From the NCBI GenBank assembly GCA_045121435.1, contig JBGVFY010000065.1, forward strand, positions 2,953 to 66,952: a stretch of DNA of 64,000 nt, read 5' to 3'. Under the pieces are notes generated by a model. It searched no databases. It had not been told where the DNA came from and worked only from the letters and a program-made list of their open reading frames with translations. Source of the stretch: Paludibacteraceae bacterium (lineage in GTDB: Bacteria > Bacteroidota > Bacteroidia > Bacteroidales > Paludibacteraceae). Both the position numbers and the translations under genes were made by a program. Below, piece by piece: positions 1 to 64,000 of this stretch. Within the stretch, counting starts at the first letter, position 1, and the number at the start of each line of letters is the position of its first letter.

Positions 1-1701
1 CATATAGTAGATACCCTTTTTGCCATCGCGATAGATAGCATTGTAGATAGTACGATGGTCGTTTTTGCGGAAAATATCGATATGAATAATATCGCCACCC
101 ACAAACACTTTATCTGCCACCTTCACAATCTTGTACTTACCATCTTTGTGGAAGATAATCACCTCGTCAATATCCGAACAGTTGAATAGGTATTCATCCT
201 TCTTCAAGCCCGTTCCAATAAAACCATCTGCCCGATTAATATAGAGTTTCTCGTTGGCCTCCACCACCGTTTTGATATTGATATTGGCAAAGTTGCGCAC
301 TTCTGTATGGCGTGGATAGATATGACCATATTTATTCTTGAGCGTATCGAACCAAGCGATAGTATAATCGTTGAGGTTCTTGAGGTTTTTGATTGTGGCT
401 TTGATTTTCTTATCAAGGTCGCGCATCAGTTCATCGGCTTTCTTTGAATCAAAGCGTGTAATACGAATCATACGAATCTCAAACAATCGCTCGATATCTT
501 CACGGCGTACCTCACGAATAAGTTGCGCTTTCCATGGATCGAGTGCCCTGTCCACAAAGGCAATCAGTTTCTCTTTGTCTGGAGCCTCTTCGTAGCCCTT
601 CTCCTTATATATACGATTCTCAATGAATATCTTCTCCAGCGAAGTGAAGAAATATTGCACCTCCAGTTCGGCCTTAGCAATCTCCAATTCCCATTTCAAT
701 AGGGATTTGGTATGCTCTACCGATAGGCGCAACAACTCGCTTATGGTAGTGAAGATAGGTTTCTTATCTTGAATAACACAGCAATTAGGCGATATGTTTA
801 CCTCGCAATCCGTAAAGGCATACAATGCATCAATGGTCTTGTCGGACGAACTGCCTGGTGCCAATTGCACTTCTATGCGCGCTTCTTCAGCAGTGAAATC
901 ATCCACCTTACGCACTTTAATCTTGCCTTTCTGCACAGCGCGCATAATGGTTTCTATAATCTTGGTGGTGGTAGTACCAAATGGAATCTCGGTAATGATT
1001 AGCGTTTTGTTGTCGTCCGACTTTTGGATTTTAGCACGGATACGCACTGCGCCTCCACGCTCGCCATCGTTATAGCGACTAACATCAATCTCACCACCCG
1101 TTGGAAAATCGGGATAGAGTTGAAACGCCTCACCGCGCAGGTATGCCAACGCGGCATCGCAAATCTCGCAGAAGTTATGAGGCAGAATCTTAGAGTTCAA
1201 ACCCACCGCAATACCCTCAACGCCTTGCGCGAGCAGTAATGGGAATTTGATAGGCAGGTGAATAGGTTCCTTCTTACGACCGTCATACGACATCATCCAA
1301 TGCGTGGTCTTGGAATTGAACACCGTTTCCAAGGCAAACTTACTCAGCCGTGCTTCTATATAACGGGGGGCCGCTGCACCATCACCCGTGAGAATATTTC
1401 CCCAGTTACCTTGGCAATCAATCAGCAGGTTCTTTTGCCCCAGTTGCACCAACGCATCACCAATACTGGCATCGCCATGTGGGTGGTACTGCATGGTTTG
1501 ACCCACGATATTGGCAACCTTATTATACTTGCCATCATCTACGCCCTTCATGGCGTGCAAAATGCGGCGTTGCACAGGCTTCAGACCGTCCTCTATGGCT
1601 GGCACCGAACGGTCGAGTATCACATACGAGGCATAATCCAAGAACCAGTCTTGGTACATACCTGTTAGATGTTGTTTTACGGAATCGTTATGCTCTGCCA
1701 T
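1..1701 (-). CDS. parC: DNA topoisomerase IV / gyrase subunit A family, N-terminal ~567 codons (3' end off-window)
   Basis: It is absent from the ORF track because it has no in-window stop. Reverse translation from the ATG at 1699-1701 reads MAEHNDSVKQHLTGMYQDWFLDYASYVILDRSVPAIEDGLKPVQRRILHAM...QYHPHGDASIGDALVQLGQ, which is a GyrA/ParC N-terminal region. Confidence 0.9.
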   Translation of the reverse strand, partial: MAEHNDSVKQHLTGMYQDWFLDYASYVILDRSVPAIEDGLKPVQRRILHAMKGVDDGKYNKVANIVGQTMQYHPHGDASIGDALVQLGQKNLLIDCQGNWGNILTGDGAAAPRYIEARLSKFALETVFNSKTTHWMMSYDGRKKEPIHLPIKFPLLLAQGVEGIAVGLNSKILPHNFCEICDAALAYLRGEAFQLYPDFPTGGEIDVSRYNDGERGGAVRIRAKIQKSDDNKTLIITEIPFGTTTTKIIETIMRAVQKGKIKVRKVDDFTAEEARIEVQLAPGSSSDKTIDALYAFTDCEVNISPNCCVIQDKKPIFTTISELLRLSVEHTKSLLKWELEIAKAELEVQYFFTSLEKIFIENRIYKEKGYEEAPDKEKLIAFVDRALDPWKAQLIREVRREDIERLFEIRMIRITRFDSKKADELMRDLDKKIKATIKNLKNLNDYTIAWFDTLKNKYGHIYPRHTEVRNFANINIKTVVEANEKLYINRADGFIGTGLKKDEYLFNCSDIDEVIIFHKDGKYKIVKVADKVFVGGDIIHIDIFRKNDHRTIYNAIYRDGKKGIYYM

Positions 1702-1726
1702 ATCCTAATAATCTTTCACCTTTGAC

Positions 1727-2068
1727 CTAAATCTCCACCTCTGCCCATGCCACTGGCAGGGATAATGGTGGTCGTTGTTTAGCAACCTTTACATGCACCT
1801 CTCGCGCTTGGGGAAACGCCATTTGTAAAGCGTGCTGGATACGCCACGCAACATGCTCCAGCAAGTCGGAGGGCTGCTGCATTTCTTGGTGCACTATAGC
1901 ACAAACAGAACGATAATCCAATGCATCTTGGATATCGTCTGAAGGCATACCCTGAGGGTCATCTACCCTAATGCTGACACCTACAAGAAAGGTATTCCCT
2001 TTCTGTTTCTCCTCCTCCAGTACGCCATGATAGGCATAGCACTGAATGTCGCGAAGGCGGATTATCAC
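1727..2068 (-). CDS. folB: dihydroneopterin aldolase
   Basis: The 113-aa ORF (GTG start) contains IQCYAYHGVLEEEKQKGNTF...DYRSV, a FolB-like sequence. It begins 5 nt after the upstream small ORF. Confidence 0.8.
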   Translation of the reverse strand: MIIRLRDIQCYAYHGVLEEEKQKGNTFLVGVSIRVDDPQGMPSDDIQDALDYRSVCAIVHQEMQQPSDLLEHVAWRIQHALQMAFPQAREVHVKVAKQRPPLSLPVAWAEVEI

Positions 2069-2072
2069 AGGT

Positions 2073-2240
2073 TTATTCGAGGAAGCGATTAACGAAGATA
2101 TAAGACAAAATGCCTGCGACCTCTAACACCATGCTCGCAACCAATAATGCGTTTACTTGAACACCGAAATAATACACAGCCAAGCAAACTACGCCAAGCA
2201 ACACAAGGATTGCACCTAAGTTTTTCAGTAAAGTATTCAT
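2073..2240 (-). CDS. small membrane protein (55 aa)
   Basis: Hand translation gives MNTLLKNLGAILVLLGVVCLAVYYFGVQVNALLVASMVLEVAGILSYIFVNRFLE, with two hydrophobic helices. A TAnnTTTG box lies 36 nt upstream. It is in a different frame from the track ORF 2089..2304. Confidence 0.5.
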   Translation of the reverse strand: MNTLLKNLGAILVLLGVVCLAVYYFGVQVNALLVASMVLEVAGILSYIFVNRFLE

Positions 2241-2275
2241 ATCTATATTTTTTTGTTATTTCACGGATTTTGCTG

Positions 2276-2283
2276 CAAAGGTA
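2276..2283 (-). promoter_or_regulatory. Bacteroidota -7 box TACCTTTG (small ORF-folB unit)
   Basis: The plus strand reads caaaggta, which is TACCTTTG on the minus strand, upstream of the ATG at 2240. Confidence 0.6.
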
Positions 2284-2331
2284 CAAAAAACTTTGCAAAT
2301 ACACAAGTTTTTAAGAAATTTTTATCGTTTT

Positions 2332-3405
2332 TTACTTTTCCACCCTTCTCCAAATGCCTCCAGGCAGTCCTTTTACCATGCCATTCAACTCCATCATCAT
2401 CAGTTCGGCTGCCACTTCGTTGTAGGGCAATTGTAATTCCATCACCAATTGATTCACATGCCATCCATCCTCTGATTCACTCAATTTGGATAGTATATTG
2501 CGTTGCAAATCGGTCAGGTCATTTAGCAGTTCGAGCATACTCATTTGTATAGGTTGCTTGCACTCGGTTTGCCATTGCATGGCTTTAACCAAATCTTCTG
2601 CCGAGGTAATAAGTTGAGCGCATTGCTTTTTGATTAGGTGATTGCATCCTTCTGAGTTGCTATCGTTGAAGCGACCGGGTAGTGCAAACACATCGCGGTT
2701 GTAGTCCTGCGCCATTTGTGCGGTGATCAACGACCCACCCTTGGCCTTCGATTCTACCACCACTACCGCATCTGCCATACCTGCCACAATACGGTTGCGT
2801 GCTACAAAATTGTATCGTTCAGGCTCTGTGCCTGTGGTGTATTCCGTCAGTATACCGCCATCATTCAACGCCTGCACCGCTACATTGCGATGCATCGCAG
2901 GGTATATCCTATCCAGCCCGTGCGCAGGTATGATAATGGTAGGAATCCCCGCTTCTATCGCTGCTTTATGGGCTGCTACATCTATTCCGTATGCCAAGCC
3001 GCTTACAATGGTCAGGTCGGGTACTTGCATAGCCAAATCCAATACGAACTGCCTGCACCAGTCTTTTCCGCGTTCACTGGGCATACGCGTACCTACTATG
3101 CTCACTACATGCTTGGGATTGACATCCACATTGCCCTTAGCGTACAATAGCAACGGAGCATCTGTACATTGTGCCAATCGGTAAGGGTAGTTATGGTCTT
3201 TATAATAGTAGAGTTGGATGGCATGTTTCTCGATAAAATCAAGTTCTTTTTGCGCATGCTCTATAGCCTCGCGGCTCATTATTTCTGGGTGACGCCCCGC
3301 AGCCTCACAGGCGGTATCATACAAATCCAATACGCTACGCAGTTGGCGTTGTCGCGTGCGATTGTGCCAAGTGATTGCAATTCTATTTAGCCATTCTTCT
3401 CTCAT
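2332..3405 (-). CDS. dprA: DNA-processing protein DprA/Smf
   Basis: The 357-aa ORF contains GLAYGIDVAAHKAAIEAG...YNFVARNRIVAGMADAVVVVESKAKGGSLITA, the DprA Rossmann-like core. Confidence 0.9.
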   Translation of the reverse strand: MREEWLNRIAITWHNRTRQRQLRSVLDLYDTACEAAGRHPEIMSREAIEHAQKELDFIEKHAIQLYYYKDHNYPYRLAQCTDAPLLLYAKGNVDVNPKHVVSIVGTRMPSERGKDWCRQFVLDLAMQVPDLTIVSGLAYGIDVAAHKAAIEAGIPTIIIPAHGLDRIYPAMHRNVAVQALNDGGILTEYTTGTEPERYNFVARNRIVAGMADAVVVVESKAKGGSLITAQMAQDYNRDVFALPGRFNDSNSEGCNHLIKKQCAQLITSAEDLVKAMQWQTECKQPIQMSMLELLNDLTDLQRNILSKLSESEDGWHVNQLVMELQLPYNEVAAELMMMELNGMVKGLPGGIWRRVEK

Positions 3406-3799
3406 GCCATTTTAACCCAATCCACCAAATGATTACGCCCGCTGCTATACCTATGCAATCTGCCACCCAATCCATCCAATCGCCTGTGCGGGGATAAAAG
3501 TATTTTTCTTGTAAAACCTCGATGGATCCGCCCAAAATAGCAGGAAGACCTATCGTTACAAACCACCATTGACATGATCCGAAACAAGCGTTTCCGTCAG
3601 CACTCCGAGACCACTCTGTAGCCTTGCTATCCCATTGTAACATCAGCGCGAGCACCAAATACATAAACGCATGTATGTATTTGTCTATCCCCTGAATAGG
3701 GGGTAACGCCACACTTGGCTCACGCAGCAAACAGGCATATACAATCACACCTGCCACCGCTATACTACGCCAATATATTAGAGTTTTTCGCCAAAGCAT
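3383..3799 (-). CDS. VanZ-like membrane protein
   Basis: The 138-aa ORF has several hydrophobic helices. It overlaps dprA by 23 nt and upp by 22 nt, which suggests an operon. Confidence 0.55.
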   Translation of the reverse strand: MLWRKTLIYWRSIAVAGVIVYACLLREPSVALPPIQGIDKYIHAFMYLVLALMLQWDSKATEWSRSADGNACFGSCQWWFVTIGLPAILGGSIEVLQEKYFYPRTGDWMDWVADCIGIAAGVIIWWIGLKWHERRMAK

Positions 3800-4440
3800 A
3801 AGTCGCCCGCGTCACCCAAACCAGGAACAATATATTTCTTTTCGTTCAGCACAGGGTCAATCACGGCACACCATAGCGTAACCTCCTCGGGCATAGTCTG
3901 AGATAAATGTTCAATGGCTTGAGGGGTTCCAAATAAGCATGCCAAATGAACATGTTTAGGTGTTCCGTGGCTCAATAGGGCTTTATAGCCGACTTCCATT
4001 GACAAACCTGTAGCCAACATAGGGTCCACTAATATCAGTGTTTTGCCTTCAATGGATGGGGCTGCCAGATATTCCGATATAATCTCAATTTGCATCTGAC
4101 CGCGCTTGCCAATCGTTTCTTGGCGATAGGCACTAATAAAGGCGTTTTCTGCTTTATCGAACATATTTAGAAAACCCTGATGCATAGGCAAACCTGCGCG
4201 CAACAGAGTACCCAACACCACTTGATCTTGCGGAATCTGCATATCGGCCATTGCCAATGGCGTTTGCACTTGCTCCTCGGCATAGGTGAGATGTTTGCTG
4301 ATTTCCACCGCCATAATCTCGCCTATTCGTTCAATGTTACGGCGAAAACGCATACTGTCTTTTTGCACATCCACGCTGCGCATTTCTTTCAGATACTGAT
4401 TAAGCAAGGAAGGTTGCTGGGATAGATTGATAACTTTCAT
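3778..4440 (-). CDS. upp: uracil phosphoribosyltransferase
   Basis: MKVINLSQQPSLLNQYLKEMR...LILVDPMLATGLS...IVPGLGDAGDLCFG. The start is set at the internal ATG 4438-4440 because the -7 box lies inside the longer track ORF. Confidence 0.9.
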   Translation of the reverse strand: MKVINLSQQPSLLNQYLKEMRSVDVQKDSMRFRRNIERIGEIMAVEISKHLTYAEEQVQTPLAMADMQIPQDQVVLGTLLRAGLPMHQGFLNMFDKAENAFISAYRQETIGKRGQMQIEIISEYLAAPSIEGKTLILVDPMLATGLSMEVGYKALLSHGTPKHVHLACLFGTPQAIEHLSQTMPEEVTLWCAVIDPVLNEKKYIVPGLGDAGDLCFGEKL

Positions 4441-4466
4441 ATTTGCATTGGTATTAAAATTTTGTG

Positions 4467-4474
4467 CAAAATTA
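4467..4474 (-). promoter_or_regulatory. -7 box TAATTTTG (upp operon)
   Basis: The plus strand reads caaaatta, 27 nt upstream of the upp ATG. Confidence 0.6.
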
Positions 4475-4569
4475 CAACAAAAATTGCACATACGCAAGAA
4501 ATCCGAGCAATTTTGAATAGTTTTCCCACTAAAATCTTGTGTATCTCAAAAAAAAGTAGTACTTTTGCA

Positions 4570-4577
4570 CCGCAAAT
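4570..4577 (+). promoter_or_regulatory. -7 box TACTTTTG (mdh)
   Basis: tacttttg lies 40 nt upstream of the mdh ATG, divergent from the upp promoter. Confidence 0.6.
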
Positions 4578-4616
4578 AGTGAACTTTTTGTTAAAACAAC
4601 TTTAAATACTAATTTT

Positions 4617-5558
4617 ATGTCAAAAGTAACCGTTGTAGGCGCAGGTAACGTAGGTGCTACATGCGCGAATGTGTTGGCTGTGAAGAAAGTAGCCAGCGAA
4701 GTCGTATTAATCGACATTAAGGAAGGCGTTGCAGAAGGCAAGGCCATGGATATCATGCAAACCGCTCAACTCTTGGGCTTCGACACCGTGGTAAAAGGTG
4801 TTACCAATGACTATAGCGCAACTGCTGGTTCTGATGTAGTAGTTATCACCTCTGGTCTGCCTCGTAAACCAGGTATGACTCGCGAGGAGTTGATTGGTGT
4901 AAACGCAGGTATTGTAAAGAGCGTTGCTAACCAAATCCTGACTTATTCTCCTAACGCTATTCTCATCGTGGTTTCTAACCCTATGGATACCATGGCTTAT
5001 CTCACCTACAAGGCACTTGGTTTGCCACGCAACCGCGTGATTGGTATGGGTGGCGCATTGGATAGCAGCCGCTTCAAATATTTCTTGAGCCAAAAATTGG
5101 GTTGCAATGCCAACGAAGTAGAGGGCTTTGTAATCGGTGGTCACGGCGATACTACTATGATTCCTATGACTCGCTACGCTACTTACAAAGGTATGCCAGT
5201 TAGCAGCATGCTCAGCGCAGAGGAGTTGGAAGAGGTAGCAAAGGCTACTATGGTTGGTGGTGCTACTTTGACTGGCTTGCTTGGTACCAGTGCATGGATG
5301 GCCCCTGGTGCTGCTGCAGCAGCGGTGGCTGATAGCGTAATCAACGACCAAAAGAAAATGATTCCTTGCTCGGCTTACCTCGAGGGTGAGTATGGCTATA
5401 ACGACATCACCATTGGTGTGCCATGTATCATTGGTAAGAACGGTATTGAGAAGATTGTTGAAATCGAACTCAACGAGGCTGAAAAAGCATTGTTCGCTGC
5501 CAGCGAAGAGGCTGTGGCTAAGACCACCGCTATATTGAAAGAGATCAATGTGCTTTAA
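4617..5558 (+). CDS. mdh: malate dehydrogenase (LDH-like type)
   Basis: The 313-aa ORF contains MSKVTVVGAGNVGATCA...VVITSGLPRKPGMTREEL...GGHGDTM. Confidence 0.95.
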   Translation: MSKVTVVGAGNVGATCANVLAVKKVASEVVLIDIKEGVAEGKAMDIMQTAQLLGFDTVVKGVTNDYSATAGSDVVVITSGLPRKPGMTREELIGVNAGIVKSVANQILTYSPNAILIVVSNPMDTMAYLTYKALGLPRNRVIGMGGALDSSRFKYFLSQKLGCNANEVEGFVIGGHGDTTMIPMTRYATYKGMPVSSMLSAEELEEVAKATMVGGATLTGLLGTSAWMAPGAAAAAVADSVINDQKKMIPCSAYLEGEYGYNDITIGVPCIIGKNGIEKIVEIELNEAEKALFAASEEAVAKTTAILKEINVL

Positions 5559-6939
5559 TCTCCGCTTGTCGAACTTCGTGTAAGAGGTTCTGACAGCGTT
5601 TTGATAATTGACTCTGATTATTCTCTATTTGCAGAATGGTTGGAGTCAATTCTTTTTTGCTTATCTCATCTTCAGCGAGAGCGTATTGCTGACGTAAGTG
5701 GCTTAGTGTCTGTTTATTCACCTCCATTTGCTTTTGCAAGTTCAGCCATTCTTGATAGGCTTTGCGGGCTGCGGCGGTTTGGAAATGATTAATGGAAGTA
5801 TAGACCACTGAATCGTTAAGCACAAAAAATATCTCATTCTCATTTGTCTTATCTTCCTCGTTGTCAGATATTTGTGGTTGCTCCACAATAGGTTGTTCAT
5901 CTACTTTCAACATCTGTTGCAGTTGAGCATATGCCACCAAGGAATCTTGCGAGATATTGCGCCAATATGTTTTTTGCTCTGTAGGGACAAAGGTATAGAC
6001 ATGCACATAACCCTCTTTAGCATGGCGATCGGTAGCAAAGTAGCCAATATGGTGTATTTCATCCACTACCATTAGATAGTCGTTAGCAGGCGAGTTATAG
6101 GGATAACCAAGATTCTCAGGATTGGTGTAAGTCTCTGTATATGTATTATATCGACTTACATAAATATCGTATCCACCCAAACCACTGGTATCCTTAGAAG
6201 CAAAATACAGGGTTACACCATCACTCAGCAGATAGGGGTAATCCTGTTCAGCCGACATGTTGATAATCTGTGGCAAAGTGTCGGGTTGCGTCCATGTATC
6301 CATCATGTTTCGACTGGAGACAATCCACTTTCGCTCGCCATCTACACTTGCCCATAGTTTACGGTCGTTGCGCTGATTGGTATAGACCATTTGTCCGAGG
6401 TTATCTTGCGTTAGATTACCCGTTTCAGCTGATAGACGGTATGCACTCAACAACTCATTCAGCGGCACTTGTACCGAATCAATGATTTGCACTTTTTCCA
6501 CGCGGCGCATATAGCGTTGAATCTTCTCGGCCTTGCGTATTTGCGCGTGAATATAAGGTATGCGCTCGGAGTCAGATTTGAGCGTATTGAGGTAACTCTC
6601 GTATGCCGCTATGGCTTGGTCTGGATATCCCAAATGCAAATAAATCTCGCCCAGATTAAAGTGCTTTAGGTCGTAGCGGTTGCCTGATTTTTCAAAATAT
6701 TCAATAGCAGTAGGATAATCGCCCAACTCTTGTGCACAGCGCGCATAGCGGTAGAGGTATAATGGGAAACTGGGATAGCGTTTTAGTAGCAGGGCATACT
6801 CGTATTGTGCTGCCGAATAATTGGCCTCTTTGAATAGTTTATCGGCTTTGCCATCGTTTTGCGCGAATAGACTATTGGTGCCAATCACTTGACAGGCAGC
6901 CAATAGCAAAAACGCGATAATAACTCTCTTATTAATCAT
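5545..6939 (-). CDS. exported TPR-repeat protein with TolB/PD40-like C-terminal region
   Basis: The 464-aa ORF has signal peptide MINKRVIIAFLLLAACQVIG, TPR-like helices, and a GGYDIYVS motif. It converges on mdh with a 14-nt overlap. Confidence 0.7.
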   Translation of the reverse strand: MINKRVIIAFLLLAACQVIGTNSLFAQNDGKADKLFKEANYSAAQYEYALLLKRYPSFPLYLYRYARCAQELGDYPTAIEYFEKSGNRYDLKHFNLGEIYLHLGYPDQAIAAYESYLNTLKSDSERIPYIHAQIRKAEKIQRYMRRVEKVQIIDSVQVPLNELLSAYRLSAETGNLTQDNLGQMVYTNQRNDRKLWASVDGERKWIVSSRNMMDTWTQPDTLPQIINMSAEQDYPYLLSDGVTLYFASKDTSGLGGYDIYVSRYNTYTETYTNPENLGYPYNSPANDYLMVVDEIHHIGYFATDRHAKEGYVHVYTFVPTEQKTYWRNISQDSLVAYAQLQQMLKVDEQPIVEQPQISDNEEDKTNENEIFFVLNDSVVYTSINHFQTAAARKAYQEWLNLQKQMEVNKQTLSHLRQQYALAEDEISKKELTPTILQIENNQSQLSKRCQNLLHEVRQAEIKAH

Positions 6940-7016
6940 TATAAATCCATTTATAGAAGTGACTTGAAGTAACCTTCATTCGTATCCGTATGGTGATTAT
7001 TCACACAATCAGGCTG

Positions 7017-7024
7017 CAAAATTA
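7017..7024 (-). promoter_or_regulatory. -7 box TAATTTTG (TPR protein)
   Basis: The plus strand reads caaaatta, upstream of the ATG at 6939. Confidence 0.5.
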
Positions 7025-7179
7025 CTACAAAAATTGCAAATACGCAAACAAAACGCATTTTTTTTCTAAAATGGAGGATAATGAGTGTGACAAACGAGGT
7101 TATTTCGTGTTTTTGTCACTTATATTTTGCAATTCATGGAGTTTGAGCGAAAATATTTTGTGGTGTCAAAAAAAAATAG

Positions 7180-7187
7180 TACCTTTG
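7180..7187 (+). promoter_or_regulatory. -7 box TACCTTTG (fba-CoA transferase operon) with ~115-nt leader
   Basis: A tacctttg box is present. The leader contains small hairpins gtcgccgaaaggcgac and gcggcatgagccgc. Confidence 0.6.
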
Positions 7188-7305
7188 TCGCCGAAAGGCG
7201 ACGTCGCCCAATAGGGGCACATAAAACAAGCGGCATGAGCCGCATGAAACCTTTAAAACTGCTAAAACAATTAAAACTTTTTAAACAATAAATCATTTTA
7301 CAATT

Positions 7306-8307
7306 ATGGTAAGTTACAAAGAACTTGGCTTGGTAAACACCAAAGAGATGTTTGCTAAAGCAATCAAAGGCGGATACGCTATCCCAGCCTTCAACTTCAA
7401 CAACATGGAGCAACTTCAAGCTATCATCAAAGCTGCTGCTGAGACCAAGAGCCCAGTGATTCTCCAAGTATCTAAAGGTGCGCGTAACTACGCTAACCAA
7501 ACCCTCCTCCGCTACATGGCACAAGGTGCTGTAGAGTATGCTAAAGAGTTGGGTTGGGAGAACCCACAAATCTGCTTGCACCTCGACCACGGAGATAGCT
7601 TTGAGACTTGCAAGAGTTGCGTTGACTTCGGTTTCTCAAGCGTTATGATCGACGGTAGCCACCTCCCATACGAGGAGAATATCGCCCTCACCAAGAAAGT
7701 GGTTGAATACGCTCACGCACACGATGTGACCGTTGAGGCAGAGCTCGGCGTGTTGGCAGGTGTTGAGGATGAGGTATCTGCTGCTGAGAGCCACTATACC
7801 AAACCAGAAGAGGTAGTAGATTTCGCTACTCGTACAGGTTGCGACTCATTGGCTATCTCTATCGGTACCAGCCACGGTGCATACAAGTTCACCCGCGAGC
7901 AATGTACAGTTGACCCACAAACAGGTAAGCTCGTTCCTCCTCCATTGGCATTCGATATCCTCGACGCTATCATGGAGCAATTGCCTGGCTTCCCAATCGT
8001 ACTCCACGGTTCTTCTTCAGTGCCACAAGAGTATGTGGATATCATCAACCAATACGGTGGTAAATTGCCAGACGCAGTAGGTATTCCAGAGGAGCAACTC
8101 CGCAAGGCATCTGAGAGCGCAGTTTGCAAGATCAACATCGACTCTGACAGCCGTTTGGCTTTCACCGCTGCTGTTCGCAAAGTGTTCGCTACCAACCCAG
8201 GTGAGTTTGACCCACGTAAATATTGCGGCCCAGCTCGCGACCTCATGACAGAGCTCTACAAGCACAAAATCGTTAACGTATTGGGTTCAAACGGTAAAGC
8301 TGAGTAA
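7306..8307 (+). CDS. fba: class II fructose-1,6-bisphosphate aldolase
   Basis: The 333-aa ORF contains IPAFNFNNMEQ...LHLDHG...GTSHGAYKF. Confidence 0.95.
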   Translation: MVSYKELGLVNTKEMFAKAIKGGYAIPAFNFNNMEQLQAIIKAAAETKSPVILQVSKGARNYANQTLLRYMAQGAVEYAKELGWENPQICLHLDHGDSFETCKSCVDFGFSSVMIDGSHLPYEENIALTKKVVEYAHAHDVTVEAELGVLAGVEDEVSAAESHYTKPEEVVDFATRTGCDSLAISIGTSHGAYKFTREQCTVDPQTGKLVPPPLAFDILDAIMEQLPGFPIVLHGSSSVPQEYVDIINQYGGKLPDAVGIPEEQLRKASESAVCKINIDSDSRLAFTAAVRKVFATNPGEFDPRKYCGPARDLMTELYKHKIVNVLGSNGKAE

Positions 8308-8309
8308 TC

Positions 8310-9815
8310 ATGGCTCTTCCATTTATGACAGCCGCTGAGGCTGCTCAATTAGTTCCTCACGGAGCAATATGCGGCATGGGTGGTTTCACCCCTGCCGGCG
8401 CTCCAAAGGATGTTCCTTCTGCTATCGCTGCGATGGCTGAGGCACTCCACGCTGAGGGCAAACCTTATAAGATTGGTATGTACACTGGCGCTTCTACAGG
8501 CGACAGCTGCGACGGTGCACTCGCTCGCGCTCACGCTATCGAGTTCCGTACCCCATACCAAGGCAACAAAGACCTCCGCACCGAGCTTAACGCACAAGGT
8601 GCACACTACTTCGATATGCACCTTAGTGAGTTGGCGCAAGACCTCCGCTACGGCTTTATGCCAAAGCCAGACTTCGCTATCGTGGAAGCTTGCGAGGTAG
8701 TAGAGAAAGGTGACCAAGTAGAGATCGTTCTCACCGCAGGTGTAGGTAACGTACCTACTTTCTGCCGCTTGGCTGACAAGGTGATCGTAGAGCTTAACGA
8801 AGCTATGCCTGCCGCTATGCGTGGCATGCACGATATCTACGAGCCAGCTGACCCACCTGTACGTCGCGAGATTCCTGTATATACCGTTTCTGACCGCATT
8901 GGCGCAGACTGCGTAACTATCCCTGCCGAGAAACTCGTAGCTGTGGTGAAGACCAACCGTCCTAACGAGGTAGGTGGTTTCACTCCGCTGGATGAGACTA
9001 CTGCTAAGATTGGTGCGAACGTAGCTTCTTTCCTCGAGAACGAGATGAAAGAGGGCCGTATCCCTGCATCTTTCTTGCCTATCCAATCGGGTGTAGGTAA
9101 TATCGCTAACGCAGTGTTGGGCGCACTTGGTGACAACAAGAACATTCCTGCTTTTGAGATGTACACCGAGGTGATCCAAGACTCTGTAGTAGGTTTGATG
9201 AAAGAGGGCCGCGTGAAGTTCGCTTCTGGTTGCTCATTGACTATTGGTGCTGATAAGCTCCAAGAGATCCTCGACAACCTCGATTTCTTCCGTGATAAAT
9301 TGGTGCTTCGTCCACAAGAGATCTCTAACAACCCTGAGATTGCTCGTCGTTTGGGTCTTATCACTATCAACACAGCTCTCGAGGCAGATATCTTCGGTAA
9401 TATCAACTCTACCCACGTTTGCGGTACCAAGATGATGAATGGTATCGGTGGTTCAGGCGACTTTACTCGCAACGCATATATCAGCATCTATACTACTCCT
9501 TCTACCGCTAAGGGTGGTGCTATCTCAGCTTTCGTGCCAATGGTTAGCCACCACGACCATAGCGAGCACTCAGTGAAGATCATCATCACCGAGCACGGTA
9601 TTGCTGACTTGCGTGGTAAGAGCCCAATCCAACGCGCTCACGAGATTATCAACAACTGTGTGGATCCACAATATCGCCCAATGCTCAACGAGTACTTGGA
9701 GATGTCTAAGACCGCTCACACCCCTCACACACTCAGCTGCGCACTCGCTATGCACGAGGAGTTCCTCAAGTCTGGCGACATGCGTAACACCAAGTGGGAG
9801 AATTATAAGCGCTAA
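8310..9815 (+). CDS. acetyl-CoA hydrolase/transferase family protein (succinyl-CoA:acetate/propionate CoA-transferase-like)
   Basis: The 501-aa ORF starts 2 nt after the fba stop and contains GGFTPAG...NGIGGSGDF. Confidence 0.85.
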   Translation: MALPFMTAAEAAQLVPHGAICGMGGFTPAGAPKDVPSAIAAMAEALHAEGKPYKIGMYTGASTGDSCDGALARAHAIEFRTPYQGNKDLRTELNAQGAHYFDMHLSELAQDLRYGFMPKPDFAIVEACEVVEKGDQVEIVLTAGVGNVPTFCRLADKVIVELNEAMPAAMRGMHDIYEPADPPVRREIPVYTVSDRIGADCVTIPAEKLVAVVKTNRPNEVGGFTPLDETTAKIGANVASFLENEMKEGRIPASFLPIQSGVGNIANAVLGALGDNKNIPAFEMYTEVIQDSVVGLMKEGRVKFASGCSLTIGADKLQEILDNLDFFRDKLVLRPQEISNNPEIARRLGLITINTALEADIFGNINSTHVCGTKMMNGIGGSGDFTRNAYISIYTTPSTAKGGAISAFVPMVSHHDHSEHSVKIIITEHGIADLRGKSPIQRAHEIINNCVDPQYRPMLNEYLEMSKTAHTPHTLSCALAMHEEFLKSGDMRNTKWENYKR

Positions 9816-9836
9816 TTAGCGTTGGTACTATAATAC

Positions 9837-9869
9837 AAAAAAGACTGCTCCGAAAGCAGTCTTTTTTGT
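9837..9869. terminator. bidirectional intrinsic terminator
   Basis: aaaaAAGACTGCTccgaaAGCAGTCTTttttgt lies between the convergent CoA-transferase and AAA-ATPase genes. Confidence 0.8.
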
Positions 9870-9891
9870 ATGACAAATTCATATCGATAGC

Positions 9892-11022
9892 TTATATCAA
9901 ATAAGTTAGATAGTTCGCAGTCGTTATCACATCTGTTTTTTGTGGGTGATATTGTTCGATAAACTGATTAGGTATTTTGGCTGATTGTTTCTTTTCGTTC
10001 CATTTCATCTCGAACAGATGCAACTCACCATTTGACTCTTCGATATAATCAATCTCTTGCTTCTCCGTGGTACGCCAAAAATAGGACTTTACCAAACGGT
10101 CGGAATAATGATTATATTTCATACGCTCTGCAATGAAGAAGTTCTCCCATAGCGCTCCCTTATCCTGTCGCAATTCTAATGGCGCAAAGGCTTGTAGTAC
10201 TGCATTACGAACGCCTAAGTCATAGAAATAGATCTTTTTCCCTTTAGTTAGCTCTGTGCGGATATTCCTGCTGAAGCTATTCAAACGGAATACGATATAG
10301 CATTTCTCCAGAATATCGATATATTTCTCCACGGTCTTGCTATCCACTTCGACCGTCTTGCTGAGTTCATGGTACGAAACCTCACTACCTATCTGCAAAG
10401 CCAATGCCACTAATAATTTTTGCAGCACAGCAGGTTTACGCATACCCTCCAAATCCAATATGTCTTTATAGAGATAACTCTCCGTTAACTCCGTCAAAGC
10501 CTTTTCGGGCGGAAGACTACCAAACAACACATCGGGATAACTGCCATATATCAAACGCGTCTCCAGCATTTCACTGGTGGTTATCAAGCCTTTAGCTGCA
10601 TACAGCTCGCCTGTAGAAATAGGGAAAAGATGATATTCTATTTTGCGCCCCGTGAGTGGTTCGTTGATTTTGCTGTGCAAATCCAATGCCGAAGAACCTG
10701 TAACCAACAACTGAATGTTAGGGAAATTATCCACTATCACTTTGAGGGTCAATCCGATGTTTTCCACTCGCTGTGCCTCATCTATTACAACCACGGACTT
10801 GTTATTTATCAACAGTTGTAAGCCTGCAAGCGAAGGATTATATAGCATATCACGCACACTCTGTAGGTCACAGTTCAGCCATAGGATAGAATCCTCAGCC
10901 ATAGACTGTGTCATCATACGAAACAGGGTGGACTTACCCACTTGTCGTGCGCCAATCAGCAGAATGGCTTTACCTTTTCCAATGTATTGTGTCAATACAT
11001 TTTGCAGCGTTCGTTGTATCAT
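9892..11022 (-). CDS. AAA-family ATPase with DUF4143-like C-terminal region
   Basis: The 376-aa ORF has Walker A GARQVGKST and Walker B VVVIDEAQ. Confidence 0.8.
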   Translation of the reverse strand: MIQRTLQNVLTQYIGKGKAILLIGARQVGKSTLFRMMTQSMAEDSILWLNCDLQSVRDMLYNPSLAGLQLLINNKSVVVIDEAQRVENIGLTLKVIVDNFPNIQLLVTGSSALDLHSKINEPLTGRKIEYHLFPISTGELYAAKGLITTSEMLETRLIYGSYPDVLFGSLPPEKALTELTESYLYKDILDLEGMRKPAVLQKLLVALALQIGSEVSYHELSKTVEVDSKTVEKYIDILEKCYIVFRLNSFSRNIRTELTKGKKIYFYDLGVRNAVLQAFAPLELRQDKGALWENFFIAERMKYNHYSDRLVKSYFWRTTEKQEIDYIEESNGELHLFEMKWNEKKQSAKIPNQFIEQYHPQKTDVITTANYLTYLI

Positions 11023-11073
11023 AGCGATTGAGTTTTGTAGATTATCTTATTATGGTTAGTTTGAAAAACGCTG

Positions 11074-11081
11074 CAAAGGTA
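11074..11081 (-). promoter_or_regulatory. -7 box TACCTTTG (AAA ATPase)
   Basis: The plus strand reads caaaggta, 52 nt upstream of the ATG. The -33 TTTG lies inside the adjacent 32-bp repeat. Confidence 0.6.
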
Positions 11082-11098
11082 ATCATTTTTTCTTTATT

Positions 11099-11162
11099 TT
11101 CCAAATTTATGGCAATATTTTCGGATTTTATTCCAAATTTATGGCAATATTTTCGGATTTTA
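11099..11162. repeat. perfect 2 x 32-bp tandem repeat ttccaaatttatggcaatattttcggatttta (family R5)
   Basis: The repeat was read directly. A third, diverged copy is at 47836-47867, again immediately upstream of a -7 box. Confidence 0.9.
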
Positions 11163-11185
11163 TCTATTTTTATAGCGTATCATAT

Positions 11186-11296
11186 ACCGCCGCTCGCCCC
11201 ATGACTCACACCTTGAGCTGCGCATTGGCTATGCACGAGGAGTTCCTCAAGTCTGGCGATATGCGTAACACCAAGTGGGAGAATTATAAGAGATAA
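11186..11296 (+). pseudogene. orphan 3'-terminal fragment of a CoA-transferase allele
   Basis: It translates to TAARPMTHTLSCALAMHEEFLKSGDMRNTKWENYKR*, matching the C-terminus of the 8310..9815 product. The nucleotide differences are mostly synonymous. Confidence 0.85.
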
Positions 11297-11330
11297 GTAT
11301 CGGTTCGACGGTTAATATCGGCTATAAATA

Positions 11331-11373
11331 AAAAAAGACTGCTTTCGTATAAAACGAAGCAGTCTTTTTTGTA
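11331..11373 (+). terminator. orphan copy of the CoA-transferase terminator
   Basis: aaaaaAAGACTGCTTTCGtataaaaCGAAGCAGTCTTttttgt is homologous to 9837-9869. Confidence 0.7.
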
Positions 11374-11382
11374 TCTCCAATT

Positions 11383-11455
11383 CCTTGTAAGTTTCGGGAC
11401 CACCATAGGAGATCTGTGGGCTTTCGGTGGCTCTTGTTATGTCTCTATAATAGCA
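11383..11455. repeat. repeat family R1, copy a
   Basis: The core is tttcgggaccaccataggagatct..gggctttcggtggctcttgttatg. Other copies are at 17016-17085 and 47881-47982. Confidence 0.85.
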
Positions 11456-11495
11456 AATATGTCCCGAAAAAGGAAGTTAAAACTTCTTTTGTTTA

Positions 11496-11588
11496 TTATC
11501 CAAATAGTGGATCTAGTAAAAACCACAAGCAGAAGATAGCGATAATAATGTCAATAATCCAGCAGAGTAATTCGTCCATAGTAGTCAT
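11496..11588 (-). CDS. 30-aa hydrophobic peptide (paralogue of 15574..15663)
   Basis: The hand-translated product is MTTMDELLCWIIDIIIAIFCLWFLLDPLFG. The 5' UTR (tgtttaaccctcaaaa) and promoter region are conserved with the second copy. Confidence 0.5.
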   Translation of the reverse strand: MTTMDELLCWIIDIIIAIFCLWFLLDPLFG

Positions 11589-11626
11589 TTTTGAGGGTTA
11601 AACAATCATTTTCTTGAAATTCGCTG

Positions 11627-11634
11627 CAAAATTA
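11627..11634 (-). promoter_or_regulatory. -7 box TAATTTTG (small peptide A)
   Basis: The plus strand reads caaaatta, 39 nt upstream of the ATG at 11588. Confidence 0.55.
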
Positions 11635-11671
11635 CTATATAAAACTGCTAAAACTTGTCAGTATGTACATA

Positions 11672-11706
11672 AAATATGCAGAAAATGTGTTTTTTTCTGC
11701 ATATTT
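11672..11706 (-). terminator. 12-bp-stem hairpin after the Mrr-like gene
   Basis: The stem is AAATATGCAGAA..TTCTGCATATTT, followed on the minus strand by a T-rich tract. Confidence 0.5.
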
Positions 11707-11733
11707 TATAAATGGGTACTATTTTATTTGTTT

Positions 11734-13392
11734 TTAGCTCTCAGTTTCCATTTGGTATAACTTCTTTGCTTCTTCTATGTTAATGTATGCATTACGCCCA
11801 TTTTTGAGAAGCAATGCGAGTAGATGTCCTCCATTAAGAAGTTTTAGTGGTTTATCTTTTGCAAATTCATATGAATCATGCCCGTAGTCTGAAGTTGTAA
11901 TCAGTATACCAGTATTAGCACCCTCATTAATCACCGTTCCATACAAATCACGCACTGCAGATACGCCTACGGTATTGGTGTAGCGTTTCGCTTGAATAAC
12001 AATCTTACCACCGCGCAAAGGGTCTGGGTCAAAAATCACAGCATCAACACCTCCATCCCTGCTTGCCTGAGTAACTTTTACCTCTCCGCCATTTTGAGCA
12101 AATTCCAATTCAAATAATTCTCTTACAAGTTGTTCAAAATCCTCCCAATGCATAGCGGCTAAATTTGTTCCTTGATGAGTAATTACTTGTCGCTCTTGCA
12201 CAAATCGTTTATCATCTTTATTAAAGGATAGAATAGGTGTGATTGGTGTTAGGTTAATTAATTTTGAAGCCGATACACCTTTGAATGACTTGAAACATGA
12301 TTTTGGGTCTACTTGTGCAAGATTTATTTGGGTATATTTTTCTTTTGGAACTTGAATAGAAAGAATACATTTTCTTTCCATCAATCCTGTTGAGGGATTA
12401 ATAGAAGATATATGACCATTATAAGTAATAATTTTTATTTCATTTTTAGTATCAACATAAAATGCCTCATAAATAGTTCGAAGTGTTATCGAATATAACG
12501 CCTTTTCGTATTCTTTTGAAATATAATTTTCTGGTTGCTTCTTTATGCTAACTTCATTTGTGGATGATACATATTTATATTCTTTAATTGCTGGATATTT
12601 CGAAATTGCTGGTAATTCATAATCAATAACGAGCACTCCATCGTCAAATACACATTCTAATGTAGGATTAAACATAGAATTGTAGTTAGATGATTTTAGC
12701 GCGTTAGATACTTTATCTTCTATCTGTTCTCCTGCTGTAGACAAAGCATTACTTTCTGCAATACCATTTTCTATAATTCTGCTCCAGAGCATTTCTACAT
12801 GTTTGAGTTTTCTAGTTTCCAAATAACAAAAAAGGAAATTTTGTACTTTCTTTTTCCCTGAAAAATATTTCTCATTCCCATTGTCCTCGAATGATACATA
12901 TGTATGATCAAAAGTTGGTCTAATGATGCTATCAAAACGAAATTTTAGCAAGTTATTCGCACTATTATCTACAAAATAGCAGTCTTTAATTAACAAGAAC
13001 GATAATTGAATAGATTGCTCAAGTAGCAAAAACCATTTGTTCAAATCTATGTCCTCTGGAGCATATATATTATAACAATTTTTATGATACAATTTTTCTT
13101 GCCATATAATCGATGCTCCAAGTTCCTTAAAAGAATGCTCTAGCTGAGTATATTGTTTCTGTTGGTTGATTTCTTTTTCTATTAATTCTTGTTCCCGTTG
13201 TCTTTTCTTTTGCTTTCGAATCTCAGCCATTCTTTTAGCCCACTCTTGTTTATCTTGAGACGAACTTATCGTTTTCGTCTTTATTTCTGGTTTATCAACA
13301 ATGTTGTCAGATTGTTTTTCTTTATTTTTTGATAATAGATACATGCTCACAAGAATAGTCAGCAAAATAAGCGATATTATTAATAGTGCCAT
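11734..13392 (-). CDS. membrane-anchored protein with C-terminal Mrr-cat (restriction endonuclease) domain
   Basis: The 552-aa ORF has an N-terminal TM helix MALLIISLILLTILVSMYLL and a charged coiled-coil stretch. The C-terminus reads WEDFEQLVRELFE...SRDGGVDAVIFDPDP..GGKIVIQAKRYTNTVGVSAVRDLYGTV. The gene is very AT-rich. Confidence 0.75.
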   Translation of the reverse strand: MALLIISLILLTILVSMYLLSKNKEKQSDNIVDKPEIKTKTISSSQDKQEWAKRMAEIRKQKKRQREQELIEKEINQQKQYTQLEHSFKELGASIIWQEKLYHKNCYNIYAPEDIDLNKWFLLLEQSIQLSFLLIKDCYFVDNSANNLLKFRFDSIIRPTFDHTYVSFEDNGNEKYFSGKKKVQNFLFCYLETRKLKHVEMLWSRIIENGIAESNALSTAGEQIEDKVSNALKSSNYNSMFNPTLECVFDDGVLVIDYELPAISKYPAIKEYKYVSSTNEVSIKKQPENYISKEYEKALYSITLRTIYEAFYVDTKNEIKIITYNGHISSINPSTGLMERKCILSIQVPKEKYTQINLAQVDPKSCFKSFKGVSASKLINLTPITPILSFNKDDKRFVQERQVITHQGTNLAAMHWEDFEQLVRELFELEFAQNGGEVKVTQASRDGGVDAVIFDPDPLRGGKIVIQAKRYTNTVGVSAVRDLYGTVINEGANTGILITTSDYGHDSYEFAKDKPLKLLNGGHLLALLLKNGRNAYINIEEAKKLYQMETES

Positions 13393-13426
13393 AATCTTAT
13401 AATCATATTTGTGTAAAATTCATATT

Positions 13427-14182
13427 TTAATAATTTAACTCTCTGATACCATCATATTGTATTAAAAATATTCGACTATAACCAATGTCACATGGAAGAG
13501 TATATGGTGCATTCCAAAATTCAAATGGTTCTTTCGCAAATATTGCAACTGCTAACCAATATTCTTGGATATCAGCATTTTCTTTTAGCTTTTTATAATC
13601 AGCTACTTTTCTTAGTTTGTCATTAATTCCGCTATCAAAATCTTCTTGAGTAATTGGTTGTAAATATTGTCCCTGAATAGATACTGCAATTGGTTGTTCA
13701 ATCTTATTAGAAATTAATGTGACTGACTCAACATAAATTGTATCTACTTTATCTCCGCTTACAATGGTATTAAACGATTGAAATTTTTTCGTATCGGATG
13801 ATCGTAAGTCATCAATTTCTTTAGTAACTTGTTTTATGAAATCTTTTGCGTTATACCTCAACCAATATGCTGTTAGTTTAAATTTTACATTGATAGCAAT
13901 ATTTTCATTTCTTGCAGCAAGAATTTTCTCATATTCTTTTTTTGCTTCTTTAATTTTTTGTAAGCTTATAGCCGTGATGCTTGGTCCCTTTGAATTTTTA
14001 TTTTGTTTATGAGCAAACTTACTACTCGGCGCAAGTTCAACAAGCTCAAGACCGATTTTGCGATTTTCGTGCATAATAATAAAATCTGGTCTTTCGCTAT
14101 TGTTAACAGTTTCCAAATTAATATTTAAGTGTTTTAACAAAGGCTTAATAACACTTAATTCATGTCTTTTTCGCGAGTTCAA
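13427..14182 (-). CDS. hypothetical protein (251 aa), weak PD-(D/E)xK-like N-terminus
   Basis: The ORF has a TTG start and lies 35 nt upstream of the Mrr-like gene. It contains ERPDFIIMHENRKIGLELVEL, but no canonical K. I recognised no family. Confidence 0.55.
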   Translation of the reverse strand: MNSRKRHELSVIKPLLKHLNINLETVNNSERPDFIIMHENRKIGLELVELAPSSKFAHKQNKNSKGPSITAISLQKIKEAKKEYEKILAARNENIAINVKFKLTAYWLRYNAKDFIKQVTKEIDDLRSSDTKKFQSFNTIVSGDKVDTIYVESVTLISNKIEQPIAVSIQGQYLQPITQEDFDSGINDKLRKVADYKKLKENADIQEYWLAVAIFAKEPFEFWNAPYTLPCDIGYSRIFLIQYDGIRELNY

Positions 14183-14270
14183 GATTTGAATATGTTATAT
14201 TTTGGCTCATTTTTATGCCAACAAAGAAATAATACTTTCAGAATAAGGCTAATAACTTTATAGCAGACAA

Positions 14271-15284
14271 TTATTCTTTATCCAACACCTTATATAATTC
14301 GCGTTCTAAGGTCTTACGGTCGGGGAGATAGAGCATATAACGACTAATAAACAACTGATTAGAGATACCCTCTGTGGCGTATTCCATTGTCAAACTATCC
14401 GCATTGGCACCTAGGACAATACCGATTGGCTCATTGTCTCCCTCTGTGCAAACTTCTTTGCGGAAGTAGTTCAAATAGAAGTTCATCTGACCGACATCTT
14501 CGTGCTGCACTGTGCCACGCTTCAAATCAATCAAGCAGTAGCATTTCAAAATTACATTGTAAAAGACCAAATCTACATAGTACTGACGCCCTGCTATACT
14601 AAAGCGATATTGTTTGCCAATAAAAGCAAAACCTTTGCCTAGTTCCAACAAGAATTGGCTTAGGTTGTTCATCAAACCATCTTCCAACTCGCTTTCGTTA
14701 TACAGCAAACGGTCGGGCAAGCCGACAAACTCCAATACATACGGATCACGGATAATATCTTCAGGCGTTTGCAGTTCGATGCCTTCGTTAGCGAGTTTGA
14801 GAATACCTTCTTTATCTTTACTCAATGCCAGACGGTGGAAAAGCATGCTTTTCATTTGGCGCTTGAGTTCACGAACGCTCCATTGCTCTTTTTCACATTC
14901 TTTGGTGTAGAATGAGATCTCCAAAGGGTCGTCCGCCTTTAATATTTCATAATAGTGACTCCAACTCAATTTGTGGGACAGTGTCCCACTATTTTGGTAA
15001 GAAAGATATAACTTTCTCATATAGAATATGTTACTCCTTCCAAATCCTTTCCCGTAAGTACGTGTGAGATCTTCCGAAAGGCGATTAAGAAGGTTGCTAC
15101 CATATTCAGCCTTTTCGTTGCCATTTTGTTCATATTCCACGATGTACTTGCCTATTTGCCAATAGGTGTCCACAAGAATAGTATTTACTTCGTGAGCGAC
15201 TTTAGTACGGGCAGCAGCCAACAAGTCCGCTATTTCCCCGACTAAGTGTTGATAAGTGCTATCCGACTTTACAATCTCGTTCAT
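14271..15284 (-). CDS. DUF1016/YhcG-type PDDEXK nuclease
   Basis: MNEIVKSDSTYQHL...YVDLVFYNVILKCYCLIDLKRGTVQHEDVGQMNFYLNYF. The start is moved to the ATG at 15282-15284 because the -7 box lies in the longer ORF. Confidence 0.8.
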   Translation of the reverse strand: MNEIVKSDSTYQHLVGEIADLLAAARTKVAHEVNTILVDTYWQIGKYIVEYEQNGNEKAEYGSNLLNRLSEDLTRTYGKGFGRSNIFYMRKLYLSYQNSGTLSHKLSWSHYYEILKADDPLEISFYTKECEKEQWSVRELKRQMKSMLFHRLALSKDKEGILKLANEGIELQTPEDIIRDPYVLEFVGLPDRLLYNESELEDGLMNNLSQFLLELGKGFAFIGKQYRFSIAGRQYYVDLVFYNVILKCYCLIDLKRGTVQHEDVGQMNFYLNYFRKEVCTEGDNEPIGIVLGANADSLTMEYATEGISNQLFISRYMLYLPDRKTLERELYKVLDKE

Positions 15285-15305
15285 GGTCTTTGTGTTTTGT
15301 GGGTG

Positions 15306-15313
15306 CAAAGGTA
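15306..15313 (-). promoter_or_regulatory. -7 box TACCTTTG (DUF1016 gene, short leader)
   Basis: The plus strand reads caaaggta, 22 nt upstream of the ATG. Confidence 0.55.
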
Positions 15314-15344
15314 ATGATTTTTTTACAAATAAGCAAATTTCTTT

Positions 15345-15551
15345 TTAAAAATCATTATCATCATACGAATCCCAGCCAGACATGCCATCGCTGTCGTAGT
15401 CGCCACAATCCCAATCGTCGCGAGAGGTCCAGTTGCTAGAACCACTTGTGCGATGACGGCGGTCTTCGCCTATACTGCGGTAATCTTCAATGTCAAACAA
15501 GCCATTGGATGTGCTCTCTTCGGAGCCAAAAAGAAAATCAAATAGTCCCAT
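15345..15551 (-). CDS. 68-aa highly acidic protein
   Basis: The product is MGLFDFLFGSEE...DDWDCGDYDSDGMSGWDSYDDNDF. It starts 22 nt after small peptide B. Confidence 0.45.
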   Translation of the reverse strand: MGLFDFLFGSEESTSNGLFDIEDYRSIGEDRRHRTSGSSNWTSRDDWDCGDYDSDGMSGWDSYDDNDF

Positions 15552-15573
15552 AGTAATAATTGTAATTTAAGAA

Positions 15574-15663
15574 TTATAAGTAATACGAAAACATTTCAAT
15601 TAGAATCCAAAGACCTAATCCTATTTGTGCGAGTGCTAAAAGCAGGGCAATTATATTATCCAT
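15574..15663 (-). CDS. 29-aa hydrophobic peptide (paralogue of 11496..11588)
   Basis: The product is MDNIIALLLALAQIGLGLWILIEMFSYYL. The longer 87-aa track ORF would include its own promoter. Confidence 0.5.
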   Translation of the reverse strand: MDNIIALLLALAQIGLGLWILIEMFSYYL

Positions 15664-15712
15664 AATCGTTATTTTTTGAGGGTTAAACAGTCGTTGTTTT
15701 CGAAATCCGCTG

Positions 15713-15720
15713 CAAAGGTA
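15713..15720 (-). promoter_or_regulatory. -7 box TACCTTTG (small peptide B)
   Basis: The plus strand reads caaaggta, 50 nt upstream of the ATG at 15663. Confidence 0.55.
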
Positions 15721-15844
15721 CTGCTTCAAACTGCTAAAACTTGTCAGTATGTCAAGAAAAATGCACTTTTTTGTGAGAAAGTGTGTTTTTTTGCTCAGAG
15801 GGGAGAAAGCGTACCCAAAAATAAACACAAAATGCACGATTAGA

Positions 15845-16022
15845 CAACTATTTCAGTAATCGAGTAAACCTTTTTAGGAAAGGTGGAAACTTTTTTAGGA
15901 AGCCCAATCTTAACAAAAGTACTTTTTGTAGGCGAGGAGTTGAGTCGGCGTTCTCTCGGTAAAATCAGGTAAGGTATAAGAGAGGTAAAAGAGATGGTAA
16001 TCTTAATAAAACGCACATTTTT
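15845..16022. repeat. repeat family R2, copy a (~180 bp)
   Basis: caactatttcag..aacctttttaggaaag..ttttttaggaagc..ttctctcggt..aaggtataagaga..aatcttaa.aaa..gca. It is homologous to 55800-55988. Confidence 0.85.
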
Positions 16023-16028
16023 CTATCT

Positions 16029-16910
16029 TTAGTACTTTATCTTAAAGTACTGCAAGTGTTCTTTGTAATAATCTTGTGCGGTAAGACAGGTGTCGGTTAA
16101 GAATCCTTTGATATGATCCCAGTTTTGGATACCTCTATAATAATATAGGCGCAAGTCCTCTGTTATGATAAACGGAACAATACTATTCTGCAAACATTGC
16201 CAAAACATCAGCAAACGACCGATACGCCCATTCCCATCTTGAAATGGGTGTATGCGTTCGAATTGCACATGAAAGTTCAAAACATCATCTAAACTTACTT
16301 GTTTCAGCTGATTGTATTCCACAAGTAATTGCTTCATTTCTTTGTGTACTTCCTTTGGATCTGTAGTTCCCTCTCCGCCTACTTCGTTAGCAAGTTTCTT
16401 GTAATCTCCAACTGCAAACCATTCTTTTTGACTATCTGATGTGTTGGTCTTCAATAGTTGATGCAGATGTTTGATGTGTGTTTCTGTTAATTTATCTGTG
16501 GCGTGGTCAATCACATAGTCAATGCAACGAAAGTGGTTGACCGTTTCCATGATATCATCTATTCGCGTATTTTCTGTTGTGATGCCCAATGTGTTCGTTT
16601 CAAAGATATATCGCGTTTGTTCTTTGGTCAAGCGACTGCCTTCTATATGGTTGGAATTGTAGGTCAGGTCAATTTGTGTGCGATGATAGATGCCACCTTT
16701 TAAGCGACTACTCTTTTCTATACGGAGTTGTTGCAGTAGAGGAGAGATTTTTTGTTTGCCTTTTTTTGGCAATGTGGCATCCGCAGGAATATTCCATGTT
16801 TTGCCTACTAATACGGCTCCTTCTATTTTACCAGAGGAGCAATAATTTCGAGCGGTACGTTCGCTGATACCGTATAGTTCAGCATATTGTGTGACAGATA
16901 TATAACTCAT
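16029..16910 (-). CDS. Fic/DOC family protein with N-terminal HTH
   Basis: MSYISVTQYAELYGISERTARNYC... (HTH) and the Fic motif HPFQDGNGRIGRLLM. The start is set at ATG 16908-16910, downstream of the -7 box. Confidence 0.9.
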   Translation of the reverse strand: MSYISVTQYAELYGISERTARNYCSSGKIEGAVLVGKTWNIPADATLPKKGKQKISPLLQQLRIEKSSRLKGGIYHRTQIDLTYNSNHIEGSRLTKEQTRYIFETNTLGITTENTRIDDIMETVNHFRCIDYVIDHATDKLTETHIKHLHQLLKTNTSDSQKEWFAVGDYKKLANEVGGEGTTDPKEVHKEMKQLLVEYNQLKQVSLDDVLNFHVQFERIHPFQDGNGRIGRLLMFWQCLQNSIVPFIITEDLRLYYYRGIQNWDHIKGFLTDTCLTAQDYYKEHLQYFKIKY

Positions 16911-16911
16911 T

Positions 16912-16976
16912 ATCGGCAAGTTTTTATTGAATTTTGCTGCAAAGGTAGTGTTTTTTGCCGACATCGGCAAGTTTTT
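16912..16976 (-). promoter_or_regulatory. Fic promoter (-7 box at 16940-16947) flanked by direct repeats and a palindrome
   Basis: atcggcaagttttt occurs at 16912-16925 and 16963-16976. The palindrome ttgccgacatcggcaa is at 16955-16970. Confidence 0.5.
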
Positions 16977-17015
16977 GCATAAAAAAGTGTTGTTTATACC
17001 ACATTTTCACCACAG

Positions 17016-17085
17016 TTGCCTGCAAATTTCGGGAGCACCATAGGAGATCTATAGGAGTTCTATGGGCTTTCGGTGGCGGTTAGGT
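17016..17085. repeat. repeat family R1, copy b
   Basis: cctgcaaatttcgggagcaccataggagatctataggagttctatgggctttcggtggc. Confidence 0.85.
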
Positions 17086-17209
17086 TGCATCAGGTTGGTA
17101 TCCAAGTTGTTTTCAAGTTACCTGCGGGCTACGTGACCACTTCGCGACCACTGTTGCACATCTATGCCCTATTTGTGGCTAATCTGTGGCAGAAATAGGA
17201 AATGGCATC

Positions 17210-17240
17210 AAAAAGCCCTGCAAGTTACTTGCAGGGCTGA
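17210..17240 (-). terminator. intrinsic terminator of the caspase operon
   Basis: On the minus strand AGCCCTGCAAGtaacTTGCAGGGCT is followed by TTTTT, 22 nt after the stop at 17262. Confidence 0.8.
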
Positions 17241-17261
17241 AATAATATTTGATAATACACT

Positions 17262-18812
17262 TTATTTCAAAGTCATAGTCTTCCAACTACCACTTGCTGC
17301 TGTACTTGTTGCAACTACAGGAGTTTGAGGTTTGTTGTTTATCAATAAAGATTCACGTTTCACATTCCTATTTATATACTCTGCAAGTTCTGCGTATGAA
17401 ACATTACCTTTAGTTTCTTGGAGCTTTTTGAGCAAAAAATATGTAAATAGACCATGTCCTTTAGAAGGATAGGTCATTGCTGTTTCATCACCACTTGATG
17501 CTGAAAACACAACTGATTTGCCTTCCAATACTTCTTTCTTCGCTTCGCGAGCGACGCCACGAGCAGCGACAAGCATACTGCCCTCCTTGTTTGCACCAGT
17601 AAAACAAGCGTCCATAAAATAAGTAATATTTGATGCTTTGGTTTTACCCAACGCAGTATAAAGGGACTTTAAACTATAACAGGTTGTTGTATTTGTACCC
17701 TTACCATCTACAGGAATAATGTATGCATCGCCCGTTCTTTCATCAGGAATTCCATGACCACAATAATATACAATACCTCTATTTCCTTCTGAATCATTAA
17801 GAGCTTGCTGTAACCATTCTATATCACCCATCAACATTCCATAAGTCGCATTAGGTGAATATCGAATCTGTCGTTCTGAGATGCCTAATGTTTTCATACA
17901 ATATTCCTTAAAAATTCTACCATCATGGGTCGCACAATTCACATCATCTACAAAGTGATAATCTTCATTAGCAACGATAAGAACATAGGTATTATAATTG
18001 CGATATTTAGCCTCTGGAATATTAACATCAACATCCGAAGTTCCTGTTTCAATCATTTGAGCAACATTTGTATTTGAGTGATTTGGCGATTGTGTAAATT
18101 TATTCATTATATTGTATTCACCTGTAAAAGACAAATCATTGCGAGCAATGGTTTTACTTATTTTTTTGATTTTAGATTTCTTATCTACTAATTCAATATT
18201 AGTTTCAAAAACTCCATCTATCTTTACATAGTATTTTCTACCATCTTCTACTCGAATGCCAAAAGCTTTGTCTAACAGGGCTGTATATTTAGTACCTTTC
18301 ACACCAGATAAATTAACATCTATATTTTTTTGTGTAGATTTTGGCTTGTTTAGAACCCTGTTTTTGTGTGCTCCAGTTTGATATTGAGGATTAGATTGTT
18401 GCATCCATGATAAATGCGAGTTGTTGCCAAATACCATATTTTGACCTTTAGCAACATTCGCTTGGTGATTTTGTCTTGCTCTTTCGAGATGATTAGTTGA
18501 GTGGGAAGATACAAATGTGGAAGCTGCGACGGCATTTATAGCAGCGCGTTGTGCTCTTTCATCAGATATTTCTGTTCTAATTTCAGCATTTTTTTCGCCA
18601 TCATACACCATAATATAACATAATCCAGGTGGAACGGTTACAGACAAATACCCGCCTTCATACAATGCTAATGGAATCTTAAAACCATTCACTTCTATGT
18701 GATAAGATAAATTTCTATATTCAGGAGAATATATTACCACTTCAGCACTTTCTTGTGCCATAACATTCATTACCGTCATGAATGCTACTAAAATCATTTG
18801 AATCTTTTTCAT
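17262..18812 (-). CDS. exported caspase-family (peptidase C14) protein
   Basis: The 516-aa ORF has signal peptide MKKIQMILVAFMTVMNVMAQ. The C-terminal domain carries YVLIVANEDY, YYCGHGIPD (His) and YFMDACFTG (Cys). Confidence 0.85.
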   Translation of the reverse strand: MKKIQMILVAFMTVMNVMAQESAEVVIYSPEYRNLSYHIEVNGFKIPLALYEGGYLSVTVPPGLCYIMVYDGEKNAEIRTEISDERAQRAAINAVAASTFVSSHSTNHLERARQNHQANVAKGQNMVFGNNSHLSWMQQSNPQYQTGAHKNRVLNKPKSTQKNIDVNLSGVKGTKYTALLDKAFGIRVEDGRKYYVKIDGVFETNIELVDKKSKIKKISKTIARNDLSFTGEYNIMNKFTQSPNHSNTNVAQMIETGTSDVDVNIPEAKYRNYNTYVLIVANEDYHFVDDVNCATHDGRIFKEYCMKTLGISERQIRYSPNATYGMLMGDIEWLQQALNDSEGNRGIVYYCGHGIPDERTGDAYIIPVDGKGTNTTTCYSLKSLYTALGKTKASNITYFMDACFTGANKEGSMLVAARGVAREAKKEVLEGKSVVFSASSGDETAMTYPSKGHGLFTYFLLKKLQETKGNVSYAELAEYINRNVKRESLLINNKPQTPVVATSTAASGSWKTMTLK

Positions 18813-18824
18813 AATAATTTGTTT

Positions 18825-19667
18825 TTATTTGTTTATTTGAATTGTTTTTTCTATAGTTTGCATCGTTTTATCACTCATGCGATTTCTATGTAACCACTTT
18901 TGAAAATTTTCGATTGGAATTTCTGGTACAAATTCGCCCATGTCAGAAAGAGGCATCGAAAAATCCTTTTGTGAAAATACAAGCAAAAATGTGTTAAATT
19001 CAACTTTTTTATTTGTAACCAAAATAGTTTCTTCTTGATATGGATAAGTTGGATCGGCAGTTGAAAGATAGATATATTCTTTATTACTTTTTACCAACCT
19101 TGCTTTCCCATTCTCATTTTCGTATGGCAACATGCAAGAAACAATTCCTGCATTATCATCACGAACAAAAATAGCAATGTATCCATTTACTGGAGATTTA
19201 AAACGAATCGCAACTTTATCATTATTCTTAAATCGTTTTGTTTCAATGCCATTACTAATTATCTGCATACACAACTCTACTTCCGCAGTTTTTAATTCGC
19301 GTACTTTTCCACAAACAGAAACATAAATAACTAATTGATTGTTTTCATACATAGGCCTTATTTCGGGCTCTTTTGTATCACCCAACCAATCGCCTTTAAC
19401 TTCTGTTTCACCAAGGGATAAAAAATCATTTCTCGTTGTTCCATTTTCAATATGCGTAGTAGCAAGATTTGTTTGTGAAACCGTAGTTCCAAATTCATTA
19501 GCAATGGCTGTTAATCGGGCACGTTCTATTGCTATTGCTTTCGCCTCTGCCAAAGATACATTCTCAGGAACGATGTATTTGTACTCTCCGCATACATTTA
19601 CAACTCTTTGCCCAAAAGAGTACAAAGAGATAATGAGAAACAATAATATCAAGTAATAATATCTCAT
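18825..19667 (-). CDS. exported DUF4384-like protein
   Basis: The 280-aa ORF has a signal peptide and contains VAIRFKSPVNGYIAIFVRDDNAGIVSCMLP. Its ATG overlaps the upstream stop (TAATG). Confidence 0.65.
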   Translation of the reverse strand: MRYYYLILLFLIISLYSFGQRVVNVCGEYKYIVPENVSLAEAKAIAIERARLTAIANEFGTTVSQTNLATTHIENGTTRNDFLSLGETEVKGDWLGDTKEPEIRPMYENNQLVIYVSVCGKVRELKTAEVELCMQIISNGIETKRFKNNDKVAIRFKSPVNGYIAIFVRDDNAGIVSCMLPYENENGKARLVKSNKEYIYLSTADPTYPYQEETILVTNKKVEFNTFLLVFSQKDFSMPLSDMGEFVPEIPIENFQKWLHRNRMSDKTMQTIEKTIQINK

Positions 19668-20338
19668 TAGAAACCAAGCACTTTATCTAATTTTTCGCGT
19701 AATTTTTCGCCTTTCTTTTCCAACTCTTCACGAACTGCATTCTTAGCTGCCTCTTTTGCCATCTCACCATTATAAGCAATACGCACCATTACCTCGCGGT
19801 TTTTATTGGGCAATACACGATAACATTCTACCACTGTAATAGTGCGACCGATAGATTGGCTGATAAGATTTTGACTCGCCATCACCGTTTCTGAAATACT
19901 GGCTGCCTGCTCCGCAGAAAGTTGTTTGTTGGCTACTGTATTTTCTATCAAAGCACTTACTTCTGTTTGAATTTGTCCTGCAAGATTGACAATTGCCAAT
20001 GATGTAGCAGTTACCTTGGCTGCATCATAATTTTCTGCTATAGATTGGGCGTTTGCCATAATATATTTTGGGAAGAGATTCTCGTCATACTCAAATTCCA
20101 TCAAATAAGAACGCTCCAATTGTTTTTCTAATGGCAGAGCACCTGGTGTCACCACCCAACCTTCTTTGGTCAAGCGTTTTGCCTCTTTCTTGGTGATCTT
20201 ATCCACTTTAGCGCCGAGTTCTTTCTTTGCCAATTTTTGAGTCGCTTGGCGTTCTTTCATAATTTCTTTTGCATCTTGTGCAAAACTTGCGGAGCATGCT
20301 ACCAGCATTGCCATCGCGAGAAATAATACTTTTTTCAT
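19667..20338 (-). CDS. LPP20-like lipoprotein
   Basis: The 223-aa ORF has lipobox MKKVLFLAMAMLVACSASF and an Ala/Lys/Glu-rich helical sequence. Confidence 0.65.
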   Translation of the reverse strand: MKKVLFLAMAMLVACSASFAQDAKEIMKERQATQKLAKKELGAKVDKITKKEAKRLTKEGWVVTPGALPLEKQLERSYLMEFEYDENLFPKYIMANAQSIAENYDAAKVTATSLAIVNLAGQIQTEVSALIENTVANKQLSAEQAASISETVMASQNLISQSIGRTITVVECYRVLPNKNREVMVRIAYNGEMAKEAAKNAVREELEKKGEKLREKLDKVLGF

Positions 20339-20399
20339 ACGATTGTTGTTTTTATGGGTTAATTGTTAGTTGTTTATATTCTTTTTGCATTACACATAT

Positions 20400-20755
20400 A
20401 GGCATACAAAAAACGTGGATTCCGACTGCTGTCGTTCCACGATTTCGAGGTCTTCGCATTACCTGTTAGTTTAGAACAACAACGCGAAGCCCACGCCGAA
20501 TATAAACATTCTCCGTGCCAAATAGTTAAGTAGGTAAGATACGCGTGTGCGCATACATATATACGCAAAAAACATACCAAATAGGCACAAGAGGGATAAT
20601 CTATATCCCGTAGGGCATCTACCGTTGCTAAGTCCTGAAACTAACTTTGAAAGTTGCGAAGTTTCGAAATCATCAGAACGAAGCGCTAATAAACGCCTTT
20701 TAAATATGTCTGCTACCCTCCGCCAATGATGTTAGACACCCTCGGCGTGGAATTG
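20400..20755 (-). ncRNA. ~350-nt structured leader / candidate cis-regulatory RNA ending in an intrinsic terminator (20405-20441)
   Basis: The -7 box is at 20761-20768. The terminator is CGTGGAACGACagcaGTCGGAATCCACG followed by TTTTTTG. No other TAnnTTTG box lies before the ATG at 20338, and there are multiple internal hairpins. Confidence 0.5.
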
Positions 20756-20760
20756 CGGTG

Positions 20761-20768
20761 CAAAGGTA
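20761..20768 (-). promoter_or_regulatory. -7 box TACCTTTG (caspase-operon leader)
   Basis: The plus strand reads caaaggta. The upstream region resembles those at 55725 and 58526. Confidence 0.6.
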
Positions 20769-20874
20769 GTGAATTATTTTGGATTGAGCAAGAAAATAGC
20801 GACTTTTTTCGCTATTTTCAGTTTAGTGGACGCGCCATAGGCGCTACTGTTTAGGGTTTAAAGAAAATAAAAAT

Positions 20875-20903
20875 GCCATTTATGCGAATTTTGCATAAAT
20901 GGC
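20875..20903 (-). terminator. orphan 11-bp-stem hairpin with T-run on the minus strand
   Basis: GCCATTTATGCgaattttGCATAAATGGC. On the minus strand it is followed by ATTTTTATTTT, with no obvious upstream minus-strand gene. Confidence 0.35.
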
Positions 20904-20998
20904 AAGGAGGTTTGGGCTTATATCCGTGATGAGTGATAAGTTGTTTTAGGGGTTAGTACGAACATGGGGCCTTTTTTCCTATACTGCTCCTATGTGTG

Positions 20999-21094
20999 GG
21001 GTATTCATGGCATATTCATGGGGTATTCACGGGATATTCATATGTATCGGTTATGTATCGGTTATGTGTCGGTTATGTATCGGTTATGTATCGG
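20999..21094. repeat. two adjacent 11-bp-period micro-arrays
   Basis: ggtattcatgg-type units occur x4 (20999-21043) and gtatcggttat units x4.6 (21044-21094). Confidence 0.9.
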
Positions 21095-21166
21095 AGCAGA
21101 TAGCGCACACAGGAGGTTCTTCTTCACATTTCGTGCAAATCGCTTGTACATATGCGGATTTTTCTG

Positions 21167-21174
21167 TACCTTTG
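21167..21174 (+). promoter_or_regulatory. -7 box TACCTTTG (NlpC/P60)
   Basis: tacctttg lies 22 nt upstream of the ATG at 21196. Confidence 0.6.
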
Positions 21175-21195
21175 CAGGCAGAATAAAATAACTAT

Positions 21196-22008
21196 ATGAA
21201 ATCACTTGTAGTCAATCATTGTACTATAACTCCTGTGCGGCAAGAACCATCGGAGGGTAGCGAGCAACTAACCCAGTTGCTCTTTGGCGAAGTATGCGAA
21301 GTGTTAGACCGTTTGCCTCGTTGGACAAAAATTCGTTCCACAACGGACGGACAAGAAGGTTGGGTGGATTTCAAAATGCTCTCCCCAGCCGATAACCTAT
21401 CGCACATAACCTATCATCTACCATCTATTGTTGTGGCTGCTCCAATAGCAGTTGCTACAGAAATGGAAACAGGCGATGAGATGATACTTACCCTTGGTAC
21501 ACGACTGCCTAATTATACCCATGGCACTTTCGAAGTATTGGGCAAACAATACTTGATTGACCCTGCCTGTGTCAATACATCCCTACCAACATTGAGTATG
21601 ACAAACCATCTACAGCGCACTGATCTAATAACGATTGCCCAATCATTACTCAACACCCCTTATCTTTGGGGTGGAAAAAATACAATGGGTATGGATTGTT
21701 CGGGATTTACGCAGGTAGTATATAGTGTGTTCGGTGTAAATCTATTGCGCAATGCCCGCGAACAAATTACACAAGGCGAAGTGGTAGCATCATTGGCAGA
21801 AGCACAACCAGGCGACTTGGCATTCTTCGATCATGCAGACCGTGACCCCCAGGCCACTAATATCTCGCATGTGGGATTGCTATTGGACAACAAAAAAATC
21901 ATCCACTGCTCAGGTTGTGTACATGTGGATAATATAAATGAAATGGGCATCCTTCTACCTGATGGTTCTTTGACCCACCATTTAGTTCAGATTAGGCGGT
22001 ATCTTTAG
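21196..22008 (+). CDS. SH3b + NlpC/P60 (C40) cell-wall peptidase
   Basis: The 270-aa ORF contains YLWGGKNTMGMDCSGF...ISHVGLLL...IIHCSG. Confidence 0.85.
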   Translation: MKSLVVNHCTITPVRQEPSEGSEQLTQLLFGEVCEVLDRLPRWTKIRSTTDGQEGWVDFKMLSPADNLSHITYHLPSIVVAAPIAVATEMETGDEMILTLGTRLPNYTHGTFEVLGKQYLIDPACVNTSLPTLSMTNHLQRTDLITIAQSLLNTPYLWGGKNTMGMDCSGFTQVVYSVFGVNLLRNAREQITQGEVVASLAEAQPGDLAFFDHADRDPQATNISHVGLLLDNKKIIHCSGCVHVDNINEMGILLPDGSLTHHLVQIRRYL

Positions 22009-22023
22009 GTCACTGTTATAAAT

Positions 22024-22047
22024 TAGATTTATAAAATCTATCTTTTT
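22024..22047 (+). terminator. weak AT-rich hairpin + T-run after NlpC/P60
   Basis: TAGATTTataaAAATCTA followed by tcttttt. Confidence 0.4.
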
Positions 22048-22090
22048 CAAAAAAATGGGTCCGTTGTTTGCATATATGCATATTTTTTTG

Positions 22091-22098
22091 TACCTTTG
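22091..22098 (+). promoter_or_regulatory. -7 box TACCTTTG (mreB operon)
   Basis: tacctttg lies 87 nt upstream of the mreB ATG. Confidence 0.6.
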
Positions 22099-22184
22099 CG
22101 CGATTTTGTAGATTTTGGGGATATGGGCAGAAAAAACAACAAAATTGTATAAATAATAACACCTTAATATATTGAAACAACAAA

Positions 22185-23204
22185 ATGGGACTTTTTTCGT
22201 TTACACAAGAGATTGCTATCGACCTCGGTACAGCGAACACCATCATCATCTGCGATGACAAAGTGGTGGTAGATGAGCCATCGGTAGTAGCCATCAGCGC
22301 AGCCGACAATAGAATGGTTGCAGTGGGTCGCCGCGCACAACAAATGATTGGTAAAGGTGGTAACCTCATTCGTACCGTCCGCCCTCTGCGTGATGGTGTA
22401 ATCGCCGATTTCTACGCCTGCGAAATGATGATTCGCGGCATGATTAAAATGATTCCAAAGCATAATCGCCTGTTCACCCCCAGCATCCGCATGGTGGTAT
22501 GTATCCCTTCGGGTAGTACCGAGGTGGAGATTCGTGCGGTGCGCGATAGTAGCGAACACGCAGGTGCACGCGAGGTATATATGATCTACGAACCAATGGC
22601 AGCAGCCATCGGTATGGGCATTGATGTGGAGCAACCAGAAGGCTGCATGGTGGTAGATATAGGTGGTGGTACCACCGAGATTGCGGTAATGTCGTTGGGC
22701 GGTATCGTAGCCAACAAATCCATTAAGATTGCAGGTGATGATTTGAACCGCGATATCGTGGAATATATGGGTCGCACCCACAACCTTCGCATTGACGAGC
22801 CAACAGCAGAACGCATCAAAATGCAAGTGGGTTCAGCATTGCCAGAATTGGAGGAAGCACCCGAAGACTATATGGTAATCGGTCCAAACAAAGTGACAGC
22901 ACTGCCAATGCAAGTGCCAATCAGTTACCAAGAGATTGCACACTGCATGGACAAGAGCATCGCTAAGGTCGAAAGCGCCATCCTGCAAGCGTTGGAGGCA
23001 ACACCAAGTGAGTTGTACGCCGACATCGTGAAACGCGGTATTTATCTGACTGGTGGTGGCGCATTGCTGCACGGACTCAGCAAACGACTCACCGACAAAA
23101 TCACCATACCATTCCATGTGGCAGAAGACCCATTGCACGCAGTGGCTCGCGGTACAGGAGTGGCACTGAAAAATGTACACAACTTTGGCTTCCTGATTCG
23201 ATAA
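22185..23204 (+). CDS. mreB: rod shape-determining protein MreB
   Basis: The 339-aa ORF contains IAIDLGTANT...VVDIGGGTTEIAV. Confidence 0.97.
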   Translation: MGLFSFTQEIAIDLGTANTIIICDDKVVVDEPSVVAISAADNRMVAVGRRAQQMIGKGGNLIRTVRPLRDGVIADFYACEMMIRGMIKMIPKHNRLFTPSIRMVVCIPSGSTEVEIRAVRDSSEHAGAREVYMIYEPMAAAIGMGIDVEQPEGCMVVDIGGGTTEIAVMSLGGIVANKSIKIAGDDLNRDIVEYMGRTHNLRIDEPTAERIKMQVGSALPELEEAPEDYMVIGPNKVTALPMQVPISYQEIAHCMDKSIAKVESAILQALEATPSELYADIVKRGIYLTGGGALLHGLSKRLTDKITIPFHVAEDPLHAVARGTGVALKNVHNFGFLIR

Positions 23205-23216
23205 AACCGAAGATAA

Positions 23217-24020
23217 ATGCGAAACCTGCTACAGTTTCTGGCGCGATATAGCAACTTCCTAATATTTCTGATATTGGAAGTTGTTGCGTTTATACTGATA
23301 ACCACCACGCACCAATACCAACATAGTGCGGTGTGGTCGTCAGCCAATCGCATGGTGGCAGGGGTGGAAAATACAATAACCACCATTGAGAATTATTTTC
23401 GATTACAACAGGACAACGAGCGTTTGGCTGCGGAAAATGCCATGCTGAAAAATCAACTCATGGAGCAAGCCAACCTGCTGGAAACCACATCAGAACGCGA
23501 TAGCCAATATGTGTATGCCCAGTTGGATTGGGATTATATACCCGCCAAAGTGGTGCGTATCACCACCCACAAGCAACATAACTACCTGACAATCAACAAA
23601 GGTTTGCGCGATAGCATAAAGGTGGATATGGGTGTGGTAGATCAAAATGGCGTTGTAGGAATAGTGAGCGCAGTGGGCGAACGATATGCGTTGGTGGTTC
23701 CTATCATCCATGTGGGAATGAACCTCAGTTGCCGACTCAAGACCAATAACTATATCGGTCGCACCCAATGGAATGGCATGCGCCATGACGAAGTGGCGTT
23801 GGAGGATATATCGCGCCATGTGCCAGTGGCAGAAGGAGATACAGTGGTAACAAGCGGACTGACCAATGTGTTCCCCGAAGGCATATTGGTGGGAACAGTG
23901 TCGCACACCGAAATGACCGAAAGCGACAACTACCACCGCACTACCCTGAAGATAGCCACCAACTACAAGACCGTAAAGTATGTGCAAGTGATTCGCAACC
24001 ATACACCATACGAGGAATAG
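23217..24020 (+). CDS. mreC: rod shape-determining protein MreC
   Basis: The 267-aa ORF sits in the mreC position, has an N-terminal TM helix plus coiled coil, and contains GVVGIVSAV...VVTSG. Confidence 0.9.
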   Translation: MRNLLQFLARYSNFLIFLILEVVAFILITTTHQYQHSAVWSSANRMVAGVENTITTIENYFRLQQDNERLAAENAMLKNQLMEQANLLETTSERDSQYVYAQLDWDYIPAKVVRITTHKQHNYLTINKGLRDSIKVDMGVVDQNGVVGIVSAVGERYALVVPIIHVGMNLSCRLKTNNYIGRTQWNGMRHDEVALEDISRHVPVAEGDTVVTSGLTNVFPEGILVGTVSHTEMTESDNYHRTTLKIATNYKTVKYVQVIRNHTPYEE

Positions 24021-24021
24021 A

Positions 24022-24513
24022 ATGAACATAATCAAAGAAATAGGACGACTGCTATTAGTGTTTGCACTGCAAATACTGCTGTTTGACCATCTGCATATCG
24101 GCAGTTGGGGCGCAGTAATGGTATATATTCTGTTTCTGATTAATCTACCCGTTCGTTTGCCCCGTTGGGCAGAAATGCTGATTGGTTTTGCAGTGGGTAT
24201 GCTGATAGATATTTGGCACACCACGCTGGGCATACATATCGCTGCTTGCGTGGCATTGACCTTTGTACGACCACTATTGTTGCACCAATCGGTGCAAGAC
24301 ATAGAGCGCATCAAAGATAACCTATCCAGCGAGAATATTGGTAAAGCAGAATATACCAAATGTGCAGCGATATTGACCGTTTTGCACCATTTCATCGTGT
24401 TTTCGTTGGAAACATGGAACCTACAATTCTGGTGGATTGTGCTATTGCAAACCTTAATCAGTAGCGCAATGACATTGGCGGTGATACTGGGCTACGAATA
24501 CTTGAAGCGATAA
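24022..24513 (+). CDS. mreD: rod shape-determining protein MreD
   Basis: The 163-aa polytopic membrane ORF is tightly packed between mreC and mrdA. Confidence 0.8.
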   Translation: MNIIKEIGRLLLVFALQILLFDHLHIGSWGAVMVYILFLINLPVRLPRWAEMLIGFAVGMLIDIWHTTLGIHIAACVALTFVRPLLLHQSVQDIERIKDNLSSENIGKAEYTKCAAILTVLHHFIVFSLETWNLQFWWIVLLQTLISSAMTLAVILGYEYLKR

Positions 24514-24514
24514 A

Positions 24515-26356
24515 ATGATTAATGACTCGTTCTATAAGCGTAAGTATATCATTGGAAGCATCGCTGTGATAGTGGTGCTAATGTATATCATACGCCTATT
24601 TTTTCTGCAAATAATCGACCAATCTACCCAAGAAAAAGCCGCCAACAACGCACAACTACGCCAAACACTATACCCTTCACGCGGACTAATCTACGACCGC
24701 AAAGGCGAATTGCTCGTAGCCAATCAACCGATTTATGAGGTAACAATGGTGGTGCGCGAAATGACCAAAGAGCCATTTGATACCATCGGGTTGTGTAGCG
24801 CCCTGCATATCACCCGCGAAGAGTTCGAATCACGCATGCAGGATATGACCAACCGCAAAAAAAACAGAGGCTATTCCCGCTATTCACCGCAGATATTCAT
24901 GCAAAACCTCGGTCAAGAGGAGATTGCCCAACTTCAACAAGAAAAATACAAATACCCCGGTGTGGACATCCGTATCCGCACCCTACGCGACTATACCTAC
25001 CCCATCGCTTCGCATATATTGGGCAGTGTGGGCGAAGTGAACTACAACGATATTGAGCGCGATAACTATTATAGCATTGGCGATTACTCGGGACGCGATG
25101 GAATCGAGCGAACCTATGAAAAAGAATTGCGTGGAACAAAAGGCGTGAAAGTGTTTATGCGCGACTCGCACGGACGCATACAGGGTCCCTATCAACAAGG
25201 GCAGTTAGACCGTCAGGCGCAAGCAGGTACCGATTTACACCTGAGTTTGGATATTGCCACGCAACAAGTGGCAGAGGCATTAATGCAACACAAAATCGGT
25301 AGCATTGTGGCTATCGAACCCCAAACAGGCGAGATATTGGCCATGGTAAGTACACCCAATTGGGACCCTCGCAAATTGGTGGGCAAAGAGCGTTCTGCCA
25401 ACTACCAACAATTGCTCAACGACCCCAATAAACCCCTAATGAATCGTGCCACACAAGCACAATACTCGCCTGGATCCACATTCAAAATCCTGCAAGCCTT
25501 GGCAGCATTGCAAGAGGGGTGCGTCACACCACACACCAAATATCCCTGCAACGGAAAAACATCTAACCCTATCAAATGTACCCATGACCATGGTAGCCCT
25601 GTGGATTTGGAAGAAGGTATCGAGCAGAGTTGCAACCCCTACTTTTGGGCACTATACCGCGATATGCTGCAACAAGATGGCTATGAAGATGGACATATAC
25701 ACTTCAAAGAACACTACAACCATTGGCGAGAAATCATCGCCAGTTTCGGATTAGGCGAGAAATTCGCCCATACCGACATCCGCGAACAAGCCAAAGGCTA
25801 TCTACCTACCACCGAATTTTATAACAAAATCTATGGAGCAAAAGGCTGGAAAGCTATCACCATTCGTTCGCTATCCATTGGACAGGGCGAGATATTGGTA
25901 ACACCCCTGCAATTAGCCAATCAAGTGGCTGCTATTGCCAACAAAGGCTACTATATCACGCCACACTTCAACCGAAACGACTCAATGAAACTGGATATTC
26001 ACACCACCTTGGTGGATTCGGTACATTTTGATGTAGTACACCGCGGAATGGCGCGTGTAATGACAGAAGGTACAGGACGATGGTATAATATCCCCGAACT
26101 GCAAATGTGCGGCAAAACAGGTACAGTGCAGAACCCACATGGCGAAGATCACGCCCTATTCATCGGCTTTGCACCTATGGATAATCCACAAATAGCGGTG
26201 GCAGTAGCAGTAGAAAATGCAGGATTTGGTGCCACATGGGCATGTCCTATTGCGACATTGGTCATGGAGCAGTATTTAACGGGAGAAATCAAGCGAATGA
26301 GTCTATACGATCGCATGACTACAGCCAACTTAATAACCCCAAAGAAAGAAGAATGA
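24515..26356 (+). CDS. mrdA: penicillin-binding protein 2 (transpeptidase)
   Basis: The 613-aa ORF carries the SPGSTFK, SCN and KTGT motifs. Confidence 0.95.
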   Translation: MINDSFYKRKYIIGSIAVIVVLMYIIRLFFLQIIDQSTQEKAANNAQLRQTLYPSRGLIYDRKGELLVANQPIYEVTMVVREMTKEPFDTIGLCSALHITREEFESRMQDMTNRKKNRGYSRYSPQIFMQNLGQEEIAQLQQEKYKYPGVDIRIRTLRDYTYPIASHILGSVGEVNYNDIERDNYYSIGDYSGRDGIERTYEKELRGTKGVKVFMRDSHGRIQGPYQQGQLDRQAQAGTDLHLSLDIATQQVAEALMQHKIGSIVAIEPQTGEILAMVSTPNWDPRKLVGKERSANYQQLLNDPNKPLMNRATQAQYSPGSTFKILQALAALQEGCVTPHTKYPCNGKTSNPIKCTHDHGSPVDLEEGIEQSCNPYFWALYRDMLQQDGYEDGHIHFKEHYNHWREIIASFGLGEKFAHTDIREQAKGYLPTTEFYNKIYGAKGWKAITIRSLSIGQGEILVTPLQLANQVAAIANKGYYITPHFNRNDSMKLDIHTTLVDSVHFDVVHRGMARVMTEGTGRWYNIPELQMCGKTGTVQNPHGEDHALFIGFAPMDNPQIAVAVAVENAGFGATWACPIATLVMEQYLTGEIKRMSLYDRMTTANLITPKKEE

Positions 26357-27810
26357 GAAACAGAAGTATCATATCGGGCATAGACTGGTGGACAATCATA
26401 TTGTTCCTTGTGATTGCGCTATTTGGTTGGCTGAATATCTACGGCTCGAGTTATTCGTTCGACCAAACAAGCATTTGGGACTTCTCCAACCGAGCAGGAA
26501 AGCAGTTGGTATGGCTGGCAACAGCCGTGGTAATGGGCGGAATTATCCTAATGATTGAAGAAAAAGCCTATGATGTGTTGGGTTATATATTCTATGGAGC
26601 CATATTGTTGCTACTGATTATCACACCTATTTTAGCACGCGATATCAAAGGTTCGTTATCGTGGATAACGATTGGTCCGATTAGTCTGCAACCTGCTGAG
26701 TTTGCCAAGTGTTTTACCGCTATCGCGGTGGCAAAATACATGAGCCAATATGGATATAGAGTACGCGATTTGCGCGATTTGACCGTACCTTTCTTGCTGA
26801 TAGGCGTACCTATGCTGATTATCATGGTATGGCAACGAGAAACGGGATCGGCATTGGTGTTTATCTCCTTCTTATTGGCATTCTATCGCCAAGGTATGTC
26901 GGGATATGTACTGAGTTGGGGTGCAGTGAGTATTTTACTATTTATCTTGGTAATTCGTTTTGGCGAAGTAGCATTGCCCTTTGGTGTGGGTAATGTTGGT
27001 ATGTTGGTTAGTACCTTGGCAATTGAAGCAATTGTACTTGGGTTGTTAATTGGGCACGAAAAAGATATGCGGTCAGGGATTATAGTAGGATTGGGTATCA
27101 TGATTTGCTATGGTATAGGACTGCTGCTCAATATGTGGATATCCGTTAATTTTAATTATATTGGTATTATCAGTTTGGCTTATACAACTATTTATCTGCT
27201 GATACAAGCCATTAAACAACGCAAAAGTAGTTTGGGATGGATTATGGGCTTCGTAATGGTTTCCACCCTACTCTGTCAAGGTTGTGACTTTGCATTCCAT
27301 AAGATATTGCAACCTCACCAACGCATTCGTATTGAGGTGTTGTTGGGCATGAAAGATGATCCACACGGTGCGGGATACAATGTGAATCAATCGCTGATTG
27401 CTATTGGTTCGGGACAAACAACGGGCAAGGGATTCTTGCAGGGTACACAAACCAAACTGAAGTTCGTACCTGAGCAGGACACCGACTTTATCTTCTGTAC
27501 CGTAGGCGAAGAATGGGGATTTATTGGCTCGGCAGGACTATTGCTACTTTATTTAGCGTTAGTACTACGAATCATATATATCGCTGAGCGTCAGCGAGAT
27601 AAATTCAGTATGATTTATGCGTATTGCGTGGCAGGAATATTATTGTTTCATGTGACAATCAATATCGGCATGGTATTAGGCCTATTGCCTGTGATTGGTA
27701 TTCCGCTACCATTTTTTAGCTATGGTGGCTCATCACTTTGGGGCTTTACCATACTGTTGGCTATCATGTTGCGATTGGATGCTGCGCGTGTAAATAAAAT
27801 GCAGGGATAA
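26353..27810 (+). CDS. rodA: rod shape-determining protein RodA (SEDS family)
   Basis: The start is the ATG overlapping the mrdA stop (ATGA). The sequence includes PAEFAK...TDFIF...GEEWGF...PLPFFSYGGSS. Confidence 0.93.
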   Translation: MRNRSIISGIDWWTIILFLVIALFGWLNIYGSSYSFDQTSIWDFSNRAGKQLVWLATAVVMGGIILMIEEKAYDVLGYIFYGAILLLLIITPILARDIKGSLSWITIGPISLQPAEFAKCFTAIAVAKYMSQYGYRVRDLRDLTVPFLLIGVPMLIIMVWQRETGSALVFISFLLAFYRQGMSGYVLSWGAVSILLFILVIRFGEVALPFGVGNVGMLVSTLAIEAIVLGLLIGHEKDMRSGIIVGLGIMICYGIGLLLNMWISVNFNYIGIISLAYTTIYLLIQAIKQRKSSLGWIMGFVMVSTLLCQGCDFAFHKILQPHQRIRIEVLLGMKDDPHGAGYNVNQSLIAIGSGQTTGKGFLQGTQTKLKFVPEQDTDFIFCTVGEEWGFIGSAGLLLLYLALVLRIIYIAERQRDKFSMIYAYCVAGILLFHVTINIGMVLGLLPVIGIPLPFFSYGGSSLWGFTILLAIMLRLDAARVNKMQG

Positions 27811-27812
27811 GT

Positions 27813-28256
27813 ATGGCAGAGCACAATATCATAGGACAGAAAGGTGAAGAGATTGCTTGTGAAACCATGCGAAAGAAAGGTTTCCGAGTGGTGGATACCA
27901 ACTGGAAGTTCGGACATTTGGAAATGGATGTGATAGCGGTGAATAGGAAAGAGATTGCATTTGTAGAAGTCAAAACACGCACCACTTCTTTCGGGGGGAA
28001 ACGCCCAGAAGAGTATGTGGACAACCTGAAACGCCGCCGAATGGCTGCTGCCGCAAATGTGTATATTAAATTTAACAAAATAGAATTAGCACCACGCTTT
28101 GACATTATTGGCATTACAATGGATCCGAACACTTATGCGGTAAAAGAACTGACCCATTTGGAGGATGCTTTTCTGCCACCCCAACGCACAATTGGCAAGA
28201 GCAGTTTCAGCGGGCAGGGGAAATGGCACCATCGAGGCAGAGTGATTGGGAAATAA
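27813..28256 (+). CDS. yraN: YraN-family (UPF0102) endonuclease-like protein
   Basis: GQKGEEIACETMRKKGFRVVDTNWKFGHLEMDVIA...IAFVEVKTR. Confidence 0.8.
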   Translation: MAEHNIIGQKGEEIACETMRKKGFRVVDTNWKFGHLEMDVIAVNRKEIAFVEVKTRTTSFGGKRPEEYVDNLKRRRMAAAANVYIKFNKIELAPRFDIIGITMDPNTYAVKELTHLEDAFLPPQRTIGKSSFSGQGKWHHRGRVIGK

Positions 28257-28312
28257 GATTAGTATAGGATATATATAGGATAAGCAACAGATAGAAATAA
28301 GTGATTGATTAT

Positions 28313-30187
28313 ATGGAATTTAAGTACGATATTATTGTAGTAGGAGCAGGGCATGCAGGTTGCGAAGCAGCCAGTGCTGCTGCGCGTATGGGTAGCAAGA
28401 CATTGCTCATCACGATGGATATGAATAAGATCGGTCAGATGAGCTGTAACCCTGCTGTAGGAGGAATAGCTAAAGGTCAGATAGTCAGGGAGATAGATGC
28501 GATGGGTGGACAGATGGGCATCATTACGGACAAGAGTGCTATCCAATTTCGTATGCTCAATCGCAGCAAGGGTCCTGCTATGTGGAGTCCGCGTAGTCAG
28601 AGCGATAGAAAACGCTTTATCGAGGAATGGGTGGATGTTTTGAGCAAGACTGACAACTTGCAAATTTGGCAAGATATGGTCACCGAACTGGTGGTGAAAG
28701 ATGGTGTGGTCTGCGGAGTGAAAACATTGTTAGGTATCACCATGCAAGCGCAGGCAGTAATCTTAACCAATGGCACTTTCCTCAATGGATTGTTGCATTT
28801 TGGTAAAGCGCAGATACAAGGTGGTCGTATCTCTGAACCATCAAGCTATGGATTGACCGAACAACTGCGTGAGTTGGGCTTTGCCACTGATCGTATGAAA
28901 ACAGGTACGCCTGCTCGTATCGATAAAAGGAGTATTGATTTCAGCCAGATGACCGAACAGCCAGGCGATGTAGATAATCATACATTCTCATATTTGGATA
29001 CTGTGCAACGCCAACTGAAGCAGATGAGTTGTTGGATTACCTATACCAATACAGAAACGCACGATGTGCTGCGCGGAGGATTGGAGGACTCCCCACTCTA
29101 TAATGGTCAGATACAAAGTATTGGTCCACGCTACTGTCCAAGTATTGAGACGAAAATCGTTACTTTCACAGAGAAAGATGCACACCAATTGTTCTTAGAG
29201 CCAGAGGGCGTGGATAGCAACGAATATTATGTGAATGGATTCTCTTCATCGCTTCCTTGGCAGATTCAGTGGAAGGCACTGAAACAAGTGAAGGGCTTAG
29301 AGAATGTGGTACTATATCGCCCTGGATATGCGATTGAATATGACTTTTTTGACCCCACTCAACTGCTACATACATTGGAAACGAAGTTGATTAAGAACCT
29401 CTATTTTGCTGGACAAATCAATGGTACTACTGGCTACGAGGAGGCAGCAGGACAGGGATTGGTAGCAGGTGTGAATGCCCACTTGGCTATTCACAACACG
29501 GGCAAGACCTTCACTATGAGTAGAGATGAGAGCTATATTGGTGTATTGATTGATGACTTGGTAAATAAGGGTGTGGACGAGCCATATCGCATGTTTACTT
29601 CGCGTGCAGAGTATCGTATATTGCTTCGCCAAGACAATGCTGATGCGCGACTGACAGCGCGCTGCTATGAATTGGGATTGGTAGATGAATACCGAATGGA
29701 TTTGTTACGCTACAAACAAAGCGGTGAGGAAATGCTAACAGAAGTGCTAAAAAATACCACCGTGCGTGGCGAGGTGAATGGCTATCTCAGTCAAATGGGC
29801 TATGGCGAATTGCAACATGGTACCAAATTGATTGATTTGGTGGCCCGACCTAATGTGACTATCAATGGTTTGGCAGAAGTGGTACCTACATTGAAAGAAG
29901 CAATCGATAAATTAGAGAGAATAGCAGAGGAGATTGTGGAGAGTGCAGAAATCAATATTAAGTACAAGGGGTATATCGAGCGCGAACGATTGGCTGCGGA
30001 TAAACTACAACGCCTGAATAATATCCATTTGCCAGAGGATTTTGACTACAATAGCGTACAGTCGCTAAGCACGGAAGCACGCCAAAAACTATCTCGTATC
30101 AAACCTGCTACCATCGGCGAGGCTAGCCGTATTCCGGGTGTCAGCCCTAACGATGTAAGCGTATTATTGGTACTCATGGGAAGGTAA
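28313..30187 (+). CDS. mnmG: tRNA uridine 5-carboxymethylaminomethyl modification enzyme MnmG
   Basis: MEFKYDIIVVGAGHAGCEAA.... The track ORF begins 12 nt earlier at a GTG. Confidence 0.95.
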   Translation: MEFKYDIIVVGAGHAGCEAASAAARMGSKTLLITMDMNKIGQMSCNPAVGGIAKGQIVREIDAMGGQMGIITDKSAIQFRMLNRSKGPAMWSPRSQSDRKRFIEEWVDVLSKTDNLQIWQDMVTELVVKDGVVCGVKTLLGITMQAQAVILTNGTFLNGLLHFGKAQIQGGRISEPSSYGLTEQLRELGFATDRMKTGTPARIDKRSIDFSQMTEQPGDVDNHTFSYLDTVQRQLKQMSCWITYTNTETHDVLRGGLEDSPLYNGQIQSIGPRYCPSIETKIVTFTEKDAHQLFLEPEGVDSNEYYVNGFSSSLPWQIQWKALKQVKGLENVVLYRPGYAIEYDFFDPTQLLHTLETKLIKNLYFAGQINGTTGYEEAAGQGLVAGVNAHLAIHNTGKTFTMSRDESYIGVLIDDLVNKGVDEPYRMFTSRAEYRILLRQDNADARLTARCYELGLVDEYRMDLLRYKQSGEEMLTEVLKNTTVRGEVNGYLSQMGYGELQHGTKLIDLVARPNVTINGLAEVVPTLKEAIDKLERIAEEIVESAEINIKYKGYIERERLAADKLQRLNNIHLPEDFDYNSVQSLSTEARQKLSRIKPATIGEASRIPGVSPNDVSVLLVLMGR

Positions 30188-30263
30188 TAAATAGGTTAAA
30201 GGCTAAAGGTTAGAGGTTAAAGATAAGTAATTGTTTCACGTGGAACATTGTGCACCCTTAGTA

Positions 30264-30271
30264 TACCTTTG
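30264..30271 (+). promoter_or_regulatory. -7 box TACCTTTG (apt)
   Basis: tacctttg lies 42 nt upstream of the ATG at 30313. Confidence 0.55.
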
Positions 30272-30312
30272 GTATAGCCAATAAATAGAAATAAACTTAA
30301 AAATAAGATAAT

Positions 30313-30837
30313 ATGACACAACAAGAAGTAATCGCTCAAATTCGCGATGTAAAGGATTTTCCTGTAAAGGGAATTGTTTTCAAGGATTTAACTACTGTAT
30401 TTGACAAGCCAGAGTGCTTGCGCTGGATGCGTGATGAGATTGTAAATCTGTACCGCGCTTATGGTATCACCAAGGTAGTAGGTATTGAATCTCGTGGATT
30501 TATCTTGGCTCCTGCAGTAGCAATGGAGTTAGGCGCAGGCTTTGTTCCTGTACGCAAACCCGGTAAATTACCTGCAGAGACTATTGAGGTAAGTTACGCC
30601 AAGGAGTATGGTACTGACACTATCCAAATGCACAAAGACGCTTTGAATGAGAATGATGTGGTGTTGCTGCATGATGATTTGTTGGCAACAGGCGGCTCAA
30701 TGGCTGCAGCATTGGAGTTGGTACGCAAGTTTGGTGTGAAGAAAGTGTATATCAACTTTATTGTGGAATTGGAATTCCTTGAAGGCCGCAAGGCGTTGGG
30801 CGGTGATGTAGAGGTTAGTAGTTTGTTGAGTTGTTAA
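30313..30837 (+). CDS. apt: adenine phosphoribosyltransferase
   Basis: The 174-aa ORF contains VVLLHDDLLATGGS. Confidence 0.93.
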   Translation: MTQQEVIAQIRDVKDFPVKGIVFKDLTTVFDKPECLRWMRDEIVNLYRAYGITKVVGIESRGFILAPAVAMELGAGFVPVRKPGKLPAETIEVSYAKEYGTDTIQMHKDALNENDVVLLHDDLLATGGSMAAALELVRKFGVKKVYINFIVELEFLEGRKALGGDVEVSSLLSC

Positions 30838-31008
30838 TTTTATTCGAATTCATCGGGAATTTTTAATAAAAACAACATAAACAACTTGCGCGCCAATCAA
30901 CATCCTGGCGCGCCTGTATATATAGTGATATTATTTTATTACACCAACAAACTACATTTATTTTTACCAGACAGATGTTACCGATAAAATCGGACAAAAT
31001 TACAAGTT

Positions 31009-32826
31009 TTGGTTAAAAACGAGCACATACAACAGATTCTACAGCGGTTGCCAGAGCAGCCTGGCGTGTACCAATACCTCAATGAGGCAGGGGAAGTGAT
31101 TTATGTGGGTAAGGCCAAGAACTTGAAAAGGCGTGTAAGTAGTTATTTTCATAAAGAGCAAGACCGCTACAAAACCAAACTGCTGGTCAAACAGATCGCA
31201 GATATCCGCTATGTGGTGGTGGAAAGTGAGCAAGATGCGTTTTTGCTGGAAAATAACCTTATTAAAAAGCATCAACCGCACTACAATATCCTGCTGAAAG
31301 ACGGAAAGAGTTACCCCAGTATTTGCATTACTCGAGAAGATTATCCGCGGATATTTAAGACAAGGAAAATTATTAAGGGCGTGGGCGAGTACTTCGGTCC
31401 ATATAGCTTTGGCTATACATTGGACTTGGTTTTGGAGTTGATTCATAAGCTGTATCCGCTGCGTACATGTAGTATGCAAATGGCGAAAAACTCCGTTGAA
31501 ATCGGGAAATATCGCGTGTGCTTGAAGTATCATTTGGGTAATTGTTGCGGTGTGTGCGAGGCAAAAGTGTCGCAAGAGAAGTATATGGAATATATACAAG
31601 CGGCACGGCAGATTATTCGTGGTGATGCGCACGAAATCAGCAAACAGATTAAGAGCGAGATGATGCAAGCTGCCGCAGAAATGCGGTATGAGGAAGCTGC
31701 CAAACTGAAAGAAAAGCTCGAATTGATCGAGAATTTTAAGAGTAAAACGGTCATTACGAACTCGCATGCGGGCGATGTGGATGTGTTCGGTTACGATGAA
31801 ATGGGGCAAAATGTGTATATCTCTATGCTGCATGTGCATAACGGAAGTATTGTACAAGGGCAGACTATAGAATACAAAAAGCAGTTGGATGAGAGCCGAG
31901 AGGAAGTGTTGGCAATGGGTATTTACGAACTGCGGGAGCAGTTGGGAAGTACCACGCGGGAGGTGATTGTTCCGTTTATTCCGGAGATAATTGATGAAAA
32001 CCTGCATGTAAATATCGCATTGGGTGGCGACAAAAAGAAGCTTTTGGATTTGGCTATGCAGAATGTACAGCAGTACAAGAAAGACCGAATTAGACAGGAA
32101 GATAAGTTGAATCCCGACCAACGCGCAGTGCGGATATTGGGCAATTTGCAACAGTTGTTGGGCTTGCCTACCCTACCTATGTGGATTGATAGTTTTGATA
32201 ACTCGAATACGCAAGGCAGTAACGCGGTGGCAGGTTGTGTGGTATTTAAGAAAGGTCGCGCATGCAAGAGTGAGTACAAGAAATTTGAGATTAAGACGGT
32301 AGAGGGTCCCGATGACTACGCGAGTATGCGCGAGGTGGTGAAGAGAAGATACCAACGATTGTTGGACGAGGGTAGTGCCCTACCCGACTTGATTATCACC
32401 GATGGTGGTGTGGGACAGATGAGTGCTATCCGCGAGGTGGTGGAAGATATGTTGGGCTTGCAGATTCCTATCGCAGGACTGAAAAAAGATGACAAGCATA
32501 GGACCAACACCCTACTCTATGGCAACCCGGTTCAGGAGTTTGGCATGAAGGTGACGGACGAAGTGTTCCGACTGATGGTGGAGATACAAGATGAGGTGCA
32601 CCGATTTGCTATTTCGTACCACAAAAAGAAGCGCAGCAAGGCTCAAACAAAGAGCGAACTCGATGATATTCAGGGAGTTGGAGCAATAACAAAGCAAAAG
32701 ATACTACAACATTTCGGGTCTGTGGCTCGTGCTAAAATGGCAGAAAAAGAAGAGTGGATTGATTTGCTCGGAACTCGCTCAGGGACAAAGCTTTACGAGC
32801 ATTTTCATGGTAAAATAACGCCCTGA
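31009..32826 (+). CDS. uvrC: excinuclease ABC subunit C
   Basis: The 605-aa ORF has a GIY-YIG region (PGVYQYLNEAGEVIYVGKAKNLKRR). The TTG start is uncertain. Confidence 0.93.
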   Translation: MVKNEHIQQILQRLPEQPGVYQYLNEAGEVIYVGKAKNLKRRVSSYFHKEQDRYKTKLLVKQIADIRYVVVESEQDAFLLENNLIKKHQPHYNILLKDGKSYPSICITREDYPRIFKTRKIIKGVGEYFGPYSFGYTLDLVLELIHKLYPLRTCSMQMAKNSVEIGKYRVCLKYHLGNCCGVCEAKVSQEKYMEYIQAARQIIRGDAHEISKQIKSEMMQAAAEMRYEEAAKLKEKLELIENFKSKTVITNSHAGDVDVFGYDEMGQNVYISMLHVHNGSIVQGQTIEYKKQLDESREEVLAMGIYELREQLGSTTREVIVPFIPEIIDENLHVNIALGGDKKKLLDLAMQNVQQYKKDRIRQEDKLNPDQRAVRILGNLQQLLGLPTLPMWIDSFDNSNTQGSNAVAGCVVFKKGRACKSEYKKFEIKTVEGPDDYASMREVVKRRYQRLLDEGSALPDLIITDGGVGQMSAIREVVEDMLGLQIPIAGLKKDDKHRTNTLLYGNPVQEFGMKVTDEVFRLMVEIQDEVHRFAISYHKKKRSKAQTKSELDDIQGVGAITKQKILQHFGSVARAKMAEKEEWIDLLGTRSGTKLYEHFHGKITP

Positions 32827-32906
32827 GAATTGAATGGATTTGATAAACTCGTGGAACAACACGATAAAAAATAGGGGTTTTCGCTCCTATTGTTGTTACA
32901 TACCCA

Positions 32907-32935
32907 CCGCTTATCCTCCGCTTATCCACCCGATA
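32907..32935. repeat. repeat family R4, copy a
   Basis: ccgcttatcctccgcttatccacccgataa. The partner copy ttccgcttatccacccaataa is at 42726-42746 in the same orientation. Confidence 0.8.
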
Positions 32936-33007
32936 AAATTACTCCCCTACACTACTCTACCTTCGGTAAGGGTTCGGTATCCCTTCGGAGGAGTGCGTAG
33001 CGTGTGG

Positions 33008-33050
33008 CGCAAAAAAACACTACCCTTGCGCAAAGGTAGCGCAAGGGTAG
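33008..33050 (-). terminator. intrinsic terminator closing B12 operon 1
   Basis: On the minus strand TACCCTTGCGCtacctttGCGCAAGGGTA is followed by gtgTTTTTTTg. Confidence 0.8.
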
Positions 33051-33085
33051 CGAAATGACCGTATTACGGATTGGTGACTATACCA

Positions 33086-34645
33086 TCATTCTTCTATTTG
33101 GAAACGAACGGCAATATCGTCAAAAGCAAAGTGTGAAGGTATATTCTCTTTCTCACAAACTTTACAAAATTTTATAGAAGCGACTTTTCCTAGAAAAGCA
33201 AGATTCAATTTGGTCCATCCATCAATGAACGTCCCTTTTTTATAAAGATCAAGCTTTGCAGTTCCAGTGACCTCATCATTTCGATTATATCCAGTTACCA
33301 CCAAAGTATAGGTGTCATCGTCATCAAGTTGGTCCATACTGCCATTAGGTCCCTCTCCTAAAGCACTCGCATACATTAATGTGGTTAGATTTACATAAAT
33401 ATGGTCTATCACACGCTCATTTTCATCTCCAAAAAAGATAGGTGTTGCTGGGTCAGTTACACCATATCCAGCATTTGCTACACAAAAATTAGTGCCACTA
33501 TGTCCACTGGTTCCAAATGCAGTTAATTGAGTTGTCCAATCTTTATTGCTTTCATAATCTTCACTCGCAATGTTCGAAATGGCTATACCACATTCTTGAT
33601 AAGTCGCAAAGAAATGCGCAAGTTTGGTATTGTATTCATCGTACCAACAATAGCAATCTGCATAACGGTATTCTGGATCAATCCAGCCGGTCGGATCGAA
33701 TCCTGATGCACCATATTGTGCACCATAAAGTAAACCGCCCCAGAACATACTACCTTGGTCTGGATCAATCAGATCTGACCATGTCTCAATCGTAAAGTAT
33801 TCATCATATTGCAATTCGTATGGATCAAAACTCTTGTCTGCGAGATTAGTCCAATCCTCAAAGGTCAGCGTTTTGAGTTGGTAGTCGGCTACTTTTGGTG
33901 GCATTACCATGGCTTGATTGGGTGTAAATGTAGCGGAAGATGTCTTCTCAAAGTCCGCAATAAGAGATTCATCGTCTTCCAAAACCTCTACCTTAAAGCC
34001 CTTTTGCCATTCGCCTGCAGGCACTACAATATAGAATAATTTAGGTGCATTTTCAAGAAAAGCACCTCTACAATCAAGCGTATATTTATCACCTGTTTTG
34101 CGGTTGGTAACTACAATATCGCTCAATCTTTTGCTTCCTCTAAGTTGCAAACCAAGCAAAGCGTTTTGAGCTTCAAGAGTGAAGCCACTCAAATCGCCAT
34201 TCTCTGCGTGCATGGTCATCAACTCATCGCCAAAGCCATTTTTCACATATGTTTGGTTAGCGAGATTAGGTGTAGTAACTGGATAATCTACGGTATAAGT
34301 AGTTCCCTCCGCAGGCATAAAGCCCTCGAACACGCCTTCGGCAGTGCCCGCACCATCTTTAAGAGTGAAGTTTGAAGATACACCATTTACTGTTACTTTG
34401 ATTTCGTCGCCTTCGTTCCAAGTGAGTTTGATAGCTCCATTGGTTTGGCTATCTGGAGTGTCGTCCAAACCAGAAACGCGTTGTTTACCAGGCATTTGCT
34501 TCGCACCGCCATTAGGGTTGGCGATAGTGGCAGAGAGCGTTACTTTTTGTCCTTTTTGGAAAGGAGTGCCTAACTCCTCATTTTGATTGTTTTGGCAGGC
34601 AGCAAACAACACTGCAATAGCCAAGAAATAGAAATACTTTTTCAT
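33086..34645 (-). CDS. surface lipoprotein, C-terminal half DUF4465-like (paralogous to 36050..37117)
   Basis: The 519-aa ORF has lipobox MKKYFYFLAIAVLFAAC. It contains YQLKTLTFEDWT...WSDLIDPDQG...CWYDEYNTKLAH...FAFDDIAVRF. Confidence 0.7.
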   Translation of the reverse strand: MKKYFYFLAIAVLFAACQNNQNEELGTPFQKGQKVTLSATIANPNGGAKQMPGKQRVSGLDDTPDSQTNGAIKLTWNEGDEIKVTVNGVSSNFTLKDGAGTAEGVFEGFMPAEGTTYTVDYPVTTPNLANQTYVKNGFGDELMTMHAENGDLSGFTLEAQNALLGLQLRGSKRLSDIVVTNRKTGDKYTLDCRGAFLENAPKLFYIVVPAGEWQKGFKVEVLEDDESLIADFEKTSSATFTPNQAMVMPPKVADYQLKTLTFEDWTNLADKSFDPYELQYDEYFTIETWSDLIDPDQGSMFWGGLLYGAQYGASGFDPTGWIDPEYRYADCYCWYDEYNTKLAHFFATYQECGIAISNIASEDYESNKDWTTQLTAFGTSGHSGTNFCVANAGYGVTDPATPIFFGDENERVIDHIYVNLTTLMYASALGEGPNGSMDQLDDDDTYTLVVTGYNRNDEVTGTAKLDLYKKGTFIDGWTKLNLAFLGKVASIKFCKVCEKENIPSHFAFDDIAVRFQIEE

Positions 34646-34672
34646 AATTCATGTGGGATTTTAGTGTTGTTT

Positions 34673-34813
34673 TTACCAAGAGCCAGAGCCTTTGCCCATA
34701 GATCCTAAATTACCTTTAGGTGAAATAAAGCTTGCGCCACCACCTGAGGCACACAAGATGCCTGTTTCTACTGCCAGCACTGTAGTGCTGGGAGTTTGAT
34801 ACGATTTTTTCAT
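34673..34813 (-). CDS. 46-aa small ORF inside the operon
   Basis: The hand-translated product is MKKSYQTPSTTVLAVETGILCASGGGASFISPKGNLGSMGKGSGSW. It is below the 60-aa track cutoff and fills an otherwise empty 220-nt gap. Confidence 0.4.
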   Translation of the reverse strand: MKKSYQTPSTTVLAVETGILCASGGGASFISPKGNLGSMGKGSGSW

Positions 34814-34865
34814 GATTGTAATGTTTTTTTAATTGATTAATATTAAGTTAGTTATTTTCTGCTGA

Positions 34866-36014
34866 TTATTGTGCCGTGATGGTCAGTTCGCCCTCAAACT
34901 CCGTAAGGAAGCGTACATAGAGGTAGCCATCTTGGTCGGTAAATTGTTTCAGTTGTACCATATCCAATGTGGTAGATGAAGTGATAGCTTCGTAGAGTAC
35001 CACATCCCTATGGTATTTAGCCACGGCGTAGTCGCAATCTTTGGCAATAAATAGGTGCAATGGCTCTATGCCTGTCCATTGGATTTGAATGGTTTGCGCT
35101 GCCCAATCTTGGTAATCAATGCGATAGACATCCAGTGCTCCATCTAGATTCATGCTCATAACGGTATCTTTTGGCAGGATAATCGTAGATTCCAAGCATG
35201 TATTTGGCTCTTTAGGAGCTGGCACATAGGTCTTTACCAATCGCACTGCGCTACCATAATAGCGGAACTGCGCGCCTTTTCTTGCTTGTTTGGCGGTGAT
35301 ATCAAAATAGGAAGCATAATCAGTGGACATACCCGACGCCGACCAATAGTAGCCATTCATACCAACAAAGGACATTTTCTTATCTACTCGATAGCCCGCA
35401 GCAGGCAAGAACACAGCACCCGCCTCTTCCATCACTGCCCACTCTTCTGCAGAGAAAGACTGGTATTCAGCAAATTGAGCTGATCCATAGCTTGTATGGA
35501 AGCCCGATTTGAAGGTGATACCCTCTGGGCATACCCAAGCATCAGGAAGAAGGATAAGACCGTTGTAGCCATTTACACATGCTACACCAAGCAAAGAAGA
35601 TGCATTCGCACGATCTGTAAACAGATATTGCCATTGGTTAGCAGTGAGGGTGTACCAAGTATTGGCTGTATCTGTACCAATGGCATTAGCACCCCAATCT
35701 ACGAAATTGCCTTGAAAATCAGCCTTATTGTAGCTGGCTTTCACTCCCCATGGGGCTGCAGGATTATCCGTGCTCCAACTAAAACTATCTATCCAGCCAT
35801 CATAATCCGCAGCGATATTGCCGTTGGCTGCACCTATATAATCGTATTGATTTTCCGCAAAACGCCATTCATCATTTGCAGGGTGGTACTGCAAGTTACC
35901 TGCAGAAAAAACGACTTGCTTGTCTGCACTAACAGAAAAAGCGGCTTCAGCAGGTGTGGCAAACACACATGCTACGACAGCGAGGCATAATACCAAAGTA
36001 GTAATTCGTTTCAT
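34866..36014 (-). CDS. exported lectin-fold-like protein (FISUMP/DUF1566-like by eye) with extra C-terminal domain
   Basis: The start is set at MKRITTLVLCLAVVACVFA. The sequence includes FSAGNLQYHP..WRFAENQYDYIG...NGYYWSAS...YYGSAVRLV. Confidence 0.6.
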   Translation of the reverse strand: MKRITTLVLCLAVVACVFATPAEAAFSVSADKQVVFSAGNLQYHPANDEWRFAENQYDYIGAANGNIAADYDGWIDSFSWSTDNPAAPWGVKASYNKADFQGNFVDWGANAIGTDTANTWYTLTANQWQYLFTDRANASSLLGVACVNGYNGLILLPDAWVCPEGITFKSGFHTSYGSAQFAEYQSFSAEEWAVMEEAGAVFLPAAGYRVDKKMSFVGMNGYYWSASGMSTDYASYFDITAKQARKGAQFRYYGSAVRLVKTYVPAPKEPNTCLESTIILPKDTVMSMNLDGALDVYRIDYQDWAAQTIQIQWTGIEPLHLFIAKDCDYAVAKYHRDVVLYEAITSSTTLDMVQLKQFTDQDGYLYVRFLTEFEGELTITAQ

Positions 36015-36049
36015 TGTGTAATATTGTGATTTTAAATATGTTATGATCA

Positions 36050-37117
36050 TTATTGTCCAAGCACATTATACTCCTTACCATCGCGGATAATCAGCAATTG
36101 ATTATTGCGGATAACCTTGTAGGCGTTGGTAGTATTGCTTTGGATATTCTCAACTGCAGTTGTCTCTTTAGGGAAGCGAACAGCCACATCATCGTATGCA
36201 AAATAACCAGGAATAGTGAAGCCATATTTTCCACCCATATCTTCAGAATAAAGGAAATTGAAGCGCACCTTAGCCACCTCGCCCAAGGAAGACAGATCCC
36301 ATTTCTGCCAATCGGTAACAACCTCTGTGCCTTTTACTAAATAGAACTCTACTGAGTCTTTAGGAGTAGCATACGCGTCGGCATCTACATCATCAAAACT
36401 ATATGCCACAATCTTCAGCCACGCATCTTCTGTGAGTCCTTCCCAATTGCCTCCGAAGGTGTTACCTTCTTCGCTTTTAACGCCATTTACAAGCTGATTG
36501 AGCGTGTAGTTGGTGTTGATGACATACATGTGGTCAATTACGCGTTTCTCGCCATCTTCAAATCTCAGTTCGGGCAGATTCTCTATGTAGGTAAAGAAAT
36601 CCTTGTAGCCATAGTGAACGGCAAAATTTTTGCCTGAATGTGGCTTAGTTGGCACCATCATTTGAACACAGAACCAACCGAGAGCTCCATCAGCACCTGG
36701 CTTACCAGCCCATTGATCCACATAATCTTGACCATAAAAGGTTGCAATATGTTTATTTCTATCCTCATCATCAAAGCCTTCGCCCCAGTAGTTGGAGATA
36801 GCGTGACCGCCGCCCCAATAGCAGAAGGAGTAGTTGTCAGGGAAAGTATGCGCCAACTCAGTGTTGTTCTCGTCGTACCAATGGTATTCGGCGCTCATAT
36901 AATCCGCATAGGTCAATGGACCACCATACTGTGGGTCGTCGATAAGGTCTGACCATGTGGTGATGGTTCTACCCGCCCAATCATCTGCATAATCGAGAGA
37001 ATACTCGCTAAACTGTGCATCTTCGTCTTCGAAGGTTAAGACGCGCAACTCGTAGTCCTGCGCCATGAGGGCTACATTCATTAGGCATAAAGCCGCAAAG
37101 AAGAAAATCTTTTTCAT
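36050..37117 (-). CDS. exported DUF4465-like protein with short T9SS-sorting-like tail
   Basis: The 355-aa ORF has a signal peptide and contains YELRVLTFEDED...WSDLIDDPQYGG...HWYDENNTELAH. The tail is AYKVIRNNQLLIIRDGKEYNVLGQ. Confidence 0.7.
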   Translation of the reverse strand: MKKIFFFAALCLMNVALMAQDYELRVLTFEDEDAQFSEYSLDYADDWAGRTITTWSDLIDDPQYGGPLTYADYMSAEYHWYDENNTELAHTFPDNYSFCYWGGGHAISNYWGEGFDDEDRNKHIATFYGQDYVDQWAGKPGADGALGWFCVQMMVPTKPHSGKNFAVHYGYKDFFTYIENLPELRFEDGEKRVIDHMYVINTNYTLNQLVNGVKSEEGNTFGGNWEGLTEDAWLKIVAYSFDDVDADAYATPKDSVEFYLVKGTEVVTDWQKWDLSSLGEVAKVRFNFLYSEDMGGKYGFTIPGYFAYDDVAVRFPKETTAVENIQSNTTNAYKVIRNNQLLIIRDGKEYNVLGQ

Positions 37118-37144
37118 GTTGTTTATTGTTTTATTTAGTTGATG

Positions 37145-39196
37145 TTATTTATTCCATTTAGGTGTGATACCCACAAATATCTCGAAGTTGATACCCGGCA
37201 TTGGACGGGATAGAACGGAGAGATATTCTTCGTTGAAAAGGTTGTTAATCGCTGCTTTGGCAGACAAGTCCGCCCAATTAAACACAAATACCTTCTCCAG
37301 CGAGATATTGCTCATAAAGTATTGTGGCAGTTTGCCCGTCAGTGAAATATCGTTGGAGGACATGGTAAAACGCTCTGAATAATAGCACCACTTATACAAG
37401 AATGACCACCTGCGCCATGAGAGGCGTCCTGTGATGGTGGAAGATAACTCAGGCACATATGGCAATTGTTTGCCTACAGATTGGTCAGCAGGCGTGCGTG
37501 GCTCACCCTCGTTGATAGAGGGTGTCCATGAGAAGGTTCCATTGAGCCCTAACTGCCATGTCTTGCTAAGTGCCACATCCAAATCGGCTTTCAATTCCAC
37601 ACCATAGGCATGAACATCCTTGATATTATCGGGCGAGAAGAATCCCTTGGTAGTAGGAAGCCAAATAATCCAGTCCTTGATAAACGACTCGAACCAGTTG
37701 GCAGAACCACTTAGCGAATAGACTCCCTCTTTGCCTACAGCAAACGACAAGCCTGCATCGTATGTCCAACCGCTCTCGTGCTTCAGGTCGGGATTACCAC
37801 CAGGCAAGAAGTACAGGTCGTTGAGCGTAGGATAACGGAAATTGCGCGATACGGACGCCTTAGCCACAAGATTGCCTTTCTTGGATAGCACACCATCTAT
37901 AAAGAATGCAGGGATAACAGGTGTCCATTCCTTGCCATACATCTCTTCGCGAACTACTACAGATAGTCCAAGACGGTCAATAGGTCGCCACTTGGCAGAT
38001 ACTGCCGCAGAGAGTTCGGGACGACCTTTGCGATAGCCCACAATGGCCTTATTGCCATCTTGGCGCACGATATTCTTGTCTTCGCTCTCTACGATATGCT
38101 GGTGCAAGGAGACATTGGCAGTAAACAGCCACTTTTTACCAATATAATATTCTCCGTCCACCTGTCCGTAAATGGTATTGATACGGCTTCTGGAGCGAGT
38201 CATGTGTGCCATATTACCATTGCCCACATCACGCTTGTAGTCGTATGCCATCCATGTATAGATATATCCTGCTTTGGCTCCCAGTTTCCATGTCTCACGC
38301 AGGTGATCCCATGAGAATACTCCTCGAAAAGTCTGCTCACGCTGACGATTCTCAAATTCAGTTTCATCGCCATAATCCACCGTGAGCATTGCCAATTCGC
38401 GATTAGAGTTGATATACCATGCATTCAAACCGAATCGGTCGCCCTTACCTGTATTATAATAGACCTCCTGCAGGATATGCAAATCTTTGAACGACCCACT
38501 ACGATTGCGCTCAATCGGATAGTATTGGTCAATGATATTCATATCGTCGTCATAGACATTGATTTTCTTGTCGTGGTTGCGGTATTTGTAGTCGTTAGGC
38601 GATGAGGAGAACACTACGCGTGTGGAGGTCTGCCAATGGTCGTTGCCATAGGTAAGGCGCAGAAACTCATCGAAAGTCTTGAACGAACCTACACCTTGTA
38701 TATATTGCAACCCAAAGCCATCGGCATTGGCTGGGCGTGTGGATAGTTTGACCGAGCCACCTAATCCGCCACCTGTTTCGTTCACAGAGGATGTACCATG
38801 CAGGAGTGAGGCATCGTCGATGAAGTAGGACGGAATCATGGAGAAGTCCGTCATACCCAGCATAGGGTTGTTGATCTTCATACCGTTCCAAGATACTTGG
38901 GTATGCGAAGGCGATGTGCCTCGAAAAGCAACTGTGGAGAGCGTGGCGCGACCGTAGTTCTTAACAAAGATAGAGGAGTTGAAGGTCAAGACATCCGCCA
39001 TGGAGAGGGAGATATTCTCCTTCAGAACAACCGTGTCAAATTTAGTCTGCTGCACGCCTACCTCTTTGATAGGGCGTCTGGCATAGACATTTACATCCCT
39101 TATTTGAATATGTCTCGCTATATTATCTTGCGTATCAGTCTCTTGTGCACTTACCGCAAGAGGGATAAATGCTAATATCAGTATCAATTTCTTCAT
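37145..39196 (-). CDS. TonB-dependent outer-membrane transporter (BtuB-like)
   Basis: The start is set at MKKLILILAFIPLAVSAQE. The plug region is DVNVYARRP...VLTFNSSIFVKNYG, with a C-terminal barrel. Confidence 0.9.
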   Translation of the reverse strand: MKKLILILAFIPLAVSAQETDTQDNIARHIQIRDVNVYARRPIKEVGVQQTKFDTVVLKENISLSMADVLTFNSSIFVKNYGRATLSTVAFRGTSPSHTQVSWNGMKINNPMLGMTDFSMIPSYFIDDASLLHGTSSVNETGGGLGGSVKLSTRPANADGFGLQYIQGVGSFKTFDEFLRLTYGNDHWQTSTRVVFSSSPNDYKYRNHDKKINVYDDDMNIIDQYYPIERNRSGSFKDLHILQEVYYNTGKGDRFGLNAWYINSNRELAMLTVDYGDETEFENRQREQTFRGVFSWDHLRETWKLGAKAGYIYTWMAYDYKRDVGNGNMAHMTRSRSRINTIYGQVDGEYYIGKKWLFTANVSLHQHIVESEDKNIVRQDGNKAIVGYRKGRPELSAAVSAKWRPIDRLGLSVVVREEMYGKEWTPVIPAFFIDGVLSKKGNLVAKASVSRNFRYPTLNDLYFLPGGNPDLKHESGWTYDAGLSFAVGKEGVYSLSGSANWFESFIKDWIIWLPTTKGFFSPDNIKDVHAYGVELKADLDVALSKTWQLGLNGTFSWTPSINEGEPRTPADQSVGKQLPYVPELSSTITGRLSWRRWSFLYKWCYYSERFTMSSNDISLTGKLPQYFMSNISLEKVFVFNWADLSAKAAINNLFNEEYLSVLSRPMPGINFEIFVGITPKWNK

Positions 39197-39206
39197 AGTA
39201 CACCGT

Positions 39207-40274
39207 TTATTTCCAACAAAAGGCACCAGGGATAATGCCTACATAAAAACTATCAACGGGTTGTCTATCCTTGGTATAGCGATAGACCATACCTTGTTGC
39301 ACATAGTCAATGGCATCGGCGATATAGACATCGCCAGTGTGAGGGCAGACCGTTAGACCATAATAGAGCGTTCCATTGTATGGCAAGAATGGTCGCACGG
39401 GTACGCGGTCGGCTGTAACATCCATCTCCCATACATCGTCGTTGAGCCAATAGATCTTGTCCTTTGTGCCGTTGAGTTGTACTTCGGATGGCCAGTCACC
39501 AAAATCAAACTTAAACTGCTTTTCTATGGTAAAGGTCTCTGCATCAATGCGGTAGAGTGATGGTGCTTCGTGTCCGTAGGGCGAGCCTTCGTAGCCGCCG
39601 TCAGTGACTGTCCAGAGTTTTTGATTGCAGTCCATTACGAGTGAAGTAGGCTGAATACCGACCACGAGTTCATCTACGACTTGGTCAGTCTCGGTGTCGA
39701 TCTTGAGGATGCGGTTTTGGTAAGACCAGCAGTTGACAAACACATACTTACCATACTGCACCATCTGTTCGGTAGAGCCACTCTCCATGGTCATATTGGG
39801 GATGTCGATATAGCCTGTGATCTCGTAGCGCTTGGGGTTGACGATGAAGATACGGTTATCCCAGATCTGTGTGATATATGCCTTCTCGTCAGAGAGGAAA
39901 TGGATATAGCGGGGAGATGTGAGGTTGGTGATTCGTCCCACCTCTTTGAAGGTGTTGATGTCGATGGCAAAAACAACGTGGGAATTGTTAACCACCACCC
40001 AACCGATACTATCGCGGATAATCATGGATTGTGCCACATCGCCCAGTTTCATCGCGTTGGCACGATAGAAGATCTCGTTTTGGACGGTCTTGGTGGCAGG
40101 GTCGTAGTACGAGAGGGTGGCATTGCCATACTGGAAGTTGCCTTCGTTGCAAATGAATAGTCCTTCGCCCGAGGCGTTGAACTCTTCCTCCAAGCCATAG
40201 TCCCACTCCATGCAGGCTGTGAAAGATAGGCAGAGGGCGAGTAGCGTTATAGGAATAAACTTAGTTGTCATCAT
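39207..40274 (-). CDS. YncE/DUF5074-like beta-propeller lipoprotein
   Basis: The 355-aa ORF has lipobox LALCLSFTAC and contains LFICNEGNFQYGNATLSYYD. It is paralogous to 46338..47555 and has a 4-nt overlap with the upstream gene. Confidence 0.7.
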   Translation of the reverse strand: MMTTKFIPITLLALCLSFTACMEWDYGLEEEFNASGEGLFICNEGNFQYGNATLSYYDPATKTVQNEIFYRANAMKLGDVAQSMIIRDSIGWVVVNNSHVVFAIDINTFKEVGRITNLTSPRYIHFLSDEKAYITQIWDNRIFIVNPKRYEITGYIDIPNMTMESGSTEQMVQYGKYVFVNCWSYQNRILKIDTETDQVVDELVVGIQPTSLVMDCNQKLWTVTDGGYEGSPYGHEAPSLYRIDAETFTIEKQFKFDFGDWPSEVQLNGTKDKIYWLNDDVWEMDVTADRVPVRPFLPYNGTLYYGLTVCPHTGDVYIADAIDYVQQGMVYRYTKDRQPVDSFYVGIIPGAFCWK

Positions 40275-42028
40275 TGCTTCTTCATGTTATAGTCATAGAA
40301 TCCAAATACTTCTGTGGATACTTCTCCGAGCCAACCGCTCTTGGTATTGACGCCTACTTGCACCTTGACAAAGTCGATGTAATTCAAGTGGATAGGTTGG
40401 CAGTCCATGTCGATAGCGTGGGAGATCTTGAAGTGGTTGGCATTGGCATCTGCACTGGCATTTTCCTCGCTAGTGAGGCGATCAATCGGGCTGAAGTTGT
40501 CGGCGTAACCCCAATCGTATTCCACATTTACCCAATAGCTACCATTGCCCGAGGCGTCGTAGTTGCGTGCTTTCAGGCAAGTGCCGGTGAGGGTATAGCT
40601 ATCTGCTTCTATCCATAGCGGATAGTAGTAGTCTTGGCGATGGAATTGCGCCAAATAGTCAACCTCGCCGCTATTACCAAGATTATCAGTCCATTGCACG
40701 GGCATTTTAGGGCCTGTAGGACGGTAGTAGGTTACGCTGTAGTTTTGGATAGTCTCTGCTTTGCCCGTCTCGGAACCTGCCAACTCATACCATGTATCGT
40801 CAGGCAAGCCATTGCCATTTTCGTCTTGCATGACCCAGATGATACCTGGTTCGGATGAGCCGCTGAAGGAGTTACCGAGAATTGCCAAATCGTAGTCACC
40901 CGAATTATCAATACTATGGTCAAAACCGACCACAATATAGCCACCAAAACCACCCAATGACACCCAGTTAGGGGATGGGTTGCCATTTCTATCTACCTCC
41001 GACATACGCGCTTCTGCATACGCGATAGCTGCTTCTGGCGTGGTCTGGGTGTTGTCAAATCCGCCTGTTTTCAACTCGTTGATAAACTGCCCTGGTGCAG
41101 GTGTGTATTCATAGACCTTGTTCCAATCTGCCTTGGATGTAGCAGTCTTGGTACGGTAGAAAGCACCTTCGTTATAGACGGTAATGATGAACTCGCGAGT
41201 GATAGATATTTGTTTGTCATCTTGCTGGGTGGTGGCAGTAGCAATGAGAGTGTAATTGCCTGCCTTATCGGCAGTAAACACAAATGACGATTTAGCCGTA
41301 ATTGGCTCGTTATCACCAATTTGCCAAGTATAGGTTGCGCCATCGGTATTGCTCGTTGCAGATGGTGCAATGAGCAGTTTACGCCCTACTACGGTATGGT
41401 AGGCGGTCGCAGCGAAATCCCATACCAGGGGGATGTCTTCGCTATTAACCACTTCGATGGTAATCTGATCGCTGTGTGTGCCATCTTCGTTGGAAGCACT
41501 ACATGCAATAGCATACAGCCCGAGAGCATTCGCGAGGAATGTATAAGACAGAGTATCAGATACTTGCTCGCTGTTGAGCGTCCATACAACGGCAGTAGAC
41601 AAAGAAGTGGCGCGCACGGTGGCGTTGAGTTTGACTTCTGCACCCAAAGCCACGATAAGGTTGTCGTTTCCTGCGATAGAGACGGTTGGGATCTCTAATT
41701 CGACTACATCAATGCGTATCTCCTCGGTGTCTGTTCCGCCATCGGTGGAGACAGTCAGCACAACAAAATACTCTCCAAGCTCCTCACGCATGAAGGTGAG
41801 CGAAGGCGCAGTGCCGATGACCTCTCCGTTCATAGTCCAGTAGAACTGGGCACTGTCCGCAAATTCGTAGTTAGGGGCGATGACGATTTCTCGTCCGCAC
41901 TTGACGGTGTAGATACCATTTTCACTATCCAAACGAATTGTTGGAGGATTGGGTACCGTGATTGGCTCGTCAATGATACATGACGAGAATAGCAGGATAA
42001 AGATAGTAAACTTTAAAAATCGCTTCAT
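40271..42028 (-). CDS. surface lipoprotein: 3 Ig/PKD-like repeats + ~290-aa conserved C-terminal domain
   Basis: The 585-aa ORF has lipobox ILLFSSC. Its C-terminal domain (YEYTPAPGQFINE...SLGGFGGYIVVGFDHS...SSEPGIIWVMQDENGNGLPDDTWYELAGSE) is paralogous to 45134..46441. Confidence 0.75.
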   Translation of the reverse strand: MKRFLKFTIFILLFSSCIIDEPITVPNPPTIRLDSENGIYTVKCGREIVIAPNYEFADSAQFYWTMNGEVIGTAPSLTFMREELGEYFVVLTVSTDGGTDTEEIRIDVVELEIPTVSIAGNDNLIVALGAEVKLNATVRATSLSTAVVWTLNSEQVSDTLSYTFLANALGLYAIACSASNEDGTHSDQITIEVVNSEDIPLVWDFAATAYHTVVGRKLLIAPSATSNTDGATYTWQIGDNEPITAKSSFVFTADKAGNYTLIATATTQQDDKQISITREFIITVYNEGAFYRTKTATSKADWNKVYEYTPAPGQFINELKTGGFDNTQTTPEAAIAYAEARMSEVDRNGNPSPNWVSLGGFGGYIVVGFDHSIDNSGDYDLAILGNSFSGSSEPGIIWVMQDENGNGLPDDTWYELAGSETGKAETIQNYSVTYYRPTGPKMPVQWTDNLGNSGEVDYLAQFHRQDYYYPLWIEADSYTLTGTCLKARNYDASGNGSYWVNVEYDWGYADNFSPIDRLTSEENASADANANHFKISHAIDMDCQPIHLNYIDFVKVQVGVNTKSGWLGEVSTEVFGFYDYNMKKQ

Positions 42029-42070
42029 ATTGTATATGTATGGTTAATACATTGTATTTAACCACACAAC

Positions 42071-42119
42071 AGCCGACCATCTGCTCTAAGGGAGCAACAT
42101 GGCAGGGTGATGGTCGGCT
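42071..42119 (-). promoter_or_regulatory. 12-bp-stem hairpin (possible expression platform/attenuator) 43 nt upstream of the first gene
   Basis: On the minus strand CAGCCGACCATC..25 nt..GATGGTCGGCTG is followed by ttgtgtggtt. Confidence 0.45.
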
Positions 42120-42250
42120 GCAATGTGGTAAGATAATCCACGAAGAAGAGAGCCGATTGCCATCAGATACAATAAACGGGTACTTGGTATATTCACCAAA
42201 TACCTATACGCGCGAGCGTACCGTAAATAATATTGAAACCTGTCTGTCAT
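42086..42250 (-). other. 54-codon uORF or gene remnant immediately 3' of riboswitch 1
   Basis: The product is MTDRFQYYLRYARAYRYLVNIPSTRLLYLMAIGSLLRGLSYHIAADHHPAMLLP. Its first 15 codons align with the N-terminus of 46338..47555 (MTSSFPYDCRYANAY), and its stop lies in the loop of the 42071-42119 hairpin. Confidence 0.35.
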
Positions 42251-42254
42251 GTCG

Positions 42255-42447
42255 TTGGCTCGATTCCCCGAGAGCGTTCAACTTCGCCAAATGTTTAGCG
42301 GCATGCAGCAGGTCTTCTGACTTATCGCTCCTTCTGTTCAGCCTTCCCAATTCGTTAAGAATCAGTGACTTTTAAGATATTGAACATCGGATTGCGAATC
42401 ACAGCAGCGGGACTGTGCAGGACTTTCACCTGCTTCCCTTCACTGAA
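42255..42447 (-). promoter_or_regulatory. cobalamin (B12) riboswitch 1
   Basis: The minus-strand RNA reads GAAGGGAAGCAGGUGAAAGUCCUGCACAGUCCCGCUGCUGUGA, and the B12 box AGUCAGAAGACCUGCUGC is at 42305-42322. Confidence 0.85.
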
Positions 42448-42454
42448 TGCGGTG

Positions 42455-42462
42455 CAAAGGTA
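42455..42462 (-). promoter_or_regulatory. -7 box TACCTTTG (riboswitch 1)
   Basis: The plus strand reads caaaggta, directly upstream of the aptamer. Confidence 0.6.
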
Positions 42463-42725
42463 CAACAAAAAATGCATATATGCAAGAAAAATGAGTGAAA
42501 ATTTACTTTCAAACGAATTTTTCTTGCAGATATGCTGCATTGAGCGAACGTAGCTTCGGGGGAATTGCTAAAAGCAATCGTTTGAGCGATTTCAACAATG
42601 ATGTGACCTCGAAAGTACAACCATTATTCCCGCAACTATGCAGCCAATTACGGGTTCTTGACGGGTTCATAACGGGTTGATAGTATCACATCGTTGGGCT
42701 ATCGGTGGCACTTCTATAACCTACC

Positions 42726-42746
42726 TTCCGCTTATCCACCCAATAA
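42726..42746. repeat. repeat family R4, copy b
   Basis: ttccgcttatccacccaataa. Confidence 0.8.
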
Positions 42747-43011
42747 GCATTCAGCTGATATTCCAAAGAGTGTAGCGAATCAAAAACTATGTGGCGGAAG
42801 TGGCGCTTTTGGCGGAAGTGGCGGAATATTTTCCGCCACCGCCGCCACTTCCGCCACGCTATTATTTTCCTTTTTGTCAAACAACGAATCCGCATAATCA
42901 GCTCAATACGAACCAATTATGCGGATTAATGATTTTAGGCATTGATTTTTCAGTAGAATTCTACGGACTTTTTATAGTTTGTCCGTGGGAAGTCCGCCGT
43001 GCGTCCGTGGA

Positions 43012-43076
43012 CAACCACTTCCGCATGGGTGTATTTTTTTAAAGTTTTCGCGTGCCGAAAGTTGTGCCGAAGGTTA
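43012..43076. repeat. repeat family R3, copy a
   Basis: acttccgcatgggtgtattttttt..gttttcgcgtgccgaaagttgtgccgaaggtt. The partner copy is at 48229-48293. Confidence 0.85.
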
Positions 43077-43101
43077 GTGGGAAAATTGTATAGATAGCAA
43101 A

Positions 43102-43398
43102 TTACTTTTGTATGATTTCCCAATGACCACTATAACCACTGCCAACAAATTTTACTTTATCTTCTAATTTCTTTAGATAACGCCCTATCGTCTTTGTGCT
43201 TACTCCTAACTGTTTGGCAATATCCTCTCTTGTTATATTGGGATTATTATAGATTAGTTCAATTATTGTTTGAGAGACACCTGACGGTAATTTCCATGTC
43301 GCGCCAGAGAGTTGATTGGCGCGAAAGTTGTTGATATTGTCGTTTTTATAAAAAATTCTTGTCTTTTCAGTCAGTATTTTTCGGTGACAATTGCGCAA
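43102..43398 (-). CDS. small winged-HTH protein, possibly a C-terminal fragment of a larger regulator
   Basis: The 98-aa ORF has a TTG start abutting the upstream stop. It contains ELIYNNPNITREDIAKQLGVSTKTIGRYLKKLEDKVKFVGSGYSGHWEII. Confidence 0.5.
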   Translation of the reverse strand: MRNCHRKILTEKTRIFYKNDNINNFRANQLSGATWKLPSGVSQTIIELIYNNPNITREDIAKQLGVSTKTIGRYLKKLEDKVKFVGSGYSGHWEIIQK

Positions 43399-43587
43399 CT
43401 ATGGTTGCGTTTTTGCTTCTCCTAACTCCAACAAGCACTTCCGGCAGAGGCATTGGTTGGGATATTGCTCAGCAATAGAAGCACGAGCAGAGGATGATAG
43501 TTGTACGCCTGCACATTGGCATTGAGCAGGATTCTCGTGCTGACAAATAAACGCAGCACCGCAACGAGGACAAGTTTTATGTTCCAT
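43399..43587 (-). CDS. cysteine-rich CWC-type small protein
   Basis: The 62-aa ORF contains CPRCGAAFICQ...CQCAG...CLCRKC. Confidence 0.6.
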   Translation of the reverse strand: MEHKTCPRCGAAFICQHENPAQCQCAGVQLSSSARASIAEQYPNQCLCRKCLLELGEAKTQP

Positions 43588-43590
43588 AAA

Positions 43591-43884
43591 TTACAAAATG
43601 CTAAGTAGCGTCAGCAGGCTGCTGAGGATGGCTTCATAGTGCACAAACAGCACATAACCGACTGCCATTGAGCCCGTTCCGCCGAGAAGAATCCATCGCG
43701 CGGCGTCCATGCGCATAGCCAATTGTTCCATCAGGATATATCTCCGAAGTGAGCATTGCAACTCGCTTTCGGGAGATGGCAACAGATTAATCTGACGGAT
43801 AGTGTCCGCCATAAACGCCTCGTTATCAGTGGGCTGTGGTGCGTGCGTACGCAGTTGTTTTTTTATTTTACGAGTTGTTAGCAT
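43591..43884 (-). CDS. membrane protein, putative anti-sigma factor (by position)
   Basis: The 97-aa ORF has a C-terminal TM segment and begins 14 nt after the sigma-factor stop. Confidence 0.45.
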   Translation of the reverse strand: MLTTRKIKKQLRTHAPQPTDNEAFMADTIRQINLLPSPESELQCSLRRYILMEQLAMRMDAARWILLGGTGSMAVGYVLFVHYEAILSSLLTLLSIL

Positions 43885-43898
43885 ATTCGTTTTTGTTC

Positions 43899-44393
43899 TT
43901 ATTCTTGGCTCAAAAGTACCTTTAGTTTCTTTCTCGCTCTGAAGAGCATTACTGCTATGTTGGCTTCCGATAGTTCCGTGATACGGTGTATCTCGCGGAT
44001 GCTTTTTTCTTCAAGGTAGTAGAGGATGATGACTGCTTTTTCGTTCTTGGGCAGTTGGTCAATGGCTCTGTACAACGACTGGTACAAAAACCGTCTATCT
44101 GCTTGTTCCTCTGCTACTTGGGTATCCACCGATTCGTAGGATTCTACTGCCACGCGGTGGGTTTGCCAGTAGGTATTTTGTTCGTTAAGGTATTCGTTGT
44201 AGGCGATACGGAATATCCATGTTTGCAGCGCCGCCCTGCCTTCGAAGGTCGCACAATGGAGATAGGCCTTGAGTATCGCCTCTTGCGCGAGATCATTGGC
44301 AAGTTCCTCATCGCCATGTGTCAGCACGAGCAGGAACCGCCGAAGGGATTCCTGCATGCCGCCAATGGCGGAGATAAACTGCTGCTTATCCAT
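43899..44393 (-). CDS. ECF-type RNA polymerase sigma-70 factor
   Basis: The 164-aa ORF has region 2 (WIFRIAYNEYLN) and region 4 (EKSIREIHRITELSEANIAVMLFRARKKL). Confidence 0.85.
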   Translation of the reverse strand: MDKQQFISAIGGMQESLRRFLLVLTHGDEELANDLAQEAILKAYLHCATFEGRAALQTWIFRIAYNEYLNEQNTYWQTHRVAVESYESVDTQVAEEQADRRFLYQSLYRAIDQLPKNEKAVIILYYLEEKSIREIHRITELSEANIAVMLFRARKKLKVLLSQE

Positions 44394-44467
44394 GATACTT
44401 GTTGATAGTAAAAGAGATTGCTATGATGAAAAACCTAATAGACAAACAGAGTTTATCAGTTCATTTA

Positions 44468-44971
44468 TTAGTTTTCACCCTTCAGTTTATCTTCTTCAAA
44501 TTTTATCTCATTTTTGAGATATGCCTTTGAAATGAAGAAGGTTAATAGCAACGCAATTCCAACTCCACCTATTACACCACCAAATATCAAAAATGTAGCA
44601 GCCACAGGAGTCTTTGAATCAAGATGAGCATACAATGCCACGCCCAGCAACGCTACACCAACAAGGGTACATATACACCCCCATCTTAAATTACTAAGAA
44701 GCCATTTTTTGGTACTTAAATTACTAAGGGGCCATTTTGGGGTACTTACATTTTTTTTAGGCTCTTGTAACGCTTCTGCCATCGCCTTAAAATCCAAGTT
44801 GCTGATATCGCCTTTCTCAATCATTTTTGACATAAGTTCTGCTTGTCGTTCTATTTTGTAACGACGGTTCTTTAATTGATGAATAACACCAGCTAAAACC
44901 AATGATGGGATAACACCAAAAATCAATACTAATGCAAGTAATGAATCTAAATCAATACGATAAAATTCCAT
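44468..44971 (-). CDS. membrane protein with internal 10-aa tandem duplication
   Basis: The 167-aa ORF has TM helices. A 30-nt tandem repeat at 44685-44744 encodes STPKWPLSNL/STKKWLLSNL. Confidence 0.6.
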   Translation of the reverse strand: MEFYRIDLDSLLALVLIFGVIPSLVLAGVIHQLKNRRYKIERQAELMSKMIEKGDISNLDFKAMAEALQEPKKNVSTPKWPLSNLSTKKWLLSNLRWGCICTLVGVALLGVALYAHLDSKTPVAATFLIFGGVIGGVGIALLLTFFISKAYLKNEIKFEEDKLKGEN

Positions 44972-45133
44972 AATTTTTTCTTTTATTAGTTAGACATTTT
45001 TTTCGTTCGCTTCGTTGCGACTTCACCCATTAGACAATTCAACCGCACAAAATATTACACGCTATTGCATTTTTTTGCAAAAATAGGTTTTAGGGAAGGT
45101 ATAAACTATGAGTGATAAGTGATAAACTCAAGT

Positions 45134-46441
45134 TTACTCCTCGCGGATATTCAAGTCGCGGGCGTGGGAGATTTCGGTGGAGATTTCGCCTGTCCAACCA
45201 CATTGTTGGAAGACACCCGTATAGACGCGCACGAAGTCCACACAAGGCAAATGGATAGGCTCGCCTTCATCCGTAACTGCCCAATCAATATCAAACGAAC
45301 AGCGAGCAGTACTATCATTCGGATGGCAGTCGGCATAGCCGTACTCAAAGGGCTGTTGTACCCAGTATGCGCCTTTCCCGTTGGGATCGTAAGCATTATC
45401 GGGCAGGCGTGAACCAACAAAAGTGAGCGTGGAATCCTTTAGCCATTGAGGGAAATACTCTTGCGTATGGAAGGTGTTTTTATGCAGATACCCTGATTGA
45501 TTTTGATTGTCTTTCCAACGGATATAAGTAGAGTCGGTCAAGGAGTTTTTCTTATCGGGTTGTGGCGTATGGTTGGCTGATGTGCGATAGTAGGTGAGGG
45601 AGTATTGGTGTTGCGTGGATGGTGTAGCGTACTCGCTACCAGCGAGTTGGTAGAAAGGATCGTCGGGAAGCCCGTTCTGATTGATGTCGATACTGACCAT
45701 CACGATACCTGGTTCGCTACTGCCACCTTTGCTGGTAGCAGAGGCATAAAAAGAGTTGCCTTCGATGAGGAAGTCGGATTGGTTTTGGGTATTGACCACA
45801 GAGTGGTCGAAAGCAAAAGTGACATACCCACCCCATGCACCAAGCGAGATAAGAGTGCGGTTGGTACCAGCAATGGATTCTTCCACTTTTTGCAGCATCG
45901 TAGCATAGGTATCACCCTCTTCATACTGCGGCATAGTATTGACAAACTGCCCAGGGGCAGGATTGTACTCCAGCACCTTCGAAATATATGGCGAATAGGC
46001 GACTTGTTCCTCCCAAACTACTACCTTGCATAGGTGAGTGATAGGGTTTTGTTGGTCAATGATGTTCAGTCGAAGGAAGTATGTGCCTGTGTCCTTTTGG
46101 CAAAAGATAAGATCTCTTTCTGTGGAAAGTAATCTCTCGCCTTCTCGCCTCATCGCCTTAGCGGGGTCCCCGAAAACTCTTGCGTTTTGGGGTGCTCTTT
46201 CGCCTTTCGCCTCACATATCCACCACTCGTAGGTGTCACCCTCGTACTCAGGATGGAGGATGAGGGTGCGCATGCGCTCAACGGTATAGGTGTCGTCTAT
46301 ACCGAGATTGACCATGGGTATGTCGGGTTGCACACAACTAACGATAAACAAAGCACATATGAGCAGGGATATCACCCGTTCGCACAGACCATTTGCGTTT
46401 ACCCTCGCGCGAGTAGCAATGTAGTTGACCACTTGAAACAT
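45134..46441 (-). CDS. surface lipoprotein: 1 Ig-like domain + conserved C-terminal domain (paralogue of 40271..42028)
   Basis: The lipobox is LLICALFIVSC. The sequence includes LEYNPAPGQFVNT...SLGAWGGYVTFAFDHS...SSEPGIVMVSIDINQNGLPDDPFYQLAGSE. The start is uncertain (ATG 46441/46453/46528 or an internal GTG), and it overlaps the upstream gene. Confidence 0.75.
   Translation of the reverse strand: MFQVVNYIATRARVNANGLCERVISLLICALFIVSCVQPDIPMVNLGIDDTYTVERMRTLILHPEYEGDTYEWWICEAKGERAPQNARVFGDPAKAMRREGERLLSTERDLIFCQKDTGTYFLRLNIIDQQNPITHLCKVVVWEEQVAYSPYISKVLEYNPAPGQFVNTMPQYEEGDTYATMLQKVEESIAGTNRTLISLGAWGGYVTFAFDHSVVNTQNQSDFLIEGNSFYASATSKGGSSEPGIVMVSIDINQNGLPDDPFYQLAGSEYATPSTQHQYSLTYYRTSANHTPQPDKKNSLTDSTYIRWKDNQNQSGYLHKNTFHTQEYFPQWLKDSTLTFVGSRLPDNAYDPNGKGAYWVQQPFEYGYADCHPNDSTARCSFDIDWAVTDEGEPIHLPCVDFVRVYTGVFQQCGWTGEISTEISHARDLNIREE
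46163..46192. repeat. GC-rich hairpin element (family R6 variant) embedded in-frame in a CDS
   Basis: ggggtccccgaaaactcttgcgttttgggg is flanked by gc.. and ..tgctctt, as in the 58471 copy. Confidence 0.7.
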
Positions 46442-47555
46442 AGTTTTTAGCATCTGTAATATATATATCGCCGTTATAAGGATTGACTTGAATGCCGTAT
46501 GGAATCTTGATGTTTTGCTCGGTTCCATCGGTGATGAAAGATTGGGTATTGGTTATTGAATATTGGATATTGAAAACTCCATAGGTGATTTGATTGGACA
46601 TTGTTTCATCGTTCCAATGCGCTCCGTAGAAGTACATGGAGTCGTTTATAATCACCATTTCGGATGGTGATATATGGTGTAGAGTGTAAGGTGTAGGGTG
46701 TAAAGGCAGGAAGCACACCAGTTGTGGTTGGACATCTTTGTGGTCGCCGCGAGAGGTAATCCAAAGGCGGTCGTATGGGTCTTTGCGTACACGGTGAGGA
46801 TTGACACACACAGGTATCTTCTTTACTTGTCGGAAATCTGTTAAATCCACGACCGAAAGTGTAGAGTCATAGTCGGGTGCGCGGTAGCCACCTGAGTTAG
46901 CGACATAGAGGTAATTGCCAATAATCTCAAACTCCTCGGGTTGGTAGCCCACTGTTACTTGGCGAGTTACACGAAGTGTGGCAGTATCGACCTCGAAGAT
47001 GGCACCTAGTTGGGCATTAGGGTCAATGCTCACGGGACCGACATACGAACTGATATACGCCTTATCTCTGTGAAAACGAATGTAACGGCAATTAGGGATA
47101 TCTATCTGCCCAATGCGACGGCAAGTGTACAAGTCCATTACTTCGACTTTGTGCGAGCAGTTGATGACTACATAAAGTCGGTTGCCATATATCTGAATAT
47201 CATTGCCTACATCGCCTAACTCCTTTATCACATTCGGATTGCGCTCGCCATAGATATTGCGGATATAACAACCGTTGCAGAAATCAAGGTAATCAATAGT
47301 AGCTTTGTTGCTACCCATATTCCCCTCATTGAGTAGATACATACCAATGGGTTCGTTGGATGCAAAACTGCTCAATTCTCTCGATTCCATCGGCAAAACT
47401 TCATACTCCGCAGGGAAGATAATCTCATCGCCACGGCAGGAGGTGAGCAGCAAGATGGCAGTGACTATTATGCATAGCAACAAACTACGCTTGATAGTTT
47501 TATCAAGCATATACGCGTTGGCGTACCTACAATCATATGGAAAACTACTTGTCAT
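46338..47555 (-). CDS. YncE/DUF5074-like beta-propeller lipoprotein
   Basis: The lipobox is LLLTSC, and the sequence includes MYLLNEGNMGSNKATIDYLD. An alternative start is ATG 47510 (MLDKTIKR...). Confidence 0.75.
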   Translation of the reverse strand: MTSSFPYDCRYANAYMLDKTIKRSLLLCIIVTAILLLTSCRGDEIIFPAEYEVLPMESRELSSFASNEPIGMYLLNEGNMGSNKATIDYLDFCNGCYIRNIYGERNPNVIKELGDVGNDIQIYGNRLYVVINCSHKVEVMDLYTCRRIGQIDIPNCRYIRFHRDKAYISSYVGPVSIDPNAQLGAIFEVDTATLRVTRQVTVGYQPEEFEIIGNYLYVANSGGYRAPDYDSTLSVVDLTDFRQVKKIPVCVNPHRVRKDPYDRLWITSRGDHKDVQPQLVCFLPLHPTPYTLHHISPSEMVIINDSMYFYGAHWNDETMSNQITYGVFNIQYSITNTQSFITDGTEQNIKIPYGIQVNPYNGDIYITDAKNYVSSGQLHCYSREGKRKWSVRTGDIPAHMCFVYR

Positions 47556-47559
47556 GTCT

Positions 47560-47800
47560 AAGCCCTATTCCTCGAGAGCGTTCAACTTCGGGGTCCCCGA
47601 CGAGCCTCGTGGGCGAGTGGGGATGCCCTTATGCATGCAGCAGGTCTTCTGACTTATTGCTCGTTTGCTTAGCCTTCCCAGCTTGTCAGTTGATAGTTGA
47701 CAATTGACAGTTAGCCAGTGACTTAGATACGAAGCAAACGATTTTGCAAATCACAGCAGCGGGTCTGTGCAGGAATCTCACCTACTTCCCTAAAAAACTG
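47560..47800 (-). promoter_or_regulatory. cobalamin (B12) riboswitch 2
   Basis: UAGGGAAGUAGGUGAGAUUCCUGCACAGACCCGCUGCUGUGA, with the B12 box at 47637-47654. It contains the 33-nt R6 insert at 47590-47622. Confidence 0.85.
47590..47622. repeat. GC-rich hairpin element R6
   Basis: ggggtccccgacgagcctcgtgggcgagtgggg is identical to 58471-58503. Confidence 0.9.
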
Positions 47801-47810
47801 AATGCGGGTG

Positions 47811-47818
47811 CAAAGGTA
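47811..47818 (-). promoter_or_regulatory. -7 box TACCTTTG (riboswitch 2) with an R5 copy at 47836-47867 supplying the -33 region
   Basis: caaaggta is followed by ttccaaatttatagcaatgtttttggattata. Confidence 0.6.
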
Positions 47819-47880
47819 GTACTTTTTTTTCTATTTTCCAAATTTATAGCAATGTTTTTGGATTATATCTTTATTTCCTC

Positions 47881-47982
47881 ACAAGTTCCCTGCAAATTAG
47901 GCGACCACCATAGGAGATCTCTAGGACTTCTATGGGCTTTCTGTGGCTCTTATGTTTCAAATATTTGTGCCTCTATAATGAT
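47881..47982. repeat. repeat family R1, copy c
   Basis: ccctgcaaattaggcgaccaccataggagatctctaggacttctatgggctttctgtggctcttatg..ctctataatg. Confidence 0.85.
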
Positions 47983-48228
47983 GTTGCAAAAAGTAGCGGC
48001 AATGGTGAATAAAGTTGCCGCCGATTTGCGTTTTAGGGCTTGTAAAGTCCGATGGTTACTAATAAAATATTTTTTGCTATTGCCGCTAGTTCTGCCGCTA
48101 TTTTCTGTGTGCCTCTATATAACATAGTAATGCCGTATCTTCGGCATTTTGGTAGTTTTGCGCCGAAGATTGGGGATTTAAAAGAAAAATAGGTGCGAAT
48201 GACATGCGGAAGTTGCTGTATTATAATA

Positions 48229-48293
48229 ACTTCCGCGTGAGTGTATTTTTTTTTGAAAAAAGTTTTCGCGTGCCGAAGGTTGCGCCGAAGGTA
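48229..48293. repeat. repeat family R3, copy b
   Basis: acttccgcgtgagtgtattttttttt..gttttcgcgtgccgaaggttgcgccgaaggta. Confidence 0.85.
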
Positions 48294-48332
48294 TTATCTC
48301 GTGTATATGTTCATTACATTACGCGAACTATA

Positions 48333-48821
48333 TCAGTTAATAAAGTATTCATATTTTGTTTGTTGCTCAGCAAAATCGTAACTAAGCCATAAAGATGTTT
48401 TTCCTATCATCCAAAAACAATAGTTACCATATTCAGTAATATCATGGTATCTTACACTCCCATATATGCCTTCGTATGCATGCTGGATGGCTTTAAAATC
48501 AGTTTCCGACATATCAAGAGTGTAAGAGAATTGTTTGATTTTTTCTTTTTCTAATTCAATATCGATATAGATAGAATCGACTTTTACACTATCTTCATTT
48601 AGATCTATTACCTCTGTAGAATAGGCTTTTATTGAAATTTTACTTTCAGAAAGATGCTGAATCGTATCAATGTTGATTGGACATTTCCATGGCTCTTTAT
48701 CCAAATCTTTTAAGAACTGTTCAAAAGTACCATCAATATAAACGCCAAATACTTGTGGGCGTTGCTGGCATGAAGTAAAAAGTGCAAATACTGATACGGC
48801 AAGAATAATTAGTTTTTTCAT
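48333..48821 (-). CDS. lipoprotein of unknown function
   Basis: The 162-aa ORF has lipobox FALFTSC and is AT-rich. Confidence 0.65.
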   Translation of the reverse strand: MKKLIILAVSVFALFTSCQQRPQVFGVYIDGTFEQFLKDLDKEPWKCPINIDTIQHLSESKISIKAYSTEVIDLNEDSVKVDSIYIDIELEKEKIKQFSYTLDMSETDFKAIQHAYEGIYGSVRYHDITEYGNYCFWMIGKTSLWLSYDFAEQQTKYEYFIN

Positions 48822-48936
48822 TGTTTTGAGAGAGAATTAGAGGGAAGTTTTACCTCCATTTTGCGACCTCGTACAAGTATGCAGGCGTGAGGTGAATGTA
48901 TCAAATTAGCAATATAGAGAGTCGTAATATAAATGC

Positions 48937-51900
48937 TTAGAATAAAAGTTCTAAATCATCTAAGGTTTGCTCCCAAGTATCATCGAATAGTGTATCAATA
49001 TCTTCATCATAACAAGCATATAACATAATATGCCCTCGGGTACTTGAATCTAGCGATTTACACCCGTGGAAAGTTCCATTCCCTATGTTAAAGAAGACGG
49101 GTTCAGAATATCCAATGTCATCAAGTAATACCTCTTCAAATTCAATATGCTTAAGTCCTGAACAGCCATAGAATGCGTCGTAACCAATCTCCCCTACGCT
49201 ACTTGGCATATCAACTGTTCGTAAAGATGTACAATTCCTAAATGCACCAGGACTAATACTTTCTGTACCCTCTTTTATAGTGATGTTTGTATTGCTATTT
49301 CCTTTATTTTTATACAAAATATGATTAATATAAATAATATTATTCTGCTGTTCCTCATACCAAAGAGTCTTAAAGAAGGCGTCTTCATCAATAAATATCA
49401 CGCTTGTAGGAATTTCAATTGTAGATAATGCAGAACATCCCGAGAAAGCTTCACGCCCGATATGTGTTACAGAATTAGGAATAACAACTGAATGCACAAA
49501 TGTACATCCTTTAAATGCTTTATTAGCAATCAATGTAATACCATTAGGTATTTTAACATTTGTAACGTTACCTTGATACTTCAAAAGCTCGTTATCACAT
49601 ATTAATAATCCATCAACTTCTTTATCTGCGATACGAGCCCCCCAATAATCAGAAGATATACAACTACTTTTATTTATAAAATGTTCTCTGGGTACAACAA
49701 GATCACAAAATGCATCCTTATTTATACCCGCGACAGTTTCAGGGATTATAATTGTTGTGATGCCTTTTCTATATGTAATAATTGTATTCTTTTTTATGAG
49801 TAAGCCATTAATATCTTCATCTATAATTGTAGCTCCCCAATACCTATTTTTAGACTCAATTAATTTGCTACTATTTACAAAGTTGTTTTTTTCGAAATAA
49901 CAACCTGCAAATGCAGACATTTCAATATGTTTGATACTTTTAGGTATGGATATTGATATTAGTTTGGAACAAGATAAAAAAGCATGGATTTCTATACCAA
50001 CAACCATCAATAAAATACCCCCATAATAAACTTTTTCAGGAATAGAAATATTTGTTAGTCCCTTATAATCTTCGGAATAAATAACACTAACAGAATGAGT
50101 ATCTATCATCTTGTATGAGAGATTATCATCTTTAAATTCAATTGATTTTATTTCGAGATTATGACTTTCATATTTACTTGTATATTTCTCAACCAAATCG
50201 TTAGGAACATACATTGTAATATTCTGTTTTACAGAATCAAGCCCCTCTATGTACAAGTTTTCAGACAGACAAACAATTCTATCAAGTTGAGAACATCCCT
50301 CAATACTAATGCTACAGCATTTACTAGGAATAGTTATTGCATGTAATGCAGAGCAACCGATTATTGCTTTTCTATCAATTGATTTAAGTTCTTGAGTATA
50401 TATAGAAACTAAATTAGAACAATCTTTGAATGCTTCTTCTTCAATAGAAGTAATATGTGGAATGTTTATCTCTTGCAGTTTAGTACATCCTAAAAATGTT
50501 CTCTCGTCTATTTTAGAAACATTCTTAGGTATTTTTATTGTGCGTAATTTCAAACAACATGAAAATGCATTATGCTCTATAGATTGTATACTGTTAGGAA
50601 TTTTAGTGTTATTACAACCCCTTATCAGCCTATTGCTCCTAGTATGAATGATTGCATTGCAGTTTTCGCGAGAATCATAAGTTTTATTGTCTGCGTGAAC
50701 AGACATAAAAGATAAATTTGTACAACTTTCAAATGCACAATCTCCTATTGATGACACATTAGAAGGTATATTGATTGATGTGAGAGATGTACATCCTTCA
50801 AAAGCACCTTTACCGATGCTTACAATACTTTCGGGAAGCGTAATTGATTGGAGATTTTTGCAATTGTGAAACGCAGAATCACCAATATGTTTAATACCAT
50901 CATGTAGAGTGATGGATGTTAAAGAGATGCAATCTTCAAAAGCTTTCTTGCCAATACTATTTATATTATTTGGAATGACAATAGAAGTGAGATTTACACA
51001 CTGTTGAAAGGTTGAGTCCTCTATGATTTTTGTTGTATGATTTAGGGAAACTGATTCTAAAAAATAACATTCACAAAATGCAGATTCGCCTATATGAGTA
51101 ACGCTATCTGGTATATTAATACTTGTAAGATTACACCGCGCAAAAGCCCATTCTTCTATTTCGGTTACATTTGGAGGAATTATAATGGAGGTTAATGAAG
51201 AATCTACAAAAGCTAATTGCTTTATGATTTTTACATCGTTGGGGATAATTGTATTTTTACACCCTATAATTAAGTTATTAGATGTCGTTTCAATCATCGC
51301 ATTGCAATTATTGCGACTATCATATTGTGTTTTTTGCGCTGCAATTTTAATTTCTGCAAGATTGTTTCCGCATGAAAAAGCGTATTTTCCAATGACTTTT
51401 ACACTTTTAGGAATAATAATTGATTGAAGATTACAACCGCAGAATGCTCTTTCCCCTATTTCAGCCACACTTATTGGTATATTAATACTAGTAAGATTCT
51501 CGCAATTTTCAAAAGCACAATCACCAATCTTAATGATGGTATCTGGTAAAGTTATTGACTCAAGGTTTTGACAATTTTCAAATGCGTTGCTATCAATTTC
51601 CGTTACTTTGAATACTATGTTGTTATATTTTACTATTTGGGGAATATTAATATGCGTACATTTTTTATAAGCATCTTGGGAATGGCGATTGATATCTACA
51701 TTCGAAAAAACTTTAACGGTGTAAAGTCCTGTTATTATATAATGGATGTCATCAATAACAAAGCAAATATCATTTATTTGAAAATCATAAAATGAAAAAG
51801 AATGTTGAGGAAATATCCTTCTCAACTGATATTCAAATGAAGATTCATGCTCCATATTAATATATAAATTCATCTTATTGTCGTACTCGTTATTGTTAGG

Positions 51901-53346
51901 AAAAGAATGGTCCAATAACTCTGGTGGTGTGTTGGAAGCAAAGAAAATCGTTTTTAGATTCCCACATCCATCAAAGGCATATTTTTCTATTTTAGTAACA
52001 GTTTCGGGGATTAATATTGTATGTAGATTTTTGCAATCTTTGAACGCATATTCTTTAATAGTTCTTGTCCCGTATGGTATAATTGTATTTTGACAACCGA
52101 CAATGAGTTTATCATATTCTATTAAAGCATTGCAATTATCACGACTGTCATACCTCTGATTTTTTGCGTCAACCACTATTGATTGAAGATTCGGGCAATC
52201 ATGAAAAGTTTTGTCGGCAATGTAATGGACACTCTTTGGAATAAATATAGAAGTCAAGCTTTCTTTACAATGCAAAAATGCGAAATTGCTTATCTTGAGC
52301 ACACCATTAGGTATTCTTGTATTAGGGCAGCCTAATAATAGTGTTTGAGAAACTGTTTCAATAATGGCGTTACAATTACTACGACTATCGTATCTTGGGT
52401 TATCTGTATCTACGACTATTGAGGTTAAATTATTACATCCGCTGAAAGCACTATCTCCGATATTTTTAATGTTCTTAGAAACTCTAAGTTCTGTAATATT
52501 TGCACATATATTTGTGTCATCAAAAGCATATGGACTAATCGCTATTACATTATCATCAAATGATAGTATATCTTCTGTTAGTTCAATACCTTTTAATTTA
52601 TACACCACATTATTAATGCGTACTATTCCATCTGGTTGGTTGTCATACCAAGATGTTCCATCAAATGCATCGCCTCCAATATATATGACACTATCTGGAA
52701 TATCAACAGTGGTTAGTTGTAAACAATTATGAAAAGTTTTATCGCCTATGGTGGTTAAAGTATTTGGGAGTATTATTGCTTTGAGCGGAATAGGTGCTAG
52801 TATATAATCTGAATAATCATCATAATATCCATAGTAATCATCATCAAACGCACTTTCAGTAATAGAGATAGTCCCTTCTTTGACTGTAATAGATGTGTCA
52901 TCCTCTGGCATTTTTCCTTTGTAAGTATATAATACTTTACCGATATAAATAACTCCGTTAGGTTGATTATGATCTAACCAATATGTATTCCGAAATGCTC
53001 CTTTCCCAATATAAGCGATATTTTCCGATGAAACCAATGTGGATAAACCAGAATTAGCAAAAGCAAAATTACCAATACGAATAATGCTTTGTGGCATTAC
53101 AACAGAATAAATGTCGGCATTCGTAAACGCACCTGTTGCAATTGCAACAACGGTATAAATTTGTCCCTTGCAACAAATCTTTTCTGGGATAATAATATCA
53201 CCATAATATTCATCATAGTTCTCATCATAACAATACATCTTAAAGTAATCGTTATAATATTGTTCGTGAGGGAAAGGTGCTACAACTGTTGCTGTATGTG
53301 AGGATTTATCTAAATCGTAATATATGCCATCAATGTATTCCTTCAT
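48937..53346 (-). CDS. BspA-type leucine-rich-repeat protein (1469 aa) lacking recognisable export signals
   Basis: It contains dozens of IP.SV..IG..AF..C..L.SI units and four N.(R/T)YDSR.NCNA(I/L/M)IE segments. There is no N-terminal hydrophobic segment and no T9SS tail. Confidence 0.85.
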   Translation of the reverse strand: MKEYIDGIYYDLDKSSHTATVVAPFPHEQYYNDYFKMYCYDENYDEYYGDIIIPEKICCKGQIYTVVAIATGAFTNADIYSVVMPQSIIRIGNFAFANSGLSTLVSSENIAYIGKGAFRNTYWLDHNQPNGVIYIGKVLYTYKGKMPEDDTSITVKEGTISITESAFDDDYYGYYDDYSDYILAPIPLKAIILPNTLTTIGDKTFHNCLQLTTVDIPDSVIYIGGDAFDGTSWYDNQPDGIVRINNVVYKLKGIELTEDILSFDDNVIAISPYAFDDTNICANITELRVSKNIKNIGDSAFSGCNNLTSIVVDTDNPRYDSRSNCNAIIETVSQTLLLGCPNTRIPNGVLKISNFAFLHCKESLTSIFIPKSVHYIADKTFHDCPNLQSIVVDAKNQRYDSRDNCNALIEYDKLIVGCQNTIIPYGTRTIKEYAFKDCKNLHTILIPETVTKIEKYAFDGCGNLKTIFFASNTPPELLDHSFPNNNEYDNKMNLYINMEHESSFEYQLRRIFPQHSFSFYDFQINDICFVIDDIHYIITGLYTVKVFSNVDINRHSQDAYKKCTHINIPQIVKYNNIVFKVTEIDSNAFENCQNLESITLPDTIIKIGDCAFENCENLTSINIPISVAEIGERAFCGCNLQSIIIPKSVKVIGKYAFSCGNNLAEIKIAAQKTQYDSRNNCNAMIETTSNNLIIGCKNTIIPNDVKIIKQLAFVDSSLTSIIIPPNVTEIEEWAFARCNLTSINIPDSVTHIGESAFCECYFLESVSLNHTTKIIEDSTFQQCVNLTSIVIPNNINSIGKKAFEDCISLTSITLHDGIKHIGDSAFHNCKNLQSITLPESIVSIGKGAFEGCTSLTSINIPSNVSSIGDCAFESCTNLSFMSVHADNKTYDSRENCNAIIHTRSNRLIRGCNNTKIPNSIQSIEHNAFSCCLKLRTIKIPKNVSKIDERTFLGCTKLQEINIPHITSIEEEAFKDCSNLVSIYTQELKSIDRKAIIGCSALHAITIPSKCCSISIEGCSQLDRIVCLSENLYIEGLDSVKQNITMYVPNDLVEKYTSKYESHNLEIKSIEFKDDNLSYKMIDTHSVSVIYSEDYKGLTNISIPEKVYYGGILLMVVGIEIHAFLSCSKLISISIPKSIKHIEMSAFAGCYFEKNNFVNSSKLIESKNRYWGATIIDEDINGLLIKKNTIITYRKGITTIIIPETVAGINKDAFCDLVVPREHFINKSSCISSDYWGARIADKEVDGLLICDNELLKYQGNVTNVKIPNGITLIANKAFKGCTFVHSVVIPNSVTHIGREAFSGCSALSTIEIPTSVIFIDEDAFFKTLWYEEQQNNIIYINHILYKNKGNSNTNITIKEGTESISPGAFRNCTSLRTVDMPSSVGEIGYDAFYGCSGLKHIEFEEVLLDDIGYSEPVFFNIGNGTFHGCKSLDSSTRGHIMLYACYDEDIDTLFDDTWEQTLDDLELLF

Positions 53347-53418
53347 AGTATGTAATGCATTAAGGAGATTATATATTTATTTGTCAAAATTTTAGTAAAT
53401 ACCAGTATGGAAATAGGG

Positions 53419-54345
53419 TTACTGCAAATTTATCTTTAATTGTCGTCTATGCATAACATCTTCTAATTGAATAATCTTGTAATTAGTAATATTATTTGCT
53501 TTGACGAATTGTTCTATTTTGAAGTGATTTTTGTTCTTATAATCACTAAATTCCCATTTGGCATTAGGCACTTTCTGCGCTAATAATGCTAAATAAGGTA
53601 AGTCCACATCTGAAAGTGATAATCCATATATGTGAATATGCTCAATAAGTTGTAAAGAGTCAAAAAAAGTTTGATTAGTTTCAATAATATTTTTTACAAG
53701 TTTCGCTTGTGCGGCAACACTACTGATTGCTGCTTCCAATGCAAGTCCTTCATGGAACTCTAATTCAACTAAACTACCTATTTGTTTTAAATCTTCATGG
53801 GATTTTCCATGTCCTAAAACTAAATCTTCATTCTCATCGTCTATACATCCATGTATATGCCAAATATGATTAGATGATATATTATAAACTTCTTCCAAAG
53901 TTTTTGTATAATTAAAATTGATATAAATGGAACTATCTTCAAAATCAATCATACGACTTTTTAATGGAGGATTCAATTGCATTATCCATTCATGAAAACA
54001 ATCACGAAGGTTGGAATAAAGCCCATCCAACTCTTGTTCTACAGCAATCTGTGCATCATTCCACATGCGGTCACAATGCTTTGATAATAAATTTGGTTGA
54101 TTTTGCGCAGCAACTGATGTTGAATATTGCAGTGCATCAAGAGATCCTAAATGATTTTCAAAATCTGCCCACCAATTACTATCGCAACATCCATAGACTT
54201 CATCTATTTTCATATAGATTTCCCAATAATTATCATGCAACCATTGATGGAAATCTCTATATGAGCTATTAATGTTATGGTGTAAATCAAATCCATTCCC
54301 AATTACATACAGATGCTTAGCCTTATTTACAATCGGTAGATACAT
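53419..54345 (-). CDS. AbiH-like (abortive-infection family) protein
   Basis: MYLPIVNKAKHLYVIGNGFDLHHNINSSYRDF carries the AbiH N-terminal GNGFDL signature. The ATG lies 4 nt after the upstream stop, and the track start at 54360 is a TTG. Confidence 0.6.
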   Translation of the reverse strand: MYLPIVNKAKHLYVIGNGFDLHHNINSSYRDFHQWLHDNYWEIYMKIDEVYGCCDSNWWADFENHLGSLDALQYSTSVAAQNQPNLLSKHCDRMWNDAQIAVEQELDGLYSNLRDCFHEWIMQLNPPLKSRMIDFEDSSIYINFNYTKTLEEVYNISSNHIWHIHGCIDDENEDLVLGHGKSHEDLKQIGSLVELEFHEGLALEAAISSVAAQAKLVKNIIETNQTFFDSLQLIEHIHIYGLSLSDVDLPYLALLAQKVPNAKWEFSDYKNKNHFKIEQFVKANNITNYKIIQLEDVMHRRQLKINLQ

Positions 54346-54349
54346 TATA

Positions 54350-55444
54350 TTATTGTTCAAAAGTGATTAATTCTCTTGGCAGAGTAATTCGTTTGGGTGA
54401 AAATTTATACCCTGTGATATAGTAATTCTTTGCCAAGTCTTCAGTAAAATGCGATAGAAAAGCTTCGCGTATGCGCGAACATTTTTCATTGATAGAGTTA
54501 TCTGTAGGATCGGTTACTCGCAAGATGCTCTCTTTTATTTTTTCATCATCAAGGCGGTGCGTAATTGCATAATATATCGTTTCTAATTCTTGCCGATAAT
54601 CGGGTAGATTCTTGAATAAGATACCTTCTGGATGATTGAGAAACAACAAATAAATAGCTTTTGGTAGAGGGGTCATTTGTATTTCTATGTTATTATAGTC
54701 AGGCAAAAATATGCGATAATCTTTTGTGATACGCAAATGACTAAGCTTGTACTTTGGCTCTACCAATTGTTTAAGTATATATTCCTCTACTCCATATAGG
54801 CGTAATTGATTGATTTTGTTTTGTACCTCATGTATTAGGTTATATATTTTCTCATCTTCAAAATATCGGTCGGCATTGTCTATTGGGTCTGCGTTTTCAT
54901 CTACAAATATGCCTGGTATTGTGCTATACCTTTCACTACTATCTTCCCAATACTGATCTATGTCTTGTTGTATAGTGTCTAATATGTGTAAAATATCTTG
55001 ATAAGAGTTGCTCTCAAAAGGCTGATAAAAGTATGGTAAAAAACCTTCTTTAGTAAATTTTCTTTCTTCTTCATCTAAGTCTTCTGAATTCGCACTCCAC
55101 ATTAATCCTGGTTGGAGTACAATATCTCCATGATTTATTAGATAAGGTGCATAAAGTTGGCAGAAAAGCAATGAGGTTACAATATCTGCTTTTTGTACAT
55201 AATCCAATGTTGGAATATTGTACTCGATTACCTCTTTTGATAAAACCTTTTGAGCGATTTGAGGAAAATAGAAAAATCCCGTTAGGGTCTTCTGAAATTC
55301 GTCAATATTGTCTGTAATAATGGAATTGACTTCTTGGTTATATTGGCTTTCAACATAGATATAGTGTCCCCAACCTGAATCTAATCGCAATTCTTGTGGA
55401 AGTTCTTTGCTAAAGAATAGGGTATGTGTGGCTTGATGTTTCAT
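54350..55444 (-). CDS. hypothetical protein (364 aa), no family recognised
   Basis: The ORF is long and AT-rich, has its own -7 box, and is translationally coupled to the AbiH-like gene. Confidence 0.7.
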   Translation of the reverse strand: MKHQATHTLFFSKELPQELRLDSGWGHYIYVESQYNQEVNSIITDNIDEFQKTLTGFFYFPQIAQKVLSKEVIEYNIPTLDYVQKADIVTSLLFCQLYAPYLINHGDIVLQPGLMWSANSEDLDEEERKFTKEGFLPYFYQPFESNSYQDILHILDTIQQDIDQYWEDSSERYSTIPGIFVDENADPIDNADRYFEDEKIYNLIHEVQNKINQLRLYGVEEYILKQLVEPKYKLSHLRITKDYRIFLPDYNNIEIQMTPLPKAIYLLFLNHPEGILFKNLPDYRQELETIYYAITHRLDDEKIKESILRVTDPTDNSINEKCSRIREAFLSHFTEDLAKNYYITGYKFSPKRITLPRELITFEQ

Positions 55445-55470
55445 GATAGTTCGTTTTTACAAATTGTCTG

Positions 55471-55478
55471 CAAAGGTA
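55471..55478 (-). promoter_or_regulatory. -7 box TACCTTTG (364-aa/AbiH unit)
   Basis: The plus strand reads caaaggta, 27 nt upstream of the ATG at 55444. Confidence 0.6.
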
Positions 55479-55724
55479 GTGAGATTTTTTTATTTCTCCA
55501 AACTTCTGCAAGGCTTGCAGACATAAAAAGCGTGAGCTTAGACTTGCTCGCGTTGTGGCAGTAGGAATTGCCCAGAAAGAAACAAGTCACGCCCACGCCA
55601 AACGCGGACGCTTGCTGACTTGTTCGTATTCCTTTCTTTCGAAATTTCCTACTTTTCAACGCGAATAGAACAATAGCAAACGCTATGGTAGTATGTCAAT
55701 ATAATCGGATTTTATAATCCGACT

Positions 55725-55732
55725 GCAAAGGT
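55725..55732 (-). promoter_or_regulatory. second, upstream -7 box TACCTTTG
   Basis: caaaggta sits in the same flanking context as the 20761 promoter. It would transcribe the structured 55479-55720 segment. Confidence 0.5.
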
Positions 55733-55799
55733 AGTGAATTATTTTGAGATGTGCAAGAAAAATGCAGTTTTGGGGCGAATTTTTTGTTTGGAGAGTAGG

Positions 55800-55988
55800 C
55801 AACTATTTCAGGAAGTCAGTCAACCTTTTTAGGAAAGAAGTCAACTTTTTTAGGAAGCAATCTTAAGAAAGAGCACTTTTTCGGTTGAGGCATTGTCGGG
55901 GAGTTCTCTCGGTCTTCTCTCGGTCGTCGGTCGGTGAAATAGGGGAAGGTATAAGAGAAGGAAATCTTAAGAAAGAGCATTTTACAGG
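55800..55988. repeat. repeat family R2, copy b
   Basis: caactatttcagg..aacctttttaggaaag..ttttttaggaagc..ttctctcggtcttctctcggt..aaggtataagaga..aatcttaagaaagagca. Confidence 0.85.
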
Positions 55989-56211
55989 TAAGCACACCAA
56001 ACATCATACATTAGGCGGTCGTGCCTACCCTGTACGGCACTACCCTATAGCCGTACGGCTGCGTGACCACGAGGGTCACGCCATTCTATGTATTGCGCTT
56101 AATCCTCAAAGTGGGGACTTTTCGGACGCAATACTCGGAGTGCGTTCCGTCGCACTCCTTCACTTAAGAAAACGCACTTTTTTGACTTTGGGGTCTTATC
56201 GCGCCACAGTG

Positions 56212-58296
56212 TTAATAAGTGATGCTTACGGTGCACTTGTAGTTACGTTTGGGCATGGGGTAGTTGAGGATGACATCATAATCTTGTGATAACAAATTAT
56301 TTACGTCAAGCGCAAAGCGCAGCGTAAATAAACTCTTGCCTCTAGCCTTTAACCTTTCGCCTTTAACCTTATATATATCCCATTCTCCGAATACACTCAA
56401 ATCGTGGGTGTACCAAGGTTGGGTGCAGTTGTAGATGATGTTCTCCTGTTGGTTGTAGCGTTCGCCGACATAGATGAAACTATAGTTTAAGCCGTATTGC
56501 TGCCAGTCGTTTTGCCAACCAAACATACCCACTGCGCTACCTGAATGCCAAGGGATATAAGGAATCTGGTCGCCATAATAGGTATCGTTTGGATCGGTAA
56601 CATCAATGGCAGTTTGGTAGGTGTATTGTGCTTTGGCGGTGAGGTAGAAGTTCTTAGGTAGAACGAAATGCAGTTGCGCATTCACGTCTAAACCGTTGAT
56701 TTTCACCAATCCGAGGTTAAGCATGGTCCAACGGAACTGTTGGCCTTTTGGGTAAGCGATAATCTTGTCGGATATGCGGTTGTAGTAGTAATCGGCATTG
56801 AGGCGGAACTCCGAGCCCTTTTGTTCTGCAACACGGAAGGGTTGCGTGAAACTCAAACCTACACTATGCTGCTTTGCCAACTCGGGTTTGAGGTAGGCAT
56901 TGCCCATGTCAGTGTAGTAGAGATCGTTGAACGTAGGGTAACGGTAACTCTGTTTGTAGAAGGCGTTTAGACGCAAATCTACTAGTTGGGTAGGGCGGTA
57001 GGAGAGGAACAGTGCGGGAGTGCACTTGGCGGTTGATATATTGGACTTGTCTGACATGTCGGACGAGTCGGACAATTCTGAAACAAAGGTTCCTAAGATG
57101 CTGGCTTGGAGGCGCAGGTAGTTCTTAATATTGATAGCCGTGGCGGCACTGAGCCAGTGTGTCCAGCGATGAGCATCCGCGTACATGCTGAGGGCGTTGT
57201 ACTGCAGGTCATACGCCGCACTCACATCCCACCAATCGAAGATACGCACTTTGTGCGCCATGGTGAAGTATGCCTCTTGTTGGAGGTATTGGTTCTCCAC
57301 ATGAATCAGCTTGTCATCGTTGTTAATGTAGCGGGTATAATCGTTGGCGTACTTGGCATTCACCTTTACCGACCAACGGTTAAACAACTCGTCTTGCCAC
57401 GAGGCCTGCACAAAGGAGCTGCGATCCCACAATCGCTCACCATTGCGCCACACATTATTCACAATCGCACCTGGCACGCCGCGCTCGGAGTTGTAGTGAT
57501 AGAGTTGTAGTTTCCAGAAGCCCGTGTTGCTATAGTAGTGATTCACAGCGGCTTCCACACGGATAGCATTAATATCGCCGTTCTGACGGATAGCGGTAGT
57601 GTCGTATGCCACTTCGCCCGAAGGTGTCACACGGCGGTAGCGGAAAGGGTACTTGCCGTCCGAGGAAATAAGTTCGGCATTCATGGTCAGCGACATCGTC
57701 TCGCTGAGTTTGACATCAAGCAACAGACTTGGGTCAATGAGGGCAAAACTACCCGCACGCATTTGTGCTTTGACATTCACGGTCTTGCCTTCGGCAAAAC
57801 GCGGACGGCGGGTGGTAAGGTAAATACTACCCGCAGCACCAAACTCGCGAGCAGACTGCCAAATGTCGGACTTCTGACCGTTGTAGAGTTGTATCTCTTC
57901 GATATTCTCGAGGGAGTATTTACCGAGGTCTATCTGTCCGTTTTGGGCATTACCGAGCTGAATACCATTGTAATACACGCCCATGTGATTGGTACCCATG
58001 CTGCGGATATTCACCGTCTTGATACCGCCCACTCCACCGTAATCTTTGATCTGCACACCCGAGAAATAGCGGATAGCATCGGCTACGCTGAGGGCATTCA
58101 TCTTCTTGAGCTGCGCACCCGCAAGTGTCTGAGGGATAATGATATCCTTTTCCTTGACGCGAGCGGTAATTGTGTACTCCTCCAACTCCAAATGACGGTA
58201 AATAGAGTCGAGATACAGAGAATCGGCGGCATTGTTTTGAGAGAATGCTGCCACGCACGAGAGTGCTAAAAATACTATGGATACTAATCTACGCAT
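56212..58296 (-). CDS. btuB: TonB-dependent vitamin B12 receptor-like transporter
   Basis: The 694-aa ORF has a signal peptide, a plug domain (ALSVADAIRYFSGVQIKDYGG) and a barrel. It lies directly behind a cobalamin riboswitch. Confidence 0.85.
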   Translation of the reverse strand: MRRLVSIVFLALSCVAAFSQNNAADSLYLDSIYRHLELEEYTITARVKEKDIIIPQTLAGAQLKKMNALSVADAIRYFSGVQIKDYGGVGGIKTVNIRSMGTNHMGVYYNGIQLGNAQNGQIDLGKYSLENIEEIQLYNGQKSDIWQSAREFGAAGSIYLTTRRPRFAEGKTVNVKAQMRAGSFALIDPSLLLDVKLSETMSLTMNAELISSDGKYPFRYRRVTPSGEVAYDTTAIRQNGDINAIRVEAAVNHYYSNTGFWKLQLYHYNSERGVPGAIVNNVWRNGERLWDRSSFVQASWQDELFNRWSVKVNAKYANDYTRYINNDDKLIHVENQYLQQEAYFTMAHKVRIFDWWDVSAAYDLQYNALSMYADAHRWTHWLSAATAINIKNYLRLQASILGTFVSELSDSSDMSDKSNISTAKCTPALFLSYRPTQLVDLRLNAFYKQSYRYPTFNDLYYTDMGNAYLKPELAKQHSVGLSFTQPFRVAEQKGSEFRLNADYYYNRISDKIIAYPKGQQFRWTMLNLGLVKINGLDVNAQLHFVLPKNFYLTAKAQYTYQTAIDVTDPNDTYYGDQIPYIPWHSGSAVGMFGWQNDWQQYGLNYSFIYVGERYNQQENIIYNCTQPWYTHDLSVFGEWDIYKVKGERLKARGKSLFTLRFALDVNNLLSQDYDVILNYPMPKRNYKCTVSITY

Positions 58297-58299
58297 GTT

Positions 58300-58515
58300 G
58301 TTTGACTCTATACCACGAGAGTGTTCAACTAAGCATGCAGCAGGTCTTCTGACTTATTGCTCGTTTGTTCAGCCTTCCCACCTGATAGGCAGTGACTTAG
58401 ATTCAGAACAAACGATATTGCAAATCACAGCAGCGGGTCTGTGCCAGAATCTCACTGGCTTCCCTAAAGCGGGGTCCCCGACGAGCCTCGTGGGCGAGTG
58501 GGGTGCTCTTAACTG
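58300..58515 (-). promoter_or_regulatory. cobalamin (B12) riboswitch 3
   Basis: UAGGGAAGCCAGUGAGAUUCUGGCACAGACCCGCUGCUGUGA, with the B12 box at 58337-58354. The R6 insert sits at its 5' edge (58471-58503). Confidence 0.85.
58471..58503. repeat. GC-rich hairpin element R6
   Basis: ggggtccccgacgagcctcgtgggcgagtgggg. Confidence 0.9.
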
Positions 58516-58525
58516 AATGCGGGTG

Positions 58526-58533
58526 CAAAGGTA
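58526..58533 (-). promoter_or_regulatory. -7 box TACCTTTG (riboswitch 3/btuB)
   Basis: The plus strand reads caaaggta. Confidence 0.6.
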
Positions 58534-58637
58534 CGGAAATATTTTGAATTGAGCAAGGGGAAATAGAAAAAAGATAGTTTTTATGTCTAATTTCTTGGGT
58601 ACACTTCACGGTGATGATACGGTATACAAATACTAAT

Positions 58638-58690
58638 CTACCGTGTATCTACCGTATATCTACCGTGTATGTACCGTATATCTACCGTAG
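58638..58690. repeat. 11-bp-period micro-array ctaccgtRtat x ~4.8
   Basis: The array was read directly. It lies between the divergent btuB and GNAT promoters. Confidence 0.9.
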
Positions 58691-58750
58691 TTAATAGCGA
58701 AAAGATAGCAGTAAAAAATGATTAAATTTGCATAGATGAGAAAAAATGTG

Positions 58751-58758
58751 TAACTTTG
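58751..58758 (+). promoter_or_regulatory. -7 box TAACTTTG (GNAT)
   Basis: taactttg lies 42 nt upstream of the ATG at 58800. Confidence 0.55.
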
Positions 58759-58799
58759 CAAAAGAAATCAACAATACATAAAAATATACAAACTAATAT

Positions 58800-59408
58800 A
58801 TGATTACAATTCGTAAAGCCGAAATAAGTGATGCGGCATTTATCGCCGAAGGAATCTTTCGTGCATTTTTATTGGAAGAGAACCAAATAACACCAGAGAA
58901 CAAAGAAACAGCGGAAAGCGGTGATTCGTTGCGTCAGGAATGGATGAAAGTATTGACCAATGTATGTGCGCAGGCAGATACACATTACAGTTATACCAAT
59001 ACCTTTATTGCCGAATTAGACGGAGAAATAGCGGGAATGATGATAGCGGTAGATGGCAAAAACTACCGATTTCAACGGGAAAAGATGTATCCACAATTGA
59101 AGGGGCTATTTGATATAGCGTTTGGCAAAGGTTGGGAAGAAATGGAGGATGAGGCTAATCCCGGCGAGTATTATATTGACAGCCTTTCGGTGTCGCCCGA
59201 ATATAGGCATCACGGTGTCGGTACGGCATTGATTGAATATGCCAAACAGCAAGCCCGCGAGCTCAGAATAGAGCGGGTGACATTGGCAGTAGAGCCGATG
59301 AATTCGGCAAAAATGCTATATCGACGCATGGGATTTGATTACGAGCGAGATATCACTATCTTCAATGAAGTGTATCACTTGTATGTGAATAAGATAAAAT
59401 TTTTGTAA
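58800..59408 (+). CDS. GNAT-family N-acetyltransferase
   Basis: The 202-aa ORF contains YIDSLSVSPEYRHHGVGTALIEYA, the acetyl-CoA binding motif. Confidence 0.85.
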   Translation: MITIRKAEISDAAFIAEGIFRAFLLEENQITPENKETAESGDSLRQEWMKVLTNVCAQADTHYSYTNTFIAELDGEIAGMMIAVDGKNYRFQREKMYPQLKGLFDIAFGKGWEEMEDEANPGEYYIDSLSVSPEYRHHGVGTALIEYAKQQARELRIERVTLAVEPMNSAKMLYRRMGFDYERDITIFNEVYHLYVNKIKFL

Positions 59409-59436
59409 AAAATTTGCATAATCCAACAAAAACTAC

Positions 59437-59444
59437 TACTTTTG
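59437..59444 (+). promoter_or_regulatory. -7 box TACTTTTG (tsaE)
   Basis: tacttttg lies 18 nt upstream of the ATG at 59462. Confidence 0.5.
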
Positions 59445-59461
59445 CAGGAAATTCGGTAAAA

Positions 59462-59914
59462 ATGGAATATAGATATACGATAAAGAAAGACCCGGAGAAG
59501 GGGATTTTGCTGGTCAATGAGCAAAATGAAGTGGTGGAAGCCACAGATATGCTGGATAAATGCGGCAGCAAACGCGTGTTTGCCTTCGATGGCAAGATGG
59601 GAGCAGGTAAGACTACTTTCATCAAGCATTTGTGCGAAGCCATGGGTACGGAAGATGTGGTGAATAGTCCGACATTTGCGATTGTGAATGTGTATGAGGT
59701 GGCAAGCGGAGAGGAAGTGTATCACTTTGATTGTTACCGCATTAAGGATATTCGTGAGGCGATGGATATGGGTACAGAAGAGTATTTGTACTCGGGTAAC
59801 TACTGCTTTATTGAGTGGGCAGAGATGATTGAGCCATTGCTGCCAGAGGATACAGTTTGGGTGAAGATAGAGGTGATGGAAAATGGGGAAAGAAGGTTGA
59901 GTTTTGATGCGTAA
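59462..59914 (+). CDS. tsaE: tRNA t6A biosynthesis protein TsaE
   Basis: FAFDGKMGAGKTTFIKHLCEAMG...VNSPTFAIVNVY. The start is moved downstream of the -7 box. Confidence 0.85.
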   Translation: MEYRYTIKKDPEKGILLVNEQNEVVEATDMLDKCGSKRVFAFDGKMGAGKTTFIKHLCEAMGTEDVVNSPTFAIVNVYEVASGEEVYHFDCYRIKDIREAMDMGTEEYLYSGNYCFIEWAEMIEPLLPEDTVWVKIEVMENGERRLSFDA

Positions 59915-60722
59915 GTGGTTGTGCATATTGCTATTATCGGTTGGTTGTCAAGCAGTTACGTTGGCAGAAAACTGGGGTGTAGAGCATGAGAATGTGCTCA
60001 GCATTCGATATGGCGGTGTGTGGCAGCAAGATGAATATTTAAGTCCCCTACTCTATTCAGGACAACAAATAGGGCTTAGCAACGAGTGGTGGCAAGGCTT
60101 TAAAAAAGACAGCACAAAGCATTGGCAACATGTGGGACAAGCACATGTCACGGGTGGAATGGCATATAGCGAACGCATGAACAACCTGATGTATTCCGTT
60201 GGTTTACAAGGCGGTTGGGGTGCGCAATATGTGTGGACATGGAAAGATCTGGGCTTACAAGCATTGGTAGGTCCGTATATGGATGTGGAACTCTGGGGAA
60301 AGATGCAAGCATCGAATGTGAATAAACCCTACTCGATGGATCTGGCGGTGAATATGTGTGCAATGGGTGGTGTGAGTTGGGCATTCAAAGCGAAGAAAAC
60401 GAGCTATAGATTGCGTTATTTGGCGCGTGTTAATGTGATAGGAATGGATTATTTGCCCGATTATTGGCATTCGTATTTCGAAATGGGAGAAGGTGTCTTG
60501 GGTGATTTTCGTTGTGCTGGACTGTGGAACCATAGACACCTGAAGCACGAACTGACAATGGATATGCAGTTTATCCGCTCAACTTGGCGTGTGGGTATTG
60601 TACATGAATATCTGGAGTACGGAACAAAGGCGATGATGTTCTCACGCGAGACGGTGAGTGCTGTAGTGGGATGTGTGTGGCAGTATAAAATAAACCCTGC
60701 AAAATCATTTGTGGCATGGTAG
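59907..60722 (+). CDS. exported protein, probable outer-membrane beta-barrel, unknown function
   Basis: The ORF has signal peptide MRKWLCILLLSVGCQAVTLA and an aromatic-rich alternating pattern. Confidence 0.6.
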   Translation: MRKWLCILLLSVGCQAVTLAENWGVEHENVLSIRYGGVWQQDEYLSPLLYSGQQIGLSNEWWQGFKKDSTKHWQHVGQAHVTGGMAYSERMNNLMYSVGLQGGWGAQYVWTWKDLGLQALVGPYMDVELWGKMQASNVNKPYSMDLAVNMCAMGGVSWAFKAKKTSYRLRYLARVNVIGMDYLPDYWHSYFEMGEGVLGDFRCAGLWNHRHLKHELTMDMQFIRSTWRVGIVHEYLEYGTKAMMFSRETVSAVVGCVWQYKINPAKSFVAW

Positions 60723-61756
60723 AGAAGTGCAAAGCATATCGTGTGATGTATGTAGGCTATTGGCTATTGGCAATAGTACTGAGTAGTTGCACCCATCCAT
60801 TTAATGAGCAGAGGGATAATACACCACTGAACAACTTTGAGGCGTTGTGGCAGATTATTGATGAGAAATACTGTTTGTTTGATGACAAAGCAGTGGATTG
60901 GGATTCGGTATATTCGTCTTATTATCAGCGGTTTGACACTATGGAGATAATGGAGTATGAAGATAATTACCGATTCTTTGATGGACTGGAAGAGATGCTG
61001 AATGAGCTGGAAGATGGACATGTGAATTTGTATTCACCATTCGATATTTCGGCGTGCAGCAAGTGGTATGAGGGGTATCCCGAGAACTTCAGTGCAGAGA
61101 TATTGACTAAGTATTATTTGAAAGACTACAGGCGTGCTAATGGACTGAATTACTGCCGAATAGATAACGATAGTATTGGGTATGTGTATTATGGCTCCTT
61201 CTCCGATGGATTTTCGCTAACGAATTGGTTAGCGGTACTGAAATACTTTGAAAAATGCCGCGGCATCGTGTTGGATGTGCGCAATAATGGCGGTGGTAGC
61301 ATGGATAATGCGTATCGATTGGCGGCTCCATTCTTTACAAAAGATACTGTGGTGGGCTATTGGCAACATAAATCGGGCCCTGGTCATGAGGATTTTTCGG
61401 AACTTAAACCCATGATGATGAACGAGAGCAAAGGGTACTGGAGGCGGCCTGTGGTGGTGCTGTGCAATAGGCGAAGTTATTCGGCAGCGAACTTCTTTGT
61501 GAGTATGATGCGCTATGCAGATAACTGCCTGGTGATAGGTGGAAAAAGTGGTGGTGGAGGCGGTATGCCAATGAGCTATGAACTACCAAATGGTTGGTTG
61601 GTGCGTTTCTCAAGCATAAAAATGTACGACAGAGATAGCATCAGCATTGAGGCGGGAATAAAGCCCCATTTGCTTGTAAATCAGCACTCTGAAGACAAAG
61701 ATGATTTGATAGAAGAGGCGATTGAGTTGATCAACTCGGCATACGAAAAAAAATAA
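60716..61756 (+). CDS. S41-family peptidase lipoprotein
   Basis: [16 protein letters not shown]...[16 protein letters not shown]. Confidence 0.8.
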
Positions 61757-61760
61757 GAAT

Positions 61761-62414
61761 ATGATTGAAGTAAAGAATATACACAAGTCGTTTGGCACAT
61801 TGGAGGTGCTAAAAGGTGTGAATCTAATGGTGGAGAAAGGAGAGATTGTGAGTATCATCGGCAAGAGTGGTGCAGGCAAGACTACCCTACTCCAGATCAT
61901 GGGTACATTGGACAAACCCGACTCAGGTAGCGTGGTTATTGATGGCGTGGATGTGTTTGCACTGAAAGAGAAAGAGTTGGCGGATTTTCGCAACCGACAT
62001 ATCGGATTTATCTTCCAGTTTCACCAGTTGTTGCCTGAGTTTACCACCTTGGAGAACGTGATGATGCCTGCTATGATTGCCCGAATGAATGAGCAAGAAG
62101 CCAAGCAACGCGCTATGCAGTTATTGACGGAACTTGGTATGGCTGAGCGACTTACGCACAAACCAAATCAATTGTCGGGTGGAGAAAAACAGCGTGTAGC
62201 CGCAGCCAGAGCGATGATGATGTCGCCTAATGTGATACTCGCAGATGAGCCAAGCGGAAGTCTGGATGAGAGCAACAAGAAAGAGTTGCACAAACTACTG
62301 CTACAGATGCGCGAGCAATACGGACAGACCATTATCATTGTGACGCACGACAAGGAGTTGGCAGAGATTAGTGACCGAGTGATTGAGATAAAAGATGGAA
62401 AGATTGAAGAGTAA
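61761..62414 (+). CDS. ABC transporter ATP-binding protein (LolD-like)
   Basis: The ORF has Walker [10 protein letters not shown], signature LSGGEKQR and Walker B ILADEP. Confidence 0.9.
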
Positions 62415-63438
62415 TTATCGGGTATCCGGTATCGGGTGTCGGGTATTAGGCATCGCGGTACTCCTAAGTATACTCTGCGGTTGCAGCAACAAGCACCAAT
62501 ATATCCCACGCGATATTGAGCCTGTAGAGGTGGAGATTGTGCGTTTTGATAGTGCACAGTTGGCGGTGCGACCGGATAGCATACAACAGGACATTCAGCA
62601 GTTGTATGCTGATTACGAGGAGTTTATGCCAATGTTCGTAGAAGGTATATTAAGACTGCCGAGCGAAGACACGGCATATCTTTGCGAATTGTATGCCGAC
62701 TTCTTGACCGATACCGTGATGGGATTTGCGCAGACGAATGCCAAGGCACAAGCAATGTTTGCCAATATAGACAGCCTGCAAGAGACCCTGAATATGGGCT
62801 TTTCGCGTTTGCATTACCTCTACCCTGAGTGGGAAATCCCTACCCTATATCTGTTTGTTTCGGGCTTCAATTCCACGGTGATGTACTACGAAAACATGAT
62901 GGGTGTAGGCGTAGATATGTACCTCGGCAGCGACTATCCATACTATAATCAAGTAGTGTATGACTATCAGAAACCTACCATGCGCAAAGCCTGTGTGGCT
63001 GGCGATGTACTGAGTATGTATTTGGCATATCATATACCATATAACAGCAAGTATAACAGACTGTTAGAACAAATGATCTTCCGCGGAAAACAATTATTTT
63101 TGCTCGCACAATTACTACCCAAAGAGCCCGCATGGGAGGTGATTGGGTACTCGAAAGAACAATGGGAATGGTGCGAAATGTACGAGCGTGCTATCTGGAA
63201 CCGTATCATGGAGAAACGAGATTTATTCAAAACCGAGTCCAACATATTAACCTCGTATTTGAACGATGGGCCATTCACCGCAGAAGTCACCCAAGACTCG
63301 CCAGGGCGATTGGGCTTGTGGGTAGGATGGCGCATTGTGGATAGTTATATGCGTAATAACAAGAATGTTACGCTGCACGAACTAATCAACGAAAACGACG
63401 CACAGAAAATATTAGAACAAAGCTATTATAAGCCATGA
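62395..63438 (+). CDS. gldB: GldB-like lipoprotein
   Basis: The ORF has lipobox LSILCGC and contains VEIVRFDSA...[19 protein letters not shown]...ILEQSYYKP, a GldB-like pattern recalled from Flavobacterium GldB. Confidence 0.65.
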
Positions 63439-64000
63439 ACCGAGAAGATTTTCCTATATTAAACGAGCAGGTACACGGTCGCGCATTGGTGTACTTGGAT
63501 AATGCCGCCACAACGCAAAAGCCACAAGTGGTGTTGGATGCCATCACAGAAGCATATAGCCATTGGAATGCCAATGTCCATCGCGGCGTACACCACCTCA
63601 GCCAAGTGGCAACACAACAGCACGAAGAGGCACGCGAAAAGGTGGCACAATTGATTCATGCACAATCTTCAGAGGAGATCATCTTCACCAAAGGCACTAC
63701 CGATAGCCTCAACATGCTGGCACGCAGTTTTGGCGATGCAATGGTGAAAGAGGGCGATGAGATTATCGTTTCACACTTGGAGCACCACTCGAATATCGTG
63801 CCATGGCAAATGCTGTGTGAACGCAAAGGCGCAGTGCTAAAGGTAATACCTTTGCGCGAGGATTTATCGCTTGACATAGAGGCATTTAAGGGGCTTTTAA
63901 GCGAGAAGACAAGATTGGTATCAGTAGCGCATGTGAGTAATGTATTGGGCATTATCAACCCCATAGAGGAGGTTATTCGCTTGGCACACGAGAAGGGCGT
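63435..64000 (+). CDS. sufS: cysteine desulfurase SufS (5' part; runs off the window)
   Basis: The ATG overlaps the upstream stop (ATGA). The product reads [30 protein letters not shown]...ANVHRGVHHLS...HHSNIVPW. Confidence 0.9.
   Translation, partial: MNREDFPILNEQVHGRALVYLDNAATTQKPQVVLDAITEAYSHWNANVHRGVHHLSQVATQQHEEAREKVAQLIHAQSSEEIIFTKGTTDSLNMLARSFGDAMVKEGDEIIVSHLEHHSNIVPWQMLCERKGAVLKVIPLREDLSLDIEAFKGLLSEKTRLVSVAHVSNVLGIINPIEEVIRLAHEKG

Follow-up and report, generated by a model that had tools for sequence, protein, structure and literature searches.

The locus raises the question of whether seven adjacent genes for surface and outer-membrane proteins, found behind a cobalamin riboswitch in an uncultured gut Bacteroidales bacterium (a Paludibacteraceae gut MAG), form a capture apparatus with no characterised member, as an initial annotation had proposed, or a recognisable vitamin B12 uptake system. 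Analysis of the whole 64,000-nucleotide stretch of DNA (the window) indicates that the locus is very probably an outer-membrane Btu (B12 uptake) operon of the Bacteroidota "extracellular relay" type, repressed through a cobalamin riboswitch. Sequence and structure comparison establishes the aptamer, the identity of BtuH, BtuG and BtuB, the BtuH ligand contacts, the assignment of ORF4 and ORF7 to DUF4465, and the conserved gene order. The operon is largely ordinary, with five of seven genes from families characterised in Bacteroides; its uncharacterised parts are the accessory genes ORF5 and ORF6 and an atypical, strain-variable capture protein, ORF7.

Operon layout and regulatory elements

All seven minus-strand ORFs exist as first described, tightly packed between riboswitch and terminator (33018-42462) in the order btuH-btuG-btuB-btuJ(short)-orf5-orf6-btuJ'(stalked), with a 4-nt overlap followed by gaps of 10, 27, 35, 52 and 27 nt. 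The aptamer at 42290-42462 (minus strand) matched the full RF00174 model (1-189) at 89.3 bits (E 9.7e-21; gathering score 31.5 bits), bearing out the cobalamin assignment, and the related loci L001, L092, L094 and L013 carry orthologous aptamers ahead of btuH. Abutting it, also as annotated, is the octamer TACCTTTG (42455-42462, minus strand), a presumed -7 promoter box of the Bacteroidota type (TAnnTTTG). The same octamer abuts the two other riboswitches of the window (47811-47818 and 58526-58533), and the motif is only modestly enriched across the window (85 observed against 62.6+/-8.5 expected). Those two additional cobalamin riboswitches (47622-47817 and 58322-58505) were overlooked initially; they presumably control a second, BtuB1/BtuG1-type Btu system in the window.

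Between aptamer and ORF1 lies a structured leader or expression platform (42029-42289, minus strand; MFE -97 kcal/mol, z = -5.7 against shuffles), which may act through termination or by blocking translation. It holds two hairpins: one, GC-rich with 13 bp, lies at 42070-42120 and precedes UUGUGUGGUU, and the other ends just short of the ORF1 ATG. The operon is closed by a good intrinsic terminator (minus strand; 14-bp stem, nine GC pairs, T7 tail) starting 33 nt past the ORF7 stop codon; the initial annotation recognised it but placed it at 33008-33050 rather than 33018-33052. On the opposite strand, uvrC converges with the operon end. As previously noted, BtuFCD genes are absent from the whole window. 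Since BtuFCD lies next to only some outer-membrane loci in the Bacteroides thetaiotaomicron operon map (PMC12751083), this absence presents no problem for a role in B12 uptake.

The BtuH-BtuG-BtuB core and two BtuJ-family proteins

The Pfam domains initially guessed for these genes (PKD_3 three times, DUF5074, Plug with TonB barrel, and DUF4465 twice) were all recovered. ORF1 (40271-42028, minus strand; 585 aa) matched BtuH2 (7BIZ) at E 5.9e-116, with 44% identity to the B. thetaiotaomicron protein overall and 61% in the C-terminal B12 domain. It keeps all eight BtuH2 ligand contacts reported in PMC8941943 (Q333, N399, F401, H476, Y510, W511, W577 and L578 in the 7BIZ alignment), and its lipobox (LFSSC, then IIDEP) marks it as a predicted surface lipoprotein, in which three PKD/Ig domains precede the globular B12-binding domain at the C-terminus. 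ORF2 (39207-40274, minus strand; 355 aa, lipobox FTAC) matched BtuG3 (8P97_B, E 1.4e-192, 77% identity over 349 aa) and BtuG2 (8BMX_D, E 6.9e-192), and is predicted to be a beta-propeller lipoprotein exposed at the surface, where it would serve as the BtuB lid. ORF3 (37145-39196, minus strand), whose ATG at 39196 gives a 683-aa protein with signal peptide within an open frame extending to a GTG at 39226, scored 1225 bits against BtuB2 (8BMX_C) and 1130 bits against BtuB3 (8P98_A), both with E=0, but only 81 bits against BtuB1, and is assigned as a TonB-dependent corrinoid transporter. Judged by sequence, the first three ORFs are plain orthologues of BtuH2, BtuG2/3 and BtuB2/3, whose structure and biochemistry have been characterised.

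ORF4 (36050-37117, minus strand; 355 aa) is a short jellyroll protein of the DUF4465 (BtuJ) family (PF14717, 89.5 bits; cut-off 25 bits). It matched BtuJ2 (9I2L) at E 1.3e-7, keeps equivalents of BtuJ2 Y167, Y199, N208, F210 and Y295 in the 9I2L alignment, and retains the HI-loop and DE-helix Tyr residues of the family. B12 binding, crystal structures and a fitness role were published for this family in 2025-2026 (PMC12751083, bioRxiv 10.1101/2025.07.01.662609, PMC13398666), with nM-pM affinities demonstrated since 2025, and ORF4 is a putative corrinoid-binding member. It carries a Sec (SPI-type) signal without a lipobox. Residues 318-355 form a conserved C-terminal tail of 38 aa, and orthologues lengthened to 603-652 aa by a repeat insert still end in this tail. 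The tail had been called T9SS-like, but neither T9SS nor other known sorting-signal models matched it; with no lipobox either, surface exposure of ORF4 is only putative.

ORF7 (33086-34645, minus strand; 519 aa, lipobox FAAC) is a paralogue of ORF4 (32% identity, E 9e-24), as the initial annotation recognised, and scored 54 bits against PF14717. It consists of a fimbrillin-like stalk (residues ~25-250) and a divergent DUF4465 head (~251-519). No PDB entry matched at the sequence level; its AF2 model (pLDDT 80, pTM 0.81) matched BtuJ2 9I2L in Foldseek (E 7e-11, TM 0.65) and also BtuJ1 9FCT, with probability 1.0, while the N-terminal half matched the Bacteroides "cell adhesion" proteins 4H40/3T2L. 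At the HI-loop hallmark, NIPSHF, His replaces the Tyr kept by 97% of DUF4465 proteins, and Val occupies the position equivalent to BtuJ2 Y167, so ORF7 may bind differently or not at all. Non-binding has a precedent in B. thetaiotaomicron BtuK2, a paralogue without B12 binding.

Comparison with the related locus L091 revealed a block within ORF7 (33109-34470, minus strand) in which nucleotide identity falls from 99-100% in the flanks to 84% in the stalk part and 47-73% in the head, returning to 100% at the stop codon. This pattern indicates that two strains, near-identical elsewhere, differ by replacement of this gene as an allelic cassette. The head is hypervariable, with a mean identity of 47% against 78% for the stalk.

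The operon resembles B. thetaiotaomicron operon 2 (BT1957-BT1949, btuJ2-btuH2-btuL-btuG2-btuB2-btuFCD-btuX) and operon 3 (btuG3-btuB3) in its cobalamin riboswitch leader, its BtuH of three PKD domains and a B12-binding domain, its BtuG-BtuB pair and the DUF4465/BtuJ capture protein encoded within it. It differs in its order (H-G-B-J rather than J-H-(L)-G-B), in the absence of BtuL, BtuFCD and BtuX, in having two BtuJ-family genes rather than one, in the Sec signal and C-terminal tail of the short BtuJ where B. thetaiotaomicron has a lipobox, and in the additional ORF5, ORF6 and stalked BtuJ. Compared with the BtuJ1 and BtuJ2 structures (9FCT, 9QPM, 9I2L; in the wider family D5EK51, 9HMU), the present proteins share Pfam membership, a riboswitch-controlled B12 transport locus and, in the ORF7 model, the augmented beta-jellyroll; unlike them, the ORF7 head sits on a ~225-aa stalk and varies between strains, and ORF4 is a non-lipoprotein distant in sequence from BtuJ2.

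An H-G-B core accompanied by a BtuJ gene was found in about 80 Bacteroidales species, and the seven-gene order recurs in L001-4, L091, L092 and L094, at different chromosomal sites. Alistipes, Rikenellaceae and other Bacteroidales have J-H-G-B operons (L020-L087) whose BtuH, BtuG and BtuB share 60-96% identity with their counterparts here; a riboswitch lies upstream (L028). In these operons the ORF4-type head, 70-78% identical, sits at the C-terminus of a 570-640-aa lipoprotein whose gene lies upstream of btuH, and homologues of ORF5, ORF6 and ORF7 are absent downstream of btuB.

The accessory genes ORF5 and ORF6

ORF5 (34866-36014, minus strand) lies in an open frame of 34866-36050, in which the ATG at 36014 gives 382 aa, the length of all orthologues. 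It is a predicted secreted protein, in which a signal peptide is followed by a Fib_succ_major-like domain of ~240 aa and, at the C-terminus, a beta-sandwich of ~100 aa. The sequence had no match in Pfam, NCBIfam or the PDB, with PF09603 and PF07603 unmatched even at E<=10, and Foldseek found nothing below E 1e-3 in the PDB for its AF2 model (pLDDT 83.9), a phage Fib_succ_major protein being a weak match. Some of the more than 4400 relatives of the N-terminal domain match Fib_succ_major (PF09603) or Lcl_C (PF07603), C-type-lectin-fold surface domains, weakly and below threshold (E 1e-6 to 1e-7); these indirect matches leave the earlier "lectin-fold-like" label unverified. Domains of this kind act as variable heads that bind ligands, DGR targets among them (PMC4159848, PMC5758913). 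Full-length relatives follow the short BtuJ directly in every context seen, and our best guess is that ORF5 is an accessory or scaffolding partner of that protein.

ORF6 (34673-34813, minus strand) encodes a conserved 46-aa peptide directly upstream of the long BtuJ in all cases seen. It had no match in Pfam, NCBIfam or the PDB, and is 80-100% identical in L001-4, L088-92 and L094; its 3' end also precedes the long BtuJ of L093. The first 27 codons show six synonymous changes and one non-synonymous change, an excess indicating purifying selection. An exhaustive search added seven clusters of 43-57 aa, with the consensus MKKxYQxPxT..VETxILCASG...G.L.SIGK..G.W*. The best guess is an accessory or scaffolding partner of the stalked BtuJ. 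Like ORF5 and ORF6, B. thetaiotaomicron BtuK and BtuL are riboswitch-co-regulated accessory proteins of unsettled role, and neither BtuK2 nor BtuL binds B12. BtuK consists of a PKD domain and a seven-bladed propeller and BtuL is a repetitive L-domain/LRR-like lipoprotein, whereas ORF5 has a different architecture and lacks a lipobox.

A proposed relay and its alternatives

Regulation, surface location, binding and direction of hand-off in the operon are modelled on homology to the B. thetaiotaomicron relay, for which B12-binding constants, structures, fitness and riboswitch reporter data are available (PMC12751083, PMC10404256, PMC8941943, bioRxiv 10.1101/2025.07.01.662609, PMC13398666, review PMC13616437). 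At low intracellular cobamide, the leader would permit transcription and translation of the entire seven-gene unit. The two DUF4465 proteins, one on a lipid-anchored fimbrillin-like stalk and the other secreted with a C-terminal tail, would bind corrinoids extracellularly and pass them on to two surface lipoproteins, BtuH and BtuG. BtuG, as the lid over BtuB, would give the corrinoid to BtuB for TonB-driven import, with the inner-membrane BtuFCD presumably encoded elsewhere in the genome. Replete cobamide would occupy the aptamer and switch the operon off.

The functional part of the initial annotation, a B12-riboswitch-controlled outer-membrane corrinoid-capture apparatus, is supported by these comparisons. 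Its claim that the parts could not be mapped onto BtuG, BtuH or any characterised protein was rejected for ORF1-4 and ORF7 on Pfam, PDB sequence and Foldseek matches. An elaborate machine for corrinoids or other tetrapyrroles made of such unmatched parts is highly improbable: it would accommodate the unmatched ORF5 and ORF6 and the missing sequence-level PDB match of ORF7, but five of seven ORFs map to BtuH, BtuG, BtuB and BtuJ with decisive statistics, the corrinoid contacts are conserved in ORF1, and the regulator is a cobalamin aptamer rather than a sensor of haem or another tetrapyrrole. The opposite possibility, of plain orthology to a known protein for each accessory ORF, holds in part; it fails for ORF5 and ORF6, which lack a characterised relative, and ORF7 departs from a typical BtuJ. 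These three genes, or at least ORF5 and ORF6, could instead be a hitch-hiking surface cassette unrelated to corrinoid uptake, merely co-located or co-transcribed with the Btu core and possibly serving adhesion, glycan binding or as a phage or antibody decoy. The huge generic Bacteroidales family of surface heads to which the ORF5 N-domain belongs, ORF5-type heads on ORF7-like stalks (e.g. P0076), the lost hallmark Tyr, and the allelic swapping and hypervariable head of ORF7, typical of surface proteins pressed by immunity or phage, would all fit such a cassette. So would the occurrence of the ORF6-ORF7 pair on either side of the core and the highly conserved 52-nt spacer before ORF6 (51/52 identical across lineages), where an internal promoter is conceivable. 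Such a cassette is nevertheless unlikely, since Btu operons were the only setting of full-length ORF5 relatives and of ORF6/ORF7 relatives in all nine loci inspected, ORF7 exceeds the DUF4465 gathering threshold and has the BtuJ fold, eight of eight very divergent DUF4465 proteins bind B12 (PMC13398666), and no terminator-like site was found on the minus strand between ORF4 and ORF7.

A functional uptake operon also accounts better for the data than a recently transferred or decaying copy whose work is done by the BtuB1-type system of the window. Horizontal spread is implied by the 86-96% identity of BtuG and BtuB between different Bacteroidales families, btuGB mobilisation is documented (PMC8759732) and the locus is a recombination mosaic. 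Non-functionality is nonetheless scarcely credible given seven intact frames with signal peptides, purifying selection on ORF6, an intact aptamer, and an operon architecture kept across lineages at 49-80% protein identity.

Operon layout, Btu core and distribution

The operon under study (33086-42462, minus strand) opens with a full-length cobalamin aptamer at 42290-42462 (-), which spans model positions 1-189 and scored 89.3 bits (gathering score 31.5; E 9.7e-21) in an RF00174 covariance search, so that the canonical B12 aptamer of the initial annotation, which had advised this search, passes it. A TACCTTTG box adjoins the aptamer at 42455-42462 (-), and is also found at the window's two other aptamers, either adjoining them or 21 nt upstream. 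TAnnTTTG is the Bacteroidota -7 element, and the motif is modestly enriched in the window (85 observed versus 62.6+/-8.5 expected). The leader of about 262 nt between aptamer and start codon has strong secondary structure (z = -5.7), with a 13-bp hairpin at 42070-42120. Evidence of ligand-dependent repression by Btu riboswitch leaders comes only from reporter assays on operon leaders of Bacteroides thetaiotaomicron (PMC12751083).

The seven genes, ORF1 to ORF7, are spaced by one 4-nt overlap followed by gaps of 10, 27, 35, 52 and 27 nt, and the unit ends at 33018-33052 in a GC-rich 14-bp hairpin with a T7 tail, on which uvrC converges from the opposite strand. This arrangement of aptamer, promoter box, seven packed minus-strand ORFs and terminator had been accurately described in the initial annotation, as had the shorter lengths of ORF3 (683 aa, ATG at 39196) and ORF5 (382 aa, ATG at 36014), both of which begin with a proper signal peptide, the latter also agreeing in length with its orthologues. 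Lipoboxes are present in ORF1, ORF2 and ORF7, and Sec-type signals in ORF3, ORF4 and ORF5. The terminator stem and loop include a further TACCTTTG box (33031-33038 (-)), the same octamer that marks promoters elsewhere in the window, and its occurrence there is probably a coincidence. In the gap of 1.4 kb that precedes the riboswitch there is a 98-aa winged-helix HTH ORF (43102-43398 (-)), which may be a remnant of the type of gene found at the equivalent position in the related locus L094, encoding a 497-aa SLFN_AlbA_2/HATPase_c_4/HTH protein.

The core of the operon is a plain orthologue of B. thetaiotaomicron operons 2 and 3. Pfam finds three PKD_3 domains in ORF1 (585 aa), which aligns over 479 residues (E 5.9e-116) with PDB entry 7BIZ, B. 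thetaiotaomicron BtuH2; the two are 44% identical overall and 61% identical in the C-terminal B12-binding domain. BtuH2 contacts B12 through Q333, N399, F401, H476, Y510, W511, W577 and L578 (PMC8941943), and all eight residues are identical in ORF1 in the 7BIZ alignment, where BtuH2 numbering corresponds to chain position plus 100. Domain layout and kept contacts identify ORF1, at the level of sequence, as BtuH. ORF2 (355 aa) is a DUF5074 beta-propeller protein with the lipobox FTAC, which matches BtuG3 (8P97_B) and BtuG2 (8BMX_D) with E ~1e-192 and 77% identity. Only 10 nt separate it from the start of ORF3, placing the BtuB gene beside that of its BtuG lid partner under a B12 riboswitch. 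ORF3 contains Plug and TonB_dep_Rec_b-barrel domains (Pfam) and matches BtuB2 (8BMX_C) with 1225 bits and BtuB3 (8P98_A) with 1130 bits, both at E=0, against only E 8e-22 for BtuB1. The assignments of the BtuG chains are those of PMC10404256, in which B. thetaiotaomicron BtuG is reported to bind corrinoids very tightly and to form a stable complex with BtuB.

By homology with B. thetaiotaomicron (review PMC13616437), the leader would permit expression of the operon when cobamide is low. BtuJ-type proteins would then capture corrinoids and hand them to BtuH and BtuG, with BtuG closing on BtuB for TonB-powered import through the transporter, and uptake would be completed by BtuFCD encoded elsewhere. 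What the comparisons establish is which families the proteins belong to and that contact residues and operon are conserved; how the operon is regulated, where the proteins are located, what they bind, which way the corrinoid is passed and what ORF5 and ORF6 do, if anything, is inferred. As the initial annotation had pointed out, the window holds no BtuFCD genes; its sole ABC ATPase (61761-62414) adjoins an S41 peptidase gene and gldB.

The window belongs to a gut MAG of Paludibacteraceae, and the closest BtuG matches (94-96% identity) are in Paludibacteraceae MAGs. The complete seven-gene order with its riboswitch is also present in the related loci L001-4, L092 and L094 and, as far as its contig extends, L091, at different chromosomal sites. 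The order in Paludibacteraceae is H-G-B-J, and the ORF4-type head is there a protein of its own, with a Sec signal and, at its C-terminus, a short tail. The order is J-H-G-B in about 60 loci of Alistipes, Rikenellaceae and other Bacteroidales, where the ORF4-type head (70-78% identity) is found at the C-terminus of a lipoprotein of 570-640 aa. Upstream of btuH in loci L020-L087, from Alistipes and related genera (for example L028, 6142-8061), this head is fused behind a coiled-coil-like or fimbrillin-like N-terminal module, and in L020 the BtuJ open frame continues into btuH (1177 aa). Across loci L008-L087, from MAGs of Paludibacteraceae, Rikenellaceae/Alistipes, Muribaculaceae and Bacteroidaceae, BtuG is 86-96% and BtuB 72-94% identical, which is far above the conservation expected from family-level divergence. 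This sequence comparison suggests that the H-G-B(-J) module has spread horizontally, and the cross-family identities fit the published record of btuGB mobilisation (PMC8759732).

The short BtuJ and ORF5

ORF4 (355 aa) matches PF14717/DUF4465 with 89.5 bits (gathering score 25) and aligns with BtuJ2 (9I2L) at E 1.3e-7. The HI-loop motif of DUF4465 proteins is GTPAYF/NTPAY and bears the corrin-binding Tyr; ORF4 has TIPGYF in the HI-loop and NTNYT in the DE-helix, the Tyr residues of which align with BtuJ2 Y295 and Y199. The equivalents of BtuJ2 Y167, N208 and F210 are also kept in the 9I2L alignment, and T and I occupy the positions of N291 and T292. The B. thetaiotaomicron proteins BtuJ1 and BtuJ2 bind B12 and cobinamide with nM-pM affinity, are located at the surface and in vesicles, contribute to fitness under B12 limitation and have been solved as crystal structures (PMC12751083; bioRxiv 10.1101/2025.07.01.662609). 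Six additional, divergent DUF4465 members also bind B12 (PMC13398666), and DUF4465 can no longer be counted among the domains of unknown function.

BtuJ1 and BtuJ2 are surface lipoproteins with a lipobox and an export signal, whereas the ORF4 N-terminus, MKKIFFFAALCLMNVALMAQ, places its Cys in the hydrophobic stretch and lacks a [LVI][ASTVI][GAS]C lipobox. About 21% of DUF4465 proteins carry nothing but a Sec signal, and a C-terminal sorting domain occurs in 38% (PMC12751083). ORF4 ends in a tail (...KVIRNNQLLIIRDGKEYNVLGQ; ...YKVIRNNQLLIIRDGKEYNVLGQ and stop) comprising residues 318-355 (36050-36166 (-); L001 counterpart 9860-9975), and tails of this type stay at the extreme C-terminus even in orthologues with about 300 aa of inserted Cys-rich repeats. 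The tail had been called T9SS-like in the initial annotation. Neither the tail alone nor the whole of ORF4 matched TIGR04183 or Por_Secre_tail even at E<=10, and the tail matched no T9SS or other sorting-signal model, so its identity as a T9SS CTD was rejected. As a homologue query it gave two marginal matches, and a regular-expression scan of the retrieved proteins found a similar tail at the end of seven Fib_succ_major-like proteins (P0044, P0057, P0059, P0062, P0071, P0081 and P0115). The ORF4 tail may serve in sorting or anchoring, as a signal not yet described.

Full-length relatives of ORF5 are few, and all those whose context was examined lie in a Btu operon, behind the short BtuJ. ORF5 has no Pfam or NCBIfam match down to E<=10 and no PDB sequence match. 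Its AF2 model (pLDDT 84) contains a confident mixed alpha/beta domain of about 240 aa and a beta-sandwich of about 100 aa, the latter resembling only generic small beta-sandwiches in the PDB (PirA, PPC and collagen-binding domain). No fold family is claimed, because Foldseek gave nothing below E 1e-3 against the PDB and only a weak match, to a phage Fib_succ_major protein (E 2.6e-3), against BFVD. ORF5 itself does not match PF09603 at E<=10, and its relatives P0006 (E 7e-6) and P0025 (E 8e-7) match below the gathering score. The N-terminal domain has more than 4400 Bacteroidales relatives, a few of which weakly match Fib_succ_major or Lcl_C, and in paralogues such as P0076 it forms the head on an ORF7-like stalk. 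ORF5 differs from BtuK, which combines PKD with a seven-bladed propeller, in having no PKD or propeller Pfam match, and from BtuL, a repetitive L-domain/LRR lipoprotein, in having no LRR Pfam match and orthologues without a lipobox. A lipobox-like VVAC is present in this strain, but its Cys is missing from four orthologue clusters, and ORF5 was therefore rejected as a lipoprotein.

The stalked BtuJ and its neighbouring peptide

The paralogy between ORF4 and the C-terminal half of ORF7 proposed in the initial annotation is borne out (32% identity, E 9e-24), and this half of ORF7 (519 aa) matches PF14717 with 54 bits, above threshold. The ORF7 sequence had no match in the PDB. The C-terminal half of its AlphaFold model (pLDDT 80, pTM 0.81) matches BtuJ2 (9I2L; E 7e-11, TM 0.65) as well as BtuJ1 and other DUF4465 crystal structures (9FCT, 9QPM and 9HMU), and the N-terminal half matches the fimbrillin-like Bacteroides 'cell adhesion' proteins 4H40 and 3T2L. 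The N-terminus, MKKYFYFLAIAVLFAAC followed by QNNQNEE, contains a lipoprotein signal and a weak acidic export signal.

The corrin-binding Tyr of the HI-loop is kept in 97% of DUF4465 proteins (PMC13398666). ORF7 has His in its place (NIPSHF), its relatives have H, a shifted Y, M, S or Q, and the equivalent of BtuJ2 Y167 is Val. Alignments of the ORF7-family profile to PDB chains end short of the HI-loop, so the replacement of Tyr by His is read from the pairwise alignment with ORF4 and the motif register. ORF7 therefore belongs to DUF4465 on the evidence of profile and fold, yet fails the hallmark-residue test of the family, and is only a candidate corrinoid binder.

The divergence of ORF7 is sharply bounded. 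Nucleotide identity between the window and L091 is 99-100% on both flanks of the gene, falls within it (from ~34470 to 33109) to 84% over the stalk and 47-73% over the head, and is back to 100% at the stop codon; the allelic-replacement block (33109-34470 (-); L091 5400-6766) is confined to ORF7. Among about 50 full-length relatives, mean identity is 78% for the stalk and 47% for the head. The HI-loop motif separates at least five head types, with the motifs HF, PYV, MYATM, PQPS and APQ. A protein identical to ORF7 (100%) is encoded in GCA_045119855.1.

ORF6 (46 aa) is 80-100% identical across six loci, with six synonymous and one non-synonymous changes in its first 27 codons, and by this conservation is a real gene. 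It has no Pfam or NCBIfam match down to E<=10. An exhaustive search recovered seven more clusters of 43-57 aa, and the position of the peptide is always directly upstream of the long BtuJ. In L093 the pair lies upstream of btuH, on a contig that holds only the last codons of the peptide. The 52-nt A-rich spacer before ORF6 (34814-34865 (-)) is identical at 51/52 positions between the window and L001, where the flanking genes are only 77-83% identical, and could be an internal promoter or translation-initiation element.

A reading of ORF6 as a RiPP precursor had been prompted by a PqqD/NTP_transf_5/ScmC cluster downstream of the operon in L001-4, and was dropped because the cluster is absent from the window, L091, L092 and L094. 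In this sister lineage (L001-L004, 13173-18759) the seven-gene operon is followed by ScmC, S24-like, PqqD and NTP_transf_5 genes, which look like RiPP maturation genes, together with genes for an Asp-Al_Ex transporter and for a third DUF4465 protein (295 aa); the window has none of them.

Corrinoid competition shapes gut communities, and what is known of the Bacteroides Btu relay, which runs from BtuJ through BtuH/BtuG to BtuB, comes almost wholly from B. thetaiotaomicron. A 'heterogeneous suite' of Btu accessory proteins is already emphasised in published work, and a 2026 review lists their purpose and that of paralogue multiplicity as open questions. The present locus is a Btu core in an uncultured family, Paludibacteraceae, with a gene order different from that of B. 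thetaiotaomicron operons 2 and 3, without BtuL or BtuK, and with a different accessory set: a non-lipoprotein BtuJ with no lipid anchor; another BtuJ on a stalk, whose Tyr-less head is hypervariable and exchanged among strains; and two unstudied genes, for a putative lectin-fold protein (ORF5) and a conserved micro-protein (ORF6).

It is conceivable, though we consider it unlikely as a whole, that ORF5, ORF6 and ORF7 together add undescribed layers to the Bacteroidota corrinoid relay. ORF7 would then be a stalk-displayed BtuJ head with a remodelled ligand pocket, with His for Tyr in the HI-loop and at least five head types sharing one conserved stalk, and its exchange between strains as an allelic cassette would suggest either that strains specialise in different corrinoids or analogues of cobamides, or that an abundant surface receptor diversifies to evade phage or antibody; ORF6 would be its obligatory partner peptide; and ORF5 would be an unanchored lectin-fold partner of the short secreted BtuJ, as a new corrinoid binder or as a tether. 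If these accessories bind or route corrinoids, they would offer natural variants for probing corrinoid selectivity and hand-off; otherwise the locus is just another Btu operon.

A second Btu system in the window

Two more full-length cobalamin riboswitches, at 47622-47817 (-) and 58322-58505 (-), score 73.0 and 73.9 bits, and with that of the operon there are therefore three B12-controlled units within 25 kb. The window carries a second Btu system. The unit under the first of these riboswitches (45134-47555 (-)) encodes a BtuG1-like propeller (405 aa), which matches the G-domain of B. thetaiotaomicron BtuG1/BtuGH with 146 bits, and a separate BtuH-like lipoprotein (464-aa ORF), which is 32% identical to ORF1 and ends in the same ...GW.GE.STE motif at the C-terminus. 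There is a 190-nt overlap between the two frames, whereas the G and H domains are fused in B. thetaiotaomicron BtuGH, and no BtuB gene adjoins this unit.

The unit under the other riboswitch (48333-58296 (-)) begins with a BtuB1-type transporter, which matches 8BLW_A with 379 bits (E 3.5e-112). Behind it lie genes for a 364-aa protein without a family, an AbiH abortive-infection protein (Pfam 171 bits; also called as AbiH by PADLOC), a 1469-aa BspA-type LRR protein and a 162-aa lipoprotein. The LRR protein is possibly analogous to the L-domain-like BtuL, and AbiH is an odd presence, as a phage-defence gene within a B12 locus.
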